The position numbers and the translations under genes were made by a program. DNA of 64,000 bases, from assembly GCA_040218735.1 (NCBI GenBank), contig JAVJQW010000055.1, positions 114,508 to 178,507 on the forward strand, written 5' to 3'. Source of the stretch: Deltaproteobacteria bacterium (GTDB lineage: Bacteria > Myxococcota > Kuafuiibacteriia > Kuafuiibacteriales > Kuafuiibacteriaceae). This document shows positions 1-64,000 of the stretch, piece after piece (positions within the stretch are counted from its first letter, which is position 1; each line of letters starts with the position of its first letter). The notes beneath the pieces are model-generated. The model was given only the letters and a program-made list of their open reading frames with translations. It ran no database searches and was not told the DNA's origin.

Positions 1-2
1 GG

Positions 3-2285
3 CACCTTGAAGTCGAAGGCGAACCCACCGAGCTTCGACAGCTTCGTCTCACCCTTCGCGAACTCATTTCCGCGCGCGTCGCGCACCTTGTAGACGAGGC
101 GCCCTTCGTGCGCACCGAGCGATGCGACGTCGCCGTCCGGGCCTCGCGTCGTGCGGCGGAGGAAGCCCTTGATGTGCACGTCCTCCTTCGGCTTGTAGAG
201 GCCGCGGTCGTCGAAGACGAAGTAACGGTAGCCGTCCGACTGCTCGTGCTGGATCCAGCTGCTGCCGCTCGAGCTCCAGTGGTTCTCGGGGAGGAGCGCG
301 ACGTCGTCGCCGCGCTTCGCAATCAAGAGCGCCGAGCGGTCGGGGCTCTTCGGCGGGAGGGCGAGCGTCGCGTAACCCTGTGCGTCAGCGGTGGCGGTCA
401 TCGGCGTGTTGGGCAGGACGGAGAGCTCCGCGGCGACGCCCGCGCCGTCGCTCAGCCGGGTGGCGAAGGTGTGCAGATCGGCGTGGTCGATCAGCGCGTC
501 GAGGCCGATGTTCGTGACCTGCACCCAGCGGATCGCGCCGGGCCAGTACCACGAACGCTTCGGGTCGGGCTTGAAGCCGGCCGGTTGCACCCGGATGACG
601 AGCTGTCCGTAGAAGTCGGTGAGCGCCGACGTGATATCGACCTTCGTCTCGACGAGTGTGTCTTGTCCGTCGGGTGCGTCGACGACGCCCGAGAAGACCT
701 TCTTACCCGGCATGCGCGGAGCGTTCTTCTCGCGGTGGCGACGTTTGTAGTCGAGCCAGGCGTACCAGTCCTTCGGCTCGACCTTGTGGATGAGTACGTC
801 GAGTTTGTCGTAATTGATCGTGTAGACCGACAAACTCGGTTTCTTCGTGCGCTCGAGCACCATGAAGTCACCGCCCGGAATGGTGAGCTGTGGCGCGGCG
901 GGTCCGACGGCGATCTTGGTGTCGATCGCCTTGACCAGCTTCTGCCCGTAGACGTCCTCGAGCTCGGTACCGACGCGGAGGCGGTACGTCGTGCGCCCGA
1001 CCGTCTTGCCCTGGATGTGAATCGAGCCGCCGCCGCTCGTGACCTTCACGTCCTCGATCGGCGGGTCGATTTTCACCATCTTCGCGTCGAAGTTCCCCAT
1101 CGAGTTCGTCAGCTCGAGGGTGAAGGGCGCGCCGGGGTAACACGTCCCGCCCCACGCGCAGCGCGCGCGTCGGAACTCGAACGGACCGTACGTCTTGAAC
1201 CGGTAGGTCTGGGTCTTGGTGGTCTTACGCGGGCCCTCCGCGGAAGGGAGTCCCTTCTCGAACACGACTTCGACGCTGGTCGCCTTCGGGAGCGGGCGCT
1301 GCACGACGAAAGCGATCGCGCGCTCCTCCTCCTGCGCGAGGCGCGCGGTGTAGCCGGCCGCCTCGATCTCCGCGGCCGTCGCGATGCGCGTCGCGACCCG
1401 CTTGCGGCCGGCCTTCACGGTGACCCGCGCGAGGACCGCCTTGGCGTCGACGCGCTGGTCGAACGTCGCGTACATCAGCGGCGTCAGGTTCGTGGTTCCG
1501 CCCGGCGAGAACGACTTCACCTGCGGGGGTGGCGTTCGGAACGTGTACTTCTCGGGCTCCTGCAGCGGTCCGCCGGTCTGGGACTTCAGCCCGGCGGGGA
1601 TCGCGACCGTGAACGCGGTCGCCATCGGGAAGCGTGGCTTCGGCTCGAACAGCAGCGTGCGCGTGCCCGCCCAGCGCCACTGCCCCTCGACCTTCGGAGA
1701 CAGGTTGGCCGGGAGGGCCTCCGCGAGCACCTGGTCGACGCTCGAAACCGGGACCATCGGCTGGGAGAACGTGATCGACAGGTGCGGCGCGAGCGGCACG
1801 TCGCCCTGCGGTTGCATCCGCTCGATCTTCAGCGGCTCGACCTGCGGCGCGGGTGGCTTCGGCCGGCTCACCTCGGGAGGGAACTTACCGAGCGTCGTCG
1901 CTCCGGCGAGCGGGAGCTTGCGCGTCGATGCGCGCATCGCGAAGTCGGCGCGGTCGGACGCCTTCGCGTCGATCGGCGGGAGGCGTGCGAGGAGGGGTTC
2001 AACCTCCGCCTTCGACAGCGCCCGAACCTCGGTCTTCTTCGCCGGCGGCGCGGCGGACTCCACGGGCGGCGGTTGCCCGTCGGTGAGCTCGAAGAGGAGC
2101 CCGCTCCCGCTCGGCTTGTCGGCGCCGGTCTTCAGCGTGATGTCACGGCTCGCGTGAATCTCGGTGGGCGGCGGCGCGCTCTTGGGCGGCGCCTTCGCCG
2201 GGGGCGGCGCCGGACTCTTGCCGGAGCGATCCGCAGAGCAGGCGAGCGCGAACAGAGCGAGCACGATCGAGGTACGCCGAAGCAT
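3..2285 (-). CDS. Bacterial alpha-2-macroglobulin family lipoprotein (5' part; runs off window start)
   Basis: Manual translation from ATG 2285: MLRRTSIVLALFALAC (lipobox), Ig-like segments (LSITFSQPMV, WRWAGTRTLLFEP), MG2-type FVFDDRGLYKPKEDVHIKG. Missing from the ORF track because no stop lies within the window. Confidence 0.85.
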   Translation of the reverse strand, partial: MLRRTSIVLALFALACSADRSGKSPAPPPAKAPPKSAPPPTEIHASRDITLKTGADKPSGSGLLFELTDGQPPPVESAAPPAKKTEVRALSKAEVEPLLARLPPIDAKASDRADFAMRASTRKLPLAGATTLGKFPPEVSRPKPPAPQVEPLKIERMQPQGDVPLAPHLSITFSQPMVPVSSVDQVLAEALPANLSPKVEGQWRWAGTRTLLFEPKPRFPMATAFTVAIPAGLKSQTGGPLQEPEKYTFRTPPPQVKSFSPGGTTNLTPLMYATFDQRVDAKAVLARVTVKAGRKRVATRIATAAEIEAAGYTARLAQEEERAIAFVVQRPLPKATSVEVVFEKGLPSAEGPRKTTKTQTYRFKTYGPFEFRRARCAWGGTCYPGAPFTLELTNSMGNFDAKMVKIDPPIEDVKVTSGGGSIHIQGKTVGRTTYRLRVGTELEDVYGQKLVKAIDTKIAVGPAAPQLTIPGGDFMVLERTKKPSLSVYTINYDKLDVLIHKVEPKDWYAWLDYKRRHREKNAPRMPGKKVFSGVVDAPDGQDTLVETKVDITSALTDFYGQLVIRVQPAGFKPDPKRSWYWPGAIRWVQVTNIGLDALIDHADLHTFATRLSDGAGVAAELSVLPNTPMTATADAQGYATLALPPKSPDRSALLIAKRGDDVALLPENHWSSSGSSWIQHEQSDGYRYFVFDDRGLYKPKEDVHIKGFLRRTTRGPDGDVASLGAHEGRLVYKVRDARGNEFAKGETKLSKLGGFAFDFKV

Positions 2286-2368
2286 GACGGCTGCTTAACA
2301 CGGGCTCGGGTCGGGGGCGCGCCGCGCCGAGTGATCTCTCGGCGGTTCTGTGTCAGGAAGGGCGGACG

Positions 2369-3091
2369 ATGAGCAGCAACCCGTTTGCCACGCCGCGCGC
2401 GAGCGCGGACCTCGAAGACGACAGCGGGCCCATTCCGCACCGGGGGCCGGTCAAGGCGGACTTGCGTCCGATCGAGCTGCTCAAGCGCGGTAAGGATCTC
2501 ATCAGCGATCAATATTGGACGTTCTTTGGCGTGACGGGCCTCGGCATCCTGGTCGGTTCGGCGGCGCCCTTCGGCATCATCCTCGGACCGATGATGTGCG
2601 GCATGTACCTGTGCCTGGTTCGGAAGGCGCGCGGCGACGACTCCGTGACCGTGAACGACCTGTTCAAGGGCTTCGACTTCTTCAAGCAGGGCTTCATCGC
2701 GATGATGATCGGGACGGTCGCGATCCTCTTGGCCATCGTCCCGTTCATGATCGCGCTGGTGGTGACGATCCGGAGCGACCCGGACTCGTTCATCGCGGTG
2801 CTCTTGTCCATGTACGCGGCCATCTTCGCTCTGAGCATGCTCGTCAACGTGTTCATGATGTTCGCGTTCCCGCTCATCGTGGATCGCGGCTACACCGCGA
2901 TCGATGCGCTGAAGACGAGCTTTCGCGCGGCGAAGATGAACCTGGGCGGGCTCCTCCTCCTCTCGCTCACGAGCGCGGTGGCCGGCCTCGTCCTCGCGCT
3001 CATGTGTTACGTCCCGGCGTTCCTGTTCATGCCGGTGAGCTTCGCGGCGTTCACGCTCGCGTACCTCGAGATCTTCCCCGACGCGGAGTGA
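2369..3091 (+). CDS. Integral membrane protein (DUF975/BPSS1780-like)
   Basis: N-terminal NPFATP, about 5 hydrophobic helices, FAFPLIVDRG...AIDALKTSF pattern. Confidence 0.65.
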   Translation: MSSNPFATPRASADLEDDSGPIPHRGPVKADLRPIELLKRGKDLISDQYWTFFGVTGLGILVGSAAPFGIILGPMMCGMYLCLVRKARGDDSVTVNDLFKGFDFFKQGFIAMMIGTVAILLAIVPFMIALVVTIRSDPDSFIAVLLSMYAAIFALSMLVNVFMMFAFPLIVDRGYTAIDALKTSFRAAKMNLGGLLLLSLTSAVAGLVLALMCYVPAFLFMPVSFAAFTLAYLEIFPDAE

Positions 3092-3116
3092 GCCGGCGGC
3101 CGAGCTGCGAAACCGA

Positions 3117-4766
3117 TCAGGCGAGGCGATCCGAGAGGGCTTCGGTTCCGTCACCGCGGATGAGTTGGTCCGCCATGCGCTCGGCCACCGCCGCGATCGT
3201 GAGTGATGGGTTCACGCCGAGCGCGGAGGGGATGACGGCGCCATCCATCACGAAGAGGTTTCGATTGGTGAACGACTCGCCGTTGGCGTTGACGATCCCC
3301 TCGGTGGGTTCGTCGGCCATGCGGCACCCGCCCAAGGGGTGGGACGTGTTGACGGTGCCGTCCTTGCGGTAGTTGTCGAGGAACAACTCACCGCCGAGGG
3401 CTTCGTAGATCCGGCGCATGGCGTCCACGGCTGCGCTCCAGCGCTCCTCGGTGCGGGCGGAGGTCTCGCGCCACCGGACCTGAACGCGGTCGCCGCTGAG
3501 GCCGATCTCACCTTCACACGCGTCGAGCGCGAGGCACCCCATCGTCAGGGAGCGCGCGCCGAACTCGGTGAGTTGTCGTTTGAAGTCGAAGCCCCAGTGA
3601 CGGTGGCGTCTGCCGTCGTCACGCTCCGCGACGGTCGTGGAGCCGCGGCCGGTCGCGTCGGGGTGTTTCGGCGGGGACAGCGTCGAGATCTGTTCGAGCG
3701 CGGTGTAGAGCGGCGCCGCGTAGAACGGGATGAGGATGAATTGATGCTCGGGCCAGAAGCTCGGGCAGAAGCTCGACATCGGCTTGCCCTTGAAGCTCTC
3801 CACCCGCATCTCGAAGTCCGCGCCGACGCGCCCGGTGACACCGTAGTCACCGTTGGAGGAGAGGTTCTGGCCGAGCACGGCGCGGCCGTTTTCTTCGTCG
3901 CCGCGGTCGAGCGCGCGTTCGCCGACGAAGTGGTCGCGCGAGCGCATCAGCAGCGCCGACGACGCGACGCACCCGGCGGCGACGATCAGTACGCGGCACT
4001 CGATCTCGAACTCGACCTTCCTGCCGCCGCGGGTGTCGACGCCCTTCACGACGTAGCCGTCGTTGGTCGGTGCGATCGTGTCGACGTCGTGGCCGGTGCG
4101 GAACTCGACGCCGGACGCGAGGGCGTCGGCGAGGTAGTTCTTCGTGAGGTCTTGCCGCCCCGAGAAGCGCTGGCCCTGGTTCCACCAGCCCTCGTTGGCG
4201 TCCTGGTAGTCGGCGAGCTTGAGCGGCGCCGCGGTGGCGCCGATTCGGCGGCAGCCCTCCGCGAACACGAAGTCGCGCTTCGTCGCGAGCTGCCAGTGCG
4301 GGACGGTGGCGTCCGTCCACTCCAGCTTGTGCACGCGGAGTTTGTCCTCGACGACGCGGTACCAGGGGTCGAGCGCGGCGCGGTCGAATCCGGACGGCCA
4401 GAGGCGTCGACCGCGGCGGGTCTGATCGAAGACGAGCTGCGGTGCCCGTAGGCTCACGCCGTCGTAGAGGAGCGAGCCGCCGCCGAGCCCTTTGCCGGTG
4501 ACGACGTTCATACTCGCGACGCCGTCGCGGTAGGCGCCTTCGGTGTCGGTGAACAGCTCGCCGATCTCCGTGAGGTAGGTCGGCGACAACGAGTGCGCGA
4601 AGCGGTTGCCCTGTTCGTTGACTGGGGGGCCGTCCGAGGCGGGGTCGAAGCGCCCCGTGGGGTCGATGCCCTTGTCGAGAACGAGGACGCGGTTCGCGGC
4701 GGCGCCGAGGCGCGCGGCGGCGACCGCGCCGCCGAAGCCGGAGCCGATGATCACCACGTCGTGCAT
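3117..4766 (-). CDS. GMC family oxidoreductase (cholesterol oxidase/gluconate dehydrogenase flavoprotein-like)
   Basis: Start MHDVVIIGSGFGG (FAD binding), GKGLGGGSL, C-terminal SHPLGGCRM and GVNPSLTIAAVAER; ATG overlaps the upstream stop. Confidence 0.88.
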   Translation of the reverse strand: MHDVVIIGSGFGGAVAAARLGAAANRVLVLDKGIDPTGRFDPASDGPPVNEQGNRFAHSLSPTYLTEIGELFTDTEGAYRDGVASMNVVTGKGLGGGSLLYDGVSLRAPQLVFDQTRRGRRLWPSGFDRAALDPWYRVVEDKLRVHKLEWTDATVPHWQLATKRDFVFAEGCRRIGATAAPLKLADYQDANEGWWNQGQRFSGRQDLTKNYLADALASGVEFRTGHDVDTIAPTNDGYVVKGVDTRGGRKVEFEIECRVLIVAAGCVASSALLMRSRDHFVGERALDRGDEENGRAVLGQNLSSNGDYGVTGRVGADFEMRVESFKGKPMSSFCPSFWPEHQFILIPFYAAPLYTALEQISTLSPPKHPDATGRGSTTVAERDDGRRHRHWGFDFKRQLTEFGARSLTMGCLALDACEGEIGLSGDRVQVRWRETSARTEERWSAAVDAMRRIYEALGGELFLDNYRKDGTVNTSHPLGGCRMADEPTEGIVNANGESFTNRNLFVMDGAVIPSALGVNPSLTIAAVAERMADQLIRGDGTEALSDRLA

Positions 4767-5554
4767 CAGAGCAGGTCTCCGTTGGCGTCGAGCAGGGTCG
4801 CGAGGTCCTCGCCGGGGGTCGGGGCGGGCGTGCGGTTGAAGGTGTAGTCGTCGAGCACGCCCGCGGCGGCGAGGGCGCCGAGGTCTTCCGTCTCGGCGTC
4901 GACGAGGCGTCCGTCCGTCGTGCGCGGGTAGCCGCGAATCGCGATGTTCGCCGCGGGATCCTCGAACGGGGGGAAGCCGATCGCGACGAGGCCGGCCTTG
5001 GACTCGCCGCCGCCGAGCCACGCGAGGAAACACGCCGCGCGGAGGAAGGTCAGGCCGACGGCGCGCTCCGGATCTTCGAAGCCTTCGTCGATCGCGGCTT
5101 CCTGGAGGTCGCGGGGGAGCCGGCGGAACGCGGTGAACGGGCGTTGGTCGAAGGCGAGCGCGTCGAGGTCGGCGGCGAGCACCAAGCGCACGGCGTCGTC
5201 GAACGCCTCGGGGGTTCGGTCGAGGACGGCGGGGAGGACGGGGAGCAGGTTGAGCTCCCGAGCGGCCGGAACGAAATTCGCGAGCGCCAACATCGCGAGG
5301 GTGTCGACGTCGTTCGCGCCGGGTGAGACGACTGACCCACTGGCGTCCCGCTCCGAGGGCAGGAGCACGTCGAACGCGACCCGCAGCGTGGCCTCCGCCT
5401 GGGTCAGCTCCTCGACCTCGCGGTACGTGTAGTTCTCGGGATCCAGGGCGTCGAACTTGCCTGGAGGGGGTTCTTCGGTGCGCACGCCGCAGGCCGCGCC
5501 CAGGCCGAGGAGGCCGAGCACCTGCATCACTTCGCGTCGGGAGAACCGCGTCAC
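4766..5554 (-). CDS. Tat-signal lipoprotein, gluconate 2-dehydrogenase subunit 3-like partner
   Basis: MTRFSRREVMQVLGLLGLGAAC (twin-Arg plus lipobox); SPGANDV; coupled to the GMC gene. Confidence 0.6.
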   Translation of the reverse strand: MTRFSRREVMQVLGLLGLGAACGVRTEEPPPGKFDALDPENYTYREVEELTQAEATLRVAFDVLLPSERDASGSVVSPGANDVDTLAMLALANFVPAARELNLLPVLPAVLDRTPEAFDDAVRLVLAADLDALAFDQRPFTAFRRLPRDLQEAAIDEGFEDPERAVGLTFLRAACFLAWLGGGESKAGLVAIGFPPFEDPAANIAIRGYPRTTDGRLVDAETEDLGALAAAGVLDDYTFNRTPAPTPGEDLATLLDANGDLL

Positions 5555-5667
5555 CGTATCGTGCGTGTAGCAGCGGTCGAGTCGGGGGCTCTATGACAAT
5601 TTCCTGGAGTACGACTCTCGGATCCTGAAATGGAAGAAATCCACTCGCCTACGTAACGCAGTAGGTC

Positions 5668-7566
5668 GTGGGTCGCTTCGTGGGTCATCGCGTGCTCGGC
5701 ATCGCTCTCGCGGTGTTCGGTCCCCCCGCGTGTTCCGCGGACCTGACCGTCGAGGCGCCGCTAGCCCCCCACGCGTGCGGCGCCTCGACGGGCCCACACG
5801 CCCACGACTACATCGTCGTCGGTTCGGGCGCGGGCGGCGGTCCGCTCGCCGCGCGCCTCGCACGCGCGGGGTGCCGTGTGCTCCTCCTCGAAGCCGGTGC
5901 CGACGTCGGCGGGCGCCTCGAGTACCAGGTGCCGGCGATGCACGCGCTCAGCACGGAGCACGAAGCGACGGCGTGGTCGTTCTTCGTCGGTCACCACGCC
6001 GATTCGTCGATCGACCGAGAGGACTCCAAGTACACGGACGCCGGAATCCTCTACCCACGCGGGAGTGCGCTCGGCGGCTCGACGGCGGTCAACGCGCTCG
6101 TCACCATCCGCCCCTCGCCGAGCGACTGGAATCGCCTCGCCCAGATCACCGGCGAGGCCGGCTTCCGCGCTGCGAACATGGACGGGTACTACGGCCGCGT
6201 CCGCGAGTGGCTCGACGTCGAGCTGCCGTCCCCCGAGCTCGCGGCCTCCGACGCGAAGATTGCGGACTACCTCATGGCCGCCGCCACCGCGTTTGCGAAG
6301 GACGAGGGGGCGCCGACGATCGACGGTCTGCCGGAGAACACCCGCGGCGCGGGCGCGCTGCACTCGCTCCTCGCGCACGACGTCAACGACGCCCTCGCCG
6401 ACGGGGAGACCGCCGGCCTGTTCCGCCTGCCGCTCGCGACGAGCGCGGGCAAGCGCAACGGCACCCGTGAGTTCCTCGTCGACACCGCGGCGGAGGGCTA
6501 CCCGCTCGAGATTCGCACCGGCGCGTTCGTGACCCGCGTCCTGTTCGAGCGGTTGTCGGCGCCGACGGCGGTCGGTGTGGAGTACCACCGCGGCGCGAAG
6601 CTCTACGGCGCGTCGATCGGCGCGCGCGGCGCGAGCGAGGGCGTCGAGGTCGCGTACGCGAACAACGAGGTCATCCTCGCGGCCGGCGCGTTCAACTCGC
6701 CGCAGCTGTTGATGCTGTCGGGCGTCGGCGATCCGGACCACCTCGCGGCGCACGGCATCGACGTCGTCGCGGCGCGCCCCGGCGTCGGTCGCAACCTGCA
6801 GGACCGCAACGAGGTTGCCGTCGTGACCGAGTTCGACGAGGCGATCGACACCGTCGCGCCGTGCTCGCTGGGTGACGCGGAGGAGGATGACCCGTGCCTC
6901 GAAGCGTGGACGGAGGGGCAGGGCGTGTACCGGACCACCGGCTTCCTCGGCACGGTGCTGAAGCGTTCAACCCCCGACGTCGCGCTCGCCGACCTGCAGG
7001 TGTTCGGCTCCCCCGGTGACGCGCGCGGCTACTACCCGGGTTACTCGAACGACGCGCTCGCGCAGGACGACCGCTTCTCGTGGCTCGTGCTCAAGGCGCA
7101 CACCGAGAACCGCGACGGCCGCGTTTCCCTCGTGAGCCGCGACCCGTTCACGCGCCCCGACATTCGATTCAACTACTTCGACGAGGCGAACCCACTCGCG
7201 GATCCGGATCTGAAGGCGGTCGTCGAGGGTGTGAAGTTCGTCCGCGAGATCATCGGAGAGATGCGCGACGACTACGACGAGGACGACCTCGTCGAGATCT
7301 GGCCCGGGCCGGAGGTGTCGACGGACGAAGCGATCGGCGAGTGGGTGCGGCGCGAGACGTGGGGCCACCACGCGTCGTGCTCCAACAAGATGGGCCTCGT
7401 CGACGACCCGATGGCGGTGGTGGACCCGACCTTCCGAGTCATCGGCGTCGACCGCCTCCGCGTGGTGGATGCGTCGGTCTTCCCGGAGATCCCGGGGACG
7501 TTCATCGCGGTGCCGACCTTCATGCTCTCCGAGCGTGCGGCCGACGTGATCCTGGAGGGCCTGTGA
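5668..7566 (+). CDS. GMC oxidoreductase (choline dehydrogenase-like), exported
   Basis: DYIVVGSGAGGG, YPRGSALGGSTAVN, EVILAAGAFNSPQLLMLSGVG, WGHHASCSNKMG, LRVVDASVFP; N-terminal signal with Cys. Confidence 0.9.
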   Translation: MGRFVGHRVLGIALAVFGPPACSADLTVEAPLAPHACGASTGPHAHDYIVVGSGAGGGPLAARLARAGCRVLLLEAGADVGGRLEYQVPAMHALSTEHEATAWSFFVGHHADSSIDREDSKYTDAGILYPRGSALGGSTAVNALVTIRPSPSDWNRLAQITGEAGFRAANMDGYYGRVREWLDVELPSPELAASDAKIADYLMAAATAFAKDEGAPTIDGLPENTRGAGALHSLLAHDVNDALADGETAGLFRLPLATSAGKRNGTREFLVDTAAEGYPLEIRTGAFVTRVLFERLSAPTAVGVEYHRGAKLYGASIGARGASEGVEVAYANNEVILAAGAFNSPQLLMLSGVGDPDHLAAHGIDVVAARPGVGRNLQDRNEVAVVTEFDEAIDTVAPCSLGDAEEDDPCLEAWTEGQGVYRTTGFLGTVLKRSTPDVALADLQVFGSPGDARGYYPGYSNDALAQDDRFSWLVLKAHTENRDGRVSLVSRDPFTRPDIRFNYFDEANPLADPDLKAVVEGVKFVREIIGEMRDDYDEDDLVEIWPGPEVSTDEAIGEWVRRETWGHHASCSNKMGLVDDPMAVVDPTFRVIGVDRLRVVDASVFPEIPGTFIAVPTFMLSERAADVILEGL

Positions 7567-8759
7567 GAGCGCTCGCCGCGTTGCCGCTGCTGCTCGTCGG
7601 GTGCGGCGGCGAGCTCGTGTACTGCACCGACCTCGCGGCCGAGCTCGCGGAGTGTGACGTCGCGGCGACCGAGCTGTCGTGTGAGCTCATCACGCTCGGC
7701 GACCGCGTCGCGCTGAAGAACGACTTCGACGCGCGCGGCTGCGACGCGGTGTGGAACGAAGACGGCGAGGTCGACGATCGCCTGTGTCGAGCCTTCAACT
7801 GGGACTGCCCGGAGCCGCTGCAACCCGCGCCGCACGAAGTGCCGCTCGCGAACCCCGTCGTGTTCGTGGGGGGCGTCGACAACGGCCCCGAGTTCGACTG
7901 GAACCCGGACGTCCTCGACCGCGTCGCGCGCGAGACCGGCGTCGATGTCTACCAGATCGCGCTGTCGGGCTGGGCACCGCGCGAGGTTCGCGCGCTCGAG
8001 CTGTGGCAAAAGATCCGTGTCGTCGCGACCGAGTCGCGGACGGGGCGCGTCAACCTGATCTGCTACGCGGTCGGCGGCCTCGACTGCCGGTTCCTCGTGA
8101 GCCCCGGCGGTCTGTTCGCGAACGACGCCGTGGGCGTCGAGGCGACCTCGAACGTCATCGCTTCGATCACCACGATCGCAACGCCGCACCGCGGAACCGA
8201 CGTCGCGTCCGCGGCGCTCTACGCTTCGGACGAGGTCCTCGGCGCGGTGCTCGGACAGCGCGCCTCCTCCGGCCGGACGGACGCCGACGTCGTGCGCTCC
8301 CTCGAAGAGCTGACACCCGAAGCGATGGTCGAATTCAACGAGGTCGTGGTCGACGCACCGGACGTCGCCTACTACTCGTGGGCCGGCGTCACCCACTTCC
8401 TCGGTTCGTCGTTGTTCGTGAGCGAGGCGTCGATCCTCGAGCACTGCGTGGACGACTGGGACCGCCCGTCGATGCTGCGCCACCCCGACACGCAGGATCT
8501 GATGAGTGACCTCCTCGCGCCGGCCGCGCCGTTCGCGGGCCGGACGATCGATGCGTCCGGCGCCACCGCGACGAGTCCGCACGACGGGATGGTCTCCGTC
8601 GTCAGCGCGAAGTGGGGCGCGTTCATCGGCTGCATCCCGGCCGACCACTACGACGTGATCGGGCAGCACCACGACGGTGGCGCCGATCCGTACACCGGGT
8701 TCGATACCACGCGCTTCTACGCGAGCTGGATTCAGCAGCTCTTCGAGCGGGGGTTCTGA
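7563..8759 (+). CDS. Lipase-family alpha/beta hydrolase lipoprotein lacking the nucleophile Ser
   Basis: GTG overlaps upstream stop; LLLVGC lipobox; VNLICYAVGGLDCR, TPHRGT, HDGMVS, DHYDVIG. Confidence 0.8.
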   Translation: MRALAALPLLLVGCGGELVYCTDLAAELAECDVAATELSCELITLGDRVALKNDFDARGCDAVWNEDGEVDDRLCRAFNWDCPEPLQPAPHEVPLANPVVFVGGVDNGPEFDWNPDVLDRVARETGVDVYQIALSGWAPREVRALELWQKIRVVATESRTGRVNLICYAVGGLDCRFLVSPGGLFANDAVGVEATSNVIASITTIATPHRGTDVASAALYASDEVLGAVLGQRASSGRTDADVVRSLEELTPEAMVEFNEVVVDAPDVAYYSWAGVTHFLGSSLFVSEASILEHCVDDWDRPSMLRHPDTQDLMSDLLAPAAPFAGRTIDASGATATSPHDGMVSVVSAKWGAFIGCIPADHYDVIGQHHDGGADPYTGFDTTRFYASWIQQLFERGF

Positions 8760-10009
8760 TGCGCCGCCCGTGGGTCATCGGTTGCCTCGCGCTCTTCGCC
8801 TGCGATGGGTTCGCGGTCGATCAGGATGAGCGCTGCGAGGCGCTGAACCAGTCGATGCACGACTGCCTCGGCGAAGGGTTCCCGGAGATCTCCTGCGCGG
8901 GGATGAGCGACGCCGACATCGAGACGTTCGTCGACGGCGTCGAAGACTCCGAGTGTGAGTACTGGCGCGATGCGCTCCCCCAGGACGGTGATCTGCGGGC
9001 GTCTTACTGCCGCCTGTACGACGACGGCTGCGCGGCGGCGCGCAACCCGGCGCCCGCGAAGGCACCGACGCGTTACCCGGTGTTGATGGTGAACGGCATC
9101 GATGTGTCGTTTGCATTCCGCTACAGCGACCGGATCTTCTACGTGATGCGCGAGGTCGCGGGGCACGACGTGCGCTTCGCGATCGTCCCGCCGTACGACG
9201 CGACGACGCGCCGCGCCGCGCGACTCTGGCAACACGTCCAGGACGTCAAAGCCGAGACCGGCGCCGAGAAGGTGAATCTGATCTGCCACTCGCTGGGGGG
9301 CCTCGACTGCCGCTACCTGGTGAGCCCCGGCGGGCTCCACTGGGAGGTCGAAGCGACGCACGAAGAGATCGTCGGTTCCGTCGCGTCGGTGTCGATGGTC
9401 TCGACCGCGCACCGCGGAACACGCGTCGCGGACGCTGCGCTCGGCGCGCTCCCCCACGCCGATCGTCGCGAGGCGCTCGACAGCATCGCGACGTTCGTCG
9501 GCGAGTGGTTCACGGAGGAGGCGCTCGAGCAGGACGTCGACCTGCGCGCGTCGGTCGCCGCGTTGAGCACGACGCAGGCGCGTGCGTTCAACGCGCAGAT
9601 CGTCGACGCCGCCGGCGTCTACTACCAGTCCTGGGGTGGCTTCTCGCGCCCCTTCGGCTCCGACTCCGCGTCGCACGACGAACGCCTCGCGGAGGTCTGC
9701 ACGCTCGACGACGGCACCGTCGCGGTGAGCACGTTCGCGGGTGAGCACGACTACCTCGCGACGTCGTTGTTGCCGAGCTACGAGATGGTCGGCCGCGAAG
9801 ACGACGCGCGCCCCGACGACATCGAGCCGAACGATGGCCTGTGCACGATCGCGTCCGCCAAGTGGGGGCGCTTCCGAGGCTGCATTCCGATCGACCACAT
9901 GGAGCAGCTCGGGCAACTCAACCTGCCCGACGCCAACGTTCGGACCGGATTCGACGTCGCGTTCTTCTACGCGAACATCGCGACTGAGCTCGCGGGGATG
10001 GGGTACTGA
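8759..10009 (+). CDS. Triacylglycerol lipase/esterase family lipoprotein
   Basis: ATG overlaps upstream TGA; LFAC lipobox; VNLICHSLGGLDCR, TAHRGT, NDGL, DHMEQLG. Confidence 0.85.
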   Translation: MRRPWVIGCLALFACDGFAVDQDERCEALNQSMHDCLGEGFPEISCAGMSDADIETFVDGVEDSECEYWRDALPQDGDLRASYCRLYDDGCAAARNPAPAKAPTRYPVLMVNGIDVSFAFRYSDRIFYVMREVAGHDVRFAIVPPYDATTRRAARLWQHVQDVKAETGAEKVNLICHSLGGLDCRYLVSPGGLHWEVEATHEEIVGSVASVSMVSTAHRGTRVADAALGALPHADRREALDSIATFVGEWFTEEALEQDVDLRASVAALSTTQARAFNAQIVDAAGVYYQSWGGFSRPFGSDSASHDERLAEVCTLDDGTVAVSTFAGEHDYLATSLLPSYEMVGREDDARPDDIEPNDGLCTIASAKWGRFRGCIPIDHMEQLGQLNLPDANVRTGFDVAFFYANIATELAGMGY

Positions 10010-10010
10010 C

Positions 10011-10346
10011 ATGCGCCGGTTTGCGTTGGTGCTGTTGCTCGCGGCGTGTGACCCGGGGGTGGACCTCGCGGCGCCGGGGACGGTCTGCGCCGATGCGCAG
10101 GACCACTTCCTGGAGTGCGGTGTTGCGCTCGGCATCCTGTCGGGCTCGACGTGCTCCGGCCCGGGGCGACTCGTCGCGGAGTGTGTGGTGGAGCGCGCCG
10201 GGTCGTGTGAGCGGCTCGCGTCGATCACCTACGACCAGTGCATCGCGGAGGCGGCGGAGCGCGCCGCGGAAGCCGCGGACGGACCGGGCTTCGACCCGGT
10301 CAACCTGTTCAACCGGGCGCGGGACCAAGAGGAGGATGATTCATGA
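10011..10346 (+). CDS. Small Cys-rich lipoprotein
   Basis: MRRFALVLLLAAC lipobox; 6 further Cys; fills the gap between lipase and MMPL. Confidence 0.7.
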   Translation: MRRFALVLLLAACDPGVDLAAPGTVCADAQDHFLECGVALGILSGSTCSGPGRLVAECVVERAGSCERLASITYDQCIAEAAERAAEAADGPGFDPVNLFNRARDQEEDDS

Positions 10347-12718
10347 GGCACCTGACGGGATTCGAAGCGAAGGGGCGACGCATCGCCGAGCTGGTCCTCG
10401 CGCACCCGAAGAAGACCGTCGCGGCGTCGCTCGTGACGTTTGTCGCGTTCGCCGCCGGGCTCGTGTTCTCCGCGTTCTCGACCGACTACCGCATCTTCTT
10501 CTCGGCGGAGGACCCGCAGCTGCTGGCGTTCGAGCAGCTCGAGCGCGTGTTCACCAAGACGGACAACGTGTTGTTCGTCGTGCACGACACCCGCGGTGAC
10601 GTGTTCGATCGCGACACCCTCGCGTCGGTTCAGGCCATCACCGAGGCGGCGTGGAAGCTCCCCTACGCGAGCCGCGTCGACTCCCTCACGAACTTCCGCA
10701 GCACACGCGCCGAAGACGAAGATCTGATCGTCGAGTCGCTGCTGAAGACGCCGGCCGCGAAGGCTTCGGACGCCGAGCTCCTCCGCGTGCGCGAGGCCGC
10801 AACGAGTGAGCCGCTGCTGGTCGGCGCGCTGCTGTCGCGTGACTACGCGACGACCGCCGTCAACGTGACGCTCCGCCTCCCCCGGAAGAGCCCGACGGAG
10901 GTCACCGATACCGCCGCCGCCGCGCGTGCGTTGGCGGCCGAGATCCAGGCTGCGCACCCCGGGCTCGAGGTTCGTGCGTGCGGGATGGCGCTGATGAACG
11001 ACGCGTTCATGGAGGCGTCCATCGAGGACATGTCGACGATCGTCCCGATCATGTACGCGGTGATGCTGCTCGTCATGATGCTGCTGCTGCGGAGCGGGCG
11101 GGCGACGGCGGCGATCGTCGCGATCGTTGCGCTCGCGTCGGGGGCGACCATGGGGCTCGGCGGGTGGCTCGGCTATCCGCTCACGCCGGTGACGGCTTCG
11201 GCGCCGACGATCGTACTCACCCTCGCGGTCGCCGACGGCGTGCATATCTTTTCGTCGGTTCGCGAATATCTCGCGGCGGGCTACGACCGCCGAAACGCGG
11301 TCATCGAGTCACTCACGATCAATTTCCGTCCGGTGGTGCTCACCAGCGTGACGACGATGATCGGGTTCCTCTGTCTCAACTTCGCGGAAGCGCCTCCGTA
11401 CTGGCACCTCGCAAACATGACCTCGGTGGGGATCCTGTTTGCGTTGGTCTTCTCGGTGACGCTCCTGCCCGTGATGCTCGTGTGGCTCGACATCACGGAG
11501 CGCGCGGATGCTCCGAAGCGGTACGCGTGGCTGGATCGCTTCGCGGTCTTCGCGATCTCCGCCCCGAAGCTTTCGCTCGCGGTGGCGGCGGTGGCGACCG
11601 CAGTGCTCGGTCTCGCGGCCGCGCGCCTGCAATCCAACGATCACTTCCTGCAGTACTTCGACCACTCGATCGAGTTCCGCGGCGACGCGGAGTTCACGAT
11701 GGAGCACCTCTCGGGGATCTACACGCTGGAGTACGCGATCGAGAGCGGCGAGGAGGGTGGGATCTCCGAGCCCGCGTATCTGGAGCGCCTCGAAGCGTTC
11801 ACCGGGTGGCTCCGTGCACAGCCCGAGGTCGACCACGTCTACAGCTACACGGACATCGTGAAGCGGCTGAACCGCGACCTGAACGGGGGCGACACCGCAT
11901 TCATGAAGCTCCCAGAGAGCCGCGAGCTCGCGAGTCAGTACCTTGTGCTCTACGAGATGTCGCTACCGTTCGGCCTCGACCTCACCGACCGCGTCGACAT
12001 CAAGAAGTCCGCGACGCGTGTGTCGGTGATCGCCAAGGACCTCTCCAGCAGTCAGATGAAGGCGTTCAAGGAGCGCTCGGAGCACTGGCTGAAACGCAAC
12101 ACCCCCCAACCCATGCACGCCCTCGCGACGAGCCCGGTGGTGATCTTCTCGCACCTCGCGGACCGGAACACGAAGAGCATGATGCGCGGGAACGTCGCGT
12201 CGCTGGTGATGATCTCGCTGTGCCTCATCCTCGCGCTCGCGAGCCTGAGGCTTGGGCTGCTGTCGATCATCCCGAACGTCCTCCCGATCGTCTTCGGCTA
12301 CGGGTTGTGGTCGTTGATGTTCTCGGAGATCAACATCGTCGCGTCGATCGTGGGGACGATCTGCCTCGGCATCATCGTCGACGACACGATTCACTTTCTG
12401 TCGAAGTTCCAGTTCAAGCGGCGCGTCGAGGGGCTCGATGCTCGGAGCGCCGTCATCGAGACGATCAAGAACGTCGGTCCTGCGCTGATCGTCACCACGC
12501 TCATCCTGGGGTGTGGGTTCGGCGTCCTCACGCAGTCCGGCTTCCAGATGAACCAGTACCTGGGATTGATGACCGTGATGGTCGTCGGCTTCGCGCTCGT
12601 CGCGGACCTGCTGATCCTCCCGCCGCTACTCGTGGCGCTCGAAGGGCGCCGACGTCCCGCAGAGACGTACACCAATGAATTCTCCCCGTCCGCGCACGGG
12701 GCCCGAGGAGTGCTCTGA
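10343..12718 (+). CDS. MMPL/RND family transporter
   Basis: Two TM bundles, AVADGVH and GIIVDDTIH motifs, LTSVTTMIGF. Confidence 0.9.
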   Translation: MRHLTGFEAKGRRIAELVLAHPKKTVAASLVTFVAFAAGLVFSAFSTDYRIFFSAEDPQLLAFEQLERVFTKTDNVLFVVHDTRGDVFDRDTLASVQAITEAAWKLPYASRVDSLTNFRSTRAEDEDLIVESLLKTPAAKASDAELLRVREAATSEPLLVGALLSRDYATTAVNVTLRLPRKSPTEVTDTAAAARALAAEIQAAHPGLEVRACGMALMNDAFMEASIEDMSTIVPIMYAVMLLVMMLLLRSGRATAAIVAIVALASGATMGLGGWLGYPLTPVTASAPTIVLTLAVADGVHIFSSVREYLAAGYDRRNAVIESLTINFRPVVLTSVTTMIGFLCLNFAEAPPYWHLANMTSVGILFALVFSVTLLPVMLVWLDITERADAPKRYAWLDRFAVFAISAPKLSLAVAAVATAVLGLAAARLQSNDHFLQYFDHSIEFRGDAEFTMEHLSGIYTLEYAIESGEEGGISEPAYLERLEAFTGWLRAQPEVDHVYSYTDIVKRLNRDLNGGDTAFMKLPESRELASQYLVLYEMSLPFGLDLTDRVDIKKSATRVSVIAKDLSSSQMKAFKERSEHWLKRNTPQPMHALATSPVVIFSHLADRNTKSMMRGNVASLVMISLCLILALASLRLGLLSIIPNVLPIVFGYGLWSLMFSEINIVASIVGTICLGIIVDDTIHFLSKFQFKRRVEGLDARSAVIETIKNVGPALIVTTLILGCGFGVLTQSGFQMNQYLGLMTVMVVGFALVADLLILPPLLVALEGRRRPAETYTNEFSPSAHGARGVL

Positions 12719-12719
12719 G

Positions 12720-13511
12720 ATGAAGAAATCCACTACGATCACCGCCGTCGCGAGCGTTCTGCTCGCCGCCCCCGTCGCCTTCGCAGCGCTCGACCGCGGC
12801 GAAGAGATCGCAAAGAAAGTCGCCGCCGCCAACCTGGGGTACGGGGACATGACCGCGCACCTCGAGATGATCCTCGAGGACGCCGAGGGGCAGTCGAGCC
12901 GCCGCGTCATGCGCGTGAAGTCGCTCGAGCGCCGCGCCGCCGACCAGGGTGACCTCTCCCTCGTGGTCTTCGAGAGCCCGCGCGACGTGAAGGGCATGGC
13001 GCTCCTCTCCCACGCGGGGGTCCTCGACGGTGACGAGCAGTGGCTCTACCTTCCCGCCGCCAAGCGGGTCCGGCGCATCGCCGGCGGAAACACGTCGGGG
13101 CCGTTCGTCGGGAGTGAGTTCGCCTACGAGGACATCACGGGCACCGAAGTCGGAAAGTACGCCTGGCACTACGTCGCCGAGGGCCAGTGCCCCGGCGCCG
13201 CAGGGAAGTGCTTCCAACTCGAGTCGCGCCCGAAGTACGACGACTCCGGCTACAGCCGCCGGGTGGTGTGGGTCGACGAGTCGGCCTACCGGGTACACAA
13301 GATCGACTTCTACGATCGACGCGACGCGCTCCTGAAGACGCTCACGTACAAGAACTACAAGCAGCACGGTAAGTTCTGGCGGGCCGGTGAGTGGGAGATG
13401 AAGAACCACCAGAGCGGCAAGAAGACCCGGCTGGTGTTCACCGACTTCTCGTTCGGCAACGGCTTCGAAGAGAGTGACTTCCACCGCTCCGTGCTGAAGC
13501 GCATCCGCTGA
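12720..13511 (+). CDS. Outer-membrane lipoprotein-sorting protein (LolA-like)
   Basis: Signal peptide; FESPRDVKGMALL, QWLYLPAAKRVRRI, FVGSEFAYED. Confidence 0.85.
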   Translation: MKKSTTITAVASVLLAAPVAFAALDRGEEIAKKVAAANLGYGDMTAHLEMILEDAEGQSSRRVMRVKSLERRAADQGDLSLVVFESPRDVKGMALLSHAGVLDGDEQWLYLPAAKRVRRIAGGNTSGPFVGSEFAYEDITGTEVGKYAWHYVAEGQCPGAAGKCFQLESRPKYDDSGYSRRVVWVDESAYRVHKIDFYDRRDALLKTLTYKNYKQHGKFWRAGEWEMKNHQSGKKTRLVFTDFSFGNGFEESDFHRSVLKRIR

Positions 13512-13522
13512 GGAGCGACCCA

Positions 13523-14710
13523 GTGGTGCGTACGTCTCTCGTTCTGCTCGCGCTGTTCGTGTCCTCCAACGCGTACGCGCTGGAGATCGCGGGAGACGTA
13601 CGTGCGGACGGTCGGGTGTTCCTGGCCGCGCCGCGGCACCTCGGACAACGGCTCGGGACGGCGCCGTCGGTCGCGATCTCACCCATCGCTTCGGTGCAGA
13701 CCGACGACCTGACCCACACGCTGACGGTGCAACCCTTCTTGCGCGTGGACGCCGCCGACGCCGCGCGCACGCATTGGGATCTTCGGCAGGCGGACTATCA
13801 GTTCGCGACGGGTGGGTTCTCGTTCGGCGCGGGCATCGGGACGTTCACGTCCGGCGTCCTCGATACACACCGCGTCGTCGACGTCGTGAATCAGCGGGAT
13901 CTCGTCGAGGACCTCGACGGCAGCGTGAAGCTGGGGCAGCCGTACGTGGGTATCGGCTACGCGACGGGGCCGTGGGCGTTTACGTTCCAGTACCTGCCGT
14001 ATCACCGCAAACGGACGTTCCCGGGCGAGCGCGGTCGACTCCGGTTCCCGCTCCTGGTCGACGACGACGAGGTCCTCTACGAGTCCAAGCTGGGCCCCTG
14101 GCACCCGTCCTTCGCGGCGCGCGCTTCGGTCGCCACGGGGCCCTTCGACATCGGAGTTTCTGGGTTCTCGGGCTTGTCGCGCGAGCCGCGGTTCTTCGGT
14201 CAGATCTTCGATGCCTCGGCGGTGGTTCCGCAGTACGACTTCTTGCAGCAGGCGGCGGTCGACGCGCAGTGGACGCTCGACGCGTTGATCATCAAGGGGG
14301 AGGCCGCGGCGCGGTGGTGGTCGAAGGACCTCCGCTTCTTCGTCGCCGCGGGCGGCGGCGCCGAGTACCACTTCTACGATCTGTGGGGCACGGGCGCGGA
14401 CCTCGCGTTCCTCGCCGAGTACCACTTCGACGGACGCGCGCCGGACGCGCCGGTCGCGTTCTTCGACAACGACGTCGTCACCGGCCTGCGCCTCGCGATC
14501 AACGACACCGGCGACACCCAATTCATCGCCGGCGTCGTCCGCGACCTCGCGAACACCGCGACGTACGCCCGCGCGCAGATCTTCCGCCGCTTCGGCGACC
14601 GCTGGCGCGCGGCGCTCGAGGCGCGGATGTTCCTCGGTCAGGAAGGCCAGCTCGAGAGCGGCCTCCTCGACGACGACTACCTGCAGGGGAGCGTGGTCTA
14701 CTTCTTCTGA
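13523..14710 (+). CDS. Putative outer-membrane beta-barrel protein
   Basis: Signal peptide, VDVVNQRDLVED motif, alternating beta strands, C-terminal YFF; typical MMPL-LolA neighbour. Confidence 0.7.
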   Translation: MVRTSLVLLALFVSSNAYALEIAGDVRADGRVFLAAPRHLGQRLGTAPSVAISPIASVQTDDLTHTLTVQPFLRVDAADAARTHWDLRQADYQFATGGFSFGAGIGTFTSGVLDTHRVVDVVNQRDLVEDLDGSVKLGQPYVGIGYATGPWAFTFQYLPYHRKRTFPGERGRLRFPLLVDDDEVLYESKLGPWHPSFAARASVATGPFDIGVSGFSGLSREPRFFGQIFDASAVVPQYDFLQQAAVDAQWTLDALIIKGEAAARWWSKDLRFFVAAGGGAEYHFYDLWGTGADLAFLAEYHFDGRAPDAPVAFFDNDVVTGLRLAINDTGDTQFIAGVVRDLANTATYARAQIFRRFGDRWRAALEARMFLGQEGQLESGLLDDDYLQGSVVYFF

Positions 14711-14713
14711 GCG

Positions 14714-15049
14714 CTAGGTCTTCAGCGCTTCGAATCCATCCTTCGGGAATCCCACGAAGAGCTTCTTCCCCGAGCGAATCAGCGGCGCGCGCAGGTTGCC
14801 CGTGGGGCCCAGCATCGCGGCGACGATCGTGTCGCGGTCGTCCTTCTTCGGGTCGAAGCGAGTCAGCTTCGTGCCCTTGGCGACGTGGACTTCGGTCGCG
14901 CCGTCGAGCAGCTGCTCCGCGTAGTCCCGTCCGAGTTTCTTGCTCGCCGACACCGTCTCTTTCGGCTCGGCGGACGCTTGCGCGAGAAACTCCCGCGCTC
15001 GTTTGCAAGACGTTCAACCGTTGCGGTGGTAGTACCAGTCGATCTTCAT
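14714..15049 (-). CDS. ArsC/thioredoxin-fold (seleno)protein with in-frame UGA (UxxC)
   Basis: ATG at 15049 overlaps upstream stop; MKIDWYYHRNG-TGA(15014-15016)-TSCKRAREFL... continues in frame to LGPTGNLRAPLIRSGKKLFVGF. Confidence 0.85.
14980..14998 (-). promoter_or_regulatory. Candidate bacterial SECIS hairpin
   Basis: mRNA GCGCGGGAGUUUCUCGCGC begins 16 nt after the UGA; 7-8 bp stem (one G-U) with G in the apical loop. Confidence 0.6.
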
Positions 15050-16473
15050 CGCGCCGCCTCGTTAGCGGGTCGTGCTGAGATACGCAACCGATCACGTCGA
15101 AGCGCCGATCGCACGACCTTTCCGCGCTCGGAGCGAGGCAACACCTCCACGAGCTCGACGGAGGCCGGGACCATGTACACCGGCAGCGCGCGCCGGCACG
15201 CGGCCTGGATGTCCGCAGCTGAGAGCCGGGCGTTCGGCTCGAGGACCACGTGCGCCACGACGCGTTCCCCCGTCCGCCGATCCGGCACGCCGACCACCGC
15301 GCAGGCATGAACGCCGGGTAGGGCGTCGATCGCCGCTTCGATCTCCCGTGGGCCGACGCGGTGGCCTGCGACCGAGATCATGTCGTCGCGGCGCCCGACG
15401 ATGAAGAGGTAGCCGTCTTCGTCCAGGTAACCCATGTCGCGGGTTCGGAGCCACCCGTCCCGAACGACTTCGGCCGTCGCGGCCGGGTCACCCAGGTAAC
15501 CGGACATGACGTTGTCGCCGCGCGCGAAGATCTCACCGAGCACATGGGCCGGCGCCGGCGCGCCGTCGTCGACGCGCACCGAAATCTCGACGCCCGGGAT
15601 CGCGATACCCACCGAGCCGGGTTTTCGGTCGAGGTCTTCGGGCGGGAGATAACTCAGGCGCGCCGAAGCCTCGGTCTGCCCGTACATGCAGAAGAGCCGG
15701 GCGTTCGAGAACGCGCGGCGCACGCGGGTTGCGAGAGGCGTGGGCATCGGTGCACCGGCCTGGGTCACGTAGCGAAGGCTCGTGAGGTCGTAGGTTGCGA
15801 TGCCGGGGGTGTCCAAAATCCGCAGAAACGTCGAAGGCACCGCCGAAAGACCGGTGCAGCGGTAGGTCTGAATCGTGTCGAGGAGCGGTCCGACGAACGC
15901 GGCGGATCCGGCCTCGACGATCGTACCGCCCGCGTGGAGTTGAGTATTCAGGACCGAGAACCCATACGCGTGGTGGTTCGGGAGGCACGCCGCGACTCGA
16001 TCCTGATCGGACAGCCCGAGGTATTCCACGATGGCGCGGGTGTTGGCTTCGATGTTGGCGTGCGTGAGCATGACGCCCTTGGGCTCCGCCGTGGTCCCCG
16101 AGGTGTGAAAGATCATCGCGACGTCCGCGCCGACGTCACGACGCTGCGGTGTCCTTGGCTCGATCTGGTCCCGCGACCGCACGACGAGGCACGCCCCGGC
16201 GCGCTCGGCGATCTCCGCGTAGCGTTTATCGCCTTCCCCCAGCGGAATCGAGACGGCGCCCGCCATCGAGGCGCCGTAGGTCGCGACGAGGAAGTCCAGA
16301 CCCCGCGTCATGACGACGACACGATCGCCCGGACCGACGCCGAGCCGTGCGGCGAAGTCGCGGACCAGAGTGAGCAGCCGGCCGTAGGTCGTGACCTCGT
16401 CCGCGTCGACATGTGCGATGCGCTCGGGATCTTCGAGCGCGTGCCGAATGAGTGCGTCGTGAATCGCGGTCAT
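15046..16473 (-). CDS. Class I adenylate-forming enzyme (acyl-CoA ligase-like)
   Basis: IFHTSGTTAEPKGVMLTH, MYGQTEA, WLRTRDMG, GRRDDMI, LPRSERGKV. Confidence 0.9.
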   Translation of the reverse strand: MTAIHDALIRHALEDPERIAHVDADEVTTYGRLLTLVRDFAARLGVGPGDRVVVMTRGLDFLVATYGASMAGAVSIPLGEGDKRYAEIAERAGACLVVRSRDQIEPRTPQRRDVGADVAMIFHTSGTTAEPKGVMLTHANIEANTRAIVEYLGLSDQDRVAACLPNHHAYGFSVLNTQLHAGGTIVEAGSAAFVGPLLDTIQTYRCTGLSAVPSTFLRILDTPGIATYDLTSLRYVTQAGAPMPTPLATRVRRAFSNARLFCMYGQTEASARLSYLPPEDLDRKPGSVGIAIPGVEISVRVDDGAPAPAHVLGEIFARGDNVMSGYLGDPAATAEVVRDGWLRTRDMGYLDEDGYLFIVGRRDDMISVAGHRVGPREIEAAIDALPGVHACAVVGVPDRRTGERVVAHVVLEPNARLSAADIQAACRRALPVYMVPASVELVEVLPRSERGKVVRSALRRDRLRISARPANEAAR

Positions 16474-17294
16474 GGGTAGCTCCCTCCGGCCGGCACCACG
16501 GTCCCGATGTCGAGCGTGGCGCCGGCGGCGATTTTCGCGCGCGCGCCGACGATGACTCCGCGGTCGATGGTCACGCCGTGGCCGATGCGCGCGGCGTCGC
16601 CGATCTGGACGTCGCTGTGGAGCCAACACCCCGGACCGAGGCGAGCCGCGCCGCCGACTGTGCAGCCCGGACCAATGAGGCACTCCGCACCCACGATGCT
16701 GCCGTCCCCCACGTAGACGCCGGGGCCGACCTTCACACTCTCCAGGAGCTGCGCGCCCCGGCCGATTCGCACCGGCGCGAGGGTCAGCGTCCGGCCCATG
16801 GCCGCGTGACACGCGATGACGACGCCGGCGGAGATCTGCGCGTCGCGTTCGACGGCGATCAGGGAGGGGTCGAGCATCACCGGATCCGAGGAGCTCTGAA
16901 AGCCGAACGCGACGCGCGCGCCGAGCGCTCGGAGCATGAGCGTGCGCAGCGTGGTCGTCGAGAACATCAACGGTCGCCACACCGGGAGATACATGACGCG
17001 CATGAGCGCGAAGTGCAGGAGCCACACGATGACGCCACGGTCCTTCGGGACCGCGTAGATTCCTGCTTCGAGCTTCGGGAGGAGGTTTCGGACGAGCCAC
17101 GCCATGGCGCAGAGGCCGACGAGGTAGAGGAGCACACCGATGGGGAGGAGCAGCGCTTGGACGATCGGCGCCAGCGCCAGTCGTTGGTGTACGGCGACGA
17201 GCGCAGCGGCAGGGGGCCCCGCGATCGTCAAGAACATCGCGACGAAAAGTGCGTCGAACGCCACGTACATCGAGGTGGGGACATCGGCTTTCAT
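16470..17294 (-). CDS. Membrane-anchored hexapeptide-repeat (LbH) acyltransferase-like protein
   Basis: Two N-terminal TM helices, GIYAV...W, LRALGARV, long [IV]Gxxxx repeats. Confidence 0.75.
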   Translation of the reverse strand: MKADVPTSMYVAFDALFVAMFLTIAGPPAAALVAVHQRLALAPIVQALLLPIGVLLYLVGLCAMAWLVRNLLPKLEAGIYAVPKDRGVIVWLLHFALMRVMYLPVWRPLMFSTTTLRTLMLRALGARVAFGFQSSSDPVMLDPSLIAVERDAQISAGVVIACHAAMGRTLTLAPVRIGRGAQLLESVKVGPGVYVGDGSIVGAECLIGPGCTVGGAARLGPGCWLHSDVQIGDAARIGHGVTIDRGVIVGARAKIAAGATLDIGTVVPAGGSYP

Positions 17295-18790
17295 GACAGA
17301 GGCTCCTGCACCAGCAGACGGGGTTTGGTCTGGGCGTGTCCGCGTTTGAAGGCGAACGACGGGTGATCGGGCGCGACGCGGCGCGCGGTGAGCGGGTCGA
17401 GCGTCCCGTTTGCGACGTACCGTCGGTAGATCGGGTTGAGCTCTGCGAGTGCGAGCTCCACCGCCGAGACCTCTCCGGGCGCGATGGGTTCGTCCACGCA
17501 CAACTCGAGCCCGCGGCCCGACGCCGCAGGAGCGACGAGGCACGATCGATCGCGGGTGAGTTGCTTCAGCACCTCCACCAGCTCTGCTTCGCTGACGGAG
17601 GCGGGGCCGAGGCTGATCTGGTTGGCGCTCTTGTGCGAGAAATGAACGATGGGAGATCGGTGAAAATAGCCCGTGCACGTCACGACGTCCTGAAGCCGAT
17701 AGCGCACCAAACCCATCGCCGTGGTGAGTACGAGCTCGTAGGATTGCCCGGGTTCCAGCGCCCACATGGGGACGAGGTTCCGCGCGTGAGGCTCCATCCC
17801 CAGCGGGAGGAGCTCGAACACGTGGGCTCCGGGGTGGAGGGGGCCCCCGGGTGCGCCGTCGGCGCGCGGGACGTTCATCCACCCCTCGGTCGCGGAGTAG
17901 GTCGCGTCGACGAACGGGACGCCGCCGACCACGCGCCGGAGCGCGGGGAGCTGCAGACCGCACGTGGATGACTTCCAGCAGATGACCGCCTGGAGGGTGG
18001 GCCAGAGCGCTCCGAGGTCATCACCGCCGTCGAGGACCGAACGGATGAGATCGCGTCGAGCGTCGTCGAGTCGGGCCGGTGGGAGCGGCGCCGGCGGCTG
18101 CGCGCGGCCGGCGAGGATCGGCTCGTACAGGGCGCGGTTCGCGCCGAGGTTTTCGAAGAAACGAGAGATCGCCGCCGGGGTGATGCCGACCATCGCGCTC
18201 AGGTCGGTGGCGACGGCGTAGAGCGGCCCCCATCGCGAGAACGATTCTTCGCTCGCGAGGACCTCGATCGGGAACCCATACAACCTACGCAGGAACGCGG
18301 GGATCGTGCGGTAGTTGAAGTGACTGATGAGTCCGACTTCGACGCCGGAGGGCGAGAACTCAACGGGTTTCGTGGCCGCGAAGTACAGCACCGGACGTGA
18401 CAAGAGCTTCGGAAATCTGGAGGTGAGTCCTCGGAGGAAGGCCGGCGTCGTAGTCTGGAACTGGCGACGGTAGGTCGGTGTGATGGGGAAGAGTTTTCGG
18501 GGGCCTGTTGTTCCGGTGCTCTCGGACCAGTAGAGGATGGGTTCCGCCGACAGCTCGGAGCGCTCCTTCGCGAAGCTCCGCGTCAGCGCGTCGCGGTAGT
18601 CGTCGTACGTGGTGAGCGCGAAGTCGGACAGCGAGGCCGCCCCGCCGCGCCAGAAGGGCGAACGCCGAAGGACGCGCCACGTCTCGGCCCACACCCGCGC
18701 CTGTGCGCGTTCGGGGTTCTGACAGTCGCGCACGAAGGCGCGGTGCGGAAGGAGCGTGCTCGCGCGGAGCAGCGGGCGTGCGATGTTCAT
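17291..18790 (-). CDS. GH3 family acyl-adenylate/amido synthetase
   Basis: LTTYDDY, STGTTGPRKLFPIT, YSATEG, YELVLTTAMGLVRYRLQDVV, QTKPR. Confidence 0.85.
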   Translation of the reverse strand: MNIARPLLRASTLLPHRAFVRDCQNPERAQARVWAETWRVLRRSPFWRGGAASLSDFALTTYDDYRDALTRSFAKERSELSAEPILYWSESTGTTGPRKLFPITPTYRRQFQTTTPAFLRGLTSRFPKLLSRPVLYFAATKPVEFSPSGVEVGLISHFNYRTIPAFLRRLYGFPIEVLASEESFSRWGPLYAVATDLSAMVGITPAAISRFFENLGANRALYEPILAGRAQPPAPLPPARLDDARRDLIRSVLDGGDDLGALWPTLQAVICWKSSTCGLQLPALRRVVGGVPFVDATYSATEGWMNVPRADGAPGGPLHPGAHVFELLPLGMEPHARNLVPMWALEPGQSYELVLTTAMGLVRYRLQDVVTCTGYFHRSPIVHFSHKSANQISLGPASVSEAELVEVLKQLTRDRSCLVAPAASGRGLELCVDEPIAPGEVSAVELALAELNPIYRRYVANGTLDPLTARRVAPDHPSFAFKRGHAQTKPRLLVQEPLS

Positions 18791-18803
18791 GGTGTCGTCC
18801 TCC

Positions 18804-20159
18804 TCACAGCGGCCCGTTGCCGGGCGCGGCATCGGTGATGTGCGGTGCGCCGAGCACCGCGAACGCGCGCGCGAGCTCGGGTCGGGTAGCGTCGGGGTGG
18901 ATCGTCTTGTCCAAGACCCCGGCTGCGGCTGCGCCGCCCGCGGCTTCGTACAGCGGGTGGACTTCGCCGCGGACCGCGCGGGCAGCCGCACCGCCCATCG
19001 CTTCGAACCGCGTCGAAGGGTAGGCGAGCCGAAGCTGTCCGGGCAGCGCGAGGACGCTCCCGCCGCCGTACACCTTGCGGATCACGAGGGACACGAGCGG
19101 GGTTCGGCAGCGGGCGTACGCGTAGATGAGCTTCGCGCCGTGGAGGAGGAGCCCGCCCTGTTCCTGGTCCACGCCGGGGAGGAAGCCGGGGACGTCGACG
19201 AGCGTCAGGATCGGCAATCCGAACGCGCTGCAGAGCTGAACGAGGCGCGCGCCCTTACGCGAGGCTTCGCAGTCGAGCACGCCAGCGCGGTGCAGCGGTT
19301 GACTCGCGAGGATGCCGATCGAACGTCCGCCGAGGCGGGCGAGCCCGACGACGAGGTTCTTCGCGTACGCACCCTGGAGCTCCAGGAACGAGCCGCGGTC
19401 GACGATCTCCTCCACGATGGGGTGCACGTCGTACGGCTTTCGCTCCGAAGTGGGGAGAGCGGCTGCGATGCCTCGCGTCACGCGGTCGAGCGGGTCGTCG
19501 TTTGCGACCGCGTTGGCGGGGAGGTACGCGAGCAGGGCGCGCGCGGCGTCGATGGAGCTGGCTTCGTCGTCGGCGGTGACGTGCACGAGGCCGGTCGTGG
19601 TCGCGTGCATCGGGACGCCGCCGAGCGCATCGATCGCGACTTCACGCCCCGTCACGATCTGCGTGACGCGCGGCCCAGTGACGAAGCAGTAGCCGCCGTC
19701 CTCGTGACCGACGACCACGTCCTGCAGCGCCGAACCGTACGCGGCGCCGCCGACGCACAGGCCGAGCACCACGCCGACCTGCGGCACGAGCCCCGACAGG
19801 CGCGCGGTCGCGGCCAGCACCTGCGCGAACGCCTCCATCGCGGCCGGGCCTTCTTCGATACGGACGCCGTCCGAGTCGAACAGCGTGACGACGGGGGTAC
19901 GTCGCCGCTCGGCGAGCTCGAGGAGCCGAAGGATCTTCTGGCCGCCGCTCACGCCGAGCGCTCCGCGCTGCACCATCGGGTCGTGCGCGTAGGCGGCGAC
20001 GGTGCGGCCGTCGATGCGGCCGAACCCGGCGATGACGCCGTCTTCACCGTCCCGTCGCGCGCCCACTTCGACGAAGCTCTCCGCGTCGAAGAGGCGCTCG
20101 ATGCGTTCGCGGACGAGGAGCCGTCCGAGGCGCTTGTGGCGGCGCTCTGCGGCGCTCAT
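18804..20159 (-). CDS. Acyl-CoA carboxylase carboxyltransferase (beta) subunit
   Basis: DGVIAGFGRIDGR, DSDGVRIEEG, GGAAYG, FVTGP, LVDVPGFLPGVDQE, RKVYGGG. Confidence 0.88.
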   Translation of the reverse strand: MSAAERRHKRLGRLLVRERIERLFDAESFVEVGARRDGEDGVIAGFGRIDGRTVAAYAHDPMVQRGALGVSGGQKILRLLELAERRRTPVVTLFDSDGVRIEEGPAAMEAFAQVLAATARLSGLVPQVGVVLGLCVGGAAYGSALQDVVVGHEDGGYCFVTGPRVTQIVTGREVAIDALGGVPMHATTTGLVHVTADDEASSIDAARALLAYLPANAVANDDPLDRVTRGIAAALPTSERKPYDVHPIVEEIVDRGSFLELQGAYAKNLVVGLARLGGRSIGILASQPLHRAGVLDCEASRKGARLVQLCSAFGLPILTLVDVPGFLPGVDQEQGGLLLHGAKLIYAYARCRTPLVSLVIRKVYGGGSVLALPGQLRLAYPSTRFEAMGGAAARAVRGEVHPLYEAAGGAAAAGVLDKTIHPDATRPELARAFAVLGAPHITDAAPGNGPL

Positions 20160-20407
20160 GCCGTCGCTCCCACGCGCTCTTCGAGGAACAGCACGAGCTT
20201 CTCGACGGTGTCGACGCCGTGGTACGCGCTGGGTTCGGCTTTGTACCCGAAGTCCTTCTGTAGCAGCAGGATGAAGTCGACAACGTCGAGGCTGTCGAGC
20301 CCCAACGTCGCGGTGAAGTTTGCGTCGTCTTCGATGACTTCTCGGTCGACGGAGAAGTCATCGGTGAGGATTCGAATCACGTGGGATCGGATGTCGTTTC
20401 GAGTCAT
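20156..20407 (-). CDS. Acyl carrier protein
   Basis: 83 aa, acidic, LGLDSLDVVD phosphopantetheine motif. Confidence 0.9.
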   Translation of the reverse strand: MTRNDIRSHVIRILTDDFSVDREVIEDDANFTATLGLDSLDVVDFILLLQKDFGYKAEPSAYHGVDTVEKLVLFLEERVGATA

Positions 20408-21420
20408 TTCGATTCTCCTGGGATGCGAATGAGTGCAGCGCCCGCGCAGAAGCCGGCGCCGCCGCCGACCAGCAACACGTTCGCGCCCGGCCGCAGGCGA
20501 GACGAGGTCAGCGCCTCGTCGGTCGCCACGGCCAAAGAAGCGGCGGACATGTTCCCGGTGCGGTGGACGTTGACGAACACCTTGGCGCTGGGGATTCGCA
20601 GGTAGCGCGCGAGGCGATCGAGGATCAGGCGGTTGGGTTGGTGCGGGACGACGAGGTCGATGTCGTCGAAGGTCAGGCGCATCGCGTCGAGGAGGGTGTT
20701 GGCCGCCTGACTCATGCCCTCCAGTGCGGTGAGGAACACCCGCGGACCATCGACCATCTTCAGGAAGTGTTCGCGGCGCGCGGCGGTGTCGGCCGTGGTC
20801 GGTCGACGACTGCCGCCCGCGGGGACGTGGATTGCCTCGGCGCCTTCGCCGTCGGTCATCAGGTGCACGGCGAGGAGCCCTTCACCGACGGGGCCGCGCT
20901 CGAGGAGCAGGCCTCCGGCGCCGTCGCCGAAGAGCGCGAAGGTCCCTCGGTCCGTGGGGTCGATGAGTCGCGAGCGAATGTCCGCCGCGAGGACGAGGAC
21001 GCGCTCGTCACCGGTGAGGATGGAGCGCGCAGCGAGGTCGAGGCCGAAGAGGAACCCACCGCACGCCGCGGCGACGTCGAAGGCCGGCGCGGGCGCGAGC
21101 CCGAGACCGCGTTGGACGAAACACGCGCAGGCGGGGATCGGGTGGTCGGGCGAGGAGGTGCCGACGACGAGGCGATCGACATTTGCGACACCGGCGCGGT
21201 CCAGCACCGTGCGGCCGGCCTCGATGGCGAGGTCGCTCGTGGCCTGGTCGGGCGCGGCCCACCGCCGCTCGCGGATGCCCGTGAGCTTTTCGATCTGCGC
21301 CGCCGTGAGCGGCGCGTCGGCTCGGGCCGCGAGCTCGTCGGTCGTGACGACGCGACCCGGGAGGTAGGAGCCGGTCGAGCGGATACGCAGGCCGGCGTGC
21401 TCGGCGATCAGGAGGCTCAT
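20404..21420 (-). CDS. 3-oxoacyl-ACP synthase III (FabH-like), canonical Cys-His-Asn
   Basis: TGSYLP, TGIRERR, DVAAACGG, LFGDGAG, VPHQPN, TGNMS. Confidence 0.9.
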   Translation of the reverse strand: MSLLIAEHAGLRIRSTGSYLPGRVVTTDELAARADAPLTAAQIEKLTGIRERRWAAPDQATSDLAIEAGRTVLDRAGVANVDRLVVGTSSPDHPIPACACFVQRGLGLAPAPAFDVAAACGGFLFGLDLAARSILTGDERVLVLAADIRSRLIDPTDRGTFALFGDGAGGLLLERGPVGEGLLAVHLMTDGEGAEAIHVPAGGSRRPTTADTAARREHFLKMVDGPRVFLTALEGMSQAANTLLDAMRLTFDDIDLVVPHQPNRLILDRLARYLRIPSAKVFVNVHRTGNMSAASLAVATDEALTSSRLRPGANVLLVGGGAGFCAGAALIRIPGESK

Positions 21421-21656
21421 CGACTCGTCTCCTGCGTCCGTTGGACGAGTCGAACGAGCGCACCGATCGATTCGAACGCCGCGGGTGTCACGTCGCGCGC
21501 GCTCAATCGGACGCCGAAGTCGTCCTCGATCGCGCCGTGCACGAGGACGATGCCGAGGGAGTCGAGCCCGATGGGTTGGTCGTCGCCGAGCGCGGTGACG
21601 TCGAGCGTCGCGTGACGCGAGACGATTCGCGCGAGCCGGTCGCGGATGTCAGACAT
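21417..21656 (-). CDS. Second acyl carrier protein
   Basis: 79 aa from MSDIRDRL; IGLDSLGIV, IEDDFGV, FESIGAL. Confidence 0.85.
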   Translation of the reverse strand: MSDIRDRLARIVSRHATLDVTALGDDQPIGLDSLGIVLVHGAIEDDFGVRLSARDVTPAAFESIGALVRLVQRTQETSR

Positions 21657-22698
21657 GGATGCCTCCCACGGAGTAGATCGCGGCGCCCCACGTGAGGCCG
21701 CCGCCGACGGCGCCGAGGAGCAGGTGCTCGTCGGCCCTGAACAACGGACGCCGATGGTGCAGCGCGAGGAAGAGGCCCGCCGCGCCGCAGTTGCCGTGGT
21801 CGGCGACGCCGTCGAATGTGCAGTCGTGGGCCACACCGAGCGCCGCAGACATCCGTTCGATCGCGGGGCGGCTGCTCTGCTGCGGGATGAAACAGGCGAT
21901 GTCTTCCACGCCGATCGTCGCCGATTCCATCGCGGTCGATGCGGCGTCGGCGCAGCGCAAGGTTCCTTGCTCGAGGAACGCCTCGGGTGCGGCGCGCAGC
22001 CAGTAAGCGCCGGCGTCGATGCGGTCGTGGGTGCAGGGGAAGGGGGCGCCCCCGCCCATCGCGTCGATCGAGCCGTCCGCGTCGAACGTCGATGCCCTCA
22101 GGCCGCCACGGTCGTGAGGGACGATGACCACGGCACCTGCGCCGTCGCCGAGCGCCAGCGCCGCGAGCGGTGCGTCCGGGGGGATCATCAGGGAGAAGGC
22201 GTCGGCGCCGACGACCGCGACGGGCTGGCGCGTCGACGTCGCGAACAGGCAGCCCTGTACGAAGGCGAGGAGGCCCCCCGTGCAGCCGGCCCGAACGTCG
22301 AAGGCCGCGCACCGCGCGCCGACGCGGCCTGCGATCGCGGGCGCGTTGGCGCCCGTGATGCGCGCGGGCGTGCTGGTCGACGTGATGATCGCACCCAGCG
22401 CGCCCGACGACAGGGCGGCGTCGTTCAGCGCCTGCTCGAGCGCGCGGGCGCCGAGGTCGACAGTGCTCGGGGCGTCGTCACGGAATGGCTCGCCGACGGC
22501 GTGCACCCAGTGCCGGTTCGCGACGCCGAGGCGCTCGAAGATCAACGCGTCCATCGCGTCGGCGTCGCGTGCGCCGCGCGGGCCGGTCGCGCCAAGGCGC
22601 TCGACGACCTCGCGGTTGGAGATCGGCGGCCCCGGGAGGTACGCACCGGTCCCGGCGATGCGGCAGCGCGCCGGCGTGTCGATCGTCAGCGCGGTCAT
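21649..22698 (-). CDS. FabH-like ketosynthase III with His replaced by Gln
   Basis: GTGAYLP, DVRAGCTGG, LGDGAGA, FIPQQSS (normally PHQ), HGNCG, GGGLTWG. Confidence 0.85.
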   Translation of the reverse strand: MTALTIDTPARCRIAGTGAYLPGPPISNREVVERLGATGPRGARDADAMDALIFERLGVANRHWVHAVGEPFRDDAPSTVDLGARALEQALNDAALSSGALGAIITSTSTPARITGANAPAIAGRVGARCAAFDVRAGCTGGLLAFVQGCLFATSTRQPVAVVGADAFSLMIPPDAPLAALALGDGAGAVVIVPHDRGGLRASTFDADGSIDAMGGGAPFPCTHDRIDAGAYWLRAAPEAFLEQGTLRCADAASTAMESATIGVEDIACFIPQQSSRPAIERMSAALGVAHDCTFDGVADHGNCGAAGLFLALHHRRPLFRADEHLLLGAVGGGLTWGAAIYSVGGIHV

Positions 22699-24344
22699 GA
22701 CGAGGTCTCCGCGACGAGCGCGCGACACTGCGCGCGCTGCTTCTTGCCGCTCGACGTCTTCGGGAGCGTGTGCGGCGCGGCGAGCACCACGCGTTGCACC
22801 GCGACGCCGACGTGCCGGAGCACGGTCTGCGTGATGCCGCGTTCGAGCGCCCGACGTTCGTTCGGATCCGAGAGTCGCGTCTCGACGGCGATCATCAGCG
22901 CGTCGGCGCCGCGTCGGTCGTCGAAGGCGCTCAGGGCATAGGCGTTGCCCTTGCGGACGCCGGGGAGTGACTCCACGGTTGCTTCGATGTCCTCGGCGTA
23001 GAAGTTACGGCCGCGAACGATGAGTACGTGTTTGGAGCGGCCGATGACGAAGAGCTCACCTCGCTCGTCGAAGTAGCCCAGATCGCCGGTTCGCAACTCA
23101 CCGTCGCGAATGACTTCGTGCGTGGCGGATGGGTCACCGAGGTAACCGGCCATCACCGAGGGGCTGCGGACCGTGATCTCACCGACGCTCCGCGGCTCGA
23201 GCTCGACGCCGTTCGGGTCGCGCACGGCGACGAGGTTTCCGGTCAGCGGCGCGCCGACGGAGACGACCTCCACCGCGTCCGCGGATTCGGTCGCCTGGAC
23301 GGCACGCGGGTGGCTCGCGTCCTGGAGCGCCTCACGCAGAATCCGCTGAACGCGGAGGCCGTCGCCCGGGCGTCCGAGCGAGACGCCGACGCAGCACTCC
23401 GCGAGGCCGTAGGCGCTGCAGAAGCTGGCAGGGTCGAGACCGGCGCGAGCAAAACGATCGTAGAACGCGCGGATGACTTCGGGCTGAATGGGTTCACCGC
23501 CCGAGACGACGAGCCGGAGCGCTCCAAGGTCGAGGCCGCTGAGGACGTCGTCGTCGACGCGCCGGGTGCTGAGTCCGAACGCAAAGCTCGGCGCGGTGGT
23601 GACGGTCGCACGGTGACGCGAGACCGCACGCCACCACGCCGCGGGCTCTTGAATGAAACGCGCCGGCGACATGAGTACGTGCTCGGCCGGTCCGAAGAGC
23701 GCCTGGAACAGCGCGCCGATCAGACCGAAGTCGTGATAGAGCGGCAGCCACGTGACGGCGGTGTCCGTGGGCCCGACCTGCGTGCGCTCGGCGAGAGCGC
23801 GGCAGTTGGCCATGAGGTTTCTCTGCAGCAGGACCGCAGGCTTCGGGAGCGACGTGCTGCCGGAGGTGCACTGGATCAGGCCGATGTCGTCCGGGCTCGG
23901 GTCCTGGTCGACGCCCGGCTCCGCGGTGAGCGTCGCGACGTCACAAATTCCGCGCTCCCCGAAGTTGGCCTCGATCGCCGCGCCGATCGTCGCGTCGGTC
24001 ACGACGAAGCGGGCGCCCGTGGCGCGGGTGATGTGGTCGAGGAGCCGCCGGTAGTCGTCGAGTCGCGCCATCGCAACCGGGGGATACGCAGGCGCGACGG
24101 CGCCGCCCGCGAGCATCACGCCGAAGAGCATCTCGACGAGCTCGAAGCTCGTATCGAGCACCACGATCACCGCGTCGCCGCGCTCCAGGCCTCGACGCCG
24201 GAGCGCCTCGGCACGGCGGCGCGCGCCCTCGTAGATCTCGCCGTACGTTCGGCGCTCCTCGTGGCCGTCGGTGCCGGCGATCACGATGCCCTGGTCACTT
24301 CGTGCGGCGCGTCGCAGCGCGGCGCAGAGGTTGTTCGGCTCCAT
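22695..24344 (-). CDS. Fatty acyl-AMP ligase (FAAL)
   Basis: IQCTSGSTSLPK, WLPLYHDFGLIG, YGLAE, LRTGDLG, GRNFYAEDIE, LPKTSSGKKQR. Confidence 0.9.
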   Translation of the reverse strand: MEPNNLCAALRRAARSDQGIVIAGTDGHEERRTYGEIYEGARRRAEALRRRGLERGDAVIVVLDTSFELVEMLFGVMLAGGAVAPAYPPVAMARLDDYRRLLDHITRATGARFVVTDATIGAAIEANFGERGICDVATLTAEPGVDQDPSPDDIGLIQCTSGSTSLPKPAVLLQRNLMANCRALAERTQVGPTDTAVTWLPLYHDFGLIGALFQALFGPAEHVLMSPARFIQEPAAWWRAVSRHRATVTTAPSFAFGLSTRRVDDDVLSGLDLGALRLVVSGGEPIQPEVIRAFYDRFARAGLDPASFCSAYGLAECCVGVSLGRPGDGLRVQRILREALQDASHPRAVQATESADAVEVVSVGAPLTGNLVAVRDPNGVELEPRSVGEITVRSPSVMAGYLGDPSATHEVIRDGELRTGDLGYFDERGELFVIGRSKHVLIVRGRNFYAEDIEATVESLPGVRKGNAYALSAFDDRRGADALMIAVETRLSDPNERRALERGITQTVLRHVGVAVQRVVLAAPHTLPKTSSGKKQRAQCRALVAETSS

Positions 24345-24359
24345 GCTGCCGAGGACGAG

Positions 24360-24375
24360 TGCAACGGAGGTGCCA
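24360..24375 (-). promoter_or_regulatory. Sigma-54 promoter upstream of the FAAL operon
   Basis: Minus strand TGGCACCTCCGTTGCA matches TGGCAC-N5-TTGC, 15 nt before the ATG. Confidence 0.75.
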
Positions 24376-24445
24376 CCGGTAGCTCGTGGCGAGCGGCGCC
24401 GTCGTGTGCAGAACGCTTTACACCTTGTGTACGCGCCTGCGCGGC

Positions 24446-25216
24446 TTACAGGAGGTTCGTGAGGTGCAGCCCCCCGTCGATCGGGAGCACCGCGCCCGTG
24501 ATCTGACCGGCGACGGGGGAGCACAGGAAGGTGACGAGCCGCGCTACGTCTTCGTTCTTCGACAGGGCGCGCGTCGCGGCCGCGCGTTTCATCTTCCGGC
24601 GCGCGGCGGGGTCGTCGTTGAGCTCCGCGAGGCGTTCGTTGTCGACGAAGCCCGGCGCGACGATGTTCGCGGTGACGCCGTAACGTCCGAAATCGAGCGC
24701 GATGTTGCGCACGAGCCCTTCGAGCGCCGCCTTGACCGTCGAGTTGATCGGCGTCTTCGGCGCGCCCATGCGCCCGAGGTGCGAACCGACCACCACCACC
24801 CGTCCGTCGCGCGCCGCCATCATCTCCTCCAACGCCGGCCCCAGGAGCGCGAAGGGCGCGCGGAGGTCGGTGTTCAGCGAGACGTCGAGGTCCTGCCGGA
24901 ACACGCTGTGCACCTTCGCGTAGCGGTGCATGTGGCCGTGGCTCAGCACGACGATCGTCGGTGCTTCGCCGAGCGCCTCCGTGGCGCGCGCAACGACACC
25001 GGACGCTGCGTCCCAGTCGCTCAAGTCGGCAGGGATGACGTGGGCTTCGCCGCCGCGTTCACGGATCTCGGCGGCGGTCCGGTCGAGGTTTGCCTCGCTC
25101 CGCGCGACGAGCGCGACGCGCACCCCTTCGTCGGCGAGCGCGAGCGCGATCGCCCGGCCGATGCCGCGGCTCGCGCCGGTGATGACGGCGGTTCGTCGTT
25201 CGAGATCGAGGAACAT
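24446..25216 (-). CDS. SDR oxidoreductase (FabG-like) with atypical NxxxK active site
   Basis: TGASRGIG, VTANIVAPG, ITGAVLPIDGG; INSTVK in place of YxxxK. Confidence 0.85.
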   Translation of the reverse strand: MFLDLERRTAVITGASRGIGRAIALALADEGVRVALVARSEANLDRTAAEIRERGGEAHVIPADLSDWDAASGVVARATEALGEAPTIVVLSHGHMHRYAKVHSVFRQDLDVSLNTDLRAPFALLGPALEEMMAARDGRVVVVGSHLGRMGAPKTPINSTVKAALEGLVRNIALDFGRYGVTANIVAPGFVDNERLAELNDDPAARRKMKRAAATRALSKNEDVARLVTFLCSPVAGQITGAVLPIDGGLHLTNLL

Positions 25217-25229
25217 GCGCCGGTGCGAA

Positions 25230-25260
25230 TGCACGAAGCACGCCGGGCACGGTTCCTGCT
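25230..25260. promoter_or_regulatory. Back-to-back divergent sigma-54-like promoters (SDR and MMPL)
   Basis: Minus CGGCGTGCTTCGTGCA (25245-25230) and plus GGGCACGGTTCCTGCT (25245-25260), both GG-N10-GC, 13-15 nt before their starts. Confidence 0.55.
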
Positions 25261-25275
25261 CTTGGTGGGCGGACG

Positions 25276-27627
25276 ATGGAGCGCGCTGCGCATGCGATCG
25301 CCACGACGATCGTCGATCACCCGAAGCTGTGTCTGAGCGCCGCGCTCGTCGTCACGGTGGTGGCGGGGGTGGCGGGGGTGGCCGCGCCCGGGCTTCGGTT
25401 CGACTCGTCCTATCGCTCGATGCTCCCGCCGGACGAGCCGCGGATCCTCGAGGCGGACGCCGTGCGCGCCCGCACGGGGGGGCAGCGGCAGCTGGTGATC
25501 GCCGTGTCCGGGCCCGACGCCGAGCGGCGTGCGGCGTTCGGGCGGGCGCTCGCGGACGACATCGAGGCCCTACCTCAGATTCGCTGGGTCGACGCCGAGC
25601 TCCCGGTCGCGTGGTTCGAGGCGCGTGCGCTGTGGCTGCTCGAGGAAGACGAGCTCGAGGCGATCGTGGAGGCGGTGGGCGACGCTCTGGATCGCGAGGC
25701 CGCGGCCCGTCACCCCTTGAGCATCGCGCTCGACGCGGACTCGACGGCGGAGGACGCGTGGGCTCGCGTTCGACAACGCATCGACGCGAACCGCAGCGAG
25801 CTCCATCGTATGCACCTCGAGAGCCGCGACGGGCGCTACACCTTCGTCGTCGTCACCCCGACCGTGACGGTCATGGACTTCGAGGGGTCGAACGCTCTCT
25901 TCAGTGGAATCGAACGTGCGGTGCGTTCCCTCCGCGAAGTGTACCCCGACGTCGAGGTTCGGTACGCGGGGAAGTTCCAGCTCGCGCGCGACCAACACGC
26001 CGTCCTCACGGCGGACATGCGGCGCGCGTCCCTGCTCGCGTTCGCGTTGTGCCTCATCGTCATCGCGCTCGTCACGCGCCGCCTCGCGGCTCCGTTGATC
26101 GTCGTGGGCGGTGTGGTGCTCGGACTCGTCTGGACCCTCGCCGCCGCGCGGCTCCTCGTCGGTTCTCTCAACCTCATCAGCGCGTTCCTCGTGCCGGTGC
26201 TGATCGGCCTCGGCGCGGACTTCGGCATTCACCTCGTGGTCCGCTACGGGCAGGAGCGGGCGGAGCGCCCGGCGCGCGCCGCACGGATCGCGACCGTCGC
26301 CGGTCTGCTCCCGCCTTCGTTCGTCAGCGCACTCACCACGGCCGGCACGTTCGCGGTGCTCACGCTCTCCGACTTTCGCGGCTTCTCGGAGCTGGGGCTC
26401 GTCGCGGCCGTCGGCGTGTTGCTCACCTTCGTCGTGAGCTTCCTCGCGGTGCCTTCCATGCTCGGGCGCTTCGGCGGCGCTACGACGCCGGTGTCCGGAG
26501 GCGCACGTGTCTTCCCGCGTCGCGCGGCCGTGCTCGTCGTGATCGCCCTATCCGTCGGCGCGCTCTTCGGCGCCGTCCGCGCGACCGACATCCGCTTCGA
26601 CAACGACTACCGCCGCCTGAGGACCGACTCCGACGAGGTCGAGTTCTTCCGCTACGTCGACGAGAACCTCGGCCTTCGATTCGATCCGACGGTGGTGGTG
26701 GTCGACGATCTGGACGCGGCGCGCGCCGTCCACCGGGCCATCGCCGCCGAGGGGGTGGGGCGCGTGTTCTCGATCGTCGATCTCCTCCCGCGAACGTCAC
26801 CGCGGCGCCGCGAGCTCTTGGACGAGCTGCAGGCGTTGCTGTCCCGGCGTGCCTACGACGGGCTCCGAGGCGACGACGCCGAGCTGCTCGCACGCGCGCG
26901 CGCGCAGGTCGCGCAGGCGCCGTGGTCGGTCGACGAGATCCCGGCCACGGTGCGTCGCCGCCTCATGACGTTGGACGGGGAGGGGTGCACGGTCCTGTTT
27001 TGGCCCGACACACCGATCACCTCCGACGCCGCCGCGTGGGCCTGGGCGGAGCGCCTCGATCGAATCGGCGCGCAGCTCGACGCGGAGGGCGTCACGCACC
27101 TGATGGCGACGGAGACGTTGACGCCGTCGTGGGTGCACCAGCGCATCGTCGCCGACGCGCCGAAGACGATCACGCTCGCGGCGCTCGTCGTTCTGATGAT
27201 CACCGCGGCCTCGATGCGGACGGTGCGGAGGACGCTGCTCGTCTGCGTCCCGCTGGTCGTCGCCGTGACGGGGACGCTCGGGGTGATGGTCGCGACCGGC
27301 CTCGACCTCGACATGTTCAACCTCATCGTCCTGCCCACCGTGTTGGGCATCGGCATCGACAACCTCGTGCACCTCGTCCACCGCTACGAGCGCTGCGGAC
27401 CGGGCTCGATGCCGTTCGTGTGGAAGAGGACGGGGCAGTCGGTGCTCCTCACGTCCGTCACCACCGCGATCGGCTTCGGCGCGATGCTCGTGGCGCACCA
27501 CGCCGGGCTCAGGAGCCTCGGCACGTTGGCGTTGATCGCGATCGGCGCCACGCTGCTCGCGGCGGCCGTGTATCTCCCGGCGCTGTTGGTGATGATCGAT
27601 CGCGCAGCGCCGGATCGAGTACGCTGA
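25276..27627 (+). CDS. MMPL family transporter (HpnN-like)
   Basis: LIGLGADFGIH, SALTTAGTF, LGIGIDNLVH, TSVTTAIGFG. Confidence 0.88.
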   Translation: MERAAHAIATTIVDHPKLCLSAALVVTVVAGVAGVAAPGLRFDSSYRSMLPPDEPRILEADAVRARTGGQRQLVIAVSGPDAERRAAFGRALADDIEALPQIRWVDAELPVAWFEARALWLLEEDELEAIVEAVGDALDREAAARHPLSIALDADSTAEDAWARVRQRIDANRSELHRMHLESRDGRYTFVVVTPTVTVMDFEGSNALFSGIERAVRSLREVYPDVEVRYAGKFQLARDQHAVLTADMRRASLLAFALCLIVIALVTRRLAAPLIVVGGVVLGLVWTLAAARLLVGSLNLISAFLVPVLIGLGADFGIHLVVRYGQERAERPARAARIATVAGLLPPSFVSALTTAGTFAVLTLSDFRGFSELGLVAAVGVLLTFVVSFLAVPSMLGRFGGATTPVSGGARVFPRRAAVLVVIALSVGALFGAVRATDIRFDNDYRRLRTDSDEVEFFRYVDENLGLRFDPTVVVVDDLDAARAVHRAIAAEGVGRVFSIVDLLPRTSPRRRELLDELQALLSRRAYDGLRGDDAELLARARAQVAQAPWSVDEIPATVRRRLMTLDGEGCTVLFWPDTPITSDAAAWAWAERLDRIGAQLDAEGVTHLMATETLTPSWVHQRIVADAPKTITLAALVVLMITAASMRTVRRTLLVCVPLVVAVTGTLGVMVATGLDLDMFNLIVLPTVLGIGIDNLVHLVHRYERCGPGSMPFVWKRTGQSVLLTSVTTAIGFGAMLVAHHAGLRSLGTLALIAIGATLLAAAVYLPALLVMIDRAAPDRVR

Positions 27628-27734
27628 TTCGGACGTCGCCAGCACACCGCCCAAGCGCTTACGCTGGATGCGAAGCTCGAAGCGGCGCGCGAGGCCCTCG
27701 CCCACGGGGTGCTCGACGTGGGATACGACGGCGC

Positions 27735-28550
27735 ATGAACGCACGCTCCCTGCTCGCCCGCCGGATCGAGCTCGACGACGCCTGGACCCCGAGCAGCCAC
27801 AGCCCGGTCTGTTGTCTGATCTACGCGACGCAGAACGGATGGAAGCTGCCGATCCTCTTCGAAGAGATGGGCGTGCCGTACGACTGGGCGCTCGTCGACT
27901 TCGAGAAACAAGAGCAGCGCAGTGAGCGGTTCCTCGCGATCAACCCGAATGGCCGCATCCCCGCACTCATCGATCGTGAGCGCGAGGTCACGGTCGCGGA
28001 GTCGGGCGCGATCCTCGAGTACGCAGCGATCCGGTTCGACAGTTCTCTACTTCCGTCGCCGCAAGACGACTTGCAGCTCCACCTCGCGGTGAAGCAGTGG
28101 CTCTATTGGCAGGTGAGCGGGCTCGGTCCGGCGATGGGGCAGGCGATGTACTTTCAGCGCCTCGCGAAGGTGCAGGGCCACGACGATCCGTTTGCGATCG
28201 GACGCTTCGTCGCGGAGGCGGAGCGGTGCCTCGCGATGTTGGACGACCAGCTGAAGACGTCCGGCGGTCCGTTTGTGCTCGGGGAGCGATGCACGCTGGT
28301 CGACGTCGCGTGTTTTCCGTACTGCGCGAGCGCGTACTGGGCGAACACGGACATCACGGGGCTCGAACACCTGCGCGCGTGGATCGATCGACTCCACGCG
28401 CGGCCCTCGTTCCAGACCGGACTCGGGATTCCGTTTGCGCGCCCTGCGTTCTTCGGGCCGCCCCACGCCACGCCCGCGGAGATCGACGCGGAGATCCAGC
28501 GCAACGCGGGGCAGTTCGCGATCGTGACCAAGGCGCCTTCGGGGCGTTGA
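27735..28550 (+). CDS. Glutathione S-transferase (YghU/YfcG-like)
   Basis: ATQNGWK, FLAINPNGRIPAL, AESGAILEY, QWLYWQVSGLGPAMGQ. Confidence 0.9.
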   Translation: MNARSLLARRIELDDAWTPSSHSPVCCLIYATQNGWKLPILFEEMGVPYDWALVDFEKQEQRSERFLAINPNGRIPALIDREREVTVAESGAILEYAAIRFDSSLLPSPQDDLQLHLAVKQWLYWQVSGLGPAMGQAMYFQRLAKVQGHDDPFAIGRFVAEAERCLAMLDDQLKTSGGPFVLGERCTLVDVACFPYCASAYWANTDITGLEHLRAWIDRLHARPSFQTGLGIPFARPAFFGPPHATPAEIDAEIQRNAGQFAIVTKAPSGR

Positions 28551-28577
28551 CATACACATAAGCATAGACTTATTAGT
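28547..28577 (+). promoter_or_regulatory. Sigma-70-type promoter with overlapping ArsR operator
   Basis: TTGACA 28547-28552, TATTAG 28571-28576; inverted repeat ATAAG-N6-CTTAT 28558-28573. Confidence 0.65.
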
Positions 28578-28582
28578 CGGGC

Positions 28583-28909
28583 GTGCGGTCGAGCGCAGCC
28601 GAAGACCGGGTGTTCCGCGCGCTCGCGGACCCGAGCCGTCGTGCGATCTTCGAGTCGCTGACGCGCGGCGAGAGCGACGTGCAGACGTTGACGTCGCGCT
28701 TCGACATCTCGCAGCCGGCGGTGTCGCAGCACCTCGCCGCGCTCAAGAGCGCGGGTCTGGTGAACGGGCGGCGCGACGGACGGCGTGTCTACTACCGCGT
28801 GGAGCCGCGCGGGATGAAGCCGCTCATCGATTGGATCACGTACTACCGCGCGTTCTGGACAGAGCACGTCGGTCGGCTCGAGAAGCTGCTGGAGAAGATG
28901 GACGAATGA
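28583..28909 (+). CDS. ArsR/SmtB family transcriptional regulator
   Basis: VFRALADPSRR, ISQPAVSQHL, RRDGRRVYY. Confidence 0.92.
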   Translation: MRSSAAEDRVFRALADPSRRAIFESLTRGESDVQTLTSRFDISQPAVSQHLAALKSAGLVNGRRDGRRVYYRVEPRGMKPLIDWITYYRAFWTEHVGRLEKLLEKMDE

Positions 28910-29346
28910 GTATCGTCGACAAGACCCCGTCGTCGCAGACGGAGCGCATCGAGATGGAGGTCGAGCTCGCGCACGCACCCGCCAAGGTGTGGCGCGCGCT
29001 CACGGAGCCCGAGCTGCTCACGGAGTGGTTGCTGCCGGTGTTCGGCCTCTCGCTGGAGCCCGGCGTGGCGTTCACGTTTCAGGCGCCGCCGCAGCCCGAG
29101 TGGGATGGCAAGGTACGTTGCAAGCTCTTGAGCGTGGCGCCGATGGAGCGCATCAGCTGGTCGTGGGTCGTAGGGGACATGGACACCGTCGTCACCTTCA
29201 CGCTCGAAGCGATCGACACGGGGACGCGGCTGTCGCTCCTGCACACGGGCTTCGCGGAGCACCAGAAGAAGAACTTCGGTGGCGCGCGCTACGGCTGGAA
29301 GATGATGGGCGGCCAACTCGTCGAGCTGCTCGGGAGGACCTCGTGA
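28906..29346 (+). CDS. SRPBCC/AHSA1 domain protein
   Basis: KVWRALTEPELLTEW, TVVTFTLE, GTRLSLLHTGF, GW; ATG overlaps ArsR stop. Confidence 0.88.
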   Translation: MSIVDKTPSSQTERIEMEVELAHAPAKVWRALTEPELLTEWLLPVFGLSLEPGVAFTFQAPPQPEWDGKVRCKLLSVAPMERISWSWVVGDMDTVVTFTLEAIDTGTRLSLLHTGFAEHQKKNFGGARYGWKMMGGQLVELLGRTS

Positions 29347-29933
29347 CCGGACGCAACAAGAAGCTCGACAGCCTCTTCGCGAAGGCGAAGACGTGGCGCG
29401 AGGTGAAGCAGGCGTTGCGCGCGATCCTCCTGGAGTTCCCGTTCGAGGAGGAGCTCAAGTGGCGGCAGCCCTGTTACCGCTACGAGGGGAGCAACGTCGT
29501 CCTGATCTCCGGGTTCAAGGACTACTGCGCGCTCGCGTTCCTCCGGGGGGCGCTGCTGAAGGATCCGAAGGGCCGCCTGCAGGCGCCGGGGGATCACTCG
29601 CAGGCGATGCGTCAGCTCCGCTTCACGAGCGCGGAGGAGGTGCAGAAGAACGCCAAGACGATCCGTAGCTACGTGAAGAACGCGATCGACGTGCAGAAGA
29701 AGGGTCTGAAGGTCGACTTCAAGGCGCGCAAGGCGCTCGAGCTCCCGGACGAGCTCGTCGCGAAGTTCGACGACGACCCGGATCTGCGCGCCGCCTTCGA
29801 AGCGCTCACACCCGGCCGCCAACGCGGATGGCTCCTCCACTTCACGGGCGCCAAACAGTCGAAGACGCGCACCGCGCGCATCGAGAAGGCCGCCGACCGC
29901 ATCTTCGCGGGGCAGGGCATCCACGACCGCTGA
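29343..29933 (+). CDS. YdeI/OmpD-associated family protein
   Basis: EEELKWRQPCY, GALLKDP, AFEALTPGRQR, AKQSKTR. Confidence 0.9.
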   Translation: MTGRNKKLDSLFAKAKTWREVKQALRAILLEFPFEEELKWRQPCYRYEGSNVVLISGFKDYCALAFLRGALLKDPKGRLQAPGDHSQAMRQLRFTSAEEVQKNAKTIRSYVKNAIDVQKKGLKVDFKARKALELPDELVAKFDDDPDLRAAFEALTPGRQRGWLLHFTGAKQSKTRTARIEKAADRIFAGQGIHDR

Positions 29934-29940
29934 ACGCGAC

Positions 29941-29957
29941 GTGACGCGCGGCGTCAC
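29941..29957 (+). terminator. Possible terminator hairpin
   Basis: GTGACGC-GCG-GCGTCAC perfect 7-bp inverted repeat 8 nt after the stop; no U-tract. Confidence 0.35.
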
Positions 29958-30025
29958 AGAGAATCCCGGATTGAACGCAACGAATGTCAGACTGTGTGCG
30001 ATAACATCTGACGTTTGGAGGCCAA

Positions 30026-31897
30026 ATGTCCGTGACTCCGGTTCAAACCCGCCGACTTCTCGGGCTGCAGCCCCTCCCGAATCGATTTCAGACGGCCCCC
30101 GTCCTCGCCGCCCCTGAATTTCAGAACGCCCAGCTCGGGCCCCGCTTCCTGCCCACCGCACCCGTCGCCTCCAAGCGTAGCGCTGCTCAGCTGCGGGCCT
30201 GGAGCGCCTCCGAGGATCTCGCGCTCTCCTCGCGCCTGAGGAAACGCCTCAACAAGAAGCGCGGCGACGACATCTCGACGGAAGACGCGCAGTACCTCGT
30301 CAACGCGCTCCGCCGCGCGCCCGCGATCGGCGAGACCACCGTGCGCCTCCTGCTGTCGATGCTCGAGCACGCCAACCTCGAGGACCCGTCGCTGTGGTCC
30401 GACATGTTCGTTGCGGTCGCGAAGAAGGCGCCCGACCTCGACACGCTGCTCCCGCCGGAGCGCATCGTCACCGTCATTCACGAGCTCGCGGAGAAGCTCG
30501 GCAAACACAAGAAGCTGAACGACGAAGCCGTCGAGAAGCTCCTCGCGTTCGGCACGCTGCGCGGCGTCCCGAACATCCGCACGCGCCGCGCCCTCGAAGC
30601 CGTGCGCCGCCTGCACCCGATGACGCAGAGCGCGGCGAAGACGATGAAGACGCGCCTCGACGCCATCCCGTTCGCGCCGCCGAAGCCGTGGACGTTCTTC
30701 ATCTACATGGCGAGCGAGAACAACCTCGAGCCGTACGCGGTCGACGACCTCGTCGACATGCAGCAGACGTTCGAGAAGATCGCGCCGTTCGCCAACGTCG
30801 TGGTGCTCGCCGACGGCGGCGTCGTGAACGACGAGGACAAGACCCTCGGCCCGCAGCCCGCGAACAACTGGTCGCAGAAGACACGATTGCTCCTCATCGA
30901 GCCGTCCGAGATGGAAGGCCACGTGATGTCGCGCGCGATCCCCGTGCCGGTCGACACGCCGCTCGGCGAGCTGATGCAGCAGAACAAGGGCGACCTCAAC
31001 CTCGGCAGCCCCGACACGCTGCGGAAGTCGATCGACTTCGTGCAGAAGGGCATCCCGTCCGATCACATGTTCTTCTCGGTGTGGAGCCACGGGCTCGCGT
31101 GGAAGGGCATCGCGGAGGACGAAAACGCCGGACGTGGATCCGACATGCTCCGCCCGCACGAGCTGATCGACGCGCTCGGCGACCTCGAGCACCCGCCCGC
31201 GGTCATGGGCTTCGACGCGTGCCTCATGGCGAACAGCGGCGTGAGCGCGCTGCTCGAAGAGCTCGGGTCCGAGTACATGATCGGGAGCCAAGAGCTCCTC
31301 GACGCCGAGGGCTGGGGCTACCACCGCGTCTTCGAAGGGCTCGCGAAGGCGGAGAAGAAGGCCGGCAAGCTCACGCCCGAGGCGCTCGCGCACACGATCG
31401 TCGACGTCGCGCACGGCACGACGCTCTCGGCGATGAAACTCTCCGAGTCCACGAAGGTCTGGGCCGGGCTCGACAAACTCGGCGAGGCGCTCAACGCGAT
31501 CGGTGGGCGCAGCAACCCCGAGGTGCAACAGATCCTCGAGTCACTGCCGCGCTACGGGAGCTACGGCGTCGACGCGAGTGAAGAGGACAAGGCGCAGGGC
31601 GACGAGGACGTCGTCGACGTCATCCACATGTGCAAACAGCTCGAGGCGGCGTTCCCGCGTTCGGACATCGCCAAGGCAGCGAAGAAGCTCCGCGAGACGA
31701 CGGCCGACGCGACGCACTTCAAGAACATGCCCTCGAAGTCGTACCCCGGCATCGAGAACTACAGCCATGGGCTCACGACGTACCTCCCGCGCACCGGCGA
31801 CGTCTTCAAGTCGCACTACCTGGGCAAAGGCGCAGTTTGGAAACACCGCGCGCCGTCTTGGATTGCCTTGCTGAAGCAGAAGCCCGAAAAATCCTGA
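30026..31897 (+). CDS. Clostripain-related cysteine peptidase (C11) with long N-terminal extension
   Basis: KPWTFFIYMASENNL, VWSHGLAW (His), GFDACLMA (Cys), YMIGSQE, GLTTYLP; GGAGG RBS; no signal peptide. Confidence 0.85.
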   Translation: MSVTPVQTRRLLGLQPLPNRFQTAPVLAAPEFQNAQLGPRFLPTAPVASKRSAAQLRAWSASEDLALSSRLRKRLNKKRGDDISTEDAQYLVNALRRAPAIGETTVRLLLSMLEHANLEDPSLWSDMFVAVAKKAPDLDTLLPPERIVTVIHELAEKLGKHKKLNDEAVEKLLAFGTLRGVPNIRTRRALEAVRRLHPMTQSAAKTMKTRLDAIPFAPPKPWTFFIYMASENNLEPYAVDDLVDMQQTFEKIAPFANVVVLADGGVVNDEDKTLGPQPANNWSQKTRLLLIEPSEMEGHVMSRAIPVPVDTPLGELMQQNKGDLNLGSPDTLRKSIDFVQKGIPSDHMFFSVWSHGLAWKGIAEDENAGRGSDMLRPHELIDALGDLEHPPAVMGFDACLMANSGVSALLEELGSEYMIGSQELLDAEGWGYHRVFEGLAKAEKKAGKLTPEALAHTIVDVAHGTTLSAMKLSESTKVWAGLDKLGEALNAIGGRSNPEVQQILESLPRYGSYGVDASEEDKAQGDEDVVDVIHMCKQLEAAFPRSDIAKAAKKLRETTADATHFKNMPSKSYPGIENYSHGLTTYLPRTGDVFKSHYLGKGAVWKHRAPSWIALLKQKPEKS

Positions 31898-31901
31898 CCT
31901 C

Positions 31902-32789
31902 ATGGACCGCGTCCGCCGACTCGCCGCCTTCTGGAACTGGCTTCCGGCGTTTCGGGCGGTCGCGGAGGCCGAGCACCTCCCCTCTGCGTCCGGGGAGATG
32001 CACGTCAGCGCGTCGGCGCTGTCCCGATCGATCCGGCTGTTGGAGGACGCGCTCGGCGTCGAGCTCTTCGAACGTCGCGGCCGTAACCTGATCCTCACCG
32101 ACGCGGGCCGCACGCTGCTCGTCTCGGTGCGCCGCGCGATGCGCGTGCTCGACGACGGCGTCGAGCAACTCTCGGCGCAGGGCGGGAGCGGGCCGGTGCG
32201 CATCGCGTGCCCCGGACCGTTTGCCTCGCTGTTCGTCTTGCCCGCGTTGGAGGCGCTGCGCGAAGAACACCCGGCGCTCGTGCCCGTGCTGCAGTCGGCG
32301 GACGGCGACCGGGCGAACGCGCTCCTGCTCACCGGCGACCTCGACCTCGCGCTCGTGGACGACCCCGTGCAGCGGCCGCACCTCGTCGTCGAGCGCCTCA
32401 CGGGAATCGCGTACGGCGTCTACTGCGGGCGACCGCATCCGCTCTACGCGGTGGAGGCCCCCACGCTCGAAGACGTCCAGGCGCACCGGTTCGCGGCGCC
32501 CCCGTCCGGCGACGATCACTGGCCCTCCGACGTCGCGCGGATCGTCGGCGCGGAGCTCACGCAGCTGCAGCTCGGCGTCGACTTCTGTTTGGAGGGGGGC
32601 TACCTCGCGGTGCTCCCGGACCCGGTCGCGAAGCGCTACGTGGACGACGGGCGGCTGCGTCGGATCCCGCTGGAGATCTTCGAGTCGACGGCGCTCTACG
32701 CGGTCTATCGCGAGCCGCTCGGCACGCCGACGAAGGTCGACATCGTGCTCCCCGCACTACGCAGCGTCGTGCAGCGAACGACCGGGTGA
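31902..32789 (+). CDS. LysR family transcriptional regulator
   Basis: FRAVAE, SALSRSIRLLEDALGVELFERRGRNLILTDAG. Confidence 0.92.
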   Translation: MDRVRRLAAFWNWLPAFRAVAEAEHLPSASGEMHVSASALSRSIRLLEDALGVELFERRGRNLILTDAGRTLLVSVRRAMRVLDDGVEQLSAQGGSGPVRIACPGPFASLFVLPALEALREEHPALVPVLQSADGDRANALLLTGDLDLALVDDPVQRPHLVVERLTGIAYGVYCGRPHPLYAVEAPTLEDVQAHRFAAPPSGDDHWPSDVARIVGAELTQLQLGVDFCLEGGYLAVLPDPVAKRYVDDGRLRRIPLEIFESTALYAVYREPLGTPTKVDIVLPALRSVVQRTTG

Positions 32790-33581
32790 GCGGTGCAGGA
32801 CGGCGGGGGGCAGGATGCCCTCGCGCTGGAACGCTTCGTAGATGCGCTGCGAGACGTCGGACTCGAAGGCCTTCTCGTACTGCAGCTCGAGCACGTACGC
32901 CTTCGCGCGGAGGCGCACCGCGATCATCATGTCGAGGCGCACTTCGTTGACGAGGACCGTCCAGGGTTTGGCGGCGAAGAAGTACGGGCTCGAGATCAGG
33001 CACTCCTCCACGATCTTCTTCGCGCGCGGGATGTTCTGGTCGGTGCCGATGTGGAAGTCCTGCTGCACGAGCATCGTCAGCGCGCCGGAGTTGCCGGACG
33101 ACACCGGGCTGCCGAGGAAGGAGCTGTTGGGGATGGTGACTTCGTTGTCGTCGAGCGTGACGAGGCGGACGGAGCGCAGGCCGACGTTCGTGATCGTCCC
33201 GTAGAAGCCGCCGAAGCTCACACGGTCGCCGACCTGGAACGGCTTCTCGAAGAGGATCATCACGCCCGCGAGGACGGACGACGCCTGGTCCTTCAGCACG
33301 AGGCCGACGGTGACGACGATCGTGCCGCCGAGGACGGTGAGGACCTCCTTCGAAACGGAGAACATCGACTGGAACGCAAACAGCGCACCCAGCACGTAGA
33401 TGGCGAAGCGGATGAACGCGGAGATCTGGCTGACGAGGAGCCGGTTCTTCGCAAACGCCGCGGTGATGCGCTCCGTGACCTCGCGCAGGACCCGCGCGAT
33501 GAACCATGTCACCGCGATGACGAAGATGGCGCTGACGAGTCCGGAGAACCGGATGAGCTCGAGGATTTGGCCTGCTTCCAC
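32757..33581 (-). CDS. Small-conductance mechanosensitive channel (MscS family)
   Basis: Three TM helices, FEKPFQVGDRV, GLRSVRLVTLDDNEVTIPN; GTG start inferred. Confidence 0.88.
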   Translation of the reverse strand: MEAGQILELIRFSGLVSAIFVIAVTWFIARVLREVTERITAAFAKNRLLVSQISAFIRFAIYVLGALFAFQSMFSVSKEVLTVLGGTIVVTVGLVLKDQASSVLAGVMILFEKPFQVGDRVSFGGFYGTITNVGLRSVRLVTLDDNEVTIPNSSFLGSPVSSGNSGALTMLVQQDFHIGTDQNIPRAKKIVEECLISSPYFFAAKPWTVLVNEVRLDMMIAVRLRAKAYVLELQYEKAFESDVSQRIYEAFQREGILPPAVLHRSPGRSLHDAA

Positions 33582-33595
33582 GTGCGCGTCCCTTT

Positions 33596-36500
33596 CTAGA
33601 TCATGTTGTGCTGCGACAGGTGCCGCATGACCGAGCGGTACCAGTGCACGCCGATCTCGAACTGGTCGGAGTCGGCGACGGGCTCGAGGATGCCTTCCTC
33701 GACGCCGCGGGTGAGGGTGGCCGCCGCGAGCTGCGGATCCATACGCAACACGCGCGCAAGCTGGGTTGCGCTGAGACGGTCGTGCGTCGCGAGCGCCGCG
33801 TAGGCAAAACGGACCTCCGGCGGCGCGCGGTCGAGGCGTTCGCCGCGCGGGCTGGAGAAGAGGCGGACGCGTACGCGATCGTCCGCGACGTAGGCGAGCG
33901 AGCGCAGCCAGAAGTGACACGCGACGGCGGGGCAGCCGTCCGCGTAGTCCCAGATGAGTCGCGTGTACGCCTCGCTGCTGCGGGCGAGGGCGGTGGTGTT
34001 GTCGGACTCGTTGGAGTCGGCGAGGAGGTCGTCGAACTGGTGCACGACGCCGGAGGCGGCGGCGCGCGCCATCAACAGCATGCGGATGTCTTGTTCGGAC
34101 CACTCGCGGATGAACTGCTCGGACCGGAAGCGAACGCGACGCGGGCGCGCGGCGGAGATGTAGCGCCACGCGGTGTCGTCGGCGGCCGCGATCCAGAAGA
34201 CACGATCGGCGGTGCGCTCCATGACGTCGAGGAGGAGATCGAAGCCGTCGTAGCCGCCGAGGTCACGGACGACGAGGCGGTGAATGTCGTCGAGGAGGAT
34301 GATGCGACGCGCGTCGCGGAGCTTCTCGATGATGTCGTCCGGTTCGTCGGCGCCGGTGATCCTCCCGAGGTGGTGGAGGAGGCAGTCGCGTCCGTCGTCG
34401 CGGCGGGAGAGGGCGACGTGCTCCACGGGGACGTCGTACGAACGCGCGGCCTCCGCGGCGCGCCACAGCCACGTCGTCTTGCCGTAGCCGCGCGGAGCAC
34501 GGACGAGGAAGCTGCCGCGCATCCGCCCCTCGTTCCACGCGTCGAGGTCGGCCTGGAGTTTGTCGAGGCCGGGGCAGAAGTCGACGCGCACGTCGGAGTC
34601 CGTGAGGGGCTGCGTCGAGAACGCGTCCTTCAGCGCGAGGGGGAGCCGCTCGACGTCGCCCTTGAACTGGCCCAGCTCTTCGCCGCGGCGCTCGAGGCGC
34701 TTGCGGAAGAGGAACGAGAGCGCCTTGCGGATCTGGTCGAACTGGAGCGCGGTCTCCTTGGCGACCGCGACGATGCCGCGCACCGCGACGAGGAAGAACG
34801 CCGCGAGGACGACGACGAAGCTGTAGTACTTGTCCTTCGACTGGTCGACGAGGCGCGCGAGGGTCCCCTCGGGGCGGAAGCGCAGGTACGTCGCGGCGAT
34901 CTCCGTGCGCCAGCTACGGACGAGCAGGAAGCCGACGACGACGACACCGAGCGTGAGGAAACGTTCGCCGTGGTGCGCGAGCACGCCGCGCCCGAGGATG
35001 TTGTGGGCGAGGGACAGGAACATCCCGAAGACAAACGCGGCGCGGCCGGCGTGGAGCGTGGTGCGTTCGATCTTCGCGCGCAGGTCGGGGCGCACCGCGA
35101 TTTGGCGGCGCCGCGCGAGCGCGAGGATCGCGGAGTTCGCAGCGACGCGAATCAGCCAGTAATACGAGAACCAGACGACGACCGTGAACGCGAGCTCCAG
35201 CTCGAGGAAGTCACCGAACCCGCCGAGCCACCAACGCCCCGCGTGTAGCGCGAAGATGAAGATCACCGGCGATGCGAACCGCTCGACCGCGCGCTGCAGG
35301 ACGGTCACGCGTCTGAGCGACACCATCGACTGCACGCGGTCCGGACGATGGACCGCGAGCCACTTGCGCAGGCGGGGGACGCTCTTCCGTCGCAGCCAGT
35401 ACGCCGCGAAGAAGATGACGAGCAGCTTGAGGATCGTGGTGGCCCATCGCCCGAGGTTCGAGAAGTCGGTGAAGTCGAGGCGCGCGATCGACTGCGCTCG
35501 CGCGACGATTCGCGCTTGTGTCGTGAGGCGAAGCGCCGAGATTTCACGTCGCGCCTCGGTCAGCCCCACCTTGGAGTAGGCGAAGCGCTCGGAGCGATCG
35601 TCGGGAGACATCGCGAGGAGGACGCGCTCGCGCGAGGCCATCAGCGCCTCGACCTCGGCGAGCCACTGCACGATGTCGTCGGCGCGCGAAGTGCGTTCGG
35701 TGGTGCGGATCTCTTCGCGGTAGCGCTCGAACTCGACGATCGACTCCCGCACTTCGAAGGCCGCTTGTCGCTCCTCGGGGCTCGCGTCCGTGTCGGTGTC
35801 GGGCGGCTCGACGTCGAGCTCGCCGAGCTTCAGCGACTCGGTCGCGAGGGACATCGAGACCTCGAGCTCCTCGAGCGCGCGGTCGACGAGGATGATCGAC
35901 GTCTCGTACATCGAGTCCGCCGCGGTGGCGGAGATCGTCCCCTGCGATGCCGCGATGTGTTTCGTCGCCTTCGCGACGACCTCGGCTTCGAGCGCGTTGC
36001 GGACCTGGCGGTCCTTGGAGAGTTTCTCGGCGCGATCGGCGAGCGCGCTCATCGACTGCGCGACGCGGGCACGGAGGCCCTTCAGCGCCTTGAGCTTCTG
36101 CGTGCGTGCGCGCTCGGCGTCCGCGAGGGCGGCGCGTCGTTGGCCTTCGGCGCGCTGCGCCGCGGCGGCGGCCCGCTCCGCCTCCGCGCGTGACTCCGCG
36201 GCCGCGAGGCGGGCTTCGTACTTGGCTTCCGCGCCGCGGACACGCTCCGCGAGGACGTCGGGCGGGAGGCTCAGCAGCTCGAGCTCCAACACCGCTGCGC
36301 GGAAGTCGAGGATGGGGCGGCGCAGGCCGACCTCGACGGCCGACGTGCTCGTGGAGGAGGTCGCGACGAGCGGGAGTGACGATGAGGCCTCGACGATCTG
36401 GTCGTTGAGGCGCTCCACGCGGGCCTTGATCGCTTTGGGGTCGTCGAGGTCGACGCCGAAGAGGGTTCGGATCGGGACGTCCAGGCTGGTCTGGCCCTTC

Positions 36501-36625
36501 AGGACGCGCGCGAGGCGACGCACGCGCCGCTCGAGGTGGTCGTAGGTCTCCGGCGTCTCGTCCGCGCGAGCGACGTTCCCGGCCAGGATCAGGGGCAGGG
36601 CGATGAAGATCGGGTGCAGACGCAT
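33596..36625 (-). CDS. Large membrane protein with periplasmic coiled coil, TM bundle and C-terminal P-loop ATPase
   Basis: Signal peptide MRLHPIFIALPLILAGNVARA; Ala/Glu/Arg coiled coil; about 6 TM; Walker A APRGYGKT, Walker B IILLDD. Confidence 0.75.
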   Translation of the reverse strand: MRLHPIFIALPLILAGNVARADETPETYDHLERRVRRLARVLKGQTSLDVPIRTLFGVDLDDPKAIKARVERLNDQIVEASSSLPLVATSSTSTSAVEVGLRRPILDFRAAVLELELLSLPPDVLAERVRGAEAKYEARLAAAESRAEAERAAAAAQRAEGQRRAALADAERARTQKLKALKGLRARVAQSMSALADRAEKLSKDRQVRNALEAEVVAKATKHIAASQGTISATAADSMYETSIILVDRALEELEVSMSLATESLKLGELDVEPPDTDTDASPEERQAAFEVRESIVEFERYREEIRTTERTSRADDIVQWLAEVEALMASRERVLLAMSPDDRSERFAYSKVGLTEARREISALRLTTQARIVARAQSIARLDFTDFSNLGRWATTILKLLVIFFAAYWLRRKSVPRLRKWLAVHRPDRVQSMVSLRRVTVLQRAVERFASPVIFIFALHAGRWWLGGFGDFLELELAFTVVVWFSYYWLIRVAANSAILALARRRQIAVRPDLRAKIERTTLHAGRAAFVFGMFLSLAHNILGRGVLAHHGERFLTLGVVVVGFLLVRSWRTEIAATYLRFRPEGTLARLVDQSKDKYYSFVVVLAAFFLVAVRGIVAVAKETALQFDQIRKALSFLFRKRLERRGEELGQFKGDVERLPLALKDAFSTQPLTDSDVRVDFCPGLDKLQADLDAWNEGRMRGSFLVRAPRGYGKTTWLWRAAEAARSYDVPVEHVALSRRDDGRDCLLHHLGRITGADEPDDIIEKLRDARRIILLDDIHRLVVRDLGGYDGFDLLLDVMERTADRVFWIAAADDTAWRYISAARPRRVRFRSEQFIREWSEQDIRMLLMARAAASGVVHQFDDLLADSNESDNTTALARSSEAYTRLIWDYADGCPAVACHFWLRSLAYVADDRVRVRLFSSPRGERLDRAPPEVRFAYAALATHDRLSATQLARVLRMDPQLAAATLTRGVEEGILEPVADSDQFEIGVHWYRSVMRHLSQHNMI

Positions 36626-36794
36626 CGAGCCATCCCGACTGTCCGGAGTTCGCGGCGAGTGCGCAATTTTTCGGCCGCTGCGCGGAATCGGCCCCCCATC
36701 GGCTGGCCCGGGGGAGGCACATTGTCGCAGGTCGCACCTTTTTTCCCCCGACGCCGGTACAACCTCGTAACTTCGGTGGCGCAGAGCCTTACTC

Positions 36795-37274
36795 ATGAAA
36801 GTCCAATCGATGATGAAGCCGTCCCTCACCGCCGCCGCCCTGGCGCTCGTCTTTGCCGCGGGCTGCGGCCAGGCCGACCCGATGCTGCACGCCGTCACGG
36901 TCAGCCCCGCGACGGTCGCCGCGGGTGAGGACCTGACCCTCACCGTCGACCTCGAGAACTTCGACCTCGTGAACCCGGATGGCCACGCCCACGGGCTCCG
37001 TGCGGCTGACGAAAGCCACGAGCACGGCGAGGCCGACGGGGACTACCCCTCGGAGGGCCACTTCCACGTCTACATGGACTCGGTGGAGCAGAACCCCCTC
37101 ATGATCAACTGCCCGGACCACTGCATGCACTCCGCGTTTGCGAAGGAGGTCCGCGCGCGCATCCCGGACGGGACCGCGGCCGGAATGCACACGATCATCG
37201 TTCGGTTGAACGACAACAGCCACATGACCCTGACCCCGCACATCAAGGCCGAAGCGACCTTCACGGTGCAGTGA
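36795..37274 (+). CDS. His-rich lipoprotein (DUF4399/DUF6130-like)
   Basis: FAAGC lipobox; HAHG, HEHG, GHFHVYMD, CPDHCMH. Confidence 0.65.
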   Translation: MKVQSMMKPSLTAAALALVFAAGCGQADPMLHAVTVSPATVAAGEDLTLTVDLENFDLVNPDGHAHGLRAADESHEHGEADGDYPSEGHFHVYMDSVEQNPLMINCPDHCMHSAFAKEVRARIPDGTAAGMHTIIVRLNDNSHMTLTPHIKAEATFTVQ

Positions 37275-37295
37275 CCGCCGAAAGCGAGTGACCGA

Positions 37296-37772
37296 ATGAA
37301 GCTTGGCCCCGTCCTCCTCACGCTCCCCCTCGTCCTCGCCGCCGCCTGTTCGGGCGGTGACGACATCGGGACGAATCCCAACGCGCTGTGCGGGGACGAG
37401 TCGCGAGCGACGGACTATGTCTCGGGGCTGGAGCTCGATACGACGGACGCCGCGTTCACCGTGCGCCTCACGGACGTGATGGTCGCCGACACGCCGCAGC
37501 CGCCAGATCGCGGGAACAATCTGTGGACGTTCGAGGTACTGGACTCCGCCGGATCGCCGGTCACGGACGCGACGGTCGAGATGAAGGCTTGGATGCCCGA
37601 CCACGGCCATGGCACGAACCCGCTGTGGAACGACGCGCGTCCGATGAACGGCGGCGGCTACGAGGTCGGCGCGTTCGACCTGTTCATGGGTGGGTTTTGG
37701 CAGTTCACGTTCAGGGTCGACCAAGCCGGGAACACCGACGAGGGCGTCGTCGGCTTCTGCATCGAGGGTTGA
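37296..37772 (+). CDS. FixH/YtkA-like lipoprotein
   Basis: LAAAC lipobox; WMPDHGHG, LFMGGFW, FCIEG. Confidence 0.75.
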   Translation: MKLGPVLLTLPLVLAAACSGGDDIGTNPNALCGDESRATDYVSGLELDTTDAAFTVRLTDVMVADTPQPPDRGNNLWTFEVLDSAGSPVTDATVEMKAWMPDHGHGTNPLWNDARPMNGGGYEVGAFDLFMGGFWQFTFRVDQAGNTDEGVVGFCIEG

Positions 37773-38149
37773 TCGCGCTCGCCTGGCTCGCCGCCGCGTG
37801 TAACGGCGGCGGGGACTGCGTCTCGGACCTGGACCCGGACTGCACCCCTGCCTTCACGCCCACGTTCGAAGAGATCCACCGCCGCACACTCACCCAGTCG
37901 TGTGCGATCGCCGGAGCATCCTGCCACGCGACGGCCGGGTCGCAGGGGGGCCTTGCGTTGGAGGACATCGACGTCGCCTACCGCGCGCTCGTCGACGACG
38001 GGCGCGTGATCGCGAACGACGCCGCTTGTAGCTTGATGGTCATGCGCATCGAGGCCGACGATGGAACGGTGATGCCGCCGGCGAACCCGCTGCGTGCCGC
38101 CGAGCGCTGCGCGATCGCCACGTGGATCCGGGAGGGGGCCCAACGATGA
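37769..38149 (+). CDS. Small c-type cytochrome-like lipoprotein
   Basis: TTG overlaps upstream stop; LAAAC; PTFEEI, CAIAGASCH, GGLAL, MPP, IATWIREGA. Confidence 0.7.
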   Translation: MIALAWLAAACNGGGDCVSDLDPDCTPAFTPTFEEIHRRTLTQSCAIAGASCHATAGSQGGLALEDIDVAYRALVDDGRVIANDAACSLMVMRIEADDGTVMPPANPLRAAERCAIATWIREGAQR

Positions 38150-39483
38150 AACGCGCGCTGTGGGCCATGACGTTCGTCGTCGCCGGGTGCGGCGACGGTG
38201 TGGAACAGCTCACCTACGAGCAGGCGCTCGAACCCGAGCAGTGCCAGACCTGCCACCCCGAGCACTACAAGCAGTGGTCCGGCAGCATGCACGCATTCGC
38301 GGGCGACGATCCGCTCTTCCGCGCGATGAACGCGCGCGGCCAACGCGAGACGAACGGCGAGCTCGGTGACTTCTGCGTGCAGTGCCACGCGCCGCTCGCG
38401 CTGCAGAACGGCCTGACCACCGACGGCACGAACCTCGACGAGGTCCCGAAGCACCTGCGCGGCGTGACGTGTGCGTACTGCCACCTCACCGAGGCCGTGG
38501 AGGGGACGCACAACAACCCGCTCCGCCTCGCCACGGAGGTGATCATGCGCGGCGCGTTCGAGGCGGCCGACGGCGCGGCGCACGCGTCGGCGGTGTCGCC
38601 GCTGCACGATCGCAGCGACCCGGAGTCGTCGAACCTGTGCGGCTCCTGTCACGACATCGTCCTGCCGAACGGCGTCCACCTCGAGCAGACCTTCTCGGAG
38701 TGGAAGGATTCGCTGTTCGCGCACGACACACCCGCCGAGCTTCAGACGTGCGGGCGGTGCCACATGCCGGGGTACGACGGCGTCGCGGCGGACGTGCCGG
38801 GCGTGCCGCTGCGGCGGATCACCGACCACAAGATGGTCGGCGTGGACGTCGCCACGATCGACTGGCCCGAAAAGGACGCGCAGCGCGCTGCGATTCAGCA
38901 GATGCTCGACACGACCGTCGTCGCGCAGATGTGCATCGCGCGAGTGCCGGGCGGAACGCAGGTGACGATCGACCTGGAGAACCTCGCGGCGGGGCACAGC
39001 TTCCCGTCGGGGGCGACGATCGATCGCCGTGTCTGGGTCGAGCTACGCGCGACGCTCGGCGCGACGGAGATCTACGCGGTGGGCAACATCCCCGAGGGGA
39101 CCGCGGTGGCGACCTCGACGGCCGCCGACCTGTGGACGTTCTTCGACCGCGCGTACAAGGACGACGACGAAGTGGCGCACATGTTCTGGGACGTCGCGCG
39201 CGTGGACAAGAACCTGATGCCCGCGCCGACTGCGATCTCCCCCGCGGACCCGGACTGGCGTGACCCCCACGTCGTGCGTGACTTCCGGTTCGACGGCGTC
39301 GCGGATCGCATCGAGATGAACGTACACATCCGTCCGGTGGGGCTCGACGTGATCGACGACCTCATCGCGAGCGGCGACCTCGACGCGAGCTACCGCGACC
39401 TGCAGCCGACGTTCACGCTGAGCGCCGCGAACGTGGTGTGGACGGTGGACGACGGCGAGGGCTGCGTCCCGGATCTGCGGTGA
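38146..39483 (+). CDS. Pentaheme cytochrome c lipoprotein (c554-like)
   Basis: VAGC lipobox; CQTCH, CVQCH, CAYCH, CGSCH, CGRCH; WSGSMHA, AGHSFPSG. Confidence 0.9.
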   Translation: MKRALWAMTFVVAGCGDGVEQLTYEQALEPEQCQTCHPEHYKQWSGSMHAFAGDDPLFRAMNARGQRETNGELGDFCVQCHAPLALQNGLTTDGTNLDEVPKHLRGVTCAYCHLTEAVEGTHNNPLRLATEVIMRGAFEAADGAAHASAVSPLHDRSDPESSNLCGSCHDIVLPNGVHLEQTFSEWKDSLFAHDTPAELQTCGRCHMPGYDGVAADVPGVPLRRITDHKMVGVDVATIDWPEKDAQRAAIQQMLDTTVVAQMCIARVPGGTQVTIDLENLAAGHSFPSGATIDRRVWVELRATLGATEIYAVGNIPEGTAVATSTAADLWTFFDRAYKDDDEVAHMFWDVARVDKNLMPAPTAISPADPDWRDPHVVRDFRFDGVADRIEMNVHIRPVGLDVIDDLIASGDLDASYRDLQPTFTLSAANVVWTVDDGEGCVPDLR

Positions 39484-39565
39484 CGTCGGCGAACGTTGCC
39501 GGCAGCTTCTTCCGAAATCCGAACGCCGGCCGGACGTCCGGGGCGCTTCTCGGGCTCTGACGGGT

Positions 39566-39581
39566 TGGCCGGGGTCTTGCT
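39566..39581 (+). promoter_or_regulatory. Sigma-54-like promoter
   Basis: TGGCCGGGGTCTTGCT (GG-N10-GC with TTGC), 12 nt before ATG 39594. Confidence 0.6.
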
Positions 39582-39593
39582 TTACGAGCGGGT

Positions 39594-40529
39594 ATGACCG
39601 ACGTCCGCCGAACCCGCGCCCCCGCGGCGCCCCCGTCCCTTCCTCCCCAGTCGAAGGAGGTGCCCACGAAGCCGCCGCCGCTCGACCGGTCCGAGGTCGC
39701 CGCGCCGAACCGGATCGCCGAGGCGATGAAGGTCGAGCCGGCGGCGCTGTCGTTGGCGCCGACGCCCGAGCTGAAGGCGCTGTCGAAGGCGTTCAAGTCG
39801 GCGGTGAAGGACGGGCTCGACCCCGAGGAGCTCACGTCGCTGCGGGCGCGGGCCGACACGATCGACGACGTCGTCCAGCGCGACCTCGCGCACTCTGCGC
39901 TCGACAAGATCGAGGCGCAGTCGAAGGGCGGCCTCACGGACGCGCACCGCGCGATGCTCGGCGACGATCTGATCGACGGCTACACGGAGCGCGCCGTCGC
40001 GATCCTCGGGCACCCGGCGCTCGAGCAGCTCGCGAAGGACCCAAAGTGGAAGCGACCACACGACGAGCTCGCGATGTTCCTCGTGCGGTACGCAAACGAC
40101 CCGGTGTACCTCGCGACGATCGAACGACACGTCACGGCATCGGGCGGCATCACGAACGCCCATCAGATGGCGGTCGGTGAGGACCACGCGCTGCATCGCG
40201 TGGACGCGTACTTCGGCCAATGCAACGAGACGCAAGCGCGCACGCGCGAGATCTTCGAGGGCCTCGACGAGCGCCTCGGCGGCACGACGCTGAAGGGCTT
40301 CGACGTCACGGAACGCTCCACCGTGCTCCTCGCCTACGGGCTGATGGGCGACGGTCCGGGTGACCATCACTTCCTCTACGGGCTCGAGGTCCCCGGCGCG
40401 GGGCCGCTCTACGTGGACCCGTGGGTGGACCAGCGCGCCGACGCAGCGAGCATCAAGACGCCGGAGGCGTACAAGAAGTCACGCGACAAGTGGGACGCGT
40501 TCCACGTCTACACCGAAGGGCGGAGGTGA
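39594..40529 (+). CDS. Hypothetical protein, possible papain-like Cys-His-Asp fold
   Basis: Pro/Ala-rich N-terminus; GQCNE ... DHHFLY ... YVDPW. Confidence 0.6.
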   Translation: MTDVRRTRAPAAPPSLPPQSKEVPTKPPPLDRSEVAAPNRIAEAMKVEPAALSLAPTPELKALSKAFKSAVKDGLDPEELTSLRARADTIDDVVQRDLAHSALDKIEAQSKGGLTDAHRAMLGDDLIDGYTERAVAILGHPALEQLAKDPKWKRPHDELAMFLVRYANDPVYLATIERHVTASGGITNAHQMAVGEDHALHRVDAYFGQCNETQARTREIFEGLDERLGGTTLKGFDVTERSTVLLAYGLMGDGPGDHHFLYGLEVPGAGPLYVDPWVDQRADAASIKTPEAYKKSRDKWDAFHVYTEGRR

Positions 40530-40532
40530 GTC

Positions 40533-41834
40533 CTACTGGTGCTCGCCCATCGTGATCGCGTGGGTGACACGCGCCGGATCGGAGTCGCCGTTGGCGTCGA
40601 TCGCGAAGCTCAGCTGGTAGAGCGTCTCGCTCGCCTCGTGCAGGTACCAACCGTGGTGGGTGTCGCCCGACTCGCCGTGCTCGACCCAGGTCATGCGCGG
40701 CGAGAGTTTGTACCCGGCGTCGTCGACGACGCGCCCGCGGCTGACGTCGAACGTCGGGCCGTTCTGCAAGAAGGCTTGCACGGGGAAGCTCGTGGTGAAC
40801 TCTTCGGAGCCCGCAGCACGCCCGACGGAGCCGAGGTGCGCGACCCCCTGCTCGGCGTCGACCACGACCACGTGGCGTCGTCCGTCGCGGCTCGACAGAT
40901 CGATCGCCGGGAGCGGCGTGTTGCCTTCGCCGGCGGCGAGGAACTGCGTGCCGTCGAACGTCGGCGGCGAGATCTGAGAGCCCGCGTAGGCTTCGGAGTT
41001 CAAGGACTCGATCGACGTGAGCCGAAGTCCCTCCGGGCCCCGGTCGAGGCGGCCTTCGATCACCGCGTGGTCCCCGGGTCGAAGCCCGGGCAGGTCCGAC
41101 ATCGCGCCGAGGTGGATCGAAACGGGCTCTTCGTTCTCGTCCAGGAGGTGCCGCGCGCCGTTGAGCCAAACGGCCGTGTCGATGAGGAGGTAGAGGTCCG
41201 TCGCTTCGGCCCCCCCTTCGGCGCCCGGGGCGACACCCCGGACGACCTGACCCTGCACCTCTCGCGGGAGCCCCGCGACGACGTTGTCGATGCCGTCGAC
41301 GACGGGAACGAACGCGCCGTCTTGGAGTTTGGCGCTGACGTGGCCGGTGACGTCGCCGAGGCCGCCCGGGCTGAGGCCGGCGGTGGCTTCGCTCCCGGCG
41401 ACGCCGAGGTAGATGCGGTCGAAGGGGACGCCGTCGATGACGAAGTGGTCTTGGTTCCTCAGCGGCACGAGCCACAGGCCGTCGGCCCCGCCGCCGGGCA
41501 CGGCGCCCTGCTGCACCTCACCGCGGAGCGTGACGGGCTCGGCGGTCTGGATGGCCTCGCGCACCTCGGTGACCGGTGAGGCGTCGTGGGAGTCGGCGAG
41601 GCCGCAGCCCGCCATGAAGGGGAGGGTGGTCGCCGCGATCATCGCGATGGCGCCGGCCTTGAGGAGCTGCCCGCCAAACGGGCTCCAAGCGCGGCGTTGT
41701 TGCCCGGGGAGGCCGCCGGAGCGCGGCGCGTCGGGCTCGACCAGCGCGGGGGTGGTGCTGGAGGGCGGCGCGTCGTCGTGAATCTGGACCGCGGCGACGG
41801 TTGCGCTGCGGTCGGCGCCCTGCACGTTGTTCAT
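40533..41834 (-). CDS. Hypothetical protein with internal lipobox-like segment
   Basis: ATG 41834 (MNNVQG) preferred; low-complexity N-terminus then AIAMIAATTLPFMAGC; natural composition. Confidence 0.6.
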   Translation of the reverse strand: MNNVQGADRSATVAAVQIHDDAPPSSTTPALVEPDAPRSGGLPGQQRRAWSPFGGQLLKAGAIAMIAATTLPFMAGCGLADSHDASPVTEVREAIQTAEPVTLRGEVQQGAVPGGGADGLWLVPLRNQDHFVIDGVPFDRIYLGVAGSEATAGLSPGGLGDVTGHVSAKLQDGAFVPVVDGIDNVVAGLPREVQGQVVRGVAPGAEGGAEATDLYLLIDTAVWLNGARHLLDENEEPVSIHLGAMSDLPGLRPGDHAVIEGRLDRGPEGLRLTSIESLNSEAYAGSQISPPTFDGTQFLAAGEGNTPLPAIDLSSRDGRRHVVVVDAEQGVAHLGSVGRAAGSEEFTTSFPVQAFLQNGPTFDVSRGRVVDDAGYKLSPRMTWVEHGESGDTHHGWYLHEASETLYQLSFAIDANGDSDPARVTHAITMGEHQ

Positions 41835-41974
41835 GCCCCCGGGTATCGGCGGGGCCGGACCGATCGTTGTGTTCCCCGGCACAGAAAACTTCAGCGGAGG
41901 CGACGAACGGGTCAGATGTCCCTCGACCTTCGGTCGGGTTTCGCGCGCACACGCCGAATTGGTATGGAGCGCGG

Positions 41975-43249
41975 GTGCGGCGCATCGAACCTTCGCTGAA
42001 TCTCAACGTCCGCGGCATGACGCCGTCGGCCACGGTCGCGATCAACGAGCGCTCCAACGCGATGCTCGCGGCGGGGCGGACCGTCTACAAGCTGGGCCTG
42101 GGGCAGTCCCCCTTCCCGGTGCCCAACGTCGTGGTCCAGACCCTGAGGGACGCCGCGCACGAGAAGGACTACCTCCCCGTCGTGGGGCTGCCGGCGCTTC
42201 GCGCCGCGGTCGCGGCGTACCACGGACGGCAGGGCGTGACGTTCGCGCCCGAGGACGTGTTGATCGGCCCGGGTTCGAAGGAGCTGATGTTCATCCTGCA
42301 GCTCGTCTTCTACGGCGAGCTCGTGATCCCCACGCCGTCGTGGGTGAGCTACGCGCCGCAGGCGAAGATCATCGGGCGTAGCGTTCGGTGGGTCGACACC
42401 TGGCGCGACAACCGCCACAAGCTCACCGCCGACGCGCTCCGTTCTTGTTTCGCGGAGGATCCGGATCGTCCGCGCCTCGTCATCCTCAACTACCCGAACA
42501 ACCCGACCGGCTATTCGTACGACGCCGACGAGCTCGCGGCGATCGCCGAGGTCGCACGCGAGTACGGAGCGCTGCTGTTGTCCGACGAGATCTACGGCGA
42601 GCTCCACCACGAGGGCGAGCACGTCTCGATCGCGACGATGTACCCCGAAGGCACGATCATCAGCGCGGGCCTGTCGAAGTGGTGCGGCGCGGGCGGGTGG
42701 CGCCTCGGGACGTTCAGCTTCCCGCCGCAGCTCGCGTGGCTTCGCGACGCGATGGCGACCGTCGCGAGTGAGACGTTCACTTCGACGTCGGCGCCGATTC
42801 AGTACGCGGCGGTCACGGCGTTCGACGGTGATGCCTCGATCGAGAAGTACCTCGTCGATTCGCGGCGGGTGTTGCGCGGCCTCGGGCGGTGGTGCGCAGC
42901 GCGTCTTCGCGCCGCCGGTGCCTCGGTCGACGATCCCGACGGCGGCTTCTACCTCATGCCCGACTTCTCGCCGCTCGACGCTCGCCTGCGCGCGCGGGGG
43001 ATCGACACGAGCCGTGCGCTCGCCGAGCGTGCGCTCGAGGCGACCGGGACCGCGTTCCTGCCAGGGGAGGACTTCGGCCGCGACCCGCGCGAGCTCACCG
43101 CGCGCTTGGCCTACGTCGACTTCGACGGCGCGGCGGCGCTCGAGGCGGTGGCGGCGGTCGACGGGGAGCCCGACGACGCGTTCTACGCCCGAACCTGCCC
43201 GCGTGTGGTGGCTGGGATCGAGGCGCTGGCGGGCTGGGTCGACGGCTGA
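41975..43249 (+). CDS. PLP-dependent aminotransferase class I/II
   Basis: LGLGQSPFP, GLPALR, GPGSKE, LNYPNNPTG, SDEIY, GLSKWCGAGGWRLG. Confidence 0.92.
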   Translation: MRRIEPSLNLNVRGMTPSATVAINERSNAMLAAGRTVYKLGLGQSPFPVPNVVVQTLRDAAHEKDYLPVVGLPALRAAVAAYHGRQGVTFAPEDVLIGPGSKELMFILQLVFYGELVIPTPSWVSYAPQAKIIGRSVRWVDTWRDNRHKLTADALRSCFAEDPDRPRLVILNYPNNPTGYSYDADELAAIAEVAREYGALLLSDEIYGELHHEGEHVSIATMYPEGTIISAGLSKWCGAGGWRLGTFSFPPQLAWLRDAMATVASETFTSTSAPIQYAAVTAFDGDASIEKYLVDSRRVLRGLGRWCAARLRAAGASVDDPDGGFYLMPDFSPLDARLRARGIDTSRALAERALEATGTAFLPGEDFGRDPRELTARLAYVDFDGAAALEAVAAVDGEPDDAFYARTCPRVVAGIEALAGWVDG

Positions 43250-43294
43250 GGGAAAGTGGCCACGGGGCCGACAATGGGCTACTTGGCACGTTGG

Positions 43295-44848
43295 ATGCGC
43301 CCGTCCTGGATCGTCCTCGCGCTCGCGGTTCTCGCGGCGCGTCCGGCCTTCGCCGACGCCAACGCGGCGCTGGAGAAGGATCACGGTTGGCCCGCGGGGA
43401 GCATCCAGGAGCAGCTCGATCGGGATCCGACGCTCGTGCCGTTCGGCAAGGGCTCGATCTTCGTCCCGTCGATCACCAACCCCCTCGACGAACCGCCGGT
43501 GACGGTCTCGCGCGGCTCGCAGCGCGTCGCTGAGGGGACGACCGGCGTGCGGATCGTCGTCGCGCCCGGGACGTACGAGGTGCGGCTGGGCTCCGGCCCG
43601 GTCGAGCAGCGGATGCGTTTTCAGGCCACCGTCCGCGAGCGGATGACGACGGTGCTCCCGGTGTCGTGGGCCGCGCTGTCCGTGCACGTCGTGGACGAGC
43701 AGTTCGGCAGTCTTCGCGGCGCCTACGAGATGATCCGCGTCGACGATCGCGAGTACATCGGTATCGGCTTCGGCACCGACGAGCAGGCCGGTGAGCCGCT
43801 GTCCACCTGGATCCTCCCGGCCGGCCTCTACAAGATCGTTCGGCTCGGCGAGACGTACCGCGCACGTCGTGACTTCTCGACCGTTCGCCTCGAGAGCGCC
43901 GCGCACACACACTTCATCCTCGTGCAGGATCAGAACGGTGAGTTCCGCGGCGCGGGTGAAGTGCCGGTCGAGGAGATCTTCCGCGCGTCGGAGGGGGTGA
44001 GCGGCTCGCTGATCGTCGGCGCCGACGCGTCCCTCAACTCTCGACGCAACGCGCTCGGGCTCGACGACGGCGAAGCGTTCTCGGGGCGCCTCTTCGTCGA
44101 CGCACGCCTCACGGTCCAGATCCTCGACAATCCGCTCGTGCTCCGGCTGCAGGTCGCGGAGGGGCAGACCAAAGCGCTGGACGCGCCGTGGCAAAAGACC
44201 GACGACATCGTCGACCTCGACGCGCTGTACCTCTATCGCTGGACGCCGGTCCTGGGCCCCTACTTCCGGGTCGGCGCGGACACGCGGCTCCTGCCGGGCT
44301 TTGCGTTCTTCGAGCCCGCGACCGTCGAACGGAACTACGGCGACGGACGCGTCGAGCGCACCGGCGCCCGGCACACCTCGGCGAAGCTCTCGCGCGCGTT
44401 CGGCCTGTCGACGTTCCGCGAGGGCGGCGGCCTCAACATGCGCGTCATCAAGACGCTGCTGGCGGAGATGAACGTGCGCCTCGGGTTGGGCGGACGTCAC
44501 CGCTTCGCGCGCAACCTCTTCGAGGTGACCGAGGACCGGGACAGCGGGACCGAGGGGCTCGTACGGCTCAACGAGATCGAGTCGAGCCAGCTCGTGGGTG
44601 CCGAGGGCACGGTGCTGCTCCTCGCGCGCCTGACGCGCTGGGTGTTCATCACGGCGGAGGCGGAGGTCTTCCTCCCGACCGTCGGCTTCTCCGAGACGAT
44701 CTTGGAGCTCGAGGCGGGCGTCGCGATCAAGCTCACGAGTTACCTCGCGCTCAACTACCTCGCCCGCTTCAGGCGTGACCCCGGGCTTCAGGAGCGAGAT
44801 TCCATTCAACAGAACGTCGTGCTGCGTTTCTCCTGGGAGCTGCTGTGA
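43295..44848 (+). CDS. Exported protein, likely C-terminal outer-membrane beta-barrel
   Basis: Signal peptide ending AFA; amphipathic strands; C-terminal LRFSWELL; coupled to mlaE. Confidence 0.6.
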   Translation: MRPSWIVLALAVLAARPAFADANAALEKDHGWPAGSIQEQLDRDPTLVPFGKGSIFVPSITNPLDEPPVTVSRGSQRVAEGTTGVRIVVAPGTYEVRLGSGPVEQRMRFQATVRERMTTVLPVSWAALSVHVVDEQFGSLRGAYEMIRVDDREYIGIGFGTDEQAGEPLSTWILPAGLYKIVRLGETYRARRDFSTVRLESAAHTHFILVQDQNGEFRGAGEVPVEEIFRASEGVSGSLIVGADASLNSRRNALGLDDGEAFSGRLFVDARLTVQILDNPLVLRLQVAEGQTKALDAPWQKTDDIVDLDALYLYRWTPVLGPYFRVGADTRLLPGFAFFEPATVERNYGDGRVERTGARHTSAKLSRAFGLSTFREGGGLNMRVIKTLLAEMNVRLGLGGRHRFARNLFEVTEDRDSGTEGLVRLNEIESSQLVGAEGTVLLLARLTRWVFITAEAEVFLPTVGFSETILELEAGVAIKLTSYLALNYLARFRRDPGLQERDSIQQNVVLRFSWELL

Positions 44849-45912
44849 TGGTCGAGCTCGAGGGGGCCATGGTCGTCGACGCGGTGCCCGCGCTCTCGAA
44901 GCGCCTCGCGGCGATCTCCGGACCGGGCGAGAAGGTCGAGCTGGATCTGTCGGCGGTGACGGACATCGACAGCTCGGGCGTCGCGCTGCTGTCGCTGTTC
45001 CTGCGCCGGATGGAGGCGTCGGGCCGCGACGTCGCGCTGGTCCGGGTGCCCGAGCGCGTGAAGCGAACGCTCGAGCTCTTCCCGTTCGTCGACGCGCGGG
45101 TGCAGGAGGCGGAGGACCGCGGGTCGATCTTCGATCGGGTCGGCAGGTGGGCCGAGGGGATCGTCAACCTCGTGCTGCACTTCCTGGTCGTCGTCGCCGA
45201 CACGACCTGGTTCGTCGCGACGGGGGTCTTCAAGAAGCGGGGCGTGCGGTGGCACGTCGTGATCTACGAGATGGCGCAGATGGGCTCGAAGGCCCTCGCC
45301 GTCGTGGCGCTGATCGCGTTCCTGGTCGGCGCGACGATGGCGCTGCAGAGCGCGGCGCAGCTGCGGCAGTTCGGCGCCGACATCTTCGTCGTGGATCTCA
45401 TCGGCATCTCCATGACCCGCGAGCTCGGTCCGCTGATGGCCGCCATCGTCGTCGCGGGCCGCTCCGGATCCGCGGTCGCGGCGGAGATCGGCACGATGAT
45501 GATCAGCGAGGAGATCGACGCGCTGAAGACGATGGGCCTGCACCCCACGCGCTTCCTCGTCGTCCCGAAGATCCTCGCCATCACCGTGACCCAACCGCTC
45601 CTCACCGCGTTCGCCGACGCCGCGGGGGTGTTCGGTGGGTTCCTCGTCGCGACCTTCTACCTCGACGTCGGCGCGCAACCGTTCATCGTGCGGCTGCAGG
45701 AGTCGCTGTACCTCAAGGACGTCCTCACCGGCCTCATCAAGAGCGTCATGTTCGCGTGGCTGATCGTCAGCGTCGGTGCGATCTGCGGCTTCCGCACCAA
45801 GGGCGGCGCGGACGCCGTCGGGCGCAGCACCACCACCTCCGTCGTGGCCGGCATCTTCGCGGTGATCGTCGCCGATGCCCTGGCCAGCCTGGTCTTCTAC
45901 TTCGGAGATTGA
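44848..45912 (+). CDS. mlaE: MlaE family ABC permease with N-terminal STAS domain
   Basis: LDLSAVTDIDSSG (STAS); RELGPLMAAIVVAGRSGSAVAAEIGTM, EEIDAL. Confidence 0.92.
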   Translation: MVELEGAMVVDAVPALSKRLAAISGPGEKVELDLSAVTDIDSSGVALLSLFLRRMEASGRDVALVRVPERVKRTLELFPFVDARVQEAEDRGSIFDRVGRWAEGIVNLVLHFLVVVADTTWFVATGVFKKRGVRWHVVIYEMAQMGSKALAVVALIAFLVGATMALQSAAQLRQFGADIFVVDLIGISMTRELGPLMAAIVVAGRSGSAVAAEIGTMMISEEIDALKTMGLHPTRFLVVPKILAITVTQPLLTAFADAAGVFGGFLVATFYLDVGAQPFIVRLQESLYLKDVLTGLIKSVMFAWLIVSVGAICGFRTKGGADAVGRSTTTSVVAGIFAVIVADALASLVFYFGD

Positions 45913-46715
45913 TGGTGCAGCGGGAGTACAACATCGTCGTCGACAAACTCGTCGCCCGCTACGGCGAGCGCACCGTGTTGAACGGCGTCGACATGAAGGT
46001 GCGTCCGCGCGAGGTGCGCGTCATCCTCGGCGGCTCGGGCTGCGGCAAGAGCACGCTCCTCAAACACATCATCGGCCTCGCGACGCCCGCGGACGGGACG
46101 GTGGAGCTGCTCGGCGTGAACCTCGTCGAAGCGGACGAGCCGGAGAAGGACGCGGTCCTGAGCCGCATCGGCATGTTGTTCCAAGGGGGAGCGCTGCTGA
46201 ATGCGCTCACGATCCACGAGAACGTCGCGCTCCCGCTCGTGGAGAAGACGAACCTGCCGCGCGAGGTGATCGACGAGATGGTCGCGATGAAGCTCGCGCT
46301 CGTCGGGCTGTCCCACGCGCACGACCTCACCCCGCCCGAGCTGTCCGGCGGCATGAAGAAACGCGCCGCGCTGGCGCGCGCGATGGCGATGGACCCGGCG
46401 GTGTTGTTCGCGGACGAGCCGAGCGCGGGTTTGGATCCGATCACCGGCGCGGCGCTCGACGAGCTGCTCATCTCGTTGAAGAACCAATTCAACATGTCGC
46501 TCGTGGTGGTGACCCACGAGCTCGCGAGCGTGGAGACGATCGCGGATCAGATCACGATGCTCGACAAGGGACACGTCATCGCGGAGGGCACGCTCGACGA
46601 AGTCAAAGCGACGCCGCACCCGATGGTGCAGTCGTTCTTCGGCCGCCAAGGTGAAGGCGAAGCCGAGCGTCGGTCCGTGTTACAAGCGTTCGAGGACGAC
46701 GGAGGAGCCCGGTGA
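45912..46715 (+). CDS. mlaF: MlaF family ABC ATPase
   Basis: GGSGCGKS, LFQGGAL, LSGGMKKRAALARA, DEPSAGLDP, VTHEL. Confidence 0.92.
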   Translation: MVQREYNIVVDKLVARYGERTVLNGVDMKVRPREVRVILGGSGCGKSTLLKHIIGLATPADGTVELLGVNLVEADEPEKDAVLSRIGMLFQGGALLNALTIHENVALPLVEKTNLPREVIDEMVAMKLALVGLSHAHDLTPPELSGGMKKRAALARAMAMDPAVLFADEPSAGLDPITGAALDELLISLKNQFNMSLVVVTHELASVETIADQITMLDKGHVIAEGTLDEVKATPHPMVQSFFGRQGEGEAERRSVLQAFEDDGGAR

Positions 46716-47746
46716 ACCTGACCAAAGCGGAGCGCTTTCGACTGGGGGTGTTCGTGACGGTGGGCGTCGTGCTGCTGGGCACGGCGGTCGTCGTCCTCGC
46801 TGGCCTGCAGCTCGTGGAGGAGCGCGCCGAGTACTACGTGTCGTTCGGCGAGAGCGTCAGCGGGCTCGAGCCGTCGGCGCAGGTGAAGTACCAGGGGCTG
46901 CGCGTGGGCCGGGTCGACTCGCTCAAGATCGACCCGGACAACCCGCAGAACATCCGCGTCACGCTGACCTTGGATCCCGACGCCGTGCTTCACGAGGGCA
47001 CCCACGCGCTGCTCGACATGAGCGGCCTGACCGGGATCAAGACGATCAACCTCACCCCGGGGGATCCGGAGCGGCCGATCATCCCGCCGGGCTCGCAGAT
47101 CCCGGTGCAGGAGTCGCTCGTCGGCAAGATCGCCGACCGCGCGGAGGCGATCTCCGAGAAGGTCGACCGTGTCGCGACGAACCTCGCGCGCATCACGAGC
47201 GCCGCGAACGTGCAGCGCTTCGAAGAGATGATCGACAACACCAACCGCCTGCTGGTCGACGTCGACAAGTTCGTCAACGAGACCCGCGAGCCGCTCGCGT
47301 TTGCGCTCGACGAGTTCGGCAAGTCCGGCAAGTCGATTCGCAACGTGAGCGACGAGGCTGCGGTGACGATGCGCGACCTGCGGTCGGAGGTGAAGACGAC
47401 GCTCGCCGCGGGGCGCACCACGCTCGACGAGGTGCGGCGCCTCCTGAAGGCGGTCGACGCCAAGCAGGTGAACCAGACCGTGACCGCCGCGTCGAACGTG
47501 ATGACGACCCTCGATCAGAAGCTCAACGCCGAGGAGCTGGGCGAGACACTCGCCGCGCTGCAGCTCGCGCTCGCCAACGTCGTGAAGCTGATGCAGGAGC
47601 TCGACCTCACGGTGCGCGCGAGCCGCGAAGACCTCGTGCTGTCGCTCAAACACGTCCGCCAGGCGACGCAGGACCTCCGCGAGTTCAGTCGCATCATCGC
47701 GCAAGACCCGTCGGTGCTGCTGCGCGGCAAGGGGTCACAAGAATGA
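46712..47746 (+). CDS. mlaD: MlaD/MCE family protein with long helical tail
   Basis: N-terminal TM; SVSGLEPSAQVKYQGLRVGRV; DPSVLLRG. Confidence 0.9.
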   Translation: MNLTKAERFRLGVFVTVGVVLLGTAVVVLAGLQLVEERAEYYVSFGESVSGLEPSAQVKYQGLRVGRVDSLKIDPDNPQNIRVTLTLDPDAVLHEGTHALLDMSGLTGIKTINLTPGDPERPIIPPGSQIPVQESLVGKIADRAEAISEKVDRVATNLARITSAANVQRFEEMIDNTNRLLVDVDKFVNETREPLAFALDEFGKSGKSIRNVSDEAAVTMRDLRSEVKTTLAAGRTTLDEVRRLLKAVDAKQVNQTVTAASNVMTTLDQKLNAEELGETLAALQLALANVVKLMQELDLTVRASREDLVLSLKHVRQATQDLREFSRIIAQDPSVLLRGKGSQE

Positions 47747-48504
47747 TCCGACGCCTCCTCTTCCTCGCTGCGTTGCTCTCGCTGCCGTCCTGCCTCGGCG
47801 CGAGCCAGCTCCCGCGTAGCTACTACGTCATCGCGAACGAGCCGCTGGGTTTTCGGCACCACGCGCCGGTGATGAACGGCATCCTCTACGTGCGCAGCCT
47901 CGACGTCGACGCGGTGTACGAGAAGTTCCAGTTCGTCGTGCGCAAGAGCCCGTACCAGCTCCGCTACAGCGACCAGAACGTGTGGGCGGTGAAGCCGCAC
48001 CAGATGATCTCGGACGTCCTCGCTGCGGCGCTCGACCACACCAACACGTTCGAGGGCGTCACACGCGAGCTCATCGAAGCACGCCCCGCGTACACCCTCT
48101 CCGGGCAGCTCAACGCCGTGGAGATCTACGACAGCGACGACGTCTGGTTCGCGCACCTCGCGGTGTCGCTGCACGTGTCGCGGTTCTCGGACGGCGCGCG
48201 GGTGTGGTCGTACGACTTCGACCAGCGCAAGCGCCTCGGGACGACGAGCTTCGAACACGGCGCGCGCGCGCTGTCGGAGCTGTCGCACCAGATCACCAAG
48301 GACGTCGTCGAGCAGCTCGCGAAGCTCGGCGGGACGTCCGGCGCGCAGGAGACGCCCGAGTCTCCGTTCGACCAGGCGCTGCCCGGCGGGCCCGCGGAGG
48401 ACCCGAAGCCGAACGAGCCGATCTTCGTACCCGAGGGCGAAGACGACGAAGACGACGACGAAGAGAAGAAGGACGCGCCCGAAGCGGACGCCGAAGAACC
48501 ATGA
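47743..48504 (+). CDS. ABC transport auxiliary lipoprotein (PqiC-like)
   Basis: LPSC lipobox; RSYY, WAVKPHQMI; acidic C-terminal tail. Confidence 0.78.
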   Translation: MIRRLLFLAALLSLPSCLGASQLPRSYYVIANEPLGFRHHAPVMNGILYVRSLDVDAVYEKFQFVVRKSPYQLRYSDQNVWAVKPHQMISDVLAAALDHTNTFEGVTRELIEARPAYTLSGQLNAVEIYDSDDVWFAHLAVSLHVSRFSDGARVWSYDFDQRKRLGTTSFEHGARALSELSHQITKDVVEQLAKLGGTSGAQETPESPFDQALPGGPAEDPKPNEPIFVPEGEDDEDDDEEKKDAPEADAEEP

Positions 48505-49412
48505 GGCTCGCCGTCCTCGCGACGGCGCTCCTCGCGGCGGCGTGCTCCACCACCCAGCGGTACGCGAGCTTCGACGACGTCCCCTACGACTACGCCGAAG
48601 AGACGACCGAGTGGGCGCCAACCGCTCGCCTCAACGTCCGCGTCGCGCGCCTCGGCGACCCGCGGTCCGAGGCGCCTCCGGTGGTGCTCCTCCACCCATG
48701 GGCCTTCTCGATGTTGATCTGGAAGGACGTCGCGCCGCACCTCGCCGAAGGCCGCCGCGTCGTGCTCGTCGACCTCCCGGGGCACGGCAAGTCCGACAAG
48801 GTCGTCACCCAGTACACGATGGCGCGCCTCGCGGCCGCCGTCCTCGACGTGACGCGGGACCTCGATCGCTTCTTCGTGGTCGGCAACTCCCTCGGCGGAG
48901 CGACTGCGCTCGCGATCGCGGAGGCGGCACCCGAACGTCTGCGTGGCGTCGTCCTCGTCGCCGCGCCGGGTGGTCATCTGTTGCCCGAGCCGATGCGCCA
49001 CGCGGCGCGCACGCTCGCGGACGCGAAGTCGATCGAGACCCTCTCCGACGAAGCGTGGTTGGTCGGCCTCGTCGTCGCCGAGCGCAGCGACGGGCCCCTC
49101 GCGGTGCGCCTCCGTGAAGACCTGGCCGCTTTGAAGGGCGCGCGTGAGTGGTCGGCGTGGTGTCGATCCACGAGCGCGATCCTGTCGACGGTCGCGGCGT
49201 ACGCGCCGGACCTCGCCGGCGTCGAGGTCCCCGCGCTGGTGGTGCACGGCGACAACGACTTCCTGATCGGCGCCGGCAGTCGCGCGCTGGCGGACGGGTT
49301 ACCGAACGCGGACTTCGTCGAGGTGCAGGGGTGCGGACACCTCCTGGAGGTGGAGTGTCCGCAGGCGTTGCTGGCGCCGATGCAGCGCTTCTTCGTCGCG
49401 AATCAGCCGTAG
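48501..49412 (+). CDS. Alpha/beta hydrolase lipoprotein
   Basis: LAAAC; DLPGHGKS, GNSLGG, VHGDND, GH. Confidence 0.88.
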   Translation: MRLAVLATALLAAACSTTQRYASFDDVPYDYAEETTEWAPTARLNVRVARLGDPRSEAPPVVLLHPWAFSMLIWKDVAPHLAEGRRVVLVDLPGHGKSDKVVTQYTMARLAAAVLDVTRDLDRFFVVGNSLGGATALAIAEAAPERLRGVVLVAAPGGHLLPEPMRHAARTLADAKSIETLSDEAWLVGLVVAERSDGPLAVRLREDLAALKGAREWSAWCRSTSAILSTVAAYAPDLAGVEVPALVVHGDNDFLIGAGSRALADGLPNADFVEVQGCGHLLEVECPQALLAPMQRFFVANQP

Positions 49413-50308
49413 CCGAGCGGGCACAGCGCGCGCATCGCGCCGCCGATCGTGGGGAAGAGCGTCTTCGCCGCCTGCTGGTAGTCGAGCGAAGCGGCCGAGT
49501 CGATCGTCAGCGCCGCCTGGTGCTGCGCGGAGGTGCCGGCGTCCGCGACGGTCGCGCCGTACGTGGCGGCGAGCTTCGCGAGCCCCGTGGCGACCTTCTT
49601 CGGCCCCTCGTGCACCAGCTCGCCGACGGGGCGCGGCTGGTACAGCGTGCCGTCCGCGCGCGCCTTGGCGAGGTCCTGCCAGATGGTGCCGTCGAGGAAC
49701 GCGACGAAACGGTCGGAGGTCAGGACCCGGTCGCCGCCTTCGCTCTTCTGCGCGGCCACGTCGAACAGGAGCCGAATCTCGGTCTCGTTGATGACCTTGC
49801 CGACCTCGCGCGCGTGGAGCTTGCCGAGGATGTCGAACTTCTTCTTGCCCGCGACGAACGCGTTGACGTCGTCCTTGGTGACGTAGCCCTTCGGGCCCGC
49901 GATCTCTTTCCAGAACGCGACGGCCTTGTCCGCGTTGATGTGGCCGGTCGCCTTGTCGTAGGTGCCGGTGTCCGCGTTGATGCCGGTGTCCTTGTCACGG
50001 ATGCCTTCGATCATCCGCTTCAGGTCGGCGTGTGACTTGTGCCCCTGTGGGATCGAGAAGGGCAGCGTGAGGATGTGCCCGCCGAAGATGTTCTCCACGC
50101 CGATGCCGCGGAGCATCTGCGCCGTGGAGCGCGGCGTGATGACCGGCTTGCCGAGCTTCGCGCTCTCCTCGACGTCGACGAACGCCTGCAGGTGCGCTTC
50201 GATGCCGTCCTGGACGTCCTCGAGCTTCGGCGCGTTGCCGAGGTCGAGGCCCTGCGCGGCGCGGAGGCCGGCGGCACGGGTGTTCGGGTCGTGTTTGATG
50301 CCAGACAT
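49403..50308 (-). CDS. Caleosin/peroxygenase-like protein (divergent)
   Basis: HLQAFVD...ITPRSTAQMLRGIG; NADTGTYD; EIRLLFDVA; FLDGTIWQDLAKAR resemble caleosin blocks in the correct order. Confidence 0.55.
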   Translation of the reverse strand: MSGIKHDPNTRAAGLRAAQGLDLGNAPKLEDVQDGIEAHLQAFVDVEESAKLGKPVITPRSTAQMLRGIGVENIFGGHILTLPFSIPQGHKSHADLKRMIEGIRDKDTGINADTGTYDKATGHINADKAVAFWKEIAGPKGYVTKDDVNAFVAGKKKFDILGKLHAREVGKVINETEIRLLFDVAAQKSEGGDRVLTSDRFVAFLDGTIWQDLAKARADGTLYQPRPVGELVHEGPKKVATGLAKLAATYGATVADAGTSAQHQAALTIDSAASLDYQQAAKTLFPTIGGAMRALCPLGYG

Positions 50309-50311
50309 GGA

Positions 50312-50773
50312 TCAGGACTCCTCCGCCGGGACCTTCGCGGCGGCGATCATTTGCAGGTAGTGCTTCTTGGCGTCGTCATCGAGTCGCGACGCCTCCGTCG
50401 AAATGGTGAGCGTGGTGAACACGTCGCCGTCGAGGCGCCCGGCTTGGAGCTGCACGACCGTGAACTTGCCGTGGACCGGCATCGCGTAGTCGAGCAGCAG
50501 CCCGGTCTGTCCGTCCGCGAAGGAGAACTCGATCGGGTCCGTCAGCTTCAGCCCTTCGATGTGGCGGAGCAGGTCCGCCGCGACCTTCGACATGAGCTCG
50601 GGGAGCGAGGTGTCGTTCGACACCCGACGCTGCGTGGCGATGAGGTTGGGCCGCACCGGCGCCTGGAACTGCATCGCCAGGCCCGCCTTCAGGTTCTTCT
50701 CGAGCGGAGCCCGCCACGTCGTGACGATCTCCTCTTCGATGAACCCGTCGGGCGGCGTGATTTCGAGCTTCAT
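50312..50773 (-). CDS. DcrB/DUF1795-like (PsbP-fold) protein
   Basis: RPNLIATQ, GLLLDY, VQLQ, TLTIST pattern; AGGAGG RBS. Confidence 0.55.
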   Translation of the reverse strand: MKLEITPPDGFIEEEIVTTWRAPLEKNLKAGLAMQFQAPVRPNLIATQRRVSNDTSLPELMSKVAADLLRHIEGLKLTDPIEFSFADGQTGLLLDYAMPVHGKFTVVQLQAGRLDGDVFTTLTISTEASRLDDDAKKHYLQMIAAAKVPAEES

Positions 50774-50873
50774 GCGGGAACCTCCTGACCATCATCGGCC
50801 GTCGGGACCGATCAGGTGCGTCAATGTACCCCATTTGGATGGGGTTTTTGGCTCAGTCGGCCGCGTTTCTGGC

Positions 50874-52232
50874 TCAGGTGTTGCGGGCGAGGGGGCCGCG
50901 GAGCTGCACCTGGAGGCCGGTGGGCGCGTTCGGCGCGAACGTGAGCCGCCAGCCGGCGCGCTCCGCCACCGCGGCCGTGATGGCCAGGCCGAGCCCCGAC
51001 CCCTCCCGCGACCGGGCGCGGTCCGTGCGGAAAGTGCGCGCGGGGAGGGCGGCGAGCTCCGACTCGGCGACGCCCGGGCCGTCGTCCAGGACGGTGACCA
51101 CGAACGTGTCGCCCTCGACGGCGAGCACGACCGCCGCGTGCCCGCCCGTGCGCCCATACTTGATTGCGTTGTGCACGATGTTCGCGATCGCCTGCTGCGC
51201 CATGGCCGGGTCGCAGCACACGAGCGTCGCAGCGTCGGGGCGCGCGCCGGTCACTTCGATGCCGTGACGCCGCCCCAGCACGGAGAACCGCGCGAGCACG
51301 AAGTCGACGATCCGACCGAGGTCGATCGTCTGGCCGCTGTCGAGCGGCCCCGCGACGCGTTCGAGTTTGCTCGCGAGGTGAAGGTTGTTCGTGAGGGCGT
51401 CGAGGTAGACGAGGTCGTCGACCACCGCGAGGAGCGTCGACTGCAGCTCGTCCTCCGCCGCGAGGCCGAGCGCTTCTTCGAGGGCGAGCTGCGCGGAGGC
51501 GAGCGGAGTCCGCAGATCGTGGGCGACGTTCGCGAGGTGCTCCCGCAGCGCGCGCTGTCGATCCGCGCGCTCCTGGTTCGCGACGACGATGCGCGCGTTT
51601 GCGGCGTCGAGGGTCCCTGACACCGCGCCGATCGCGTCCTTCCCGTCGTCGTCGGCAGATCGGAAGCGGTCGTCGCCGACGCTCTGCGCGGCCTCCGCGA
51701 GCCGGTCGAGCCGTTGGAGCGTCGGGCGGATCGCGACGACAGTCGTCAGGCCGATCGCAAACAGCACGATGCCACCCATCGCGACGAACGTCCGGATGTA
51801 CCCCGTGCGTCGAACGCCGTCCCTTCGTTTGAAACGAATCTGGAAGAGGCTGCACGGGCCGGATCCCGAGACCCGGTCGAGCACCGCTCCGCCCCAGACC
51901 TCGTCCCCGTCGTAGATGCGGACCGGCAGCGGCTCGCCGCCTCGGAGTTGTTCGAGCAGGTCCGGGTCGAGCGGCGGCGCGTCCGGGCGGACGGCCTCGA
52001 GGGTCTGCGCGTCGTAGGCGAAGATCTCGACGGGGCCCTCGCGAAAGACGAACCCCGCCGGATCGCGCTCGCACGCCTCGAGGTTCTTCTTCTTCGTTTC
52101 GACTCGCGACGCCGCCACCGCGCGCAGCGTGACCGTCGCGACGAACTCCCGCGCGAGGTAGGCCAGCAGGAGCGTCGCCACGATCGCGGAGAGCGTGGAG
52201 GCGATCAGGACCCGTGCGCCGAGGCCGCTCAT
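50874..52232 (-). CDS. HAMP-domain sensor histidine kinase
   Basis: Two TM; AHDLRTPL, NIVHNAIKY, DDGPG, GSGLGL. Confidence 0.92.
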   Translation of the reverse strand: MSGLGARVLIASTLSAIVATLLLAYLAREFVATVTLRAVAASRVETKKKNLEACERDPAGFVFREGPVEIFAYDAQTLEAVRPDAPPLDPDLLEQLRGGEPLPVRIYDGDEVWGGAVLDRVSGSGPCSLFQIRFKRRDGVRRTGYIRTFVAMGGIVLFAIGLTTVVAIRPTLQRLDRLAEAAQSVGDDRFRSADDDGKDAIGAVSGTLDAANARIVVANQERADRQRALREHLANVAHDLRTPLASAQLALEEALGLAAEDELQSTLLAVVDDLVYLDALTNNLHLASKLERVAGPLDSGQTIDLGRIVDFVLARFSVLGRRHGIEVTGARPDAATLVCCDPAMAQQAIANIVHNAIKYGRTGGHAAVVLAVEGDTFVVTVLDDGPGVAESELAALPARTFRTDRARSREGSGLGLAITAAVAERAGWRLTFAPNAPTGLQVQLRGPLARNT

Positions 52233-52909
52233 CACGCTTCCTTGGCGTCGTCGAACCGATAACCCACGCCCCACACCGTCGCGATGCGTTTGCCGGCGTC
52301 GCCGAGCTTCTTGCGGAGCCGTGCGACGTGGGAGTCGATCACCCGGTCGGAGCGCTCACCGGCCTCTTCGAACGCCATCTCGGAGAGCTGCTGGCGGGTC
52401 AGCGCGCGGCCCGGTCGCTCGATGAGACACGCGAGGACGTTGAACTCGTGCGCGGTCAAGCCCGCGTCCTCGTCCGCGACGACGACGCGGCGCGCGTCGA
52501 GGTCGATCGACGCGCTCCCGATCACGATCGTTCGATTCGGGACCGCGTCGCGCAGCGCGAGCCGAGCCCGCACGCGCGCGACGATCTCCTCCATCCAGAA
52601 CGGCTTCGGCACGAAGTCGACCGCGCCCAGGTCGAAGGTCCGCAGCCGAGACTCCAGATCCGCGTTGGCGGTGAGCACCAACACCGGGACCGACGACGTG
52701 CCGCGCCAGCGCTCCAACAGCTCGAAGCCGTCGAGCTCGGGGAGCATCAGATCGAGCACCACGAGGTCGAAGCTCTGACCGCGCGCGGCGTTGGCGCCCA
52801 TCAGACCGTCCGTCGCGAGCTCCACCTCGAACCCGGCCGCGGTCAGGCCCCGAACGACCCGGCTCGCGATGGCTGGGTCGTCCTCCACCACGAGGATTCG
52901 GTGCGACAT
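52232..52909 (-). CDS. OmpR family response regulator
   Basis: ILVVEDD, LDLMLPELDG, KPF, DSHVARLRKKL, TVWGVGY. Confidence 0.93.
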   Translation of the reverse strand: MSHRILVVEDDPAIASRVVRGLTAAGFEVELATDGLMGANAARGQSFDLVVLDLMLPELDGFELLERWRGTSSVPVLVLTANADLESRLRTFDLGAVDFVPKPFWMEEIVARVRARLALRDAVPNRTIVIGSASIDLDARRVVVADEDAGLTAHEFNVLACLIERPGRALTRQQLSEMAFEEAGERSDRVIDSHVARLRKKLGDAGKRIATVWGVGYRFDDAKEA

Positions 52910-52963
52910 CGAACGTGACCGTAGCGCGGGAGTATCGAGGAAGTGTGGAGCCCGGCCGTTTCT

Positions 52964-54325
52964 TCAGGGCGTGAGCTCGATCTCCCAGGTCACGCTCGAC
53001 GTCAGCGCCGCGAGGGGCGTCCGCACCCAGTTCGACTGGCGCTCGACCGTCGCCGTCACCTCGTACACCCCCGGGCCGATCCCCTCGAGCTGTGCGTAGG
53101 CGACCGGGCCGAACGTCGGATCCGTGAGGCCGTCGATGACGGTGCCGTCGAACGTCCACCGCACCGGGCTGCTGCCGAACAGCGTCAGGTAGATCGCGTT
53201 GGGGTCGACCAGGCGCGTCGAGTTGTCGGTGTGGTCCTCGATGGCCTCCACCGACTCGAGGATCCTTCGCACGATCTGCTGCCGCGACACCGCGTTGAAC
53301 GGCCCCGGCATGTACGTACCGAGCTTCGAGTTCATGGACGGACGGTAGATGCCCGTCGCGAACCCCGCGCCGCCCTCGTAGGCGCCGATCGGGTTGAGCT
53401 CCCCGTCCGCCTCGTTGTTCAACATGCCCTCGTTGTGCCCGTCCCACTCCGGCCACGCGCCGGCCGCCGACGTGCTGGTGTTCGGGGCGAGCTCACCGCC
53501 GGGGAACGCGCCGCCCGGGTCGTCCGTCGTCTCGTAGGCGAGGCCCGCCCAGGCGACGGCGATCTCACGCATGAAGTTCTCGCTGCGCCGGACGTCGTCC
53601 ATGAACCGGGCGCCGAGCACGATGTACGGACCCTGCGGCGGGAAGTACGAGCGCGCCTCGTTGGTGTCCGTGTTGAGCATGACGATCTTGATGTCCGGCG
53701 TGATCCCGGAGCCCGCGAGCGCGGCGTCGATCGCCGCTTCCGCTTTGCCGAAGTCGATCGGGCAGTTCGCCATGCCGCCGACGCCGCCGCCGCACGGGAG
53801 CGCCTGCGCGTCGAGCGCGGTGTCGACCATCGTGCCGGCGACGTCGATGCCGGACTCGTTGCTCGCGAGGTGGACCTGGTGGACGTTGAAGTAGTCGCGG
53901 TAGGTGCGGAACGGCTCCGTCGAGTTGTTCCGGACGCCGCGGCGGTTGAACGTGCGGCCGATCGCGTCGCCGACGTCGTCCTCGAAGCGTGTCGTGAGCT
54001 CCTCGAGTGTGTACCCCTCGCTGACGATCACGATATCGATCCGGTTGGCCGGATCGCCCGAGTTGCGGCGGGTCCGGTAGGGCTCGGTGACCGGGTCGAT
54101 CACGCCGGAGTCGCGGGGGCCGCCGTCGCGGTCCTCGCCAGCGTCGCGGACGCCGGAGTCGGTGGTGTCATCGCCGGCGTCGCGGGTGGTGGTGTCCCCG
54201 CCGTCGCGCGTGGTCGCGGACCCCGCGTCGCGTTCCCCGCCGTCGTCGTCGTCCCCCCCTGCGCAGGCCGCGAGGGAGACCGAGAGCGCCAAGAAACACC
54301 AGCGAACAGACCGATTCAGCAGCAT
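52964..54325 (-). CDS. M64 (IgA peptidase-like) family lipoprotein lacking HExxH
   Basis: LAAC lipobox; RDAG linker; NRIDIVIVSEGY, EPFRTYRDYFNV, SNESG, YEGG, GIYRP, PFNAVS; REIAVAWAGLAYE at the zinc-site position. Confidence 0.78.
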   Translation of the reverse strand: MLLNRSVRWCFLALSVSLAACAGGDDDDGGERDAGSATTRDGGDTTTRDAGDDTTDSGVRDAGEDRDGGPRDSGVIDPVTEPYRTRRNSGDPANRIDIVIVSEGYTLEELTTRFEDDVGDAIGRTFNRRGVRNNSTEPFRTYRDYFNVHQVHLASNESGIDVAGTMVDTALDAQALPCGGGVGGMANCPIDFGKAEAAIDAALAGSGITPDIKIVMLNTDTNEARSYFPPQGPYIVLGARFMDDVRRSENFMREIAVAWAGLAYETTDDPGGAFPGGELAPNTSTSAAGAWPEWDGHNEGMLNNEADGELNPIGAYEGGAGFATGIYRPSMNSKLGTYMPGPFNAVSRQQIVRRILESVEAIEDHTDNSTRLVDPNAIYLTLFGSSPVRWTFDGTVIDGLTDPTFGPVAYAQLEGIGPGVYEVTATVERQSNWVRTPLAALTSSVTWEIELTP

Positions 54326-54396
54326 CGGCGCATTTGACACCCAAATCGAGAACGATGAAAGTAGAGCCGGCTGCGAATTGGTGCCGGAGGTGTAAG

Positions 54397-56322
54397 TTGA
54401 CACGCCCATTCCTCGTCCCGCTCCTCCTCGCGGGCCTCCTCGCCACCAGCTGCGGCCGCGACGCCGTCGAGCTGGGGTTCAAGCCCGGTGCTGCGTCGGA
54501 CGGCGCGGTGCCCTTCGACTCCGGTTTCCCGCCGGACCGCGACGGCGGCGTCTCGCCGATCCGTGACGGCGGCTTCGGGCCGATCCGCGACGGCGGCTTC
54601 GGACCGATCCGCGACTCCGGCTTCCCGCCGATTCGCGACGGCGGCTTCGGGCCGATCCGCGACGGCGGCTTCCCACCGATCCGCGACTCCGGCTTCCCCC
54701 CGGGGCGCGACGGCGGCTTCCCACCAATCCGCGACTCCGGCTTCCCGCCGGGGCGCGACGCGGGACCACCGCGCGACGGCGGCTTCCCGCCCACGCCCGA
54801 CGGCGGCGTGTGCCAGCACAGCGACTGCGCGCCGCTCGACGGCCCGTGTGTCGTCGGACGCTGCGACTTCGCGACCAACATGTGCCGCCGCGTCCCCCGT
54901 CCGAACGGGACGATGTGTGAGGACGGCAATCCGTGCACGACGGGTGACTTCTGCCTGCGCGGGACCTGCCGCTCCGGCGGCCCGCTCGTCTGTCCGCCGC
55001 CCCCGGGGCAATGCGTCGAGAGCATCTGCGACGCCTCCGCCGGCGGTTGTGTCGCGGTCGCGGCGCCCGACGGCACGAGCTGCAACGACAGCCAGATGTG
55101 CACCGTGAACGACCAGTGCGTCGGCGGCATGTGCCAAGGCATCTCCTCCGCGCCGATGGGCGACACCTGCCCCGGGCAGTTCCTCCTCTCGCCGGTGGGG
55201 ACGCAGACCGAGGTCGGCAGCAACGTGTGCGCGACGGACACCGCGGTGGGATCGTGCGGCTTCTCCGGCGGTCACGATGCGATCTACCGGATGAACCTCA
55301 CCGACCCGCGGCGCATCCGCATGGAGACGGTGCCGGTCAGCATCGGTGGCTTCGACACCGTGGTCTACGCGCGGAGCACGTGTAACCAGTCCGCGTCGGA
55401 GCTGGTCTGCGACGACAACTCCGGGACCGGTCCCCTCTCGTCGTTCGATCGACAGTTCGAGCCAGGCGAAGTGTTCTTCTTCGTCGACGGGCGCACGGCG
55501 TCCGCGCAGGGGGCCTACGCCGTCGAGTTCGAGGTCGACCCGCAGAACCGGTGCGCGGGCGCGACGCAGTTCACCGTTCCGCCCCTCAACACCACGGTGC
55601 GCTTCGACGGCTCGACGAACGGCGCGACGAACGACTTCGGCGCGCCGTGTGCGAGCGGGCAGGGCTCGGCGGACAACGTCTACACCTTCACGCTCGCGCA
55701 GGAGGCCCGCGTCCGTTTCGAGACGGAGCCCGTCTCGATGAACCAGTACGACACCGCGATCGCGCTCCACGCGGCGCCCTGCACGGAGGGGATGCCGATG
55801 ACGATCGCGTGCGACGACGACGACGGAATGGGTACGCTCTCGCGGATCGAGGCGACGCTGCCGCCCGGCACGTACTTCCTGACCGTCGACGGCTGGGCGG
55901 CGGGCAACAGTGGGCGCTACCGGCTCGCGGTGACGCGCCTCGCGAACCTGACGTCCGTGGTCTTCCCGGACGCGCTGGACGCCCGTTTGACGCAGGTCGG
56001 CACGACGTACTCGCGGGACGGTGACTTCGTCGAAGGCATCCGGACGATTCCGGCCACGTCCATCACGCAGGCGGAGGTCGATCTGCAGATCACGAACAAC
56101 CTCACCTGCAACCAGCACCCGACGCTGGTGTTCATCAACGGCGTGCAGGTCGGGACGTTCGCGGTCGGCCCCGGTCAAACGACGGTCAACCAGACGTTTT
56201 CGTTCCCAGCCATCACCGGTCCGGCGTATGCACTTCGGCTGGAGACGGCGGCGGACGTTCCGATGGGGTGCGGGTCGATCGACTACCCGAACGGCGTGTC
56301 GTTCTTCAGACTGGGGAATTGA
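54397..56322 (+). CDS. Surface lipoprotein with RDGG repeats, Cys-rich repeats and two PPC-like domains
   Basis: LATSC lipobox (TTG start inferred); CEDGNPCTTGDFC repeats; FDTVVY...CDDNSG, YDTAI...CDDDDG, PGTYFLTVDG. Confidence 0.75.
   Translation: MTRPFLVPLLLAGLLATSCGRDAVELGFKPGAASDGAVPFDSGFPPDRDGGVSPIRDGGFGPIRDGGFGPIRDSGFPPIRDGGFGPIRDGGFPPIRDSGFPPGRDGGFPPIRDSGFPPGRDAGPPRDGGFPPTPDGGVCQHSDCAPLDGPCVVGRCDFATNMCRRVPRPNGTMCEDGNPCTTGDFCLRGTCRSGGPLVCPPPPGQCVESICDASAGGCVAVAAPDGTSCNDSQMCTVNDQCVGGMCQGISSAPMGDTCPGQFLLSPVGTQTEVGSNVCATDTAVGSCGFSGGHDAIYRMNLTDPRRIRMETVPVSIGGFDTVVYARSTCNQSASELVCDDNSGTGPLSSFDRQFEPGEVFFFVDGRTASAQGAYAVEFEVDPQNRCAGATQFTVPPLNTTVRFDGSTNGATNDFGAPCASGQGSADNVYTFTLAQEARVRFETEPVSMNQYDTAIALHAAPCTEGMPMTIACDDDDGMGTLSRIEATLPPGTYFLTVDGWAAGNSGRYRLAVTRLANLTSVVFPDALDARLTQVGTTYSRDGDFVEGIRTIPATSITQAEVDLQITNNLTCNQHPTLVFINGVQVGTFAVGPGQTTVNQTFSFPAITGPAYALRLETAADVPMGCGSIDYPNGVSFFRLGN
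54517..54807 (+). repeat. 24-nt coding tandem repeat (D[GS]GF[GP]P[IG]R, about 12 units)
   Basis: Recurring gacggcggcttc/gactccggcttc...atccgc units visible directly. Confidence 0.9.
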
Positions 56323-57965
56323 TGGGTCGAATTCGGATCGTCGGGCTCTTGTGCCTCGCCGCCTGCGGTGGCGGGGAAGAAGGCTTCGAGGCGCCGCCGT
56401 GCGGGTCCTTCGAAGGACGATCCGAGGGGCTCCTCCCCGGCCCGGGCGCCCCGGGCCACGACGCCGAGCTCGAAGCGATCGCGCTCGAGCACGATCGCCT
56501 CTGGCACGCGGTACACGCCGCCTCCACCGGGCTCAACGCCGACTACCGCATGAACGGCGCCGAGCACCGCGCGACGTTCGAGCAGTTCGTCGCGAGCGGC
56601 GCGTACGACTTCGAAGCCGAGACCGGTATGCGCCCCGAAGACCTCGGTCAGTGGGGCAAGTCGGCGGGGCTGTACGGCGGCGTCGGGGTCGCGGCCGACG
56701 CGTATCGGTATGGGGTCCTGCGGGACCTCGGTGCGGAGTGCGCCGACGTCGAGCGCGCGCGCGCCGAGCTGGTCCGCGGGTTGGAGGGCATGGACATCGC
56801 GGCGCGGATCACCGGGGTGCCGGGCGTGATGGCGCGGGCGGTGCTGAACCACGCGAACAACGCCGCGACGCCGTACGAGACCACGCCGCTCTTCGACGCC
56901 GACGGAGACCCGCTCCCGGAGGAGAAGAACAACGGCACGTGGCGCGACGATCAGAGCGGGGAGCTGTCGGACTGGCAGTGGGAGGACTCGCTGTCACGCG
57001 ACATGCTCGTTGGGTGGGCGATGGCGTTCGGCGCGGCGTGGGAGGTCATCCGCGAGGACGACACGATCGACGCCGCGGTGAAGGCGCGCCTGCAGAAGAA
57101 CGCGGGTGACGTCGCGCGCGGGCTGATGGTCGTCGGTGAGTTCGGCTACGACCTCGAGATCCCGGACGCCGACGGCCGGCCGACCTTCCACGCGTACCTG
57201 CACGAGTCATCGATCGATCGGCTCTACATCGACGGCGCGGAGAACGGCTTCAACGCGGTGATGGCGCTCGGGATCGTGGGGGCGCTCGCGTACGCCGCCG
57301 AGGACGAGGCGATCGACCGTTACGTGCAGGAGGAGCTGATCGAGCGCCGCGACCTCCCGGGCATCGCCGCCGAGGATCTGCTGTTCGTCGGGGTCGGCGT
57401 GGGGTCGAACTTCTCGAACTTCAACATGGCGTTCACCGCGATGTTCCTCGCGCAGCGCTACGTCCGAGACCCAGACGCGCTGACCCGTATGCGTTTGTCG
57501 CTGCGTTACGAGCTGTGGGCGAAGGACGGCGTCGACGAGCGGCGCCCCGTCGACATGGGGCAGAGCTTCTTCGACTACATCTACGCGGCGGGCGACGCCG
57601 AGTCCCACGTGGACCACGCGTCCGTGAAGCCGTTCGACGCAGGCGCGGTCGAGCGCGGCACGAAGACCCTCGTCGACTTCCCGCGCGCCCCGTACTTCGA
57701 CGACCCGGTCGAGAACTGCGACGCCGAGGAGCTCGCTTCGCAGGACTGCGTGTTGAACGACGGGATGCGCGTGCGGGTGCTCGGCGAAGTCGGCTGGAAG
57801 GGCACGCTCGTCGCCAACCAGATCGTGCCGATGGCGGTGCGTCCTTCGAGCAACTACCACTGGCGTTCGGATCCCTACCGCGTGAACTCGGAGGGCTCCG
57901 GCCTGTCGATGAACCCGGCCGTCGACTTCCGCATCGCGTACTGGCTCGGCCGCTGGGTGCGGTGA
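56322..57965 (+). CDS. Hypothetical lipoprotein (possible alpha/alpha-toroid fold)
   Basis: LAAC lipobox; ITGVPGVMAR, WEDSLSRD, DFRIAYWLGR. Confidence 0.7.
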   Translation: MGRIRIVGLLCLAACGGGEEGFEAPPCGSFEGRSEGLLPGPGAPGHDAELEAIALEHDRLWHAVHAASTGLNADYRMNGAEHRATFEQFVASGAYDFEAETGMRPEDLGQWGKSAGLYGGVGVAADAYRYGVLRDLGAECADVERARAELVRGLEGMDIAARITGVPGVMARAVLNHANNAATPYETTPLFDADGDPLPEEKNNGTWRDDQSGELSDWQWEDSLSRDMLVGWAMAFGAAWEVIREDDTIDAAVKARLQKNAGDVARGLMVVGEFGYDLEIPDADGRPTFHAYLHESSIDRLYIDGAENGFNAVMALGIVGALAYAAEDEAIDRYVQEELIERRDLPGIAAEDLLFVGVGVGSNFSNFNMAFTAMFLAQRYVRDPDALTRMRLSLRYELWAKDGVDERRPVDMGQSFFDYIYAAGDAESHVDHASVKPFDAGAVERGTKTLVDFPRAPYFDDPVENCDAEELASQDCVLNDGMRVRVLGEVGWKGTLVANQIVPMAVRPSSNYHWRSDPYRVNSEGSGLSMNPAVDFRIAYWLGRWVR

Positions 57966-57975
57966 CCGAGGTCGG

Positions 57976-59529
57976 ATGCGACGTCTCGCGTCGGCGCTGC
58001 TGATCGCAGCCTTCGCGTCGTGCGGCGGACCGCTCGACCGCGTGGACGGGAGCCTCGTCCTGACTTTGACGGGCCTGCCGGTCGAGGCGGATCTGATCGA
58101 TCTGGAGCTGGTCGTCGGCGAGCGGAAGTTCGAGACAACCACTCCGGTCGCGCGGGTCATCGACGTGTTCTCCGCCGTGTCGGCGGGGCAGGGCACACTC
58201 TCGCTGACGGTGCGGGACGGCGACGTCGTCCTCACGCGGCGCGTCGGTATCCCGGTGACGATCGAGGCGGACGCGACGGTGAACGTGCCGATCGACTTCC
58301 TCGCGGGGCCCGAGATCGAAGTGGACGCGCCCGAACAGGTGCGGGTCTACGAGCGCCAGCGTTTCGATGTCGAGGTCGTGGATCGTTCGTTCGAGACGTC
58401 GCTGTATCTGACGGTCCACATCGACGGTGACCCGATCGACATCCCCGCGCGCACGTCGCGGGGTTGGTTGTTCGACGTCGACACGACGACGCTCGACGCC
58501 CTGTTCCCGGCCGACGTCTTGATCGAGATCGACGCGTGCGTCGATGCGTCGCCGCCGCGGTGCACCCACGTCGAGCGCACCGTGCGCGTCCATCGCGAGG
58601 TGTGGCGCACCGAGCTGTCCGCGCGTTCCTCGGTGGCGCCCGCCGTCGTCGGCGACCGCGTCGTCACCGCCGACGACGCGGGGCTCGTGACCGTCTTCGA
58701 CTACGCCGACGGCGCGAAGCAGTTCGAGGTCCAGCGGACCGGACCGCTGCTCGCGGGCCTCGGGGTGGTGGGGGATCTGGTGTTCGTCGCGGACGCCGAC
58801 GGGGAGGTCGTCGCGATCCACACGCAGACCGGGACGGTGTCGACGTGGACCGCCAACGTGGGTGACCGACTCCCGACCGACGTCGTCCCGTTCGACGGAG
58901 GTGTCGTGCTCGCGGCCGGAGAGCGCCTCACCCACGTCGCGCTCGACGGCGTGACGCGGACGTTGCTCGTCGCCGACAGCACGATCCGCGCGCGGCCCTT
59001 CGTCGACGGCGAGACGTTGGTCGTCGCGGACCTCGACGGAAACGTCACGCGCCTCGACGCCGCCGGCGTTGCGCTCGAAACGGTCGTGGCGGGCCCACGT
59101 GTCCTCGCCGGCCCGGTCCGCACGAATGGCGTGACGTGGGTCGGCCGCACGCAGGGGCAGCTTCATCCCCTGGGGCAGCCGCAGTTGGATGTCCAAGAGG
59201 CGGTCGTGCACCCCATCGTGGTGATGCCGCGCGGCGTCGCGCTCGCCGCCGGGCACGCGTTGGTGTTTGCCTCGCTCCCGGCGGAGCTGCGGTTCGTGGG
59301 GCTCGGCTCGCCGATCAACGCGGCGCCGGTCCGGTACGGCGCGGGGCTCCTCGTCGGGACCCACAGCGGCCTCTGGGTCGCGGTCGGCGAAGACGGCCGG
59401 CGGCGGACGCTCGCTCGAGCTCGCGGCGTGGCGCTCGCGGCCTCCGTCGCGCCCGAACAGGACGTGGTGACCGTCGATTCCACCGGTGAAGTCGTGCGGT
59501 TGCGCGCGGAGGAGGATTTTTGGCCGTGA
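57976..59529 (+). CDS. Lipoprotein with PQQ-like beta-propeller
   Basis: FASC lipobox; repeated PAVVGDRVV, VFVADADGEVVA, PFVDGETLVVADLDG blades. Confidence 0.7.
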   Translation: MRRLASALLIAAFASCGGPLDRVDGSLVLTLTGLPVEADLIDLELVVGERKFETTTPVARVIDVFSAVSAGQGTLSLTVRDGDVVLTRRVGIPVTIEADATVNVPIDFLAGPEIEVDAPEQVRVYERQRFDVEVVDRSFETSLYLTVHIDGDPIDIPARTSRGWLFDVDTTTLDALFPADVLIEIDACVDASPPRCTHVERTVRVHREVWRTELSARSSVAPAVVGDRVVTADDAGLVTVFDYADGAKQFEVQRTGPLLAGLGVVGDLVFVADADGEVVAIHTQTGTVSTWTANVGDRLPTDVVPFDGGVVLAAGERLTHVALDGVTRTLLVADSTIRARPFVDGETLVVADLDGNVTRLDAAGVALETVVAGPRVLAGPVRTNGVTWVGRTQGQLHPLGQPQLDVQEAVVHPIVVMPRGVALAAGHALVFASLPAELRFVGLGSPINAAPVRYGAGLLVGTHSGLWVAVGEDGRRRTLARARGVALAASVAPEQDVVTVDSTGEVVRLRAEEDFWP

Positions 59530-60755
59530 ATCGCCAGTCCCTCGCCGGTGTTTGTAGGTGGGGCGTGATGGCTACGTTCATCGCGCTCGGCGCCCTCGCC
59601 GCTCAGCCGGCCGAAGGGCAGGTCGGTCTGGAGCTCGAGGTCGAGGTCACGGGCCGCACGCCGGCGCAGGTCGCGGTGGGGGCCAGCGTCGACGCAAACG
59701 AGACCGTCATCGCCTACGACTGGCGGACCCTCCCCACCGCCCAACCCTGTCGCGCGGAGACCTGCACCTACGACAGCGAGCTGCTCGGGTGCCGCTGGGT
59801 CGAAGCCGAGGTGACGACGCTCCGCGGCGACGTCGAGCGCGCGAACACGCAGGCTTGTGTCGAGGACGCCCCGGACGAAGCGCCGCGTGCGGAGCTCGTG
59901 GTCGAGGTCGAGGGTAGCGAGACCCGGGTCCGCGGGCGCGCGCGTGACGGAAAGATCGCGACCTTGTTCACGCGCATGTGGGTCGACGATCGCGGCCCGT
60001 TCGACGGCGACGCCGCGGTGGTGATCGACGTCGCGAAGGACTGCCACGTCGTCGACGTGTTGGTCGCCGACGAGGACGGTCGGGTCTCGTTCCTCAGCCG
60101 TCGCTTCTGCGCCGCCGACGCACCGCGCGCGTGGGTCGGCCCCAGCGAGGTGTGCCCGCCGATCGGCGCGGTCCAGTCGCTGTGCGCGGACGTCGAGCAC
60201 CCGCTCGGTCTCGACGTCGAGACGTCGTCGGTCTCCGAGATCGATCGCGACGACTGCACCACCGAGCGTGTGGACGGGCGGCTCGACCGCCGCGTGTTCG
60301 TCGTCCAGGACAAGCGCGGGATGCGCGGCTACGCGTCGGCTTTTTTGTGCGGTTCGGCGCCCAACGGTCGCATGATGTTCGCGGACGACCCGCCGCCGGT
60401 CAGCGCCGAGGCGGGCTCCTCGGTCACCTTCCGGACCACGGTGTACGGGGGCACGCCGCCGTTCTCGGCGTCCTCGGACGGCCCGCGTGTGACGGTGCAA
60501 CGCCAGGGCGCCGAGCCGACGTTCGAGATCGAGGCGCCGTTCTTCGGCGACCCGATGCGGACCGTCGAGGTCACGCTCCAGGACGCCGAAGGGCGCATCG
60601 CCACGTTCGACGTGCAACTTCGGTTGTCGCCGGGCAGCATGTTCAGCCCATCGTCGGACGAGGGGGCGAGCTGCCGCATGACGACCGGCTCCGAAGCCGG
60701 GTTGTTTGCTCTGCTCGGCGCGGTGCTCCTGCTCCTTCGTCGGAGGTACCGATGA
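59526..60755 (+). CDS. Secreted protein with MYXO-CTERM-like sorting tail
   Basis: Signal peptide; C-terminal GASCRM...LFALLGAVLLLLRRRYR. Confidence 0.75.
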   Translation: MNRQSLAGVCRWGVMATFIALGALAAQPAEGQVGLELEVEVTGRTPAQVAVGASVDANETVIAYDWRTLPTAQPCRAETCTYDSELLGCRWVEAEVTTLRGDVERANTQACVEDAPDEAPRAELVVEVEGSETRVRGRARDGKIATLFTRMWVDDRGPFDGDAAVVIDVAKDCHVVDVLVADEDGRVSFLSRRFCAADAPRAWVGPSEVCPPIGAVQSLCADVEHPLGLDVETSSVSEIDRDDCTTERVDGRLDRRVFVVQDKRGMRGYASAFLCGSAPNGRMMFADDPPPVSAEAGSSVTFRTTVYGGTPPFSASSDGPRVTVQRQGAEPTFEIEAPFFGDPMRTVEVTLQDAEGRIATFDVQLRLSPGSMFSPSSDEGASCRMTTGSEAGLFALLGAVLLLLRRRYR

Positions 60756-61471
60756 TCCTCGTCGACGACCGGGACCTCCTCGACCGATTCCGCCGCGGCG
60801 AGCGCGACGCGCTGCGCGTCGTCTATGAGCACTACGTCACCGACGTGACGCGGTTCCTCACGCGCGGCTTCACGTTCGACTCGCAGGGCCGCCACTGCGC
60901 CTTCTCCGGGTTCCGCGGTGGGTACGAGATCGAAGCCGCGATCCAAGAGGTGTTTCGGCGCGCCTTCGAGGAACGCGCGCGCCTCGCCTACGACGGGCTG
61001 CGCCCCTACCGCCCCTATCTGCTGCGCATCGCGCGGAACGCGGTAATCAACGACCTCAAGGCCAAGCAGCCCATCCTGTTTCGCTACCGCCAGGGCCGCC
61101 CGGTAATCCTCGAGCCGCCACCCGAGGAGTCGCCGGAGGATCGCCCGACGCCGAACGCGTCGCCCGAAGAGATCGCCGAGGCTCGCGAGGTCCACGAGCT
61201 CGTCGTCGCTTTCAAGGCCGAGCTCGACGAGCGCGAGGCAAAGGTCTTCCGCGCACGTTTCGAGGAGGGGCTCTCCGCCGAGCGCGCCGGGGAGGCCACG
61301 CAGCTCACCCGGTCGCAGATACGCACGACGGAGCAGAAGCTCCGTGAACGGTTCCTCGCGTACATGCAGTCGCGCGGGTACCTCGGCCATTACGGCCGCA
61401 CCGACGCCGGGCTCGAACACGGCGTTTCGGCCGTCCTCCTCGCCCTTTGCTTCGGGAGTGTCCTGTCATGA
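60752..61471 (+). CDS. ECF RNA polymerase sigma factor
   Basis: LLDRFRRGERDAL, IQEVF, YLLRIARN, region 4 ELDEREAKVFRARFEEGLS. Confidence 0.88.
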   Translation: MILVDDRDLLDRFRRGERDALRVVYEHYVTDVTRFLTRGFTFDSQGRHCAFSGFRGGYEIEAAIQEVFRRAFEERARLAYDGLRPYRPYLLRIARNAVINDLKAKQPILFRYRQGRPVILEPPPEESPEDRPTPNASPEEIAEAREVHELVVAFKAELDEREAKVFRARFEEGLSAERAGEATQLTRSQIRTTEQKLRERFLAYMQSRGYLGHYGRTDAGLEHGVSAVLLALCFGSVLS

Positions 61472-62190
61472 CCAATCGCCTCGACCGCCTCGTGGACCAA
61501 CGCTTCAGCCGTTCGCTGTCGACGAACGAACGGCACGACCTCGAAGCCCACCTTGCTTCATCGCCGGTCGCGACGGAGCGTTACCGTCGCCTTCACCTGA
61601 TGGAGCGGGTCGCGGCGCTCGGTCCGGAGCGCGCGCTCGAAGAGCCTTCACCGCTGGAGATTCAGCGGATCGCACACGACCTCGGTCTGCTCGAGCCGGA
61701 GGTCGCGCAGGTTTCGTTCTGGACCTGGCTCACGTCGATCCGCACCGTCGGCTTCTCGTTGTTCGCGGCGGCCGCCTTCGCGGCGGCGCTGCTGTTGATA
61801 CCGAACGCGGAGACCGTGACGGAGCGGGGCGGCACGTCGTGGTCGGCGTCGGCCTACGCGGTGTCGTCGGCGGGGGTGGAGCGGCTCGGCGACACGGTCT
61901 CGACGACGCAGCACCTGAAGTTCCGAGTCACCCGCGAAGGCGAGGGCGCGCTCGACGCGCTGAGCGTCGTCATCCTCGATGCGAGCGGCGCGCGACACGT
62001 GGTCGCCGTGGAAGCGCCCACGTTCGAAACCGACACCGCGAGTGTCCCCGGCGCGGTGGCGCTGGATGGGTTCCCGCCGGGCGCGACGACGGTGTGGCTG
62101 GTGCGCGGTGCGGCCGACACGATCGGCGCCGAGCTCGACGACGCGGACGTGCTGGGACGCTTCGAGGTGCGCCTGACCGGAGGGCCCTGA
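61468..62190 (+). CDS. Membrane anti-sigma factor with degenerate zf-HC2
   Basis: LEAHLASSPVA, single TM, ERGG motif after TM; coupled to sigma. Confidence 0.72.
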   Translation: MTNRLDRLVDQRFSRSLSTNERHDLEAHLASSPVATERYRRLHLMERVAALGPERALEEPSPLEIQRIAHDLGLLEPEVAQVSFWTWLTSIRTVGFSLFAAAAFAAALLLIPNAETVTERGGTSWSASAYAVSSAGVERLGDTVSTTQHLKFRVTREGEGALDALSVVILDASGARHVVAVEAPTFETDTASVPGAVALDGFPPGATTVWLVRGAADTIGAELDDADVLGRFEVRLTGGP

Positions 62191-62191
62191 G

Positions 62192-63655
62192 GTGAGCTTC
62201 GTCGCCCTCGCGGTGACCTTGGCGAGCGCCGTCTCGAGCACCACCGCCGTGCATCGCAGCGCGGTGATCATCGGCGTCAACGACGCGTTCGAGTCGAGTC
62301 AACCTACCTTGCAGTACGCGGACGACGACGCCGCGCGCTGGTACGAGATGTTCGCCCCGTCGTTCGATCGGGTCGAGCTCCTCACGGTCCTCGACGACGA
62401 GAGCCAGGACATCTTCGGCGACGCGGCGAAGGTCGCGCGTCCGCCCAACCTGACGACGCTCGAACAGACGCTCGACCGCATGGAGCGCTCCGCGGCCGAG
62501 GCGCGCGACAGCGGGCGGCGGACGGAGCTGTTCTTCGTTTACGTCGGCCACGGTCGAGTGGCGGGCGGCGAGGGGGAGGTGAAGCTCCTCGGAGGCGCGC
62601 TCACGCGGACGCGCCTCACGGCCCTGGTGCTGGAGCGCGCGACGCACGATCGCACGCACCTGATCATCGACGCGTGCAACGCCTACCACCTCGTCAACGC
62701 GCGCGGCGCGGAGCAGGCGCGGGTGACGGCGGACTTCGACGATGCCTTCGAGGACTTCGTCGACGCGCAGGACGTGACGCGGTTCCCGTCGGTCGGGGTG
62801 GTGTTGTCGACGAGCGGCGCGGGCACGACGCTGGAGTGGTCGCGGCTCCTCGGCGGGGTGTTCAGCTACGAGGTGCGTTCGGCGCTGACCGGCGCGGCCG
62901 ACGCGGACGAAAACGGCGCGGTCGACTACACAGAGGTCGAGGCGTTCCTCGCGTCGGCGAACATCGAGGTCCCGGTGAAGAAGGGGCGCCCGAAGGTCTA
63001 CGTTCGCGCGCCGCGCATCGAGCGGAGCGCTCCGCTGCTGGAGCTGTCGGATCGGGTCCCTTCGCTGGAGCTCCCGCCGGAGCTCGACGGGCACTACGTC
63101 CTGGAGGACGACCGCGGCGTCCGCTACGCGGAGCTGCACAAGGCGGTGGGTTACCGCGTCGCGCTGCGGCTCGTGCCGCGCGCGGGTTACGCGCTGCTCA
63201 CGAAGGACGGCGGAGAGCTGTGGCGCGTCGACGCGCCGAGCGGCGTGGTGCGCCCGCCGATGCCCCTCGGCGAAGCCGTGCGCCCGTCGCTCCCGCGCGG
63301 CGGCGAGGCGCCCCCCGGGATGTTCGCGATGCCGTATGGGCCCGAGTTCCTCGTCGGCTTCCTCGCGAACGATCGCCTCACCGCGACGACACCGGCCCCG
63401 GCGCCGCCACCGACGTTCTCCCCGTTGCTGAAGTGGTCCACGATCGGTGCGGCCGTCGTGCTCGGCGGCCTCGCGACGTGGCAGGCCGTGGACGCCGGCG
63501 CGACCTTCGATCGCTACAACGCGGCGTTCGACGCCGTGGAAAAGTCGAACCTCGAAGCCTCGGTGCGCACGAAGCGCCGCTGGGCAACGGGGCTGGGCGT
63601 CGCGAGCGGGGTGTTGCTGTCCGCGGGCGTGGGAATGTTGGTGTTCGACCTCTAA
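62192..63655 (+). CDS. Caspase-like (C14) peptidase with C-terminal TM helices
   Basis: VIIGVN, LQYADDDA, YVGHG (His), IIDAC (Cys), GAADADENG. Confidence 0.85.
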   Translation: MSFVALAVTLASAVSSTTAVHRSAVIIGVNDAFESSQPTLQYADDDAARWYEMFAPSFDRVELLTVLDDESQDIFGDAAKVARPPNLTTLEQTLDRMERSAAEARDSGRRTELFFVYVGHGRVAGGEGEVKLLGGALTRTRLTALVLERATHDRTHLIIDACNAYHLVNARGAEQARVTADFDDAFEDFVDAQDVTRFPSVGVVLSTSGAGTTLEWSRLLGGVFSYEVRSALTGAADADENGAVDYTEVEAFLASANIEVPVKKGRPKVYVRAPRIERSAPLLELSDRVPSLELPPELDGHYVLEDDRGVRYAELHKAVGYRVALRLVPRAGYALLTKDGGELWRVDAPSGVVRPPMPLGEAVRPSLPRGGEAPPGMFAMPYGPEFLVGFLANDRLTATTPAPAPPPTFSPLLKWSTIGAAVVLGGLATWQAVDAGATFDRYNAAFDAVEKSNLEASVRTKRRWATGLGVASGVLLSAGVGMLVFDL

Positions 63656-63680
63656 GCGCTGACGAAGTCATCCGCGTCCC

Positions 63681-63838
63681 TTGAACTTGAACTTGAACTT
63701 GCCCTTGCCCTCCTTGGCAGGGGCCAAAGTTCATCGCAGCGCGACATGAACCAGGGCAACAGGCGGTCCGGGCAAGGGGTCGTCGTCGCCCAGGGCCGTA
63801 AGCGGAGCGCCAGGAACCCTTTCCCGAGGAGGGCAAGG
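63681..63838. repeat. Palindromic intergenic element with hexamer repeats
   Basis: (TTGAAC)3(TTGCCC)2 at 63681-63710; 15-bp inverted repeat with 1 mismatch, 63703-63717 versus 63824-63838. Confidence 0.65.
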
Positions 63839-64000
63839 ACTCCCCACCTTTTTTCAAGGAGCTCGATCAACGTTTTCCTGCGGTGCACGGCGCTCGGGAT
63901 CGTACTTGCCTCCAGACTTCAGTACGGCGCAGAGCACCTTGAGGAGTCGGTCCGCGACGCCGCGGATCGCGCGTCCGTGTGAGTGACCTCGGCTTCGAAG
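63838..64000 (-). mobile_element. IS110 family element, 3' end (continues beyond the window)
   Basis: Transposase tail followed by TTGAAAAAAGGTGGGGAGTC; exact boundary inferred. Confidence 0.6.
63854..64000 (-). CDS. IS110 family transposase, C-terminal fragment
   Basis: Manual translation LRSRGHSHGRAIRGVADRLLKVLCAVLKSGGKYDPERRAPQENVDRAP*, resembling the IS110 C-terminal helix plus YDP. Confidence 0.75.
   Translation of the reverse strand, partial: LRSRGHSHGRAIRGVADRLLKVLCAVLKSGGKYDPERRAPQENVDRAP

Follow-up and report, generated by a model that had tools for sequence, protein, structure and literature searches.

A candidate operon for an exported acyl-amide lipid, with a single-repeat relative of the Pls/PosA membrane domain, in a Myxococcota genome

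Introduction

What does a tightly packed set of lipid-metabolism genes make in a myxococcotal genome in which fatty-acid activation, condensation, amide-forming and export families lie side by side? The window analysed here is a stretch of 64,000 nucleotides (contig JAVJQW010000055.1), in which an earlier note had named twelve genes and proposed a pathway that it could not match to a characterised one. Gene calls place all twelve where that note had them (Table 1), Pfam and NCBIfam profiles and PDB relatives uphold each of its family assignments, and no description of such a gene set was found in the literature searched. The pathway is real and apparently uncharacterised. At roughly 55%, we favour the reading that the operon encodes the synthesis, on carrier proteins, of an acyl-amide (amino-)lipid that is exported and is not a phospholipid.

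Results

Organization of the locus

Ten genes are packed on the minus strand from 24344 to 14714 in the order FAAL, KSIII-a, ACP1, KSIII-b, ACP2, carboxyltransferase, GH3, TM-LbH, AMP ligase and ArsC-family selenoprotein. At eight of the nine junctions, adjacent genes overlap at their stop and start codons, by 4 nt (ATGA type) at seven and by 8 nt at one; the remaining junction is a 13-nt gap containing GAGGAGG. Upstream, the SDR stop codon lies 101 nt from the FAAL start, and beyond the SDR gene stands the divergent HpnN-like MMPL gene, while the 3' end of the operon is faced by a second, convergent exporter set of MMPL, LolA-like and secreted-looking proteins. A single contig from a different metagenome covers the whole of 10000 to 28000, differing at 278 letters and showing 10 gaps, indicating that the locus is intact elsewhere.

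Table 1. Features of the locus, with the evidence for each assignment.
Feature	Position	Strand	Evidence
RND-superfamily MMPL/HAE3 transporter, 791 aa, first of convergent trio	10343..12718	+	Pfam MMPL E 5e-32; TIGR00921 HAE3 E 7e-42
LolA_like outer-membrane lipoprotein/lipid carrier-like protein, 278 aa	12675..13511	+	Pfam PF17131 E 3e-57
Secreted-looking protein, 395 aa	13523..14710	+	signal-peptide-like N-terminus, C-terminal ...VVYFF (read from sequence)
ArsC-family selenoprotein, 111 aa, last operon gene	14714..15049	-	NF041106 117 bits, cut-off 85
AMP ligase, ANL superfamily, acyl/aryl-acid type, 475 aa	15046..16473	-	Pfam AMP-binding + AMP-binding_C
TM-LbH (TM-hexapeptide protein), two N-terminal TM helices + left-handed beta-helix	16470..17294	-	LpxD/LpxA-like hexapeptides
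GH3-family acyl-acid amido synthetase, 499 aa	17291..18790	-	Pfam GH3 + GH3_M
Carboxyltransferase, acyl-CoA carboxylase beta-subunit type, 451 aa	18804..20159	-	Pfam Carboxyl_trans E 2e-108
ACP2, 83 aa, DSL phosphopantetheine site	20156..20407	-	PP-binding E 7e-10; motif LGLDSLD (read from sequence)
KSIII-b, FabH-type condensing enzyme	20404..21420	-	NF006829 292.8 bits vs cut-off 249
ACP1, 79 aa, DSL site	21417..21656	-	PP-binding E 2e-5; motif IGLDSLG (read from sequence)
KSIII-a, divergent FabH-like enzyme	21649..22698	-	Pfam ACP_syn_III + ACP_syn_III_C
FAAL, fatty acyl-AMP ligase, 549 aa	22695..24344	-	best PDB relatives FAALs: 3pbk, 3kxw, FadD23, FadD32
SDR, FabG-like short-chain dehydrogenase/reductase	24446..25216	-	adh_short_C2 E 9e-46
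MMPL/RND lipid transporter, HpnN/BstA-like, 783 aa, divergent	25276..27627	+	Pfam MMPL + sterol-sensing domain

Activation, condensation and reduction

The top-scoring NCBIfam models for the FAAL are of FAAL type, all below their cut-offs. The AMP ligase is closest in the PDB to feruloyl- and fatty-acyl-CoA synthetases, 4CL and FadD13, and lies between KSIII-a and ACP1 in two related loci, L009 and L011. ACP1 weakly matches an AmcB-type ACP, and ACP2 also matches acyl carrier protein models.

In alignment A3, the Cys-His-Asn triad columns are present in KSIII-b, whose orthologues share 40-57% identity. KSIII-a retains the Cys and Asn but has Gln for His (PQQ here, PHQ in all seven orthologues), and one condensing enzyme may thus be impaired or repurposed. 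FabH leads the 37 PDB matches of KSIII-a (E up to 1e-5), among which the name OleA is absent.

The closest PDB relatives of the carboxyltransferase are ACC and PCC beta subunits, including AccD5 and AccD6; its likeness is to subunits of biotin-dependent acyl-CoA carboxylases, and any activity towards an ACP thioester is putative. Its gene adjoins that of ACP2 in four related loci (L008, L009, L011 and L031), and FAAL, carboxyltransferase and ACP2 are contiguous in L008, L011 and L031. The conserved pairing suggests that the enzyme may act on an ACP-bound chain. The window ORFs scanned included neither a biotin carboxylase nor a BCCP. For the SDR, 3-oxoacyl-ACP reductase models score highest; an orthologue occurs in L011 (44% identity), and SDRs adjoin KSIII-b in L001, L003 and L004. 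None of the genes scanned in 10343..29933 encodes a dehydratase or enoyl-reductase domain.

The last operon gene has one in-frame TGA (15016..15014) in the motif G-U-T-S-C, and its score against NF041106, the model for "ArsC family (seleno)protein", is that of the read-through protein. The host genome encodes SelB (above cut-off) and tRNA-Sec. In none of the related loci, whether defined by TM-LbH or by GH3, was the selenoprotein found.

TM-LbH is related to one repeat of the Pls/PosA domain

TIGR02353 matches all 24 members of the TM-LbH family, from TM2 through the linker into the first turns of the LbH. On this profile homology, TM-LbH is one repeat of the membrane polymerisation/condensation domain of Pls/PosA (poly-lysine/poly-ornithine synthetase). 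The AF2 model of TM-LbH has an overall pLDDT of 78, with the beta-helix as its weak part (pLDDT 53-65), and a Foldseek search with it returned no significant structural match. As a homotrimer the protein has a score of 0.87, whereas the best of three controls reaches 0.00; contact agreement is at least 94% across runs and partner pLDDT at least 90. In calibration, 20 of 30 proteins whose solved structures are pairs reached the mark, as did one of 23 solved as single chains; this calibration used two copies rather than three and holds only roughly for TM-LbH. TM-LbH is accordingly a predicted homotrimer, although likeness to solved LbH trimers may explain the LbH part of the score.

The family is rare: among 5.8 billion proteins, a word-indexed search yielded 32 at E <1e-15. 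In L031, a FAAL-type AMP-binding domain, a PP-binding domain and TM-LbH are fused in one open frame. This architecture recurs in three library representatives (P0114, P0117 and P0143) and, with an added acyl-CoA dehydrogenase domain, in P0173.

Distribution of the gene set

The earlier note had named a lack of conserved synteny in any other genome as one ground for rejecting its proposal; related loci were found in three phyla. Eleven TM-LbH loci, from MAGs of Acidobacteriota, Myxococcota and Sericytochromatia, were searched by tblastn with the window proteins. KSIII genes adjoin TM-LbH in eight of the 11, the AMP ligase is present in seven and an SDR in five; FAAL, carboxyltransferase with ACP2, and GH3 are each found in three. 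Gene order is shuffled from locus to locus, and the recurrence of the same families in different orders points to grouping beyond chance. L001, L003, L004 and L011 each group a pair of KSIII-like genes with an SDR gene and an AMP ligase gene. In Acidobacteriota, the loci that retain the two KSIII genes together with the SDR and TM-LbH lack the carboxyltransferase. Nearly the whole set (TM-LbH, two FAALs, carboxyltransferase, ACP2, KSIII-b, AMP ligase and KSIII-a) lies within 15 kb in L031, a myxococcotal GH3 locus; another GH3 locus, L032, has both KSIII-a and KSIII-b.

Across the 19 other genomes searched from the same taxonomic order, TM-LbH had no orthologue more than 36% identical, which marks an accessory trait rather than a core membrane pathway. 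The sole TM-LbH paralogue of the host genome directly follows another MMPL gene, beside respiratory genes and outside any cluster.

Among 300 other genomes from the phylum, seven have GH3 orthologues, and at three of these seven loci, on contigs of ~8-10 kb, GH3 is present without any other cluster gene. This, together with its presence in so few TM-LbH loci, suggests that GH3 may be an accessory tailoring step. The PDB matches of the enzyme are plant GH3 proteins (10 of 10), and the three nucleotide-binding motifs align.

Export proteins

The divergent MMPL matches TIGR03480 (HpnN) at E 2e-76, under the cut-off. The convergent exporter trio has paralogous trios elsewhere in the host genome, where a paralogue of the 395-aa protein adjoins another MMPL/LolA_like pair (contig C4), and a LolA_like gene also adjoins TM-LbH in the Acidobacteriota locus L001. 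Profile searches assigned the 395-aa protein to no Pfam or NCBIfam family; it is possibly an outer-membrane protein.

Discussion

From these families we infer the following order of steps. The FAAL would adenylate a long-chain fatty acid and load it onto an ACP, where the carboxyltransferase would act on the bound chain, and the second AMP ligase would deliver a second acid to ACP1. The two FabH-type enzymes would carry out Claisen condensation and the SDR would reduce the 3-keto group; with neither dehydratase nor enoyl reductase, the chain would end as a 3-hydroxy (possibly 2-alkyl-3-hydroxy) acyl-ACP. The TM-LbH homotrimer would transfer it in the membrane to an amine (or hydroxyl) acceptor. 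GH3 would adenylate a carboxylate and couple it to an amino acid, giving a second amide, and the MMPL transporters and LolA-like protein would carry the product to the outer envelope. Several points speak against this scheme: GH3 accompanies few of the TM-LbH loci, KSIII-a carries Gln for the triad His, the scanned ORFs supply no biotin-dependent partner for the carboxyltransferase, and GH3 enzymes take free acids although no thioesterase that could release one is encoded in the operon. The earlier note had offered an N-acylated or a head-to-head lipid, and both are compatible with the results.

The best placed of the alternatives, though unlikely, is a head-to-head lipid that resembles mycolic acids and lacks an amino-acid core. 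Here the carboxyltransferase would alpha-carboxylate FAAL-loaded acyl-ACP2, a KSIII would join this chain to a second one supplied by the AMP ligase and ACP1, the SDR would reduce the resulting 2-alkyl-3-ketoacyl-ACP, and TM-LbH would pass the branched 3-hydroxy acid on to an acceptor (sugar, polyol or lipid) for export by MMPL. Such a pathway would be a dissociated analogue of FadD32/AccD4/Pks13/CmrA/MmpL3, and we take the FAAL, AccD-type carboxyltransferase, two carriers, condensing enzyme, ketoreductase and MMPL to map one to one on the mycolate condensation system. It shares the chain-building steps with the acyl-amide scheme and differs in the acceptor and in leaving GH3 without a central role, which suits the majority of TM-LbH loci, where GH3 is lacking; the conserved neighbourhood of carboxyltransferase, ACP2 and FAAL also speaks for it. 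Against it, the condensing enzymes are of FabH type with no acyltransferase domain, we know of no case in which this class of carboxyltransferase carboxylates a long chain bound to an ACP, the scanned window ORFs offer no BC/BCCP partner, and the Acidobacteriota loci dispense with the carboxyltransferase altogether. Moreover, Pls and PosA, the nearest homologues of TM-LbH, form amide bonds (PMC10522769).

It is likewise improbable that the product is a secreted specialised metabolite (a surfactant, signal, siderophore-like amphiphile or antibiotic, e.g. an N-acyl amino acid or lipo-dipeptide) released by the MMPL pumps, a proposal that departs from the acyl-amide envelope lipid in destination only. 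The patchy, accessory distribution of TM-LbH in the order and of GH3 in the phylum agrees with it, as do a shuffled order typical of biosynthetic gene clusters and the MATE, MFS and MacB/HlyD pumps, TonB receptor and TetR regulators near related loci; at L009, flanked by a MATE pump and a TonB receptor, a secreted metabolite fits as well as a membrane lipid. However, LolA_like carriers and HpnN-like RND proteins indicate envelope lipid traffic, and the TM-LbH paralogue pairs with an MMPL by respiratory genes, outside clusters.

A pathway to a beta-lactone or olefin, as in the Ole/lipstatin/nocardiolactone systems, is very improbable. In it, two thiolase-fold enzymes would join a pair of acyl chains head-to-head, after which the SDR would reduce the product and the AMP ligase, like OleC, would close the beta-lactone. 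The KSIII pair, SDR and AMP ligase that recur in four loci presumably resemble LstABCD/NltABCD/OleACD, but KSIII-a is structurally nearest to FabH and not to any protein named OleA, KSIII-b exceeds the cut-off of a FabH-type model, the AMP ligase is nearest to CoA ligases, and the ACPs, FAAL, carboxyltransferase, GH3 and TM-LbH would be left without a role. Chance packing of unrelated lipid-metabolism neighbours deserves hardly any credence: all the families are common and the selenoprotein is not conserved with the others, yet stop/start overlaps join nearly all the genes, the families co-occur in differing orders in three phyla, and FAAL, ACP and TM-LbH are physically fused elsewhere.

We return to the acyl-amide lipid. 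Recurrence in several phyla, with no match to a pathway described in the literature searched, suggests that the product is probably a hitherto undescribed envelope lipid, made by a new variation on familiar lipid-building logic. What is new here is the recognition of TM-LbH as a single Pls/PosA repeat and predicted homotrimer, its fusion to FAAL and ACP elsewhere, and a precedent for the GH3 step. That precedent is OlsH, which converts fatty acid, ATP and ornithine to N-acyl-ornithine and is the sole bacterial GH3 known to be characterised; as a lipid-forming bacterial GH3 it offers a functional parallel to the operon enzyme (PMC12493201). The proposed TM-LbH step resembles that of the Pls/PosA domain, which works on carrier-bound amino acids, and that of LpxA/LpxD, which work on 3-hydroxyacyl-ACP. 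The C-terminal domain of PosA is modelled as three TM-helix pairs below three packed beta-helices (PMC10522769); PosA would thus comprise three TM-pair/beta-helix units, of which TM-LbH, in its AF2 model, corresponds to one.

Organization of the Operon and Its Surroundings

The gene set was defined from an ORF listing, inspection of start codons, and scans with Pfam and NCBIfam models. Because these scans recovered the genes that the earlier note had read from the sequence alone, its observation proved right in both content and coordinates. The window is GC-rich (0.65–0.71 in 2-kb windows), and ten co-directional genes run on its minus strand from 24344 down to 14714. Their junctions are 4-nt overlaps in seven cases, an 8-nt overlap in one, and a 13-nt spacer carrying GAGGAGG in one. 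A scan of 13400..28000 for promoters and terminators returned no promoter-like site and only intragenic terminator-like sites, and was uninformative in this GC-rich DNA.

Genes of the operon and its flanking exporter genes (window coordinates)
Feature	Coordinates	Strand	Remarks
HpnN-like MMPL	25276..27627	+	divergent from SDR
FabG-like SDR	25216..24446	-	101 nt upstream of the ten-gene operon
FAAL (fatty acyl-AMP ligase)	24344..22695	-	
KSIII-a (FabH-like condensing enzyme)	22698..21649	-	
ACP1 (carrier protein)	21656..21417	-	
KSIII-b (FabH-like condensing enzyme)	21420..20404	-	
ACP2 (carrier protein)	20407..20156	-	
CT (carboxyltransferase)	20159..18804	-	
GH3	18790..17291	-	
TM-LbH, membrane-anchored hexapeptide protein	17294..16470	-	
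AMP ligase	16473..15046	-	
ArsC-like protein	15049..14714	-	
Secreted-looking protein without family assignment, 395 aa	13523..14710		downstream exporter set, converging on operon
LolA_like protein	12675..13511		downstream exporter set, converging on operon
MMPL/HAE3	10343..12718	+	downstream exporter set, converging on operon

The outlying genes (GMC oxidoreductases upstream; GST, ArsR, an AHSA1-domain gene, and others downstream) gave no sign of cluster membership. The two GMC-family FAD oxidoreductases lie at 3117-5033 and 5668-7566, upstream of the exporter trio. Two further genes are unrelated to the operon: one at 33596-36943 for a 1115-aa protein whose sole domain match is a C-terminal AAA ATPase, and one at 38122-39483 for a multihaem cytochrome (c554/MtrC-like). 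A STAS-MlaE fusion and an MlaD-domain gene, indicative of Mla-type lipid transport, are found at 44845-47746, about 17 kb from the operon. The exporter trio (10343-14710) has paralogues elsewhere in the same genome, with all three genes on contig C4 and the MMPL and LolA_like genes on contig C23, which suggests a reusable envelope lipid-export module.

The frame of the ArsC-like gene contains one TGA, at 15016..15014, within G-U-T-S-C. Read through this codon, the protein matches NF041106 (“ArsC family (seleno)protein”) over its full length with 117 bits (cut-off, 85), and the genome (11.6 Mb in 70 contigs) encodes both SelB (341 bits, above cut-off) and tRNA-Sec. A SECIS element was sought in the 66 nt from the TGA; the hairpin there has a z-score of 0.25 against shuffles, is indistinguishable from shuffled sequence, and provides no usable evidence. 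The ArsC-like selenoprotein gene was not found in any of the related loci compared and is treated here as a local addition to the operon.

Identity and Predicted Assembly of TM-LbH

TM-LbH, which combines two N-terminal transmembrane helices with a left-handed beta-helix, is related to the membrane domain of the Pls/PosA poly-amino acid synthetases. All 24 of 24 family members match TIGR02353, the model of the Pls/PosA C-terminal domain, over the second transmembrane helix, the linker, and the first turns of the beta-helix. In the window protein, a stand-alone, single-repeat form of 274 aa, residues 18-211 align to positions 497-682 (of 695) with 54 bits, relative to a cut-off of 423. With the LpxD and LpxA models, the match is confined to the beta-helix. 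Judged from these alignments, TM-LbH is homologous to one TM-TM-LbH repeat of the Pls/PosA polymerization domain, a relationship that extends beyond shared hexapeptides.

In the sections of PMC10522769 cited here, the PosA domain is described as three pairs of transmembrane helices; behind each pair come two core helices, then a strand, and then a left-handed beta-helix of five turns, and the three repeats pack in approximate threefold symmetry. The AF2 model of TM-LbH corresponds to one PosA-like unit, comprising helices 7-39 and 43-71, a strand, two further helices, and then the beta-helix; model confidence is good in the helices but low in the beta-helix. A Foldseek search of the PDB with this model returned no match at E <= 0.001, only weak rows of LbH acetyltransferases, so that the structural assignment goes no further than the sequence supports.

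When three copies were modeled together, the trimer score reached 0.87, compared to 0.00 in the best of three controls, with at least 94% of contacts common between runs and a pLDDT of at least 90. In calibration, proteins solved as pairs reached the mark in 20 of 30 cases and those solved as single chains in 1 of 23; these figures were obtained with two copies and are therefore a rough guide for three. The predicted interface places TM1 against the TM2 of the neighboring subunit and takes in the residues on either side of H163, which is invariant, as are D14, R117, and D142. For the LbH part, the prediction may pass through likeness to solved LbH trimers. On the basis of these models, TM-LbH is predicted to assemble as a homotrimer.

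An exhaustive profile search identified 236 TM-LbH-matching proteins at E <= 1e-30. Most of the best 150 of these 236 are about 200–310 aa long with a single matched stretch, and 11 others among the best 150 were scanned with Pfam. Three have the order AMP-binding–PP-binding–TM-LbH (P0114, P0117, and P0143), one is AMP-binding–acyl-CoA dehydrogenase–PP-binding–TM-LbH (P0173), and one is an SDR followed by three TM-LbH units (P0169); three more are about 680 aa long with three matched stretches, and the remaining three showed nothing further. Similarly, at L031:5343-9122, a GH3 locus in genome G049, a FAAL-type domain and a carrier domain share one frame with TM-LbH, which lies at its C-terminus. 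Of the evidence that a FAAL-loaded carrier protein would supply the acyl donor for TM-LbH, these fusions are the strongest. The multidomain relatives (the L031 protein, P0114, P0117, P0143, P0173, and P0169) constitute an unstudied family of lipid-type Pls-like enzymes.

The genome encodes a single TM-LbH paralogue, on contig C39 (L013:6891-10051), which is 35% identical and directly follows an MMPL/HAE3 gene. This paralogue adjoins genes for cytochrome c oxidase and heme O synthase, outside any biosynthetic cluster.

Activating and Condensing Enzymes

The FAAL has other FAALs or FAAL-type loading domains as its top PDB matches (3pbk, 7r7f, 3kxw, FadD23, and FadD32), and FAAL models score highest in NCBIfam, yet under their cut-off (386 versus 600, PRK09192). 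By sequence, the enzyme is nearer to FAALs than to CoA ligases. The closest PDB relatives of the AMP ligase are aryl- and fatty-acyl-CoA ligases. Its assignment as an amino-acid adenylation domain, which would indicate a true Pls-like A-T-C system, was rejected because its best relatives are CoA ligases and its A4 region, HHAYGFSV, departs from the FDxS-type motif that we take to be expected of such domains.

KSIII-b scores 292.8 bits on the FabH-type model NF006829, above the cut-off of 249, and retains an intact Cys-His-Asn triad. KSIII-a reaches 145.8 bits on the FabH-type model, below the same cut-off of 249, with FabH still the nearest family, and is classed on this score as a divergent KSIII-like enzyme. 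In an alignment of both types and their orthologues, at the positions presumed to be the FabH catalytic sites, Cys and Asn are invariant and His is present everywhere except in the window KSIII-a, where it is Gln: the protein reads P-Q-Q, as opposed to P-H-Q in 7/7 orthologues from related loci. The window KSIII-a may no longer catalyze decarboxylative condensation, and its role may be limited to that of an acyl-transferring or partner subunit.

The carboxyltransferase matches PF01039 at 363.8 bits with both halves of Carboxyl_trans present, and its nearest PDB relatives are beta subunits of acetyl-, propionyl-, and acyl-CoA carboxylases, including AccD5 and AccD6 (best matches at E 1.5e-97 to ~1e-81). 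No biotin carboxylase or BCCP partner was found among the window ORFs scanned. We know of no precedent for an enzyme of this class acting on an ACP thioester.

GH3 and the Ornithine-Lipid Precedent

The GH3 protein matches PF03321 (61.6 bits) and PF23571 (61.7 bits), each score exceeding the cut-off of 23.6, and 10/10 of its PDB matches are GH3 enzymes, all from plants. The family's nucleotide-binding motifs are given in the part of PMC12493201 used here as SSGTSxGxxK, YxSSE, and YRxGD. All three are recognizable in the window protein, where STGTT-GPRK, YSATE, and YRLQD stand opposite SSGTSAGERK, YASSE, and YRVGD in an alignment with OsGH3.8. OlsH, the one characterized bacterial GH3 enzyme, uses ATP to couple ornithine, through its alpha-amine, to a fatty acid (same part of PMC12493201). 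According to the cited excerpt of a 2026 review (PMC12971839), the OlsHI route is known from S. acidiphila only, and homologues elsewhere may use other amino acids.

A GH3 paralogue is encoded on contig C24 of the same genome (L014:5928-13902), together with a MenE-like AMP ligase, an enolase-superfamily gene, UbiD/UbiX-like genes, and a divergent MBOAT gene. This locus may be a different, second GH3-based acylation system.

Distribution and Conserved Gene Associations

TM-LbH is a rare protein. When 5.8 billion proteins were searched by a word index, there were 73 matches, 32 of them at E < 1e-15 and the rest LpxD-like. A pattern built from an 11-row TM-LbH alignment, scanned against 185,579 species genomes, identified 11 loci, four in Acidobacteriota/Vicinamibacterales, one in Sericytochromatia, and six in Myxococcota-type MAGs. 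In tblastn searches with the window proteins, KSIII genes were present at 8/11 of these loci, the AMP ligase at 7/11, the SDR at 5/11, and the FAAL, the CT with ACP2, and GH3 at 3/11 each. No KSIII match was obtained in loci L002, L007, and L008, with L002 and L008 being contigs of 8.1 and 5.1 kb. At L011, the genes are ordered FAAL-CT-ACP2, then TM-LbH on the opposite strand, then KSIII-b-ACP1-AMP ligase-KSIII-a, with an SDR of 44% identity nearby.

The Acidobacteriota loci additionally contain a type I PKS, a radical SAM/SPASM protein, an FtsX permease, and a LolA_like protein. In one Acidobacteriota MAG (L001:4870-6279 and L001:11686-18334), the radical SAM/SPASM gene and the type I PKS (KS-AT-DH, then ER-KR-ACP) lie beside KSIII, SDR, GH3, and TM-LbH, and in Vicinamibacterales-type loci the FtsX and LolA_like genes lie between the radical SAM/SPASM gene and the PKS. 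MATE, TonB-receptor, or MFS genes in some related loci fit a secreted metabolite.

Approached from GH3, an orthologue is present in 7/300 other genomes of the phylum (E <= 1e-40). At L031, GH3 is surrounded by TM-LbH, two FAALs, CT, ACP2, KSIII-b, the AMP ligase, and KSIII-a. Of the other GH3 loci, one has both KSIII genes, one a FAAL, and one a distant SDR, and three, on contigs of ~8-10 kb, show GH3 alone. Within the bacterium's own order, TM-LbH searches of 19 other genomes gave matches of 28-36% identity in 11, which probably represent the C39 paralogue type, and no match at E <= 1e-10 in eight. Since the 19 same-order genomes searched gave only this 28-36% type or no match, the operon is an accessory, patchily distributed trait.

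The locus exists intact in a second sample, as a 42-kb contig from a different metagenome spans 10000..28000 without a break, differing by 278 letters and 10 gaps. Near-identical DNA in sponge, aquaculture, and biofloc metagenome runs gives a hint, and only that, of a marine or aquatic habitat. One metatranscriptome run contained 0.05 of the sampled words. At least eight RNA-library contigs of 158–400 nt cover MMPL-a (the MMPL/HAE3 gene), LolA_like, KSIII-a, the 3' end of the SDR with the SDR/FAAL spacer, MMPL-b (the HpnN-like gene), and the region downstream of MMPL-b; this is weak evidence of transcription, as such libraries can contain DNA.

A Proposed Model for Lipid Assembly

The operon encodes condensing enzymes and a ketoreductase, though neither a dehydratase nor an enoyl reductase, so chain building should stop at the 3-hydroxy stage. 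In the scheme proposed here, whose substrates, acceptor, and step order are all inferred, one loading arm would consist of the FAAL with ACP2, which always adjoins CT, and the other of the AMP ligase with ACP1, two genes that are neighbors at both L009 and L011. Most simply, the two arms would be condensed together, or one arm would be condensed with malonyl-ACP, and the SDR would reduce the product. A trimeric TM-LbH at the membrane could then move the ACP-bound chain onto an amine or hydroxyl, GH3 could account for a second amide, as in the OlsH precedent, and the MMPL and LolA-like proteins would export the product. Such export fits an envelope lipid, and the sole TM-LbH paralogue of the genome also directly follows an MMPL gene.

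The scheme has weak points: GH3 requires a free acid and no thioesterase is encoded in the operon, CT is unpartnered among the scanned ORFs, KSIII-a has no triad His, and GH3 is missing from most TM-LbH loci. The interpretation in the earlier note, a discrete pathway to an exported N-acylated or head-to-head lipid, is supported; the Pls-repeat identity of TM-LbH, the FAAL/ACP fusions, and the OlsH precedent make it more precise.

A more specific joint reading, which we consider unlikely, would see in TM-LbH the ancestor-like form, free-standing and homotrimeric, of the condensation domain of poly-lysine synthetase, recruited for lipid synthesis. It would amide-link a branched 3-hydroxy (mycolic-type) chain, built on ACP by FAAL, CT, KSIII, and SDR, to the side-chain amine of a diamino acid, and GH3 would acylate the alpha-amine. 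Myxococcota and Acidobacteriota would then have a new class of outer-membrane lipid, doubly N-acylated and phosphorus-free.

Significance

Soil and marine bacteria commonly contain amino-lipids and other envelope lipids that lack phosphorus, and to our knowledge many such lipids are without known biosynthetic genes. The operon links fatty-acid activation by a FAAL, FabH-type condensation with an AccD-type CT outside the mycolata, and the membrane condensation domain of poly-lysine synthetase. It is also a candidate for a further route, beside the GH3 route to ornithine lipid, which is known from only one planctomycete (cited excerpt of PMC12971839). According to the sections cited from PMC10522769, no structure exists of the membrane domain of poly-ornithine synthetase; if TM-LbH trimerizes, its 274-residue single-repeat form would be an easier object for studying the amide-bond mechanism of the Pls domain. 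The FAAL-ACP-TM-LbH fusions suggest that lipid-forming Pls-like enzymes make up a wider family, as yet unstudied.

Relation to Known Systems

The OlsH/OlsI pathway of Singulisphaera acidiphila (PMC12493201 and the review PMC12971839, each as excerpted) likewise places a bacterial GH3 in a lipid operon, with a second acyl-transfer enzyme following GH3 and an amino-acid-containing, phosphorus-free lipid as the likely product class. Unlike the OlsHI operon as set out in section 4 of PMC12493201, the window GH3 is found amid a FAAL, two KSIII enzymes, two ACPs, CT, and TM-LbH. Neither an OlsI-type alpha/beta-hydrolase nor an OlsG methyltransferase was found among the genes scanned in 10343..29933, and because the OlsI-type hydrolase is absent, this is not an OlsHI operon.

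With the epsilon-poly-L-lysine and delta-poly-L-ornithine synthetases (Pls and PosA; cited sections of PMC10522769), the operon shares a carrier-protein thioester as the presumed donor for TM-LbH, and the FAAL-ACP-TM-LbH fusions copy their A-T-membrane-domain layout. In contrast to these synthetases, TM-LbH has one repeat rather than three and is presumably a homotrimer, the activator, also in the fusions, is a fatty acyl-AMP ligase instead of an amino-acid adenylation domain, the genes are separate in the window, and nothing hints at a polymer product. With its single repeat, FAAL-type activator, and separate genes, the operon is not a Pls-type synthetase.

LpxA and LpxD, the best-scoring named relatives of the soluble part of TM-LbH, share its left-handed beta-helix with hexapeptide repeats. 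Both use 3-hydroxyacyl-ACP donors and are trimers with active sites at the interfaces. TM-LbH differs from them in its two N-terminal transmembrane helices and linker, falls far under the family cut-offs (83.6 bits versus 207 for PRK00892), and has no UDP-sugar-binding domain that we could find. The operon is not an Lpx enzyme set.

In Corynebacteriales, FadD32-Pks13-AccD4-CmrA-MmpL3 carry out condensation and export of mycolic acids. The FAAL, the AccD-type CT, two carrier proteins, a condensing enzyme, a ketoreductase, and an MMPL exporter would all have counterparts in that system. The gene set here differs in its dissociated FabH-type KSIII enzymes in place of the type I PKS Pks13, in having no acyltransferase or thioesterase domains, in a context that looks Gram-negative (LolA_like), and in the additional GH3, TM-LbH, and second AMP ligase. 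The OleABCD olefin, lipstatin LstABCD, and nocardiolactone NltABCD systems are head-to-head or beta-lactone pathways, which similarly group genes for two condensing enzymes of the thiolase fold with those for an SDR and an AMP-dependent ligase. However, the window KSIII enzymes group with FabH rather than being OleA-like, no OleB-type hydrolase is present, and the logic is ACP-based rather than CoA-based. By analogy, the operon appears to resemble the mycolate system more closely than the Ole/Lst/Nlt pathways.

Outer-membrane lipid clusters of the aryl-polyene and flexirubin type combine dissociated chain building on carrier proteins with LolA-like and MMPL/RND export genes, an arrangement that recurs here. 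Unlike these clusters, the gene set here lacks dehydratases, a KS/CLF pair, and aromatic starter enzymes, and we know of no GH3, CT, or TM-LbH in them. A search of the open full-text literature found no published description of this gene combination. The operon is a real, conserved, and uncharacterized carrier-protein-based lipid operon, a variant of known lipid-building logic.

Follow-up and report, generated by a model that had tools for sequence, protein, structure and literature searches.

A UGA-containing ArsC-family (seleno)protein gene, shortened by conventional open reading frame calling, at the end of an acyl-lipid gene cluster

The 64,000-nucleotide stretch of DNA analysed here (the window) carries on its minus strand, at 14714..15049, a gene of 111 codons followed by a TAG stop codon (14716-14714), which we describe as the gene of an ArsC-family (seleno)protein. 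Its start codon (ATG, 15049-15047) overlaps the TGA stop codon (15048-15046) of the preceding acyl-CoA ligase gene in an ATGA (15046..15049, minus strand), exactly as the original prediction had described, and a Shine-Dalgarno-like GAGG (15057..15060, minus strand) is located 7 nt before the ATG within the ligase coding region, where it could function as such. Codon 12 is a TGA (15014..15016, minus strand), for which we propose decoding as selenocysteine (Sec, U) in view of the TGA found in relatives, the existence of Cys forms and the sequence of independent contigs. With TGA translated as U, the protein begins with MKIDWYYHRNGUTSCKRAREFL... and contains U12-T-S-C15; translation thus confirmed that the TGA (15016-15014) lies within HRNG-U-TSC, and likewise that 99 codons separate it from the TAG at 14716-14714, giving the anticipated product of 111 aa. 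The G+C content at third codon positions (GC3) is 0.85, similar to that of the adjacent genes, and reaches 0.91 in the 11 codons 5' of the UGA, a value derived from few codons. In a plain ORF list, the gene is reduced to a frame of 79 aa with a GTG start (14714..14953, minus strand), a truncation artefact that had been recognised beforehand; entry P0001 of a public protein collection is truncated to the same 79 aa, with 97% sequence identity. The gene is therefore hidden only in the sense that a naive ORF track does not see it, but not in the sense of being new, since the curated NCBI model NF041106 and reviews already cover its family.

Upstream of this gene, Pfam and NCBIfam scans, combined with a choice of genes by GC3, revealed a series of minus-strand genes encoding an SDR/FabG-like protein (24446-25234), a fatty acyl-AMP ligase (22695-24524), a KAS III-like protein (21649-22728), a KAS III (20404-21420), a carboxyltransferase (18804-20159), a GH3-like protein (17291-18991), a 274-aa membrane and hexapeptide-repeat (LbH) acyltransferase-like protein (16470-17294; Pfam Hexapep, 60.7 bits) and the AMP-binding acyl-CoA ligase itself (15046-16476; Pfam AMP-binding, 223 bits; AMP-binding_C, 65.6 bits). 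The ligase most likely comprises 476 aa starting from the ATG at 16476, the 684-aa ORF that reaches to 17100 appearing over-extended: the first 284 codons of this ORF (15046-17100) have a GC3 of 0.60 and are rich in Arg and Pro, compared with a GC3 of 0.82 in the remainder. The LbH gene, which was overlooked in the original prediction, is read in a different frame within the over-extended ORF; the N-terminal half of its product is hydrophobic, and its ATG overlaps the GH3 stop codon, also in the form of an ATGA. Three plus-strand genes are convergent with the selenoprotein gene, encoding an MMPL protein (10343-12718), a LolA-like protein (12675-13511) and a protein of 395 aa (13523-14710; GC3 0.90). 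For the latter, neither Pfam nor NCBIfam gave a match, and its sequence ends in ...YFF, a C-terminus typical of outer-membrane beta-barrels. The stop codon of this 395-aa gene lies 3 nt from the TAG of the selenoprotein gene, a gap that leaves no room for a terminator there. Two MMPL/RND-type transporters together with the LolA-like protein flank the cluster (10343-13511 and 25276-27627, both plus strand), which suggests that the lipid product of the cluster may be exported.

The 111-aa product scored 117 bits with NCBIfam model NF041106 ("ArsC family (seleno)protein", ArsC_rel_Se_1), for which the cut-off is 85 bits, and its residues 3-104 aligned with positions 1-105 of the 107 positions of the profile (E 5e-34), which bears out the ArsC-like identity suggested from the sequence. 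Since the segment 5' of the TGA fits the profile from its first position, it is the homologues, rather than a hairpin alone, that settle the reality of the gene. A six-frame search of the 11.6-Mb genome recovered a single NF041106 copy (109.2 bits) with one TGA inside. The match to Pfam PF03960 (ArsC) is a narrow pass, with 26 bits against a gathering threshold of 24, and the scores for Spx/MgsR (TIGR01617, 24.7 bits; cut-off 75.05) and for the Spx/MgsR-type model NF002459 (20.4 bits; cut-off 123) place the protein outside both of these families. With the NF041106 family, the window protein shares a length of about 110 aa, the N-terminal WYYHRNG-U-TSC and an invariant GPTGN-R-P block, and the gene shares the in-frame UGA followed by a hairpin at a fixed distance; the family shows a patchy spread over Myxococcota, Acidobacteriota, Planctomycetota, Gammaproteobacteria and others. 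The window protein differs in that it is only 42-58% identical to the 48 other sequences of the family protein alignment, in that its hairpin has another stem sequence and adopts a minority register, and in that its genomic context at the end of an acyl-lipid cluster was seen in none of the 83 other family loci. Another ArsC-like ORF was noticed at locus L027 (1462-1812, plus strand; contig G038:C30), with an in-frame TGA in ...KSTUTSC... and a downstream hairpin of its own; as it scores only 29 bits with NF041106, it probably represents a second ArsC/Spx-like selenoprotein family.

Relatives were sought by scanning one genome per species, and the best 80 of the 477 that were found were kept. 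The Sec column is occupied by TGA in 80 of these best 80, flanked on both sides by conserved residues (WYYHRNG-U-TSC), and the 80 derive from Myxococcota, Eisenbacteria, Acidobacteriota, Planctomycetota, Gammaproteobacteria and others. Among 401 sampled genomes of the window's own phylum, 12 contain a member above the cut-off, 11 of them with TGA and one with Cys. Full-length forms with Cys at this column were found in L023, P0002, P0003, P0004, P0005, P0006 and P0007, so that the homologues show the alternation of Sec and Cys that the original prediction had proposed to look for; with U read as C, columns C12 and C15 are invariant in an alignment of 49 sequences. Other public gene calls, of which at least 120 are listed, are mostly truncations of 79-97 aa (chiefly 90 aa), and in the truncated entries that were inspected (P0043, P0065 and P0067) the start is an AUG soon after the UGA. 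One NCBI record carries the name 'ArsC family (seleno)protein'. Contigs of four runs from four studies, the probable source sample being excluded, show no difference at 15014-15016, and one of them (X2) is 42 kb long and covers the whole 1.2-kb stretch. All of these contigs keep TGA, neither TGC nor TGT being present, and the codon is not a sequencing error. The ATGA junction is likewise without differences in the bridging contigs X2 record 5, X4 record 9 and X7 record 19; the strains that keep the TGA and the junction are about 99% identical, and hence count as non-independent and silent on wider conservation.

Downstream of the UGA, a hairpin of 8 bp with a 3-nt loop, GCGCGGGA-GUU-UCUCGCGC (14980..14998, minus strand; loop G/U/U at 14990/14989/14988), starts where it had been predicted, with 15 unpaired nt between the UGA and the hairpin and the first paired base at the 16th nt after the UGA. 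Folded alone, it has a free energy of -11.7 kcal/mol, and the distance from the UGA to the loop is 23 nt. The rules for bacterial SECIS elements, in the form in which they are quoted in PMC13188914, comprise a loop of 3-9 nt, a stem of 4-16 bp, a spacing of 16-37 nt, a G at loop position 1 or 2 with G or U as the next base, and a minimum free energy of -7.5 kcal/mol or lower; the window hairpin falls within all of these quoted limits (loop 3, stem 8, GU, spacing 23, -11.7 kcal/mol). In this DNA of 69% G+C, the 71 nt after the UGA are no more stable than shuffled sequences (z = 0.02), so that the hairpin alone proves nothing and its support has to come from comparison. A scan of 14600-15200 against Rfam at E up to 1 gave no match, as expected, since no bacterial SECIS model is curated for this family.

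For this comparison, the 60 nt starting from the UGA were aligned without gaps for 83 members. The helix columns 19-25/32-38 are paired in 86.1% of cells (n = 83), compared with 27.7-45.6% after shifting the 3' strand of the helix by 1-3 columns. Five of the seven stem pairs vary on both sides among the 83 sequences, and the covariation score amounts to 0.263, against 0.118 +/- 0.014 in shuffles, none of 500 of which reached 0.263. Since related sequences may exceed shuffles without any structure, a position control was added: in 71 of the 83 members, a hairpin with 6 bp or more and no interruption begins 17-20 nt from the U of the UGA, whereas elsewhere in the gene no four-offset window exceeded 23 of 83 members and single offsets had a median of 1. 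The loop bases G27, U28 and U29 are conserved to at least 90%, G27 being a third codon position within a codon that itself varies (AAG, GAG, GGG, AGG). The stems vary by lineage (GCGUCCA/UGGACGC, CGCAGGG/CCUUGCG, GCCGAUG/CAUCGGC, and GCGCGGGA/UCUCGCGC in the window), and the encoded amino acids change with them. Most members share a register with i+j = 57, from which the window hairpin and those of a minority of members deviate by one base (i+j = 56). A variant at 14993 (C>T; G>A on the minus strand), present in X2 and X11 from two independent runs, leaves the protein sequence unchanged (synonymous) and strengthens a pair of the stem by changing it from G.U to A-U. The only Cys-form DNA that was compared, L023, contains no stem of at least 4 bp at the site, an anecdotal observation with n = 1 in which the pattern matched 3 of 10 loci.

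The same genome encodes what would be needed for Sec insertion. All four components on which the original prediction depended are present above their curated family cut-offs: selA with 493 bits, selB with 341 bits, selD with 326 bits and tRNA-Sec (selC) with 70.4 bits, the latter also identified by ARAGORN as tRNA-SeC with the anticodon tca. As selD (G000:C18:152317-153240; L010) contains one in-frame TGA, SelD is probably a selenoprotein itself.

An AlphaFold model computed from 49 family sequences (mean pLDDT 93) places residue 12 directly before a helix formed by residues 13-24, which corresponds to the classical redox position of the thioredoxin fold. When about 48,000 PDB representatives were searched with this model, YffB, one Spx-like protein and putative ArsC proteins ranked highest, with Z scores of 7.1-7.5 across 87-92 residues, ahead of NrdH, glutaredoxins and GST N-domains (Z 5-6.8), and the best Foldseek matches were to Spx (E 2.6e-4, TM about 0.5); such moderate scores, with Z below 8 and TM of about 0.5, may reflect only a common arrangement. 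Spx/MgsR (TIGR01617; PDB 1z3e, 3gfk, 6gho) and YffB (PDB 1rw1) likewise possess a thioredoxin-like ArsC fold, with a CxxC-type motif where helix 1 begins and an R-x-P ... GF block near the C-terminus, and in the sequence alignment to Spx the C(U)xxC motif and the R-x-P...GF block match up. The window protein differs from Spx and YffB by the predicted Sec in place of the first Cys. Its middle region is modelled with two strands (53-58 and 61-65), whereas Spx has a helical insert there. Other bacterial UxxC selenoproteins of the thioredoxin fold (Trx-like, Grx-like, DsbA-like and Prx-like) likewise carry Sec as the first residue of the redox motif, have Cys homologues and contain SECIS hairpins in their coding regions; the window protein would belong to a subfamily of the fold separate from these.

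Based on these results, we propose that the product, 111 residues long, has a thioredoxin fold and belongs to subfamily NF041106 of the ArsC/Spx/YffB superfamily, and that it is produced in the following hypothetical sequence of steps: (i) the UGA at codon 12 would be read as selenocysteine; (ii) the 8-bp hairpin with its GUU loop, 15 nt past the UGA, would act as a bacterial SECIS element that recruits SelB-GTP-Sec-tRNA(Sec), with selA, selB, selC and selD supplied by the same genome; (iii) this recruitment would lead to the insertion of Sec instead of termination; and (iv) U12-x-x-C15, located at the N-terminal end of helix 1 in the classical position of a CxxC motif, would most likely alternate between the selenol/thiol and the selenylsulfide state, the protein serving as a small oxidoreductase of the thiol-disulfide type. 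To our knowledge, no member of the NF041106 family has been assayed. The 2026 review describes such selenoprotein families as largely uncharacterised. The original prediction of a Sec redox protein is supported by the family score, the Sec machinery, the Sec/Cys column and the covarying SECIS hairpin; a genome devoid of Sec machinery, homologues lacking Cys or UGA at this position and reads with TGC or TGT were all absent from the results. We therefore regard it as very probable that the gene encodes an ArsC-family protein of NF041106 in which Sec is incorporated under the direction of the SECIS element, and that its linkage to the acyl-lipid genes is specific to the lineage.

The genomic position of the gene invites a different interpretation of its role. 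The selenoprotein gene closes a tightly packed minus-strand acyl-lipid cluster, and its ATGA overlap with the ligase stop codon makes it plausible that both genes are co-transcribed and translationally coupled. The selenoprotein could accordingly be considered a dedicated part of the acyl-lipid pathway, for example a redox helper for thiol-dependent enzymes or a participant in a sulfur or selenium step, with the ATGA coupling reflecting a stoichiometric functional partnership. Such a role is in line with the overlap and the GAGG 7 nt upstream, with the tight packing of the cluster and its second ATGA overlap at the GH3/LbH junction, with the preservation of the arrangement in near-identical strains from other studies (the 42-kb contig X2, X4 and X7), with the lack of a sigma-70-like promoter in 14300-15400, that is, of any promoter-like site upstream of the gene, and with the genes for AMP-binding, CoA-transferase III, SDR and GDSL lipase proteins found near some family members. 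However, when the proteins of the cluster were compared by tblastn with 83 related loci, including up to 10 kb on each side where the contig allowed, homologues of GH3, the carboxyltransferase and KAS III were each found at 0 of 83 loci, and AMP-binding enzymes near 12 of 83, with 24-38% identity and without consistent position or orientation, a frequency that by a rough, uncomputed estimate is about that expected by chance for such a common family. In none of 19 genomes of the same family was a GH3 orthologue with more than 31% identity found, the best GH3 match in the 401-genome phylum sample had 34-38% identity in a stricter first look, and an orthologous cluster was found neither in these 19 genomes nor in that sample. 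Two genomes (G049 and G072) possess both a GH3 homologue and the selenoprotein, on different contigs, and the strains that keep the linkage are too similar (about 99% identity) to count as independent. We therefore consider a partnership with the pathway improbable. Of the original claim, the ATGA overlap with the last gene of a lipid-biosynthetic operon is present in the sequence, and recurrence of the linkage was not found in the 83 related loci.

The genes directly upstream of other family members vary and include those of an HhH-GPD glycosylase, an alpha/beta hydrolase, an SSF transporter and a GDSL lipase, which also speaks against a fixed partner. In a crude survey of start overlaps, 8 of 80 members overlapped a preceding open frame with a length of 150 aa or more, and 6 did so after stricter listing; these counts are indicative only, as open frames are unreliable in high-G+C DNA. 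In one lineage (L053, L061, L062, L063, L089 and L098), an HhH-GPD (endonuclease III-like) glycosylase gene lies directly upstream, and in L053 and L063 the glycosylase and selenoprotein genes overlap by 4 nt. Clustering of the neighbours of 80 loci gave, as the second-largest cluster (57 loci), the selenoprotein gene's own downstream ORF; the largest clusters of real neighbours comprise 17 and 9 loci, with representatives of 518 and 746 aa, respectively, for which Pfam gave no match, and all other clusters contain at most 7 loci. The largest cluster of all, a 'conserved neighbour' in 72 loci (L034-L113), consists of long antisense open frames over the selenoprotein gene itself; it is an artefact caused by high G+C content, by which automated analyses of gene neighbourhoods could be led astray. 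Given the varied upstream partners and the lack of recurrence, the selenoprotein gene gives the impression of a small gene that joins operons of various kinds, and its linkage to the ligase gene is best read as a lineage-specific arrangement and not as a functional partnership throughout the family.

A more specific form of the pathway hypothesis, namely that the selenoprotein gene was captured as the terminal, coupled gene of a cluster comprising the fatty acyl-AMP ligase (FAAL), two KAS III proteins, the carboxyltransferase, the GH3-like protein, the LbH acyltransferase and the acyl-CoA ligase, with MMPL and LolA-like flanks, and now provides a dedicated selenol-based redox component of this pathway, seems to us slightly less probable again. 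If true, it would point to a selenium-dependent pathway for a lipid or natural product.

A function as bona fide arsenate reductase (ArsC), with Sec replacing the catalytic Cys, might be considered on the basis of the Pfam ArsC match (26 bits against 24), of database entries named, for instance, 'arsenate reductase-like glutaredoxin family protein' and of putative arsenate reductases among the structural neighbours. The equivalog TIGR00014 of the glutaredoxin-coupled arsenate reductase, which is defined by a catalytic Cys together with an Arg triad, is absent from the four NCBIfam families matched at E up to 0.01, none of the four being an equivalog for this function, and no match to an arsenic-resistance family was obtained among the neighbouring window proteins that were scanned. 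The UxxC motif is that of Spx-like and ArsC-like proteins, and the entries of the 2026 review separate TIGR00014 (UxxS) from NF041106 (UxxC). An arsenate-reductase role of the window protein is thus not supported by its sequence, and we consider it very unlikely.

Least likely of all is that the TGA is a true stop codon and that the gene is a decayed Cys form (pseudogene) or yields only the 79-aa product of the GTG ORF, as plain ORF calling, similar public calls (P0001 and many 90-aa entries) and a local fold unexceptional among shuffles could suggest, since TGA with the conserved 11 upstream residues (WYYHRNG) in 80 of the 80 best related loci from many phyla is not repeated decay, products of 79 to 90 aa would in the model lack strand 1 and the redox motif, the 11 upstream codons have a GC3 of 0.91 (few codons), the SECIS hairpin covaries and the Sec machinery is complete.

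In summary, the window contains a real selenoprotein gene of a family that is already catalogued, and the present analysis amounts to an annotation rescue. Tables in PMC1794560 (2006) include ArsC-like selenoproteins, and the GOS selenoproteome study (PMC2398784, 2008) contains 'Arsenate reductase 2, cd03032, UxxC' with 42 Sec sequences. The lists of the 2022 and 2026 reviews include 'Arsenate reductase-like protein, UxxC', to which the 2026 review adds the model NF041106 and, as its reference 61, the 2008 GOS paper. The only unusual feature of the window gene is its linkage to a lipid-type cluster, for which comparative support is lacking; this linkage is the only potentially new element and would matter only given a functional tie to the pathway. 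The gene provides a clean case of stop-to-stop ORF calling truncating a selenoprotein, in which the corrected model regains the redox motif, and most of the public family entries listed are truncations of the same kind (79-97 aa). Moreover, the comparison across the family shows that the codons for helix 1 also hold the SECIS hairpin, with the loop G persisting at a third codon position despite changing amino acids. That the same bases are under constraint both as RNA and as protein makes this a textbook example.
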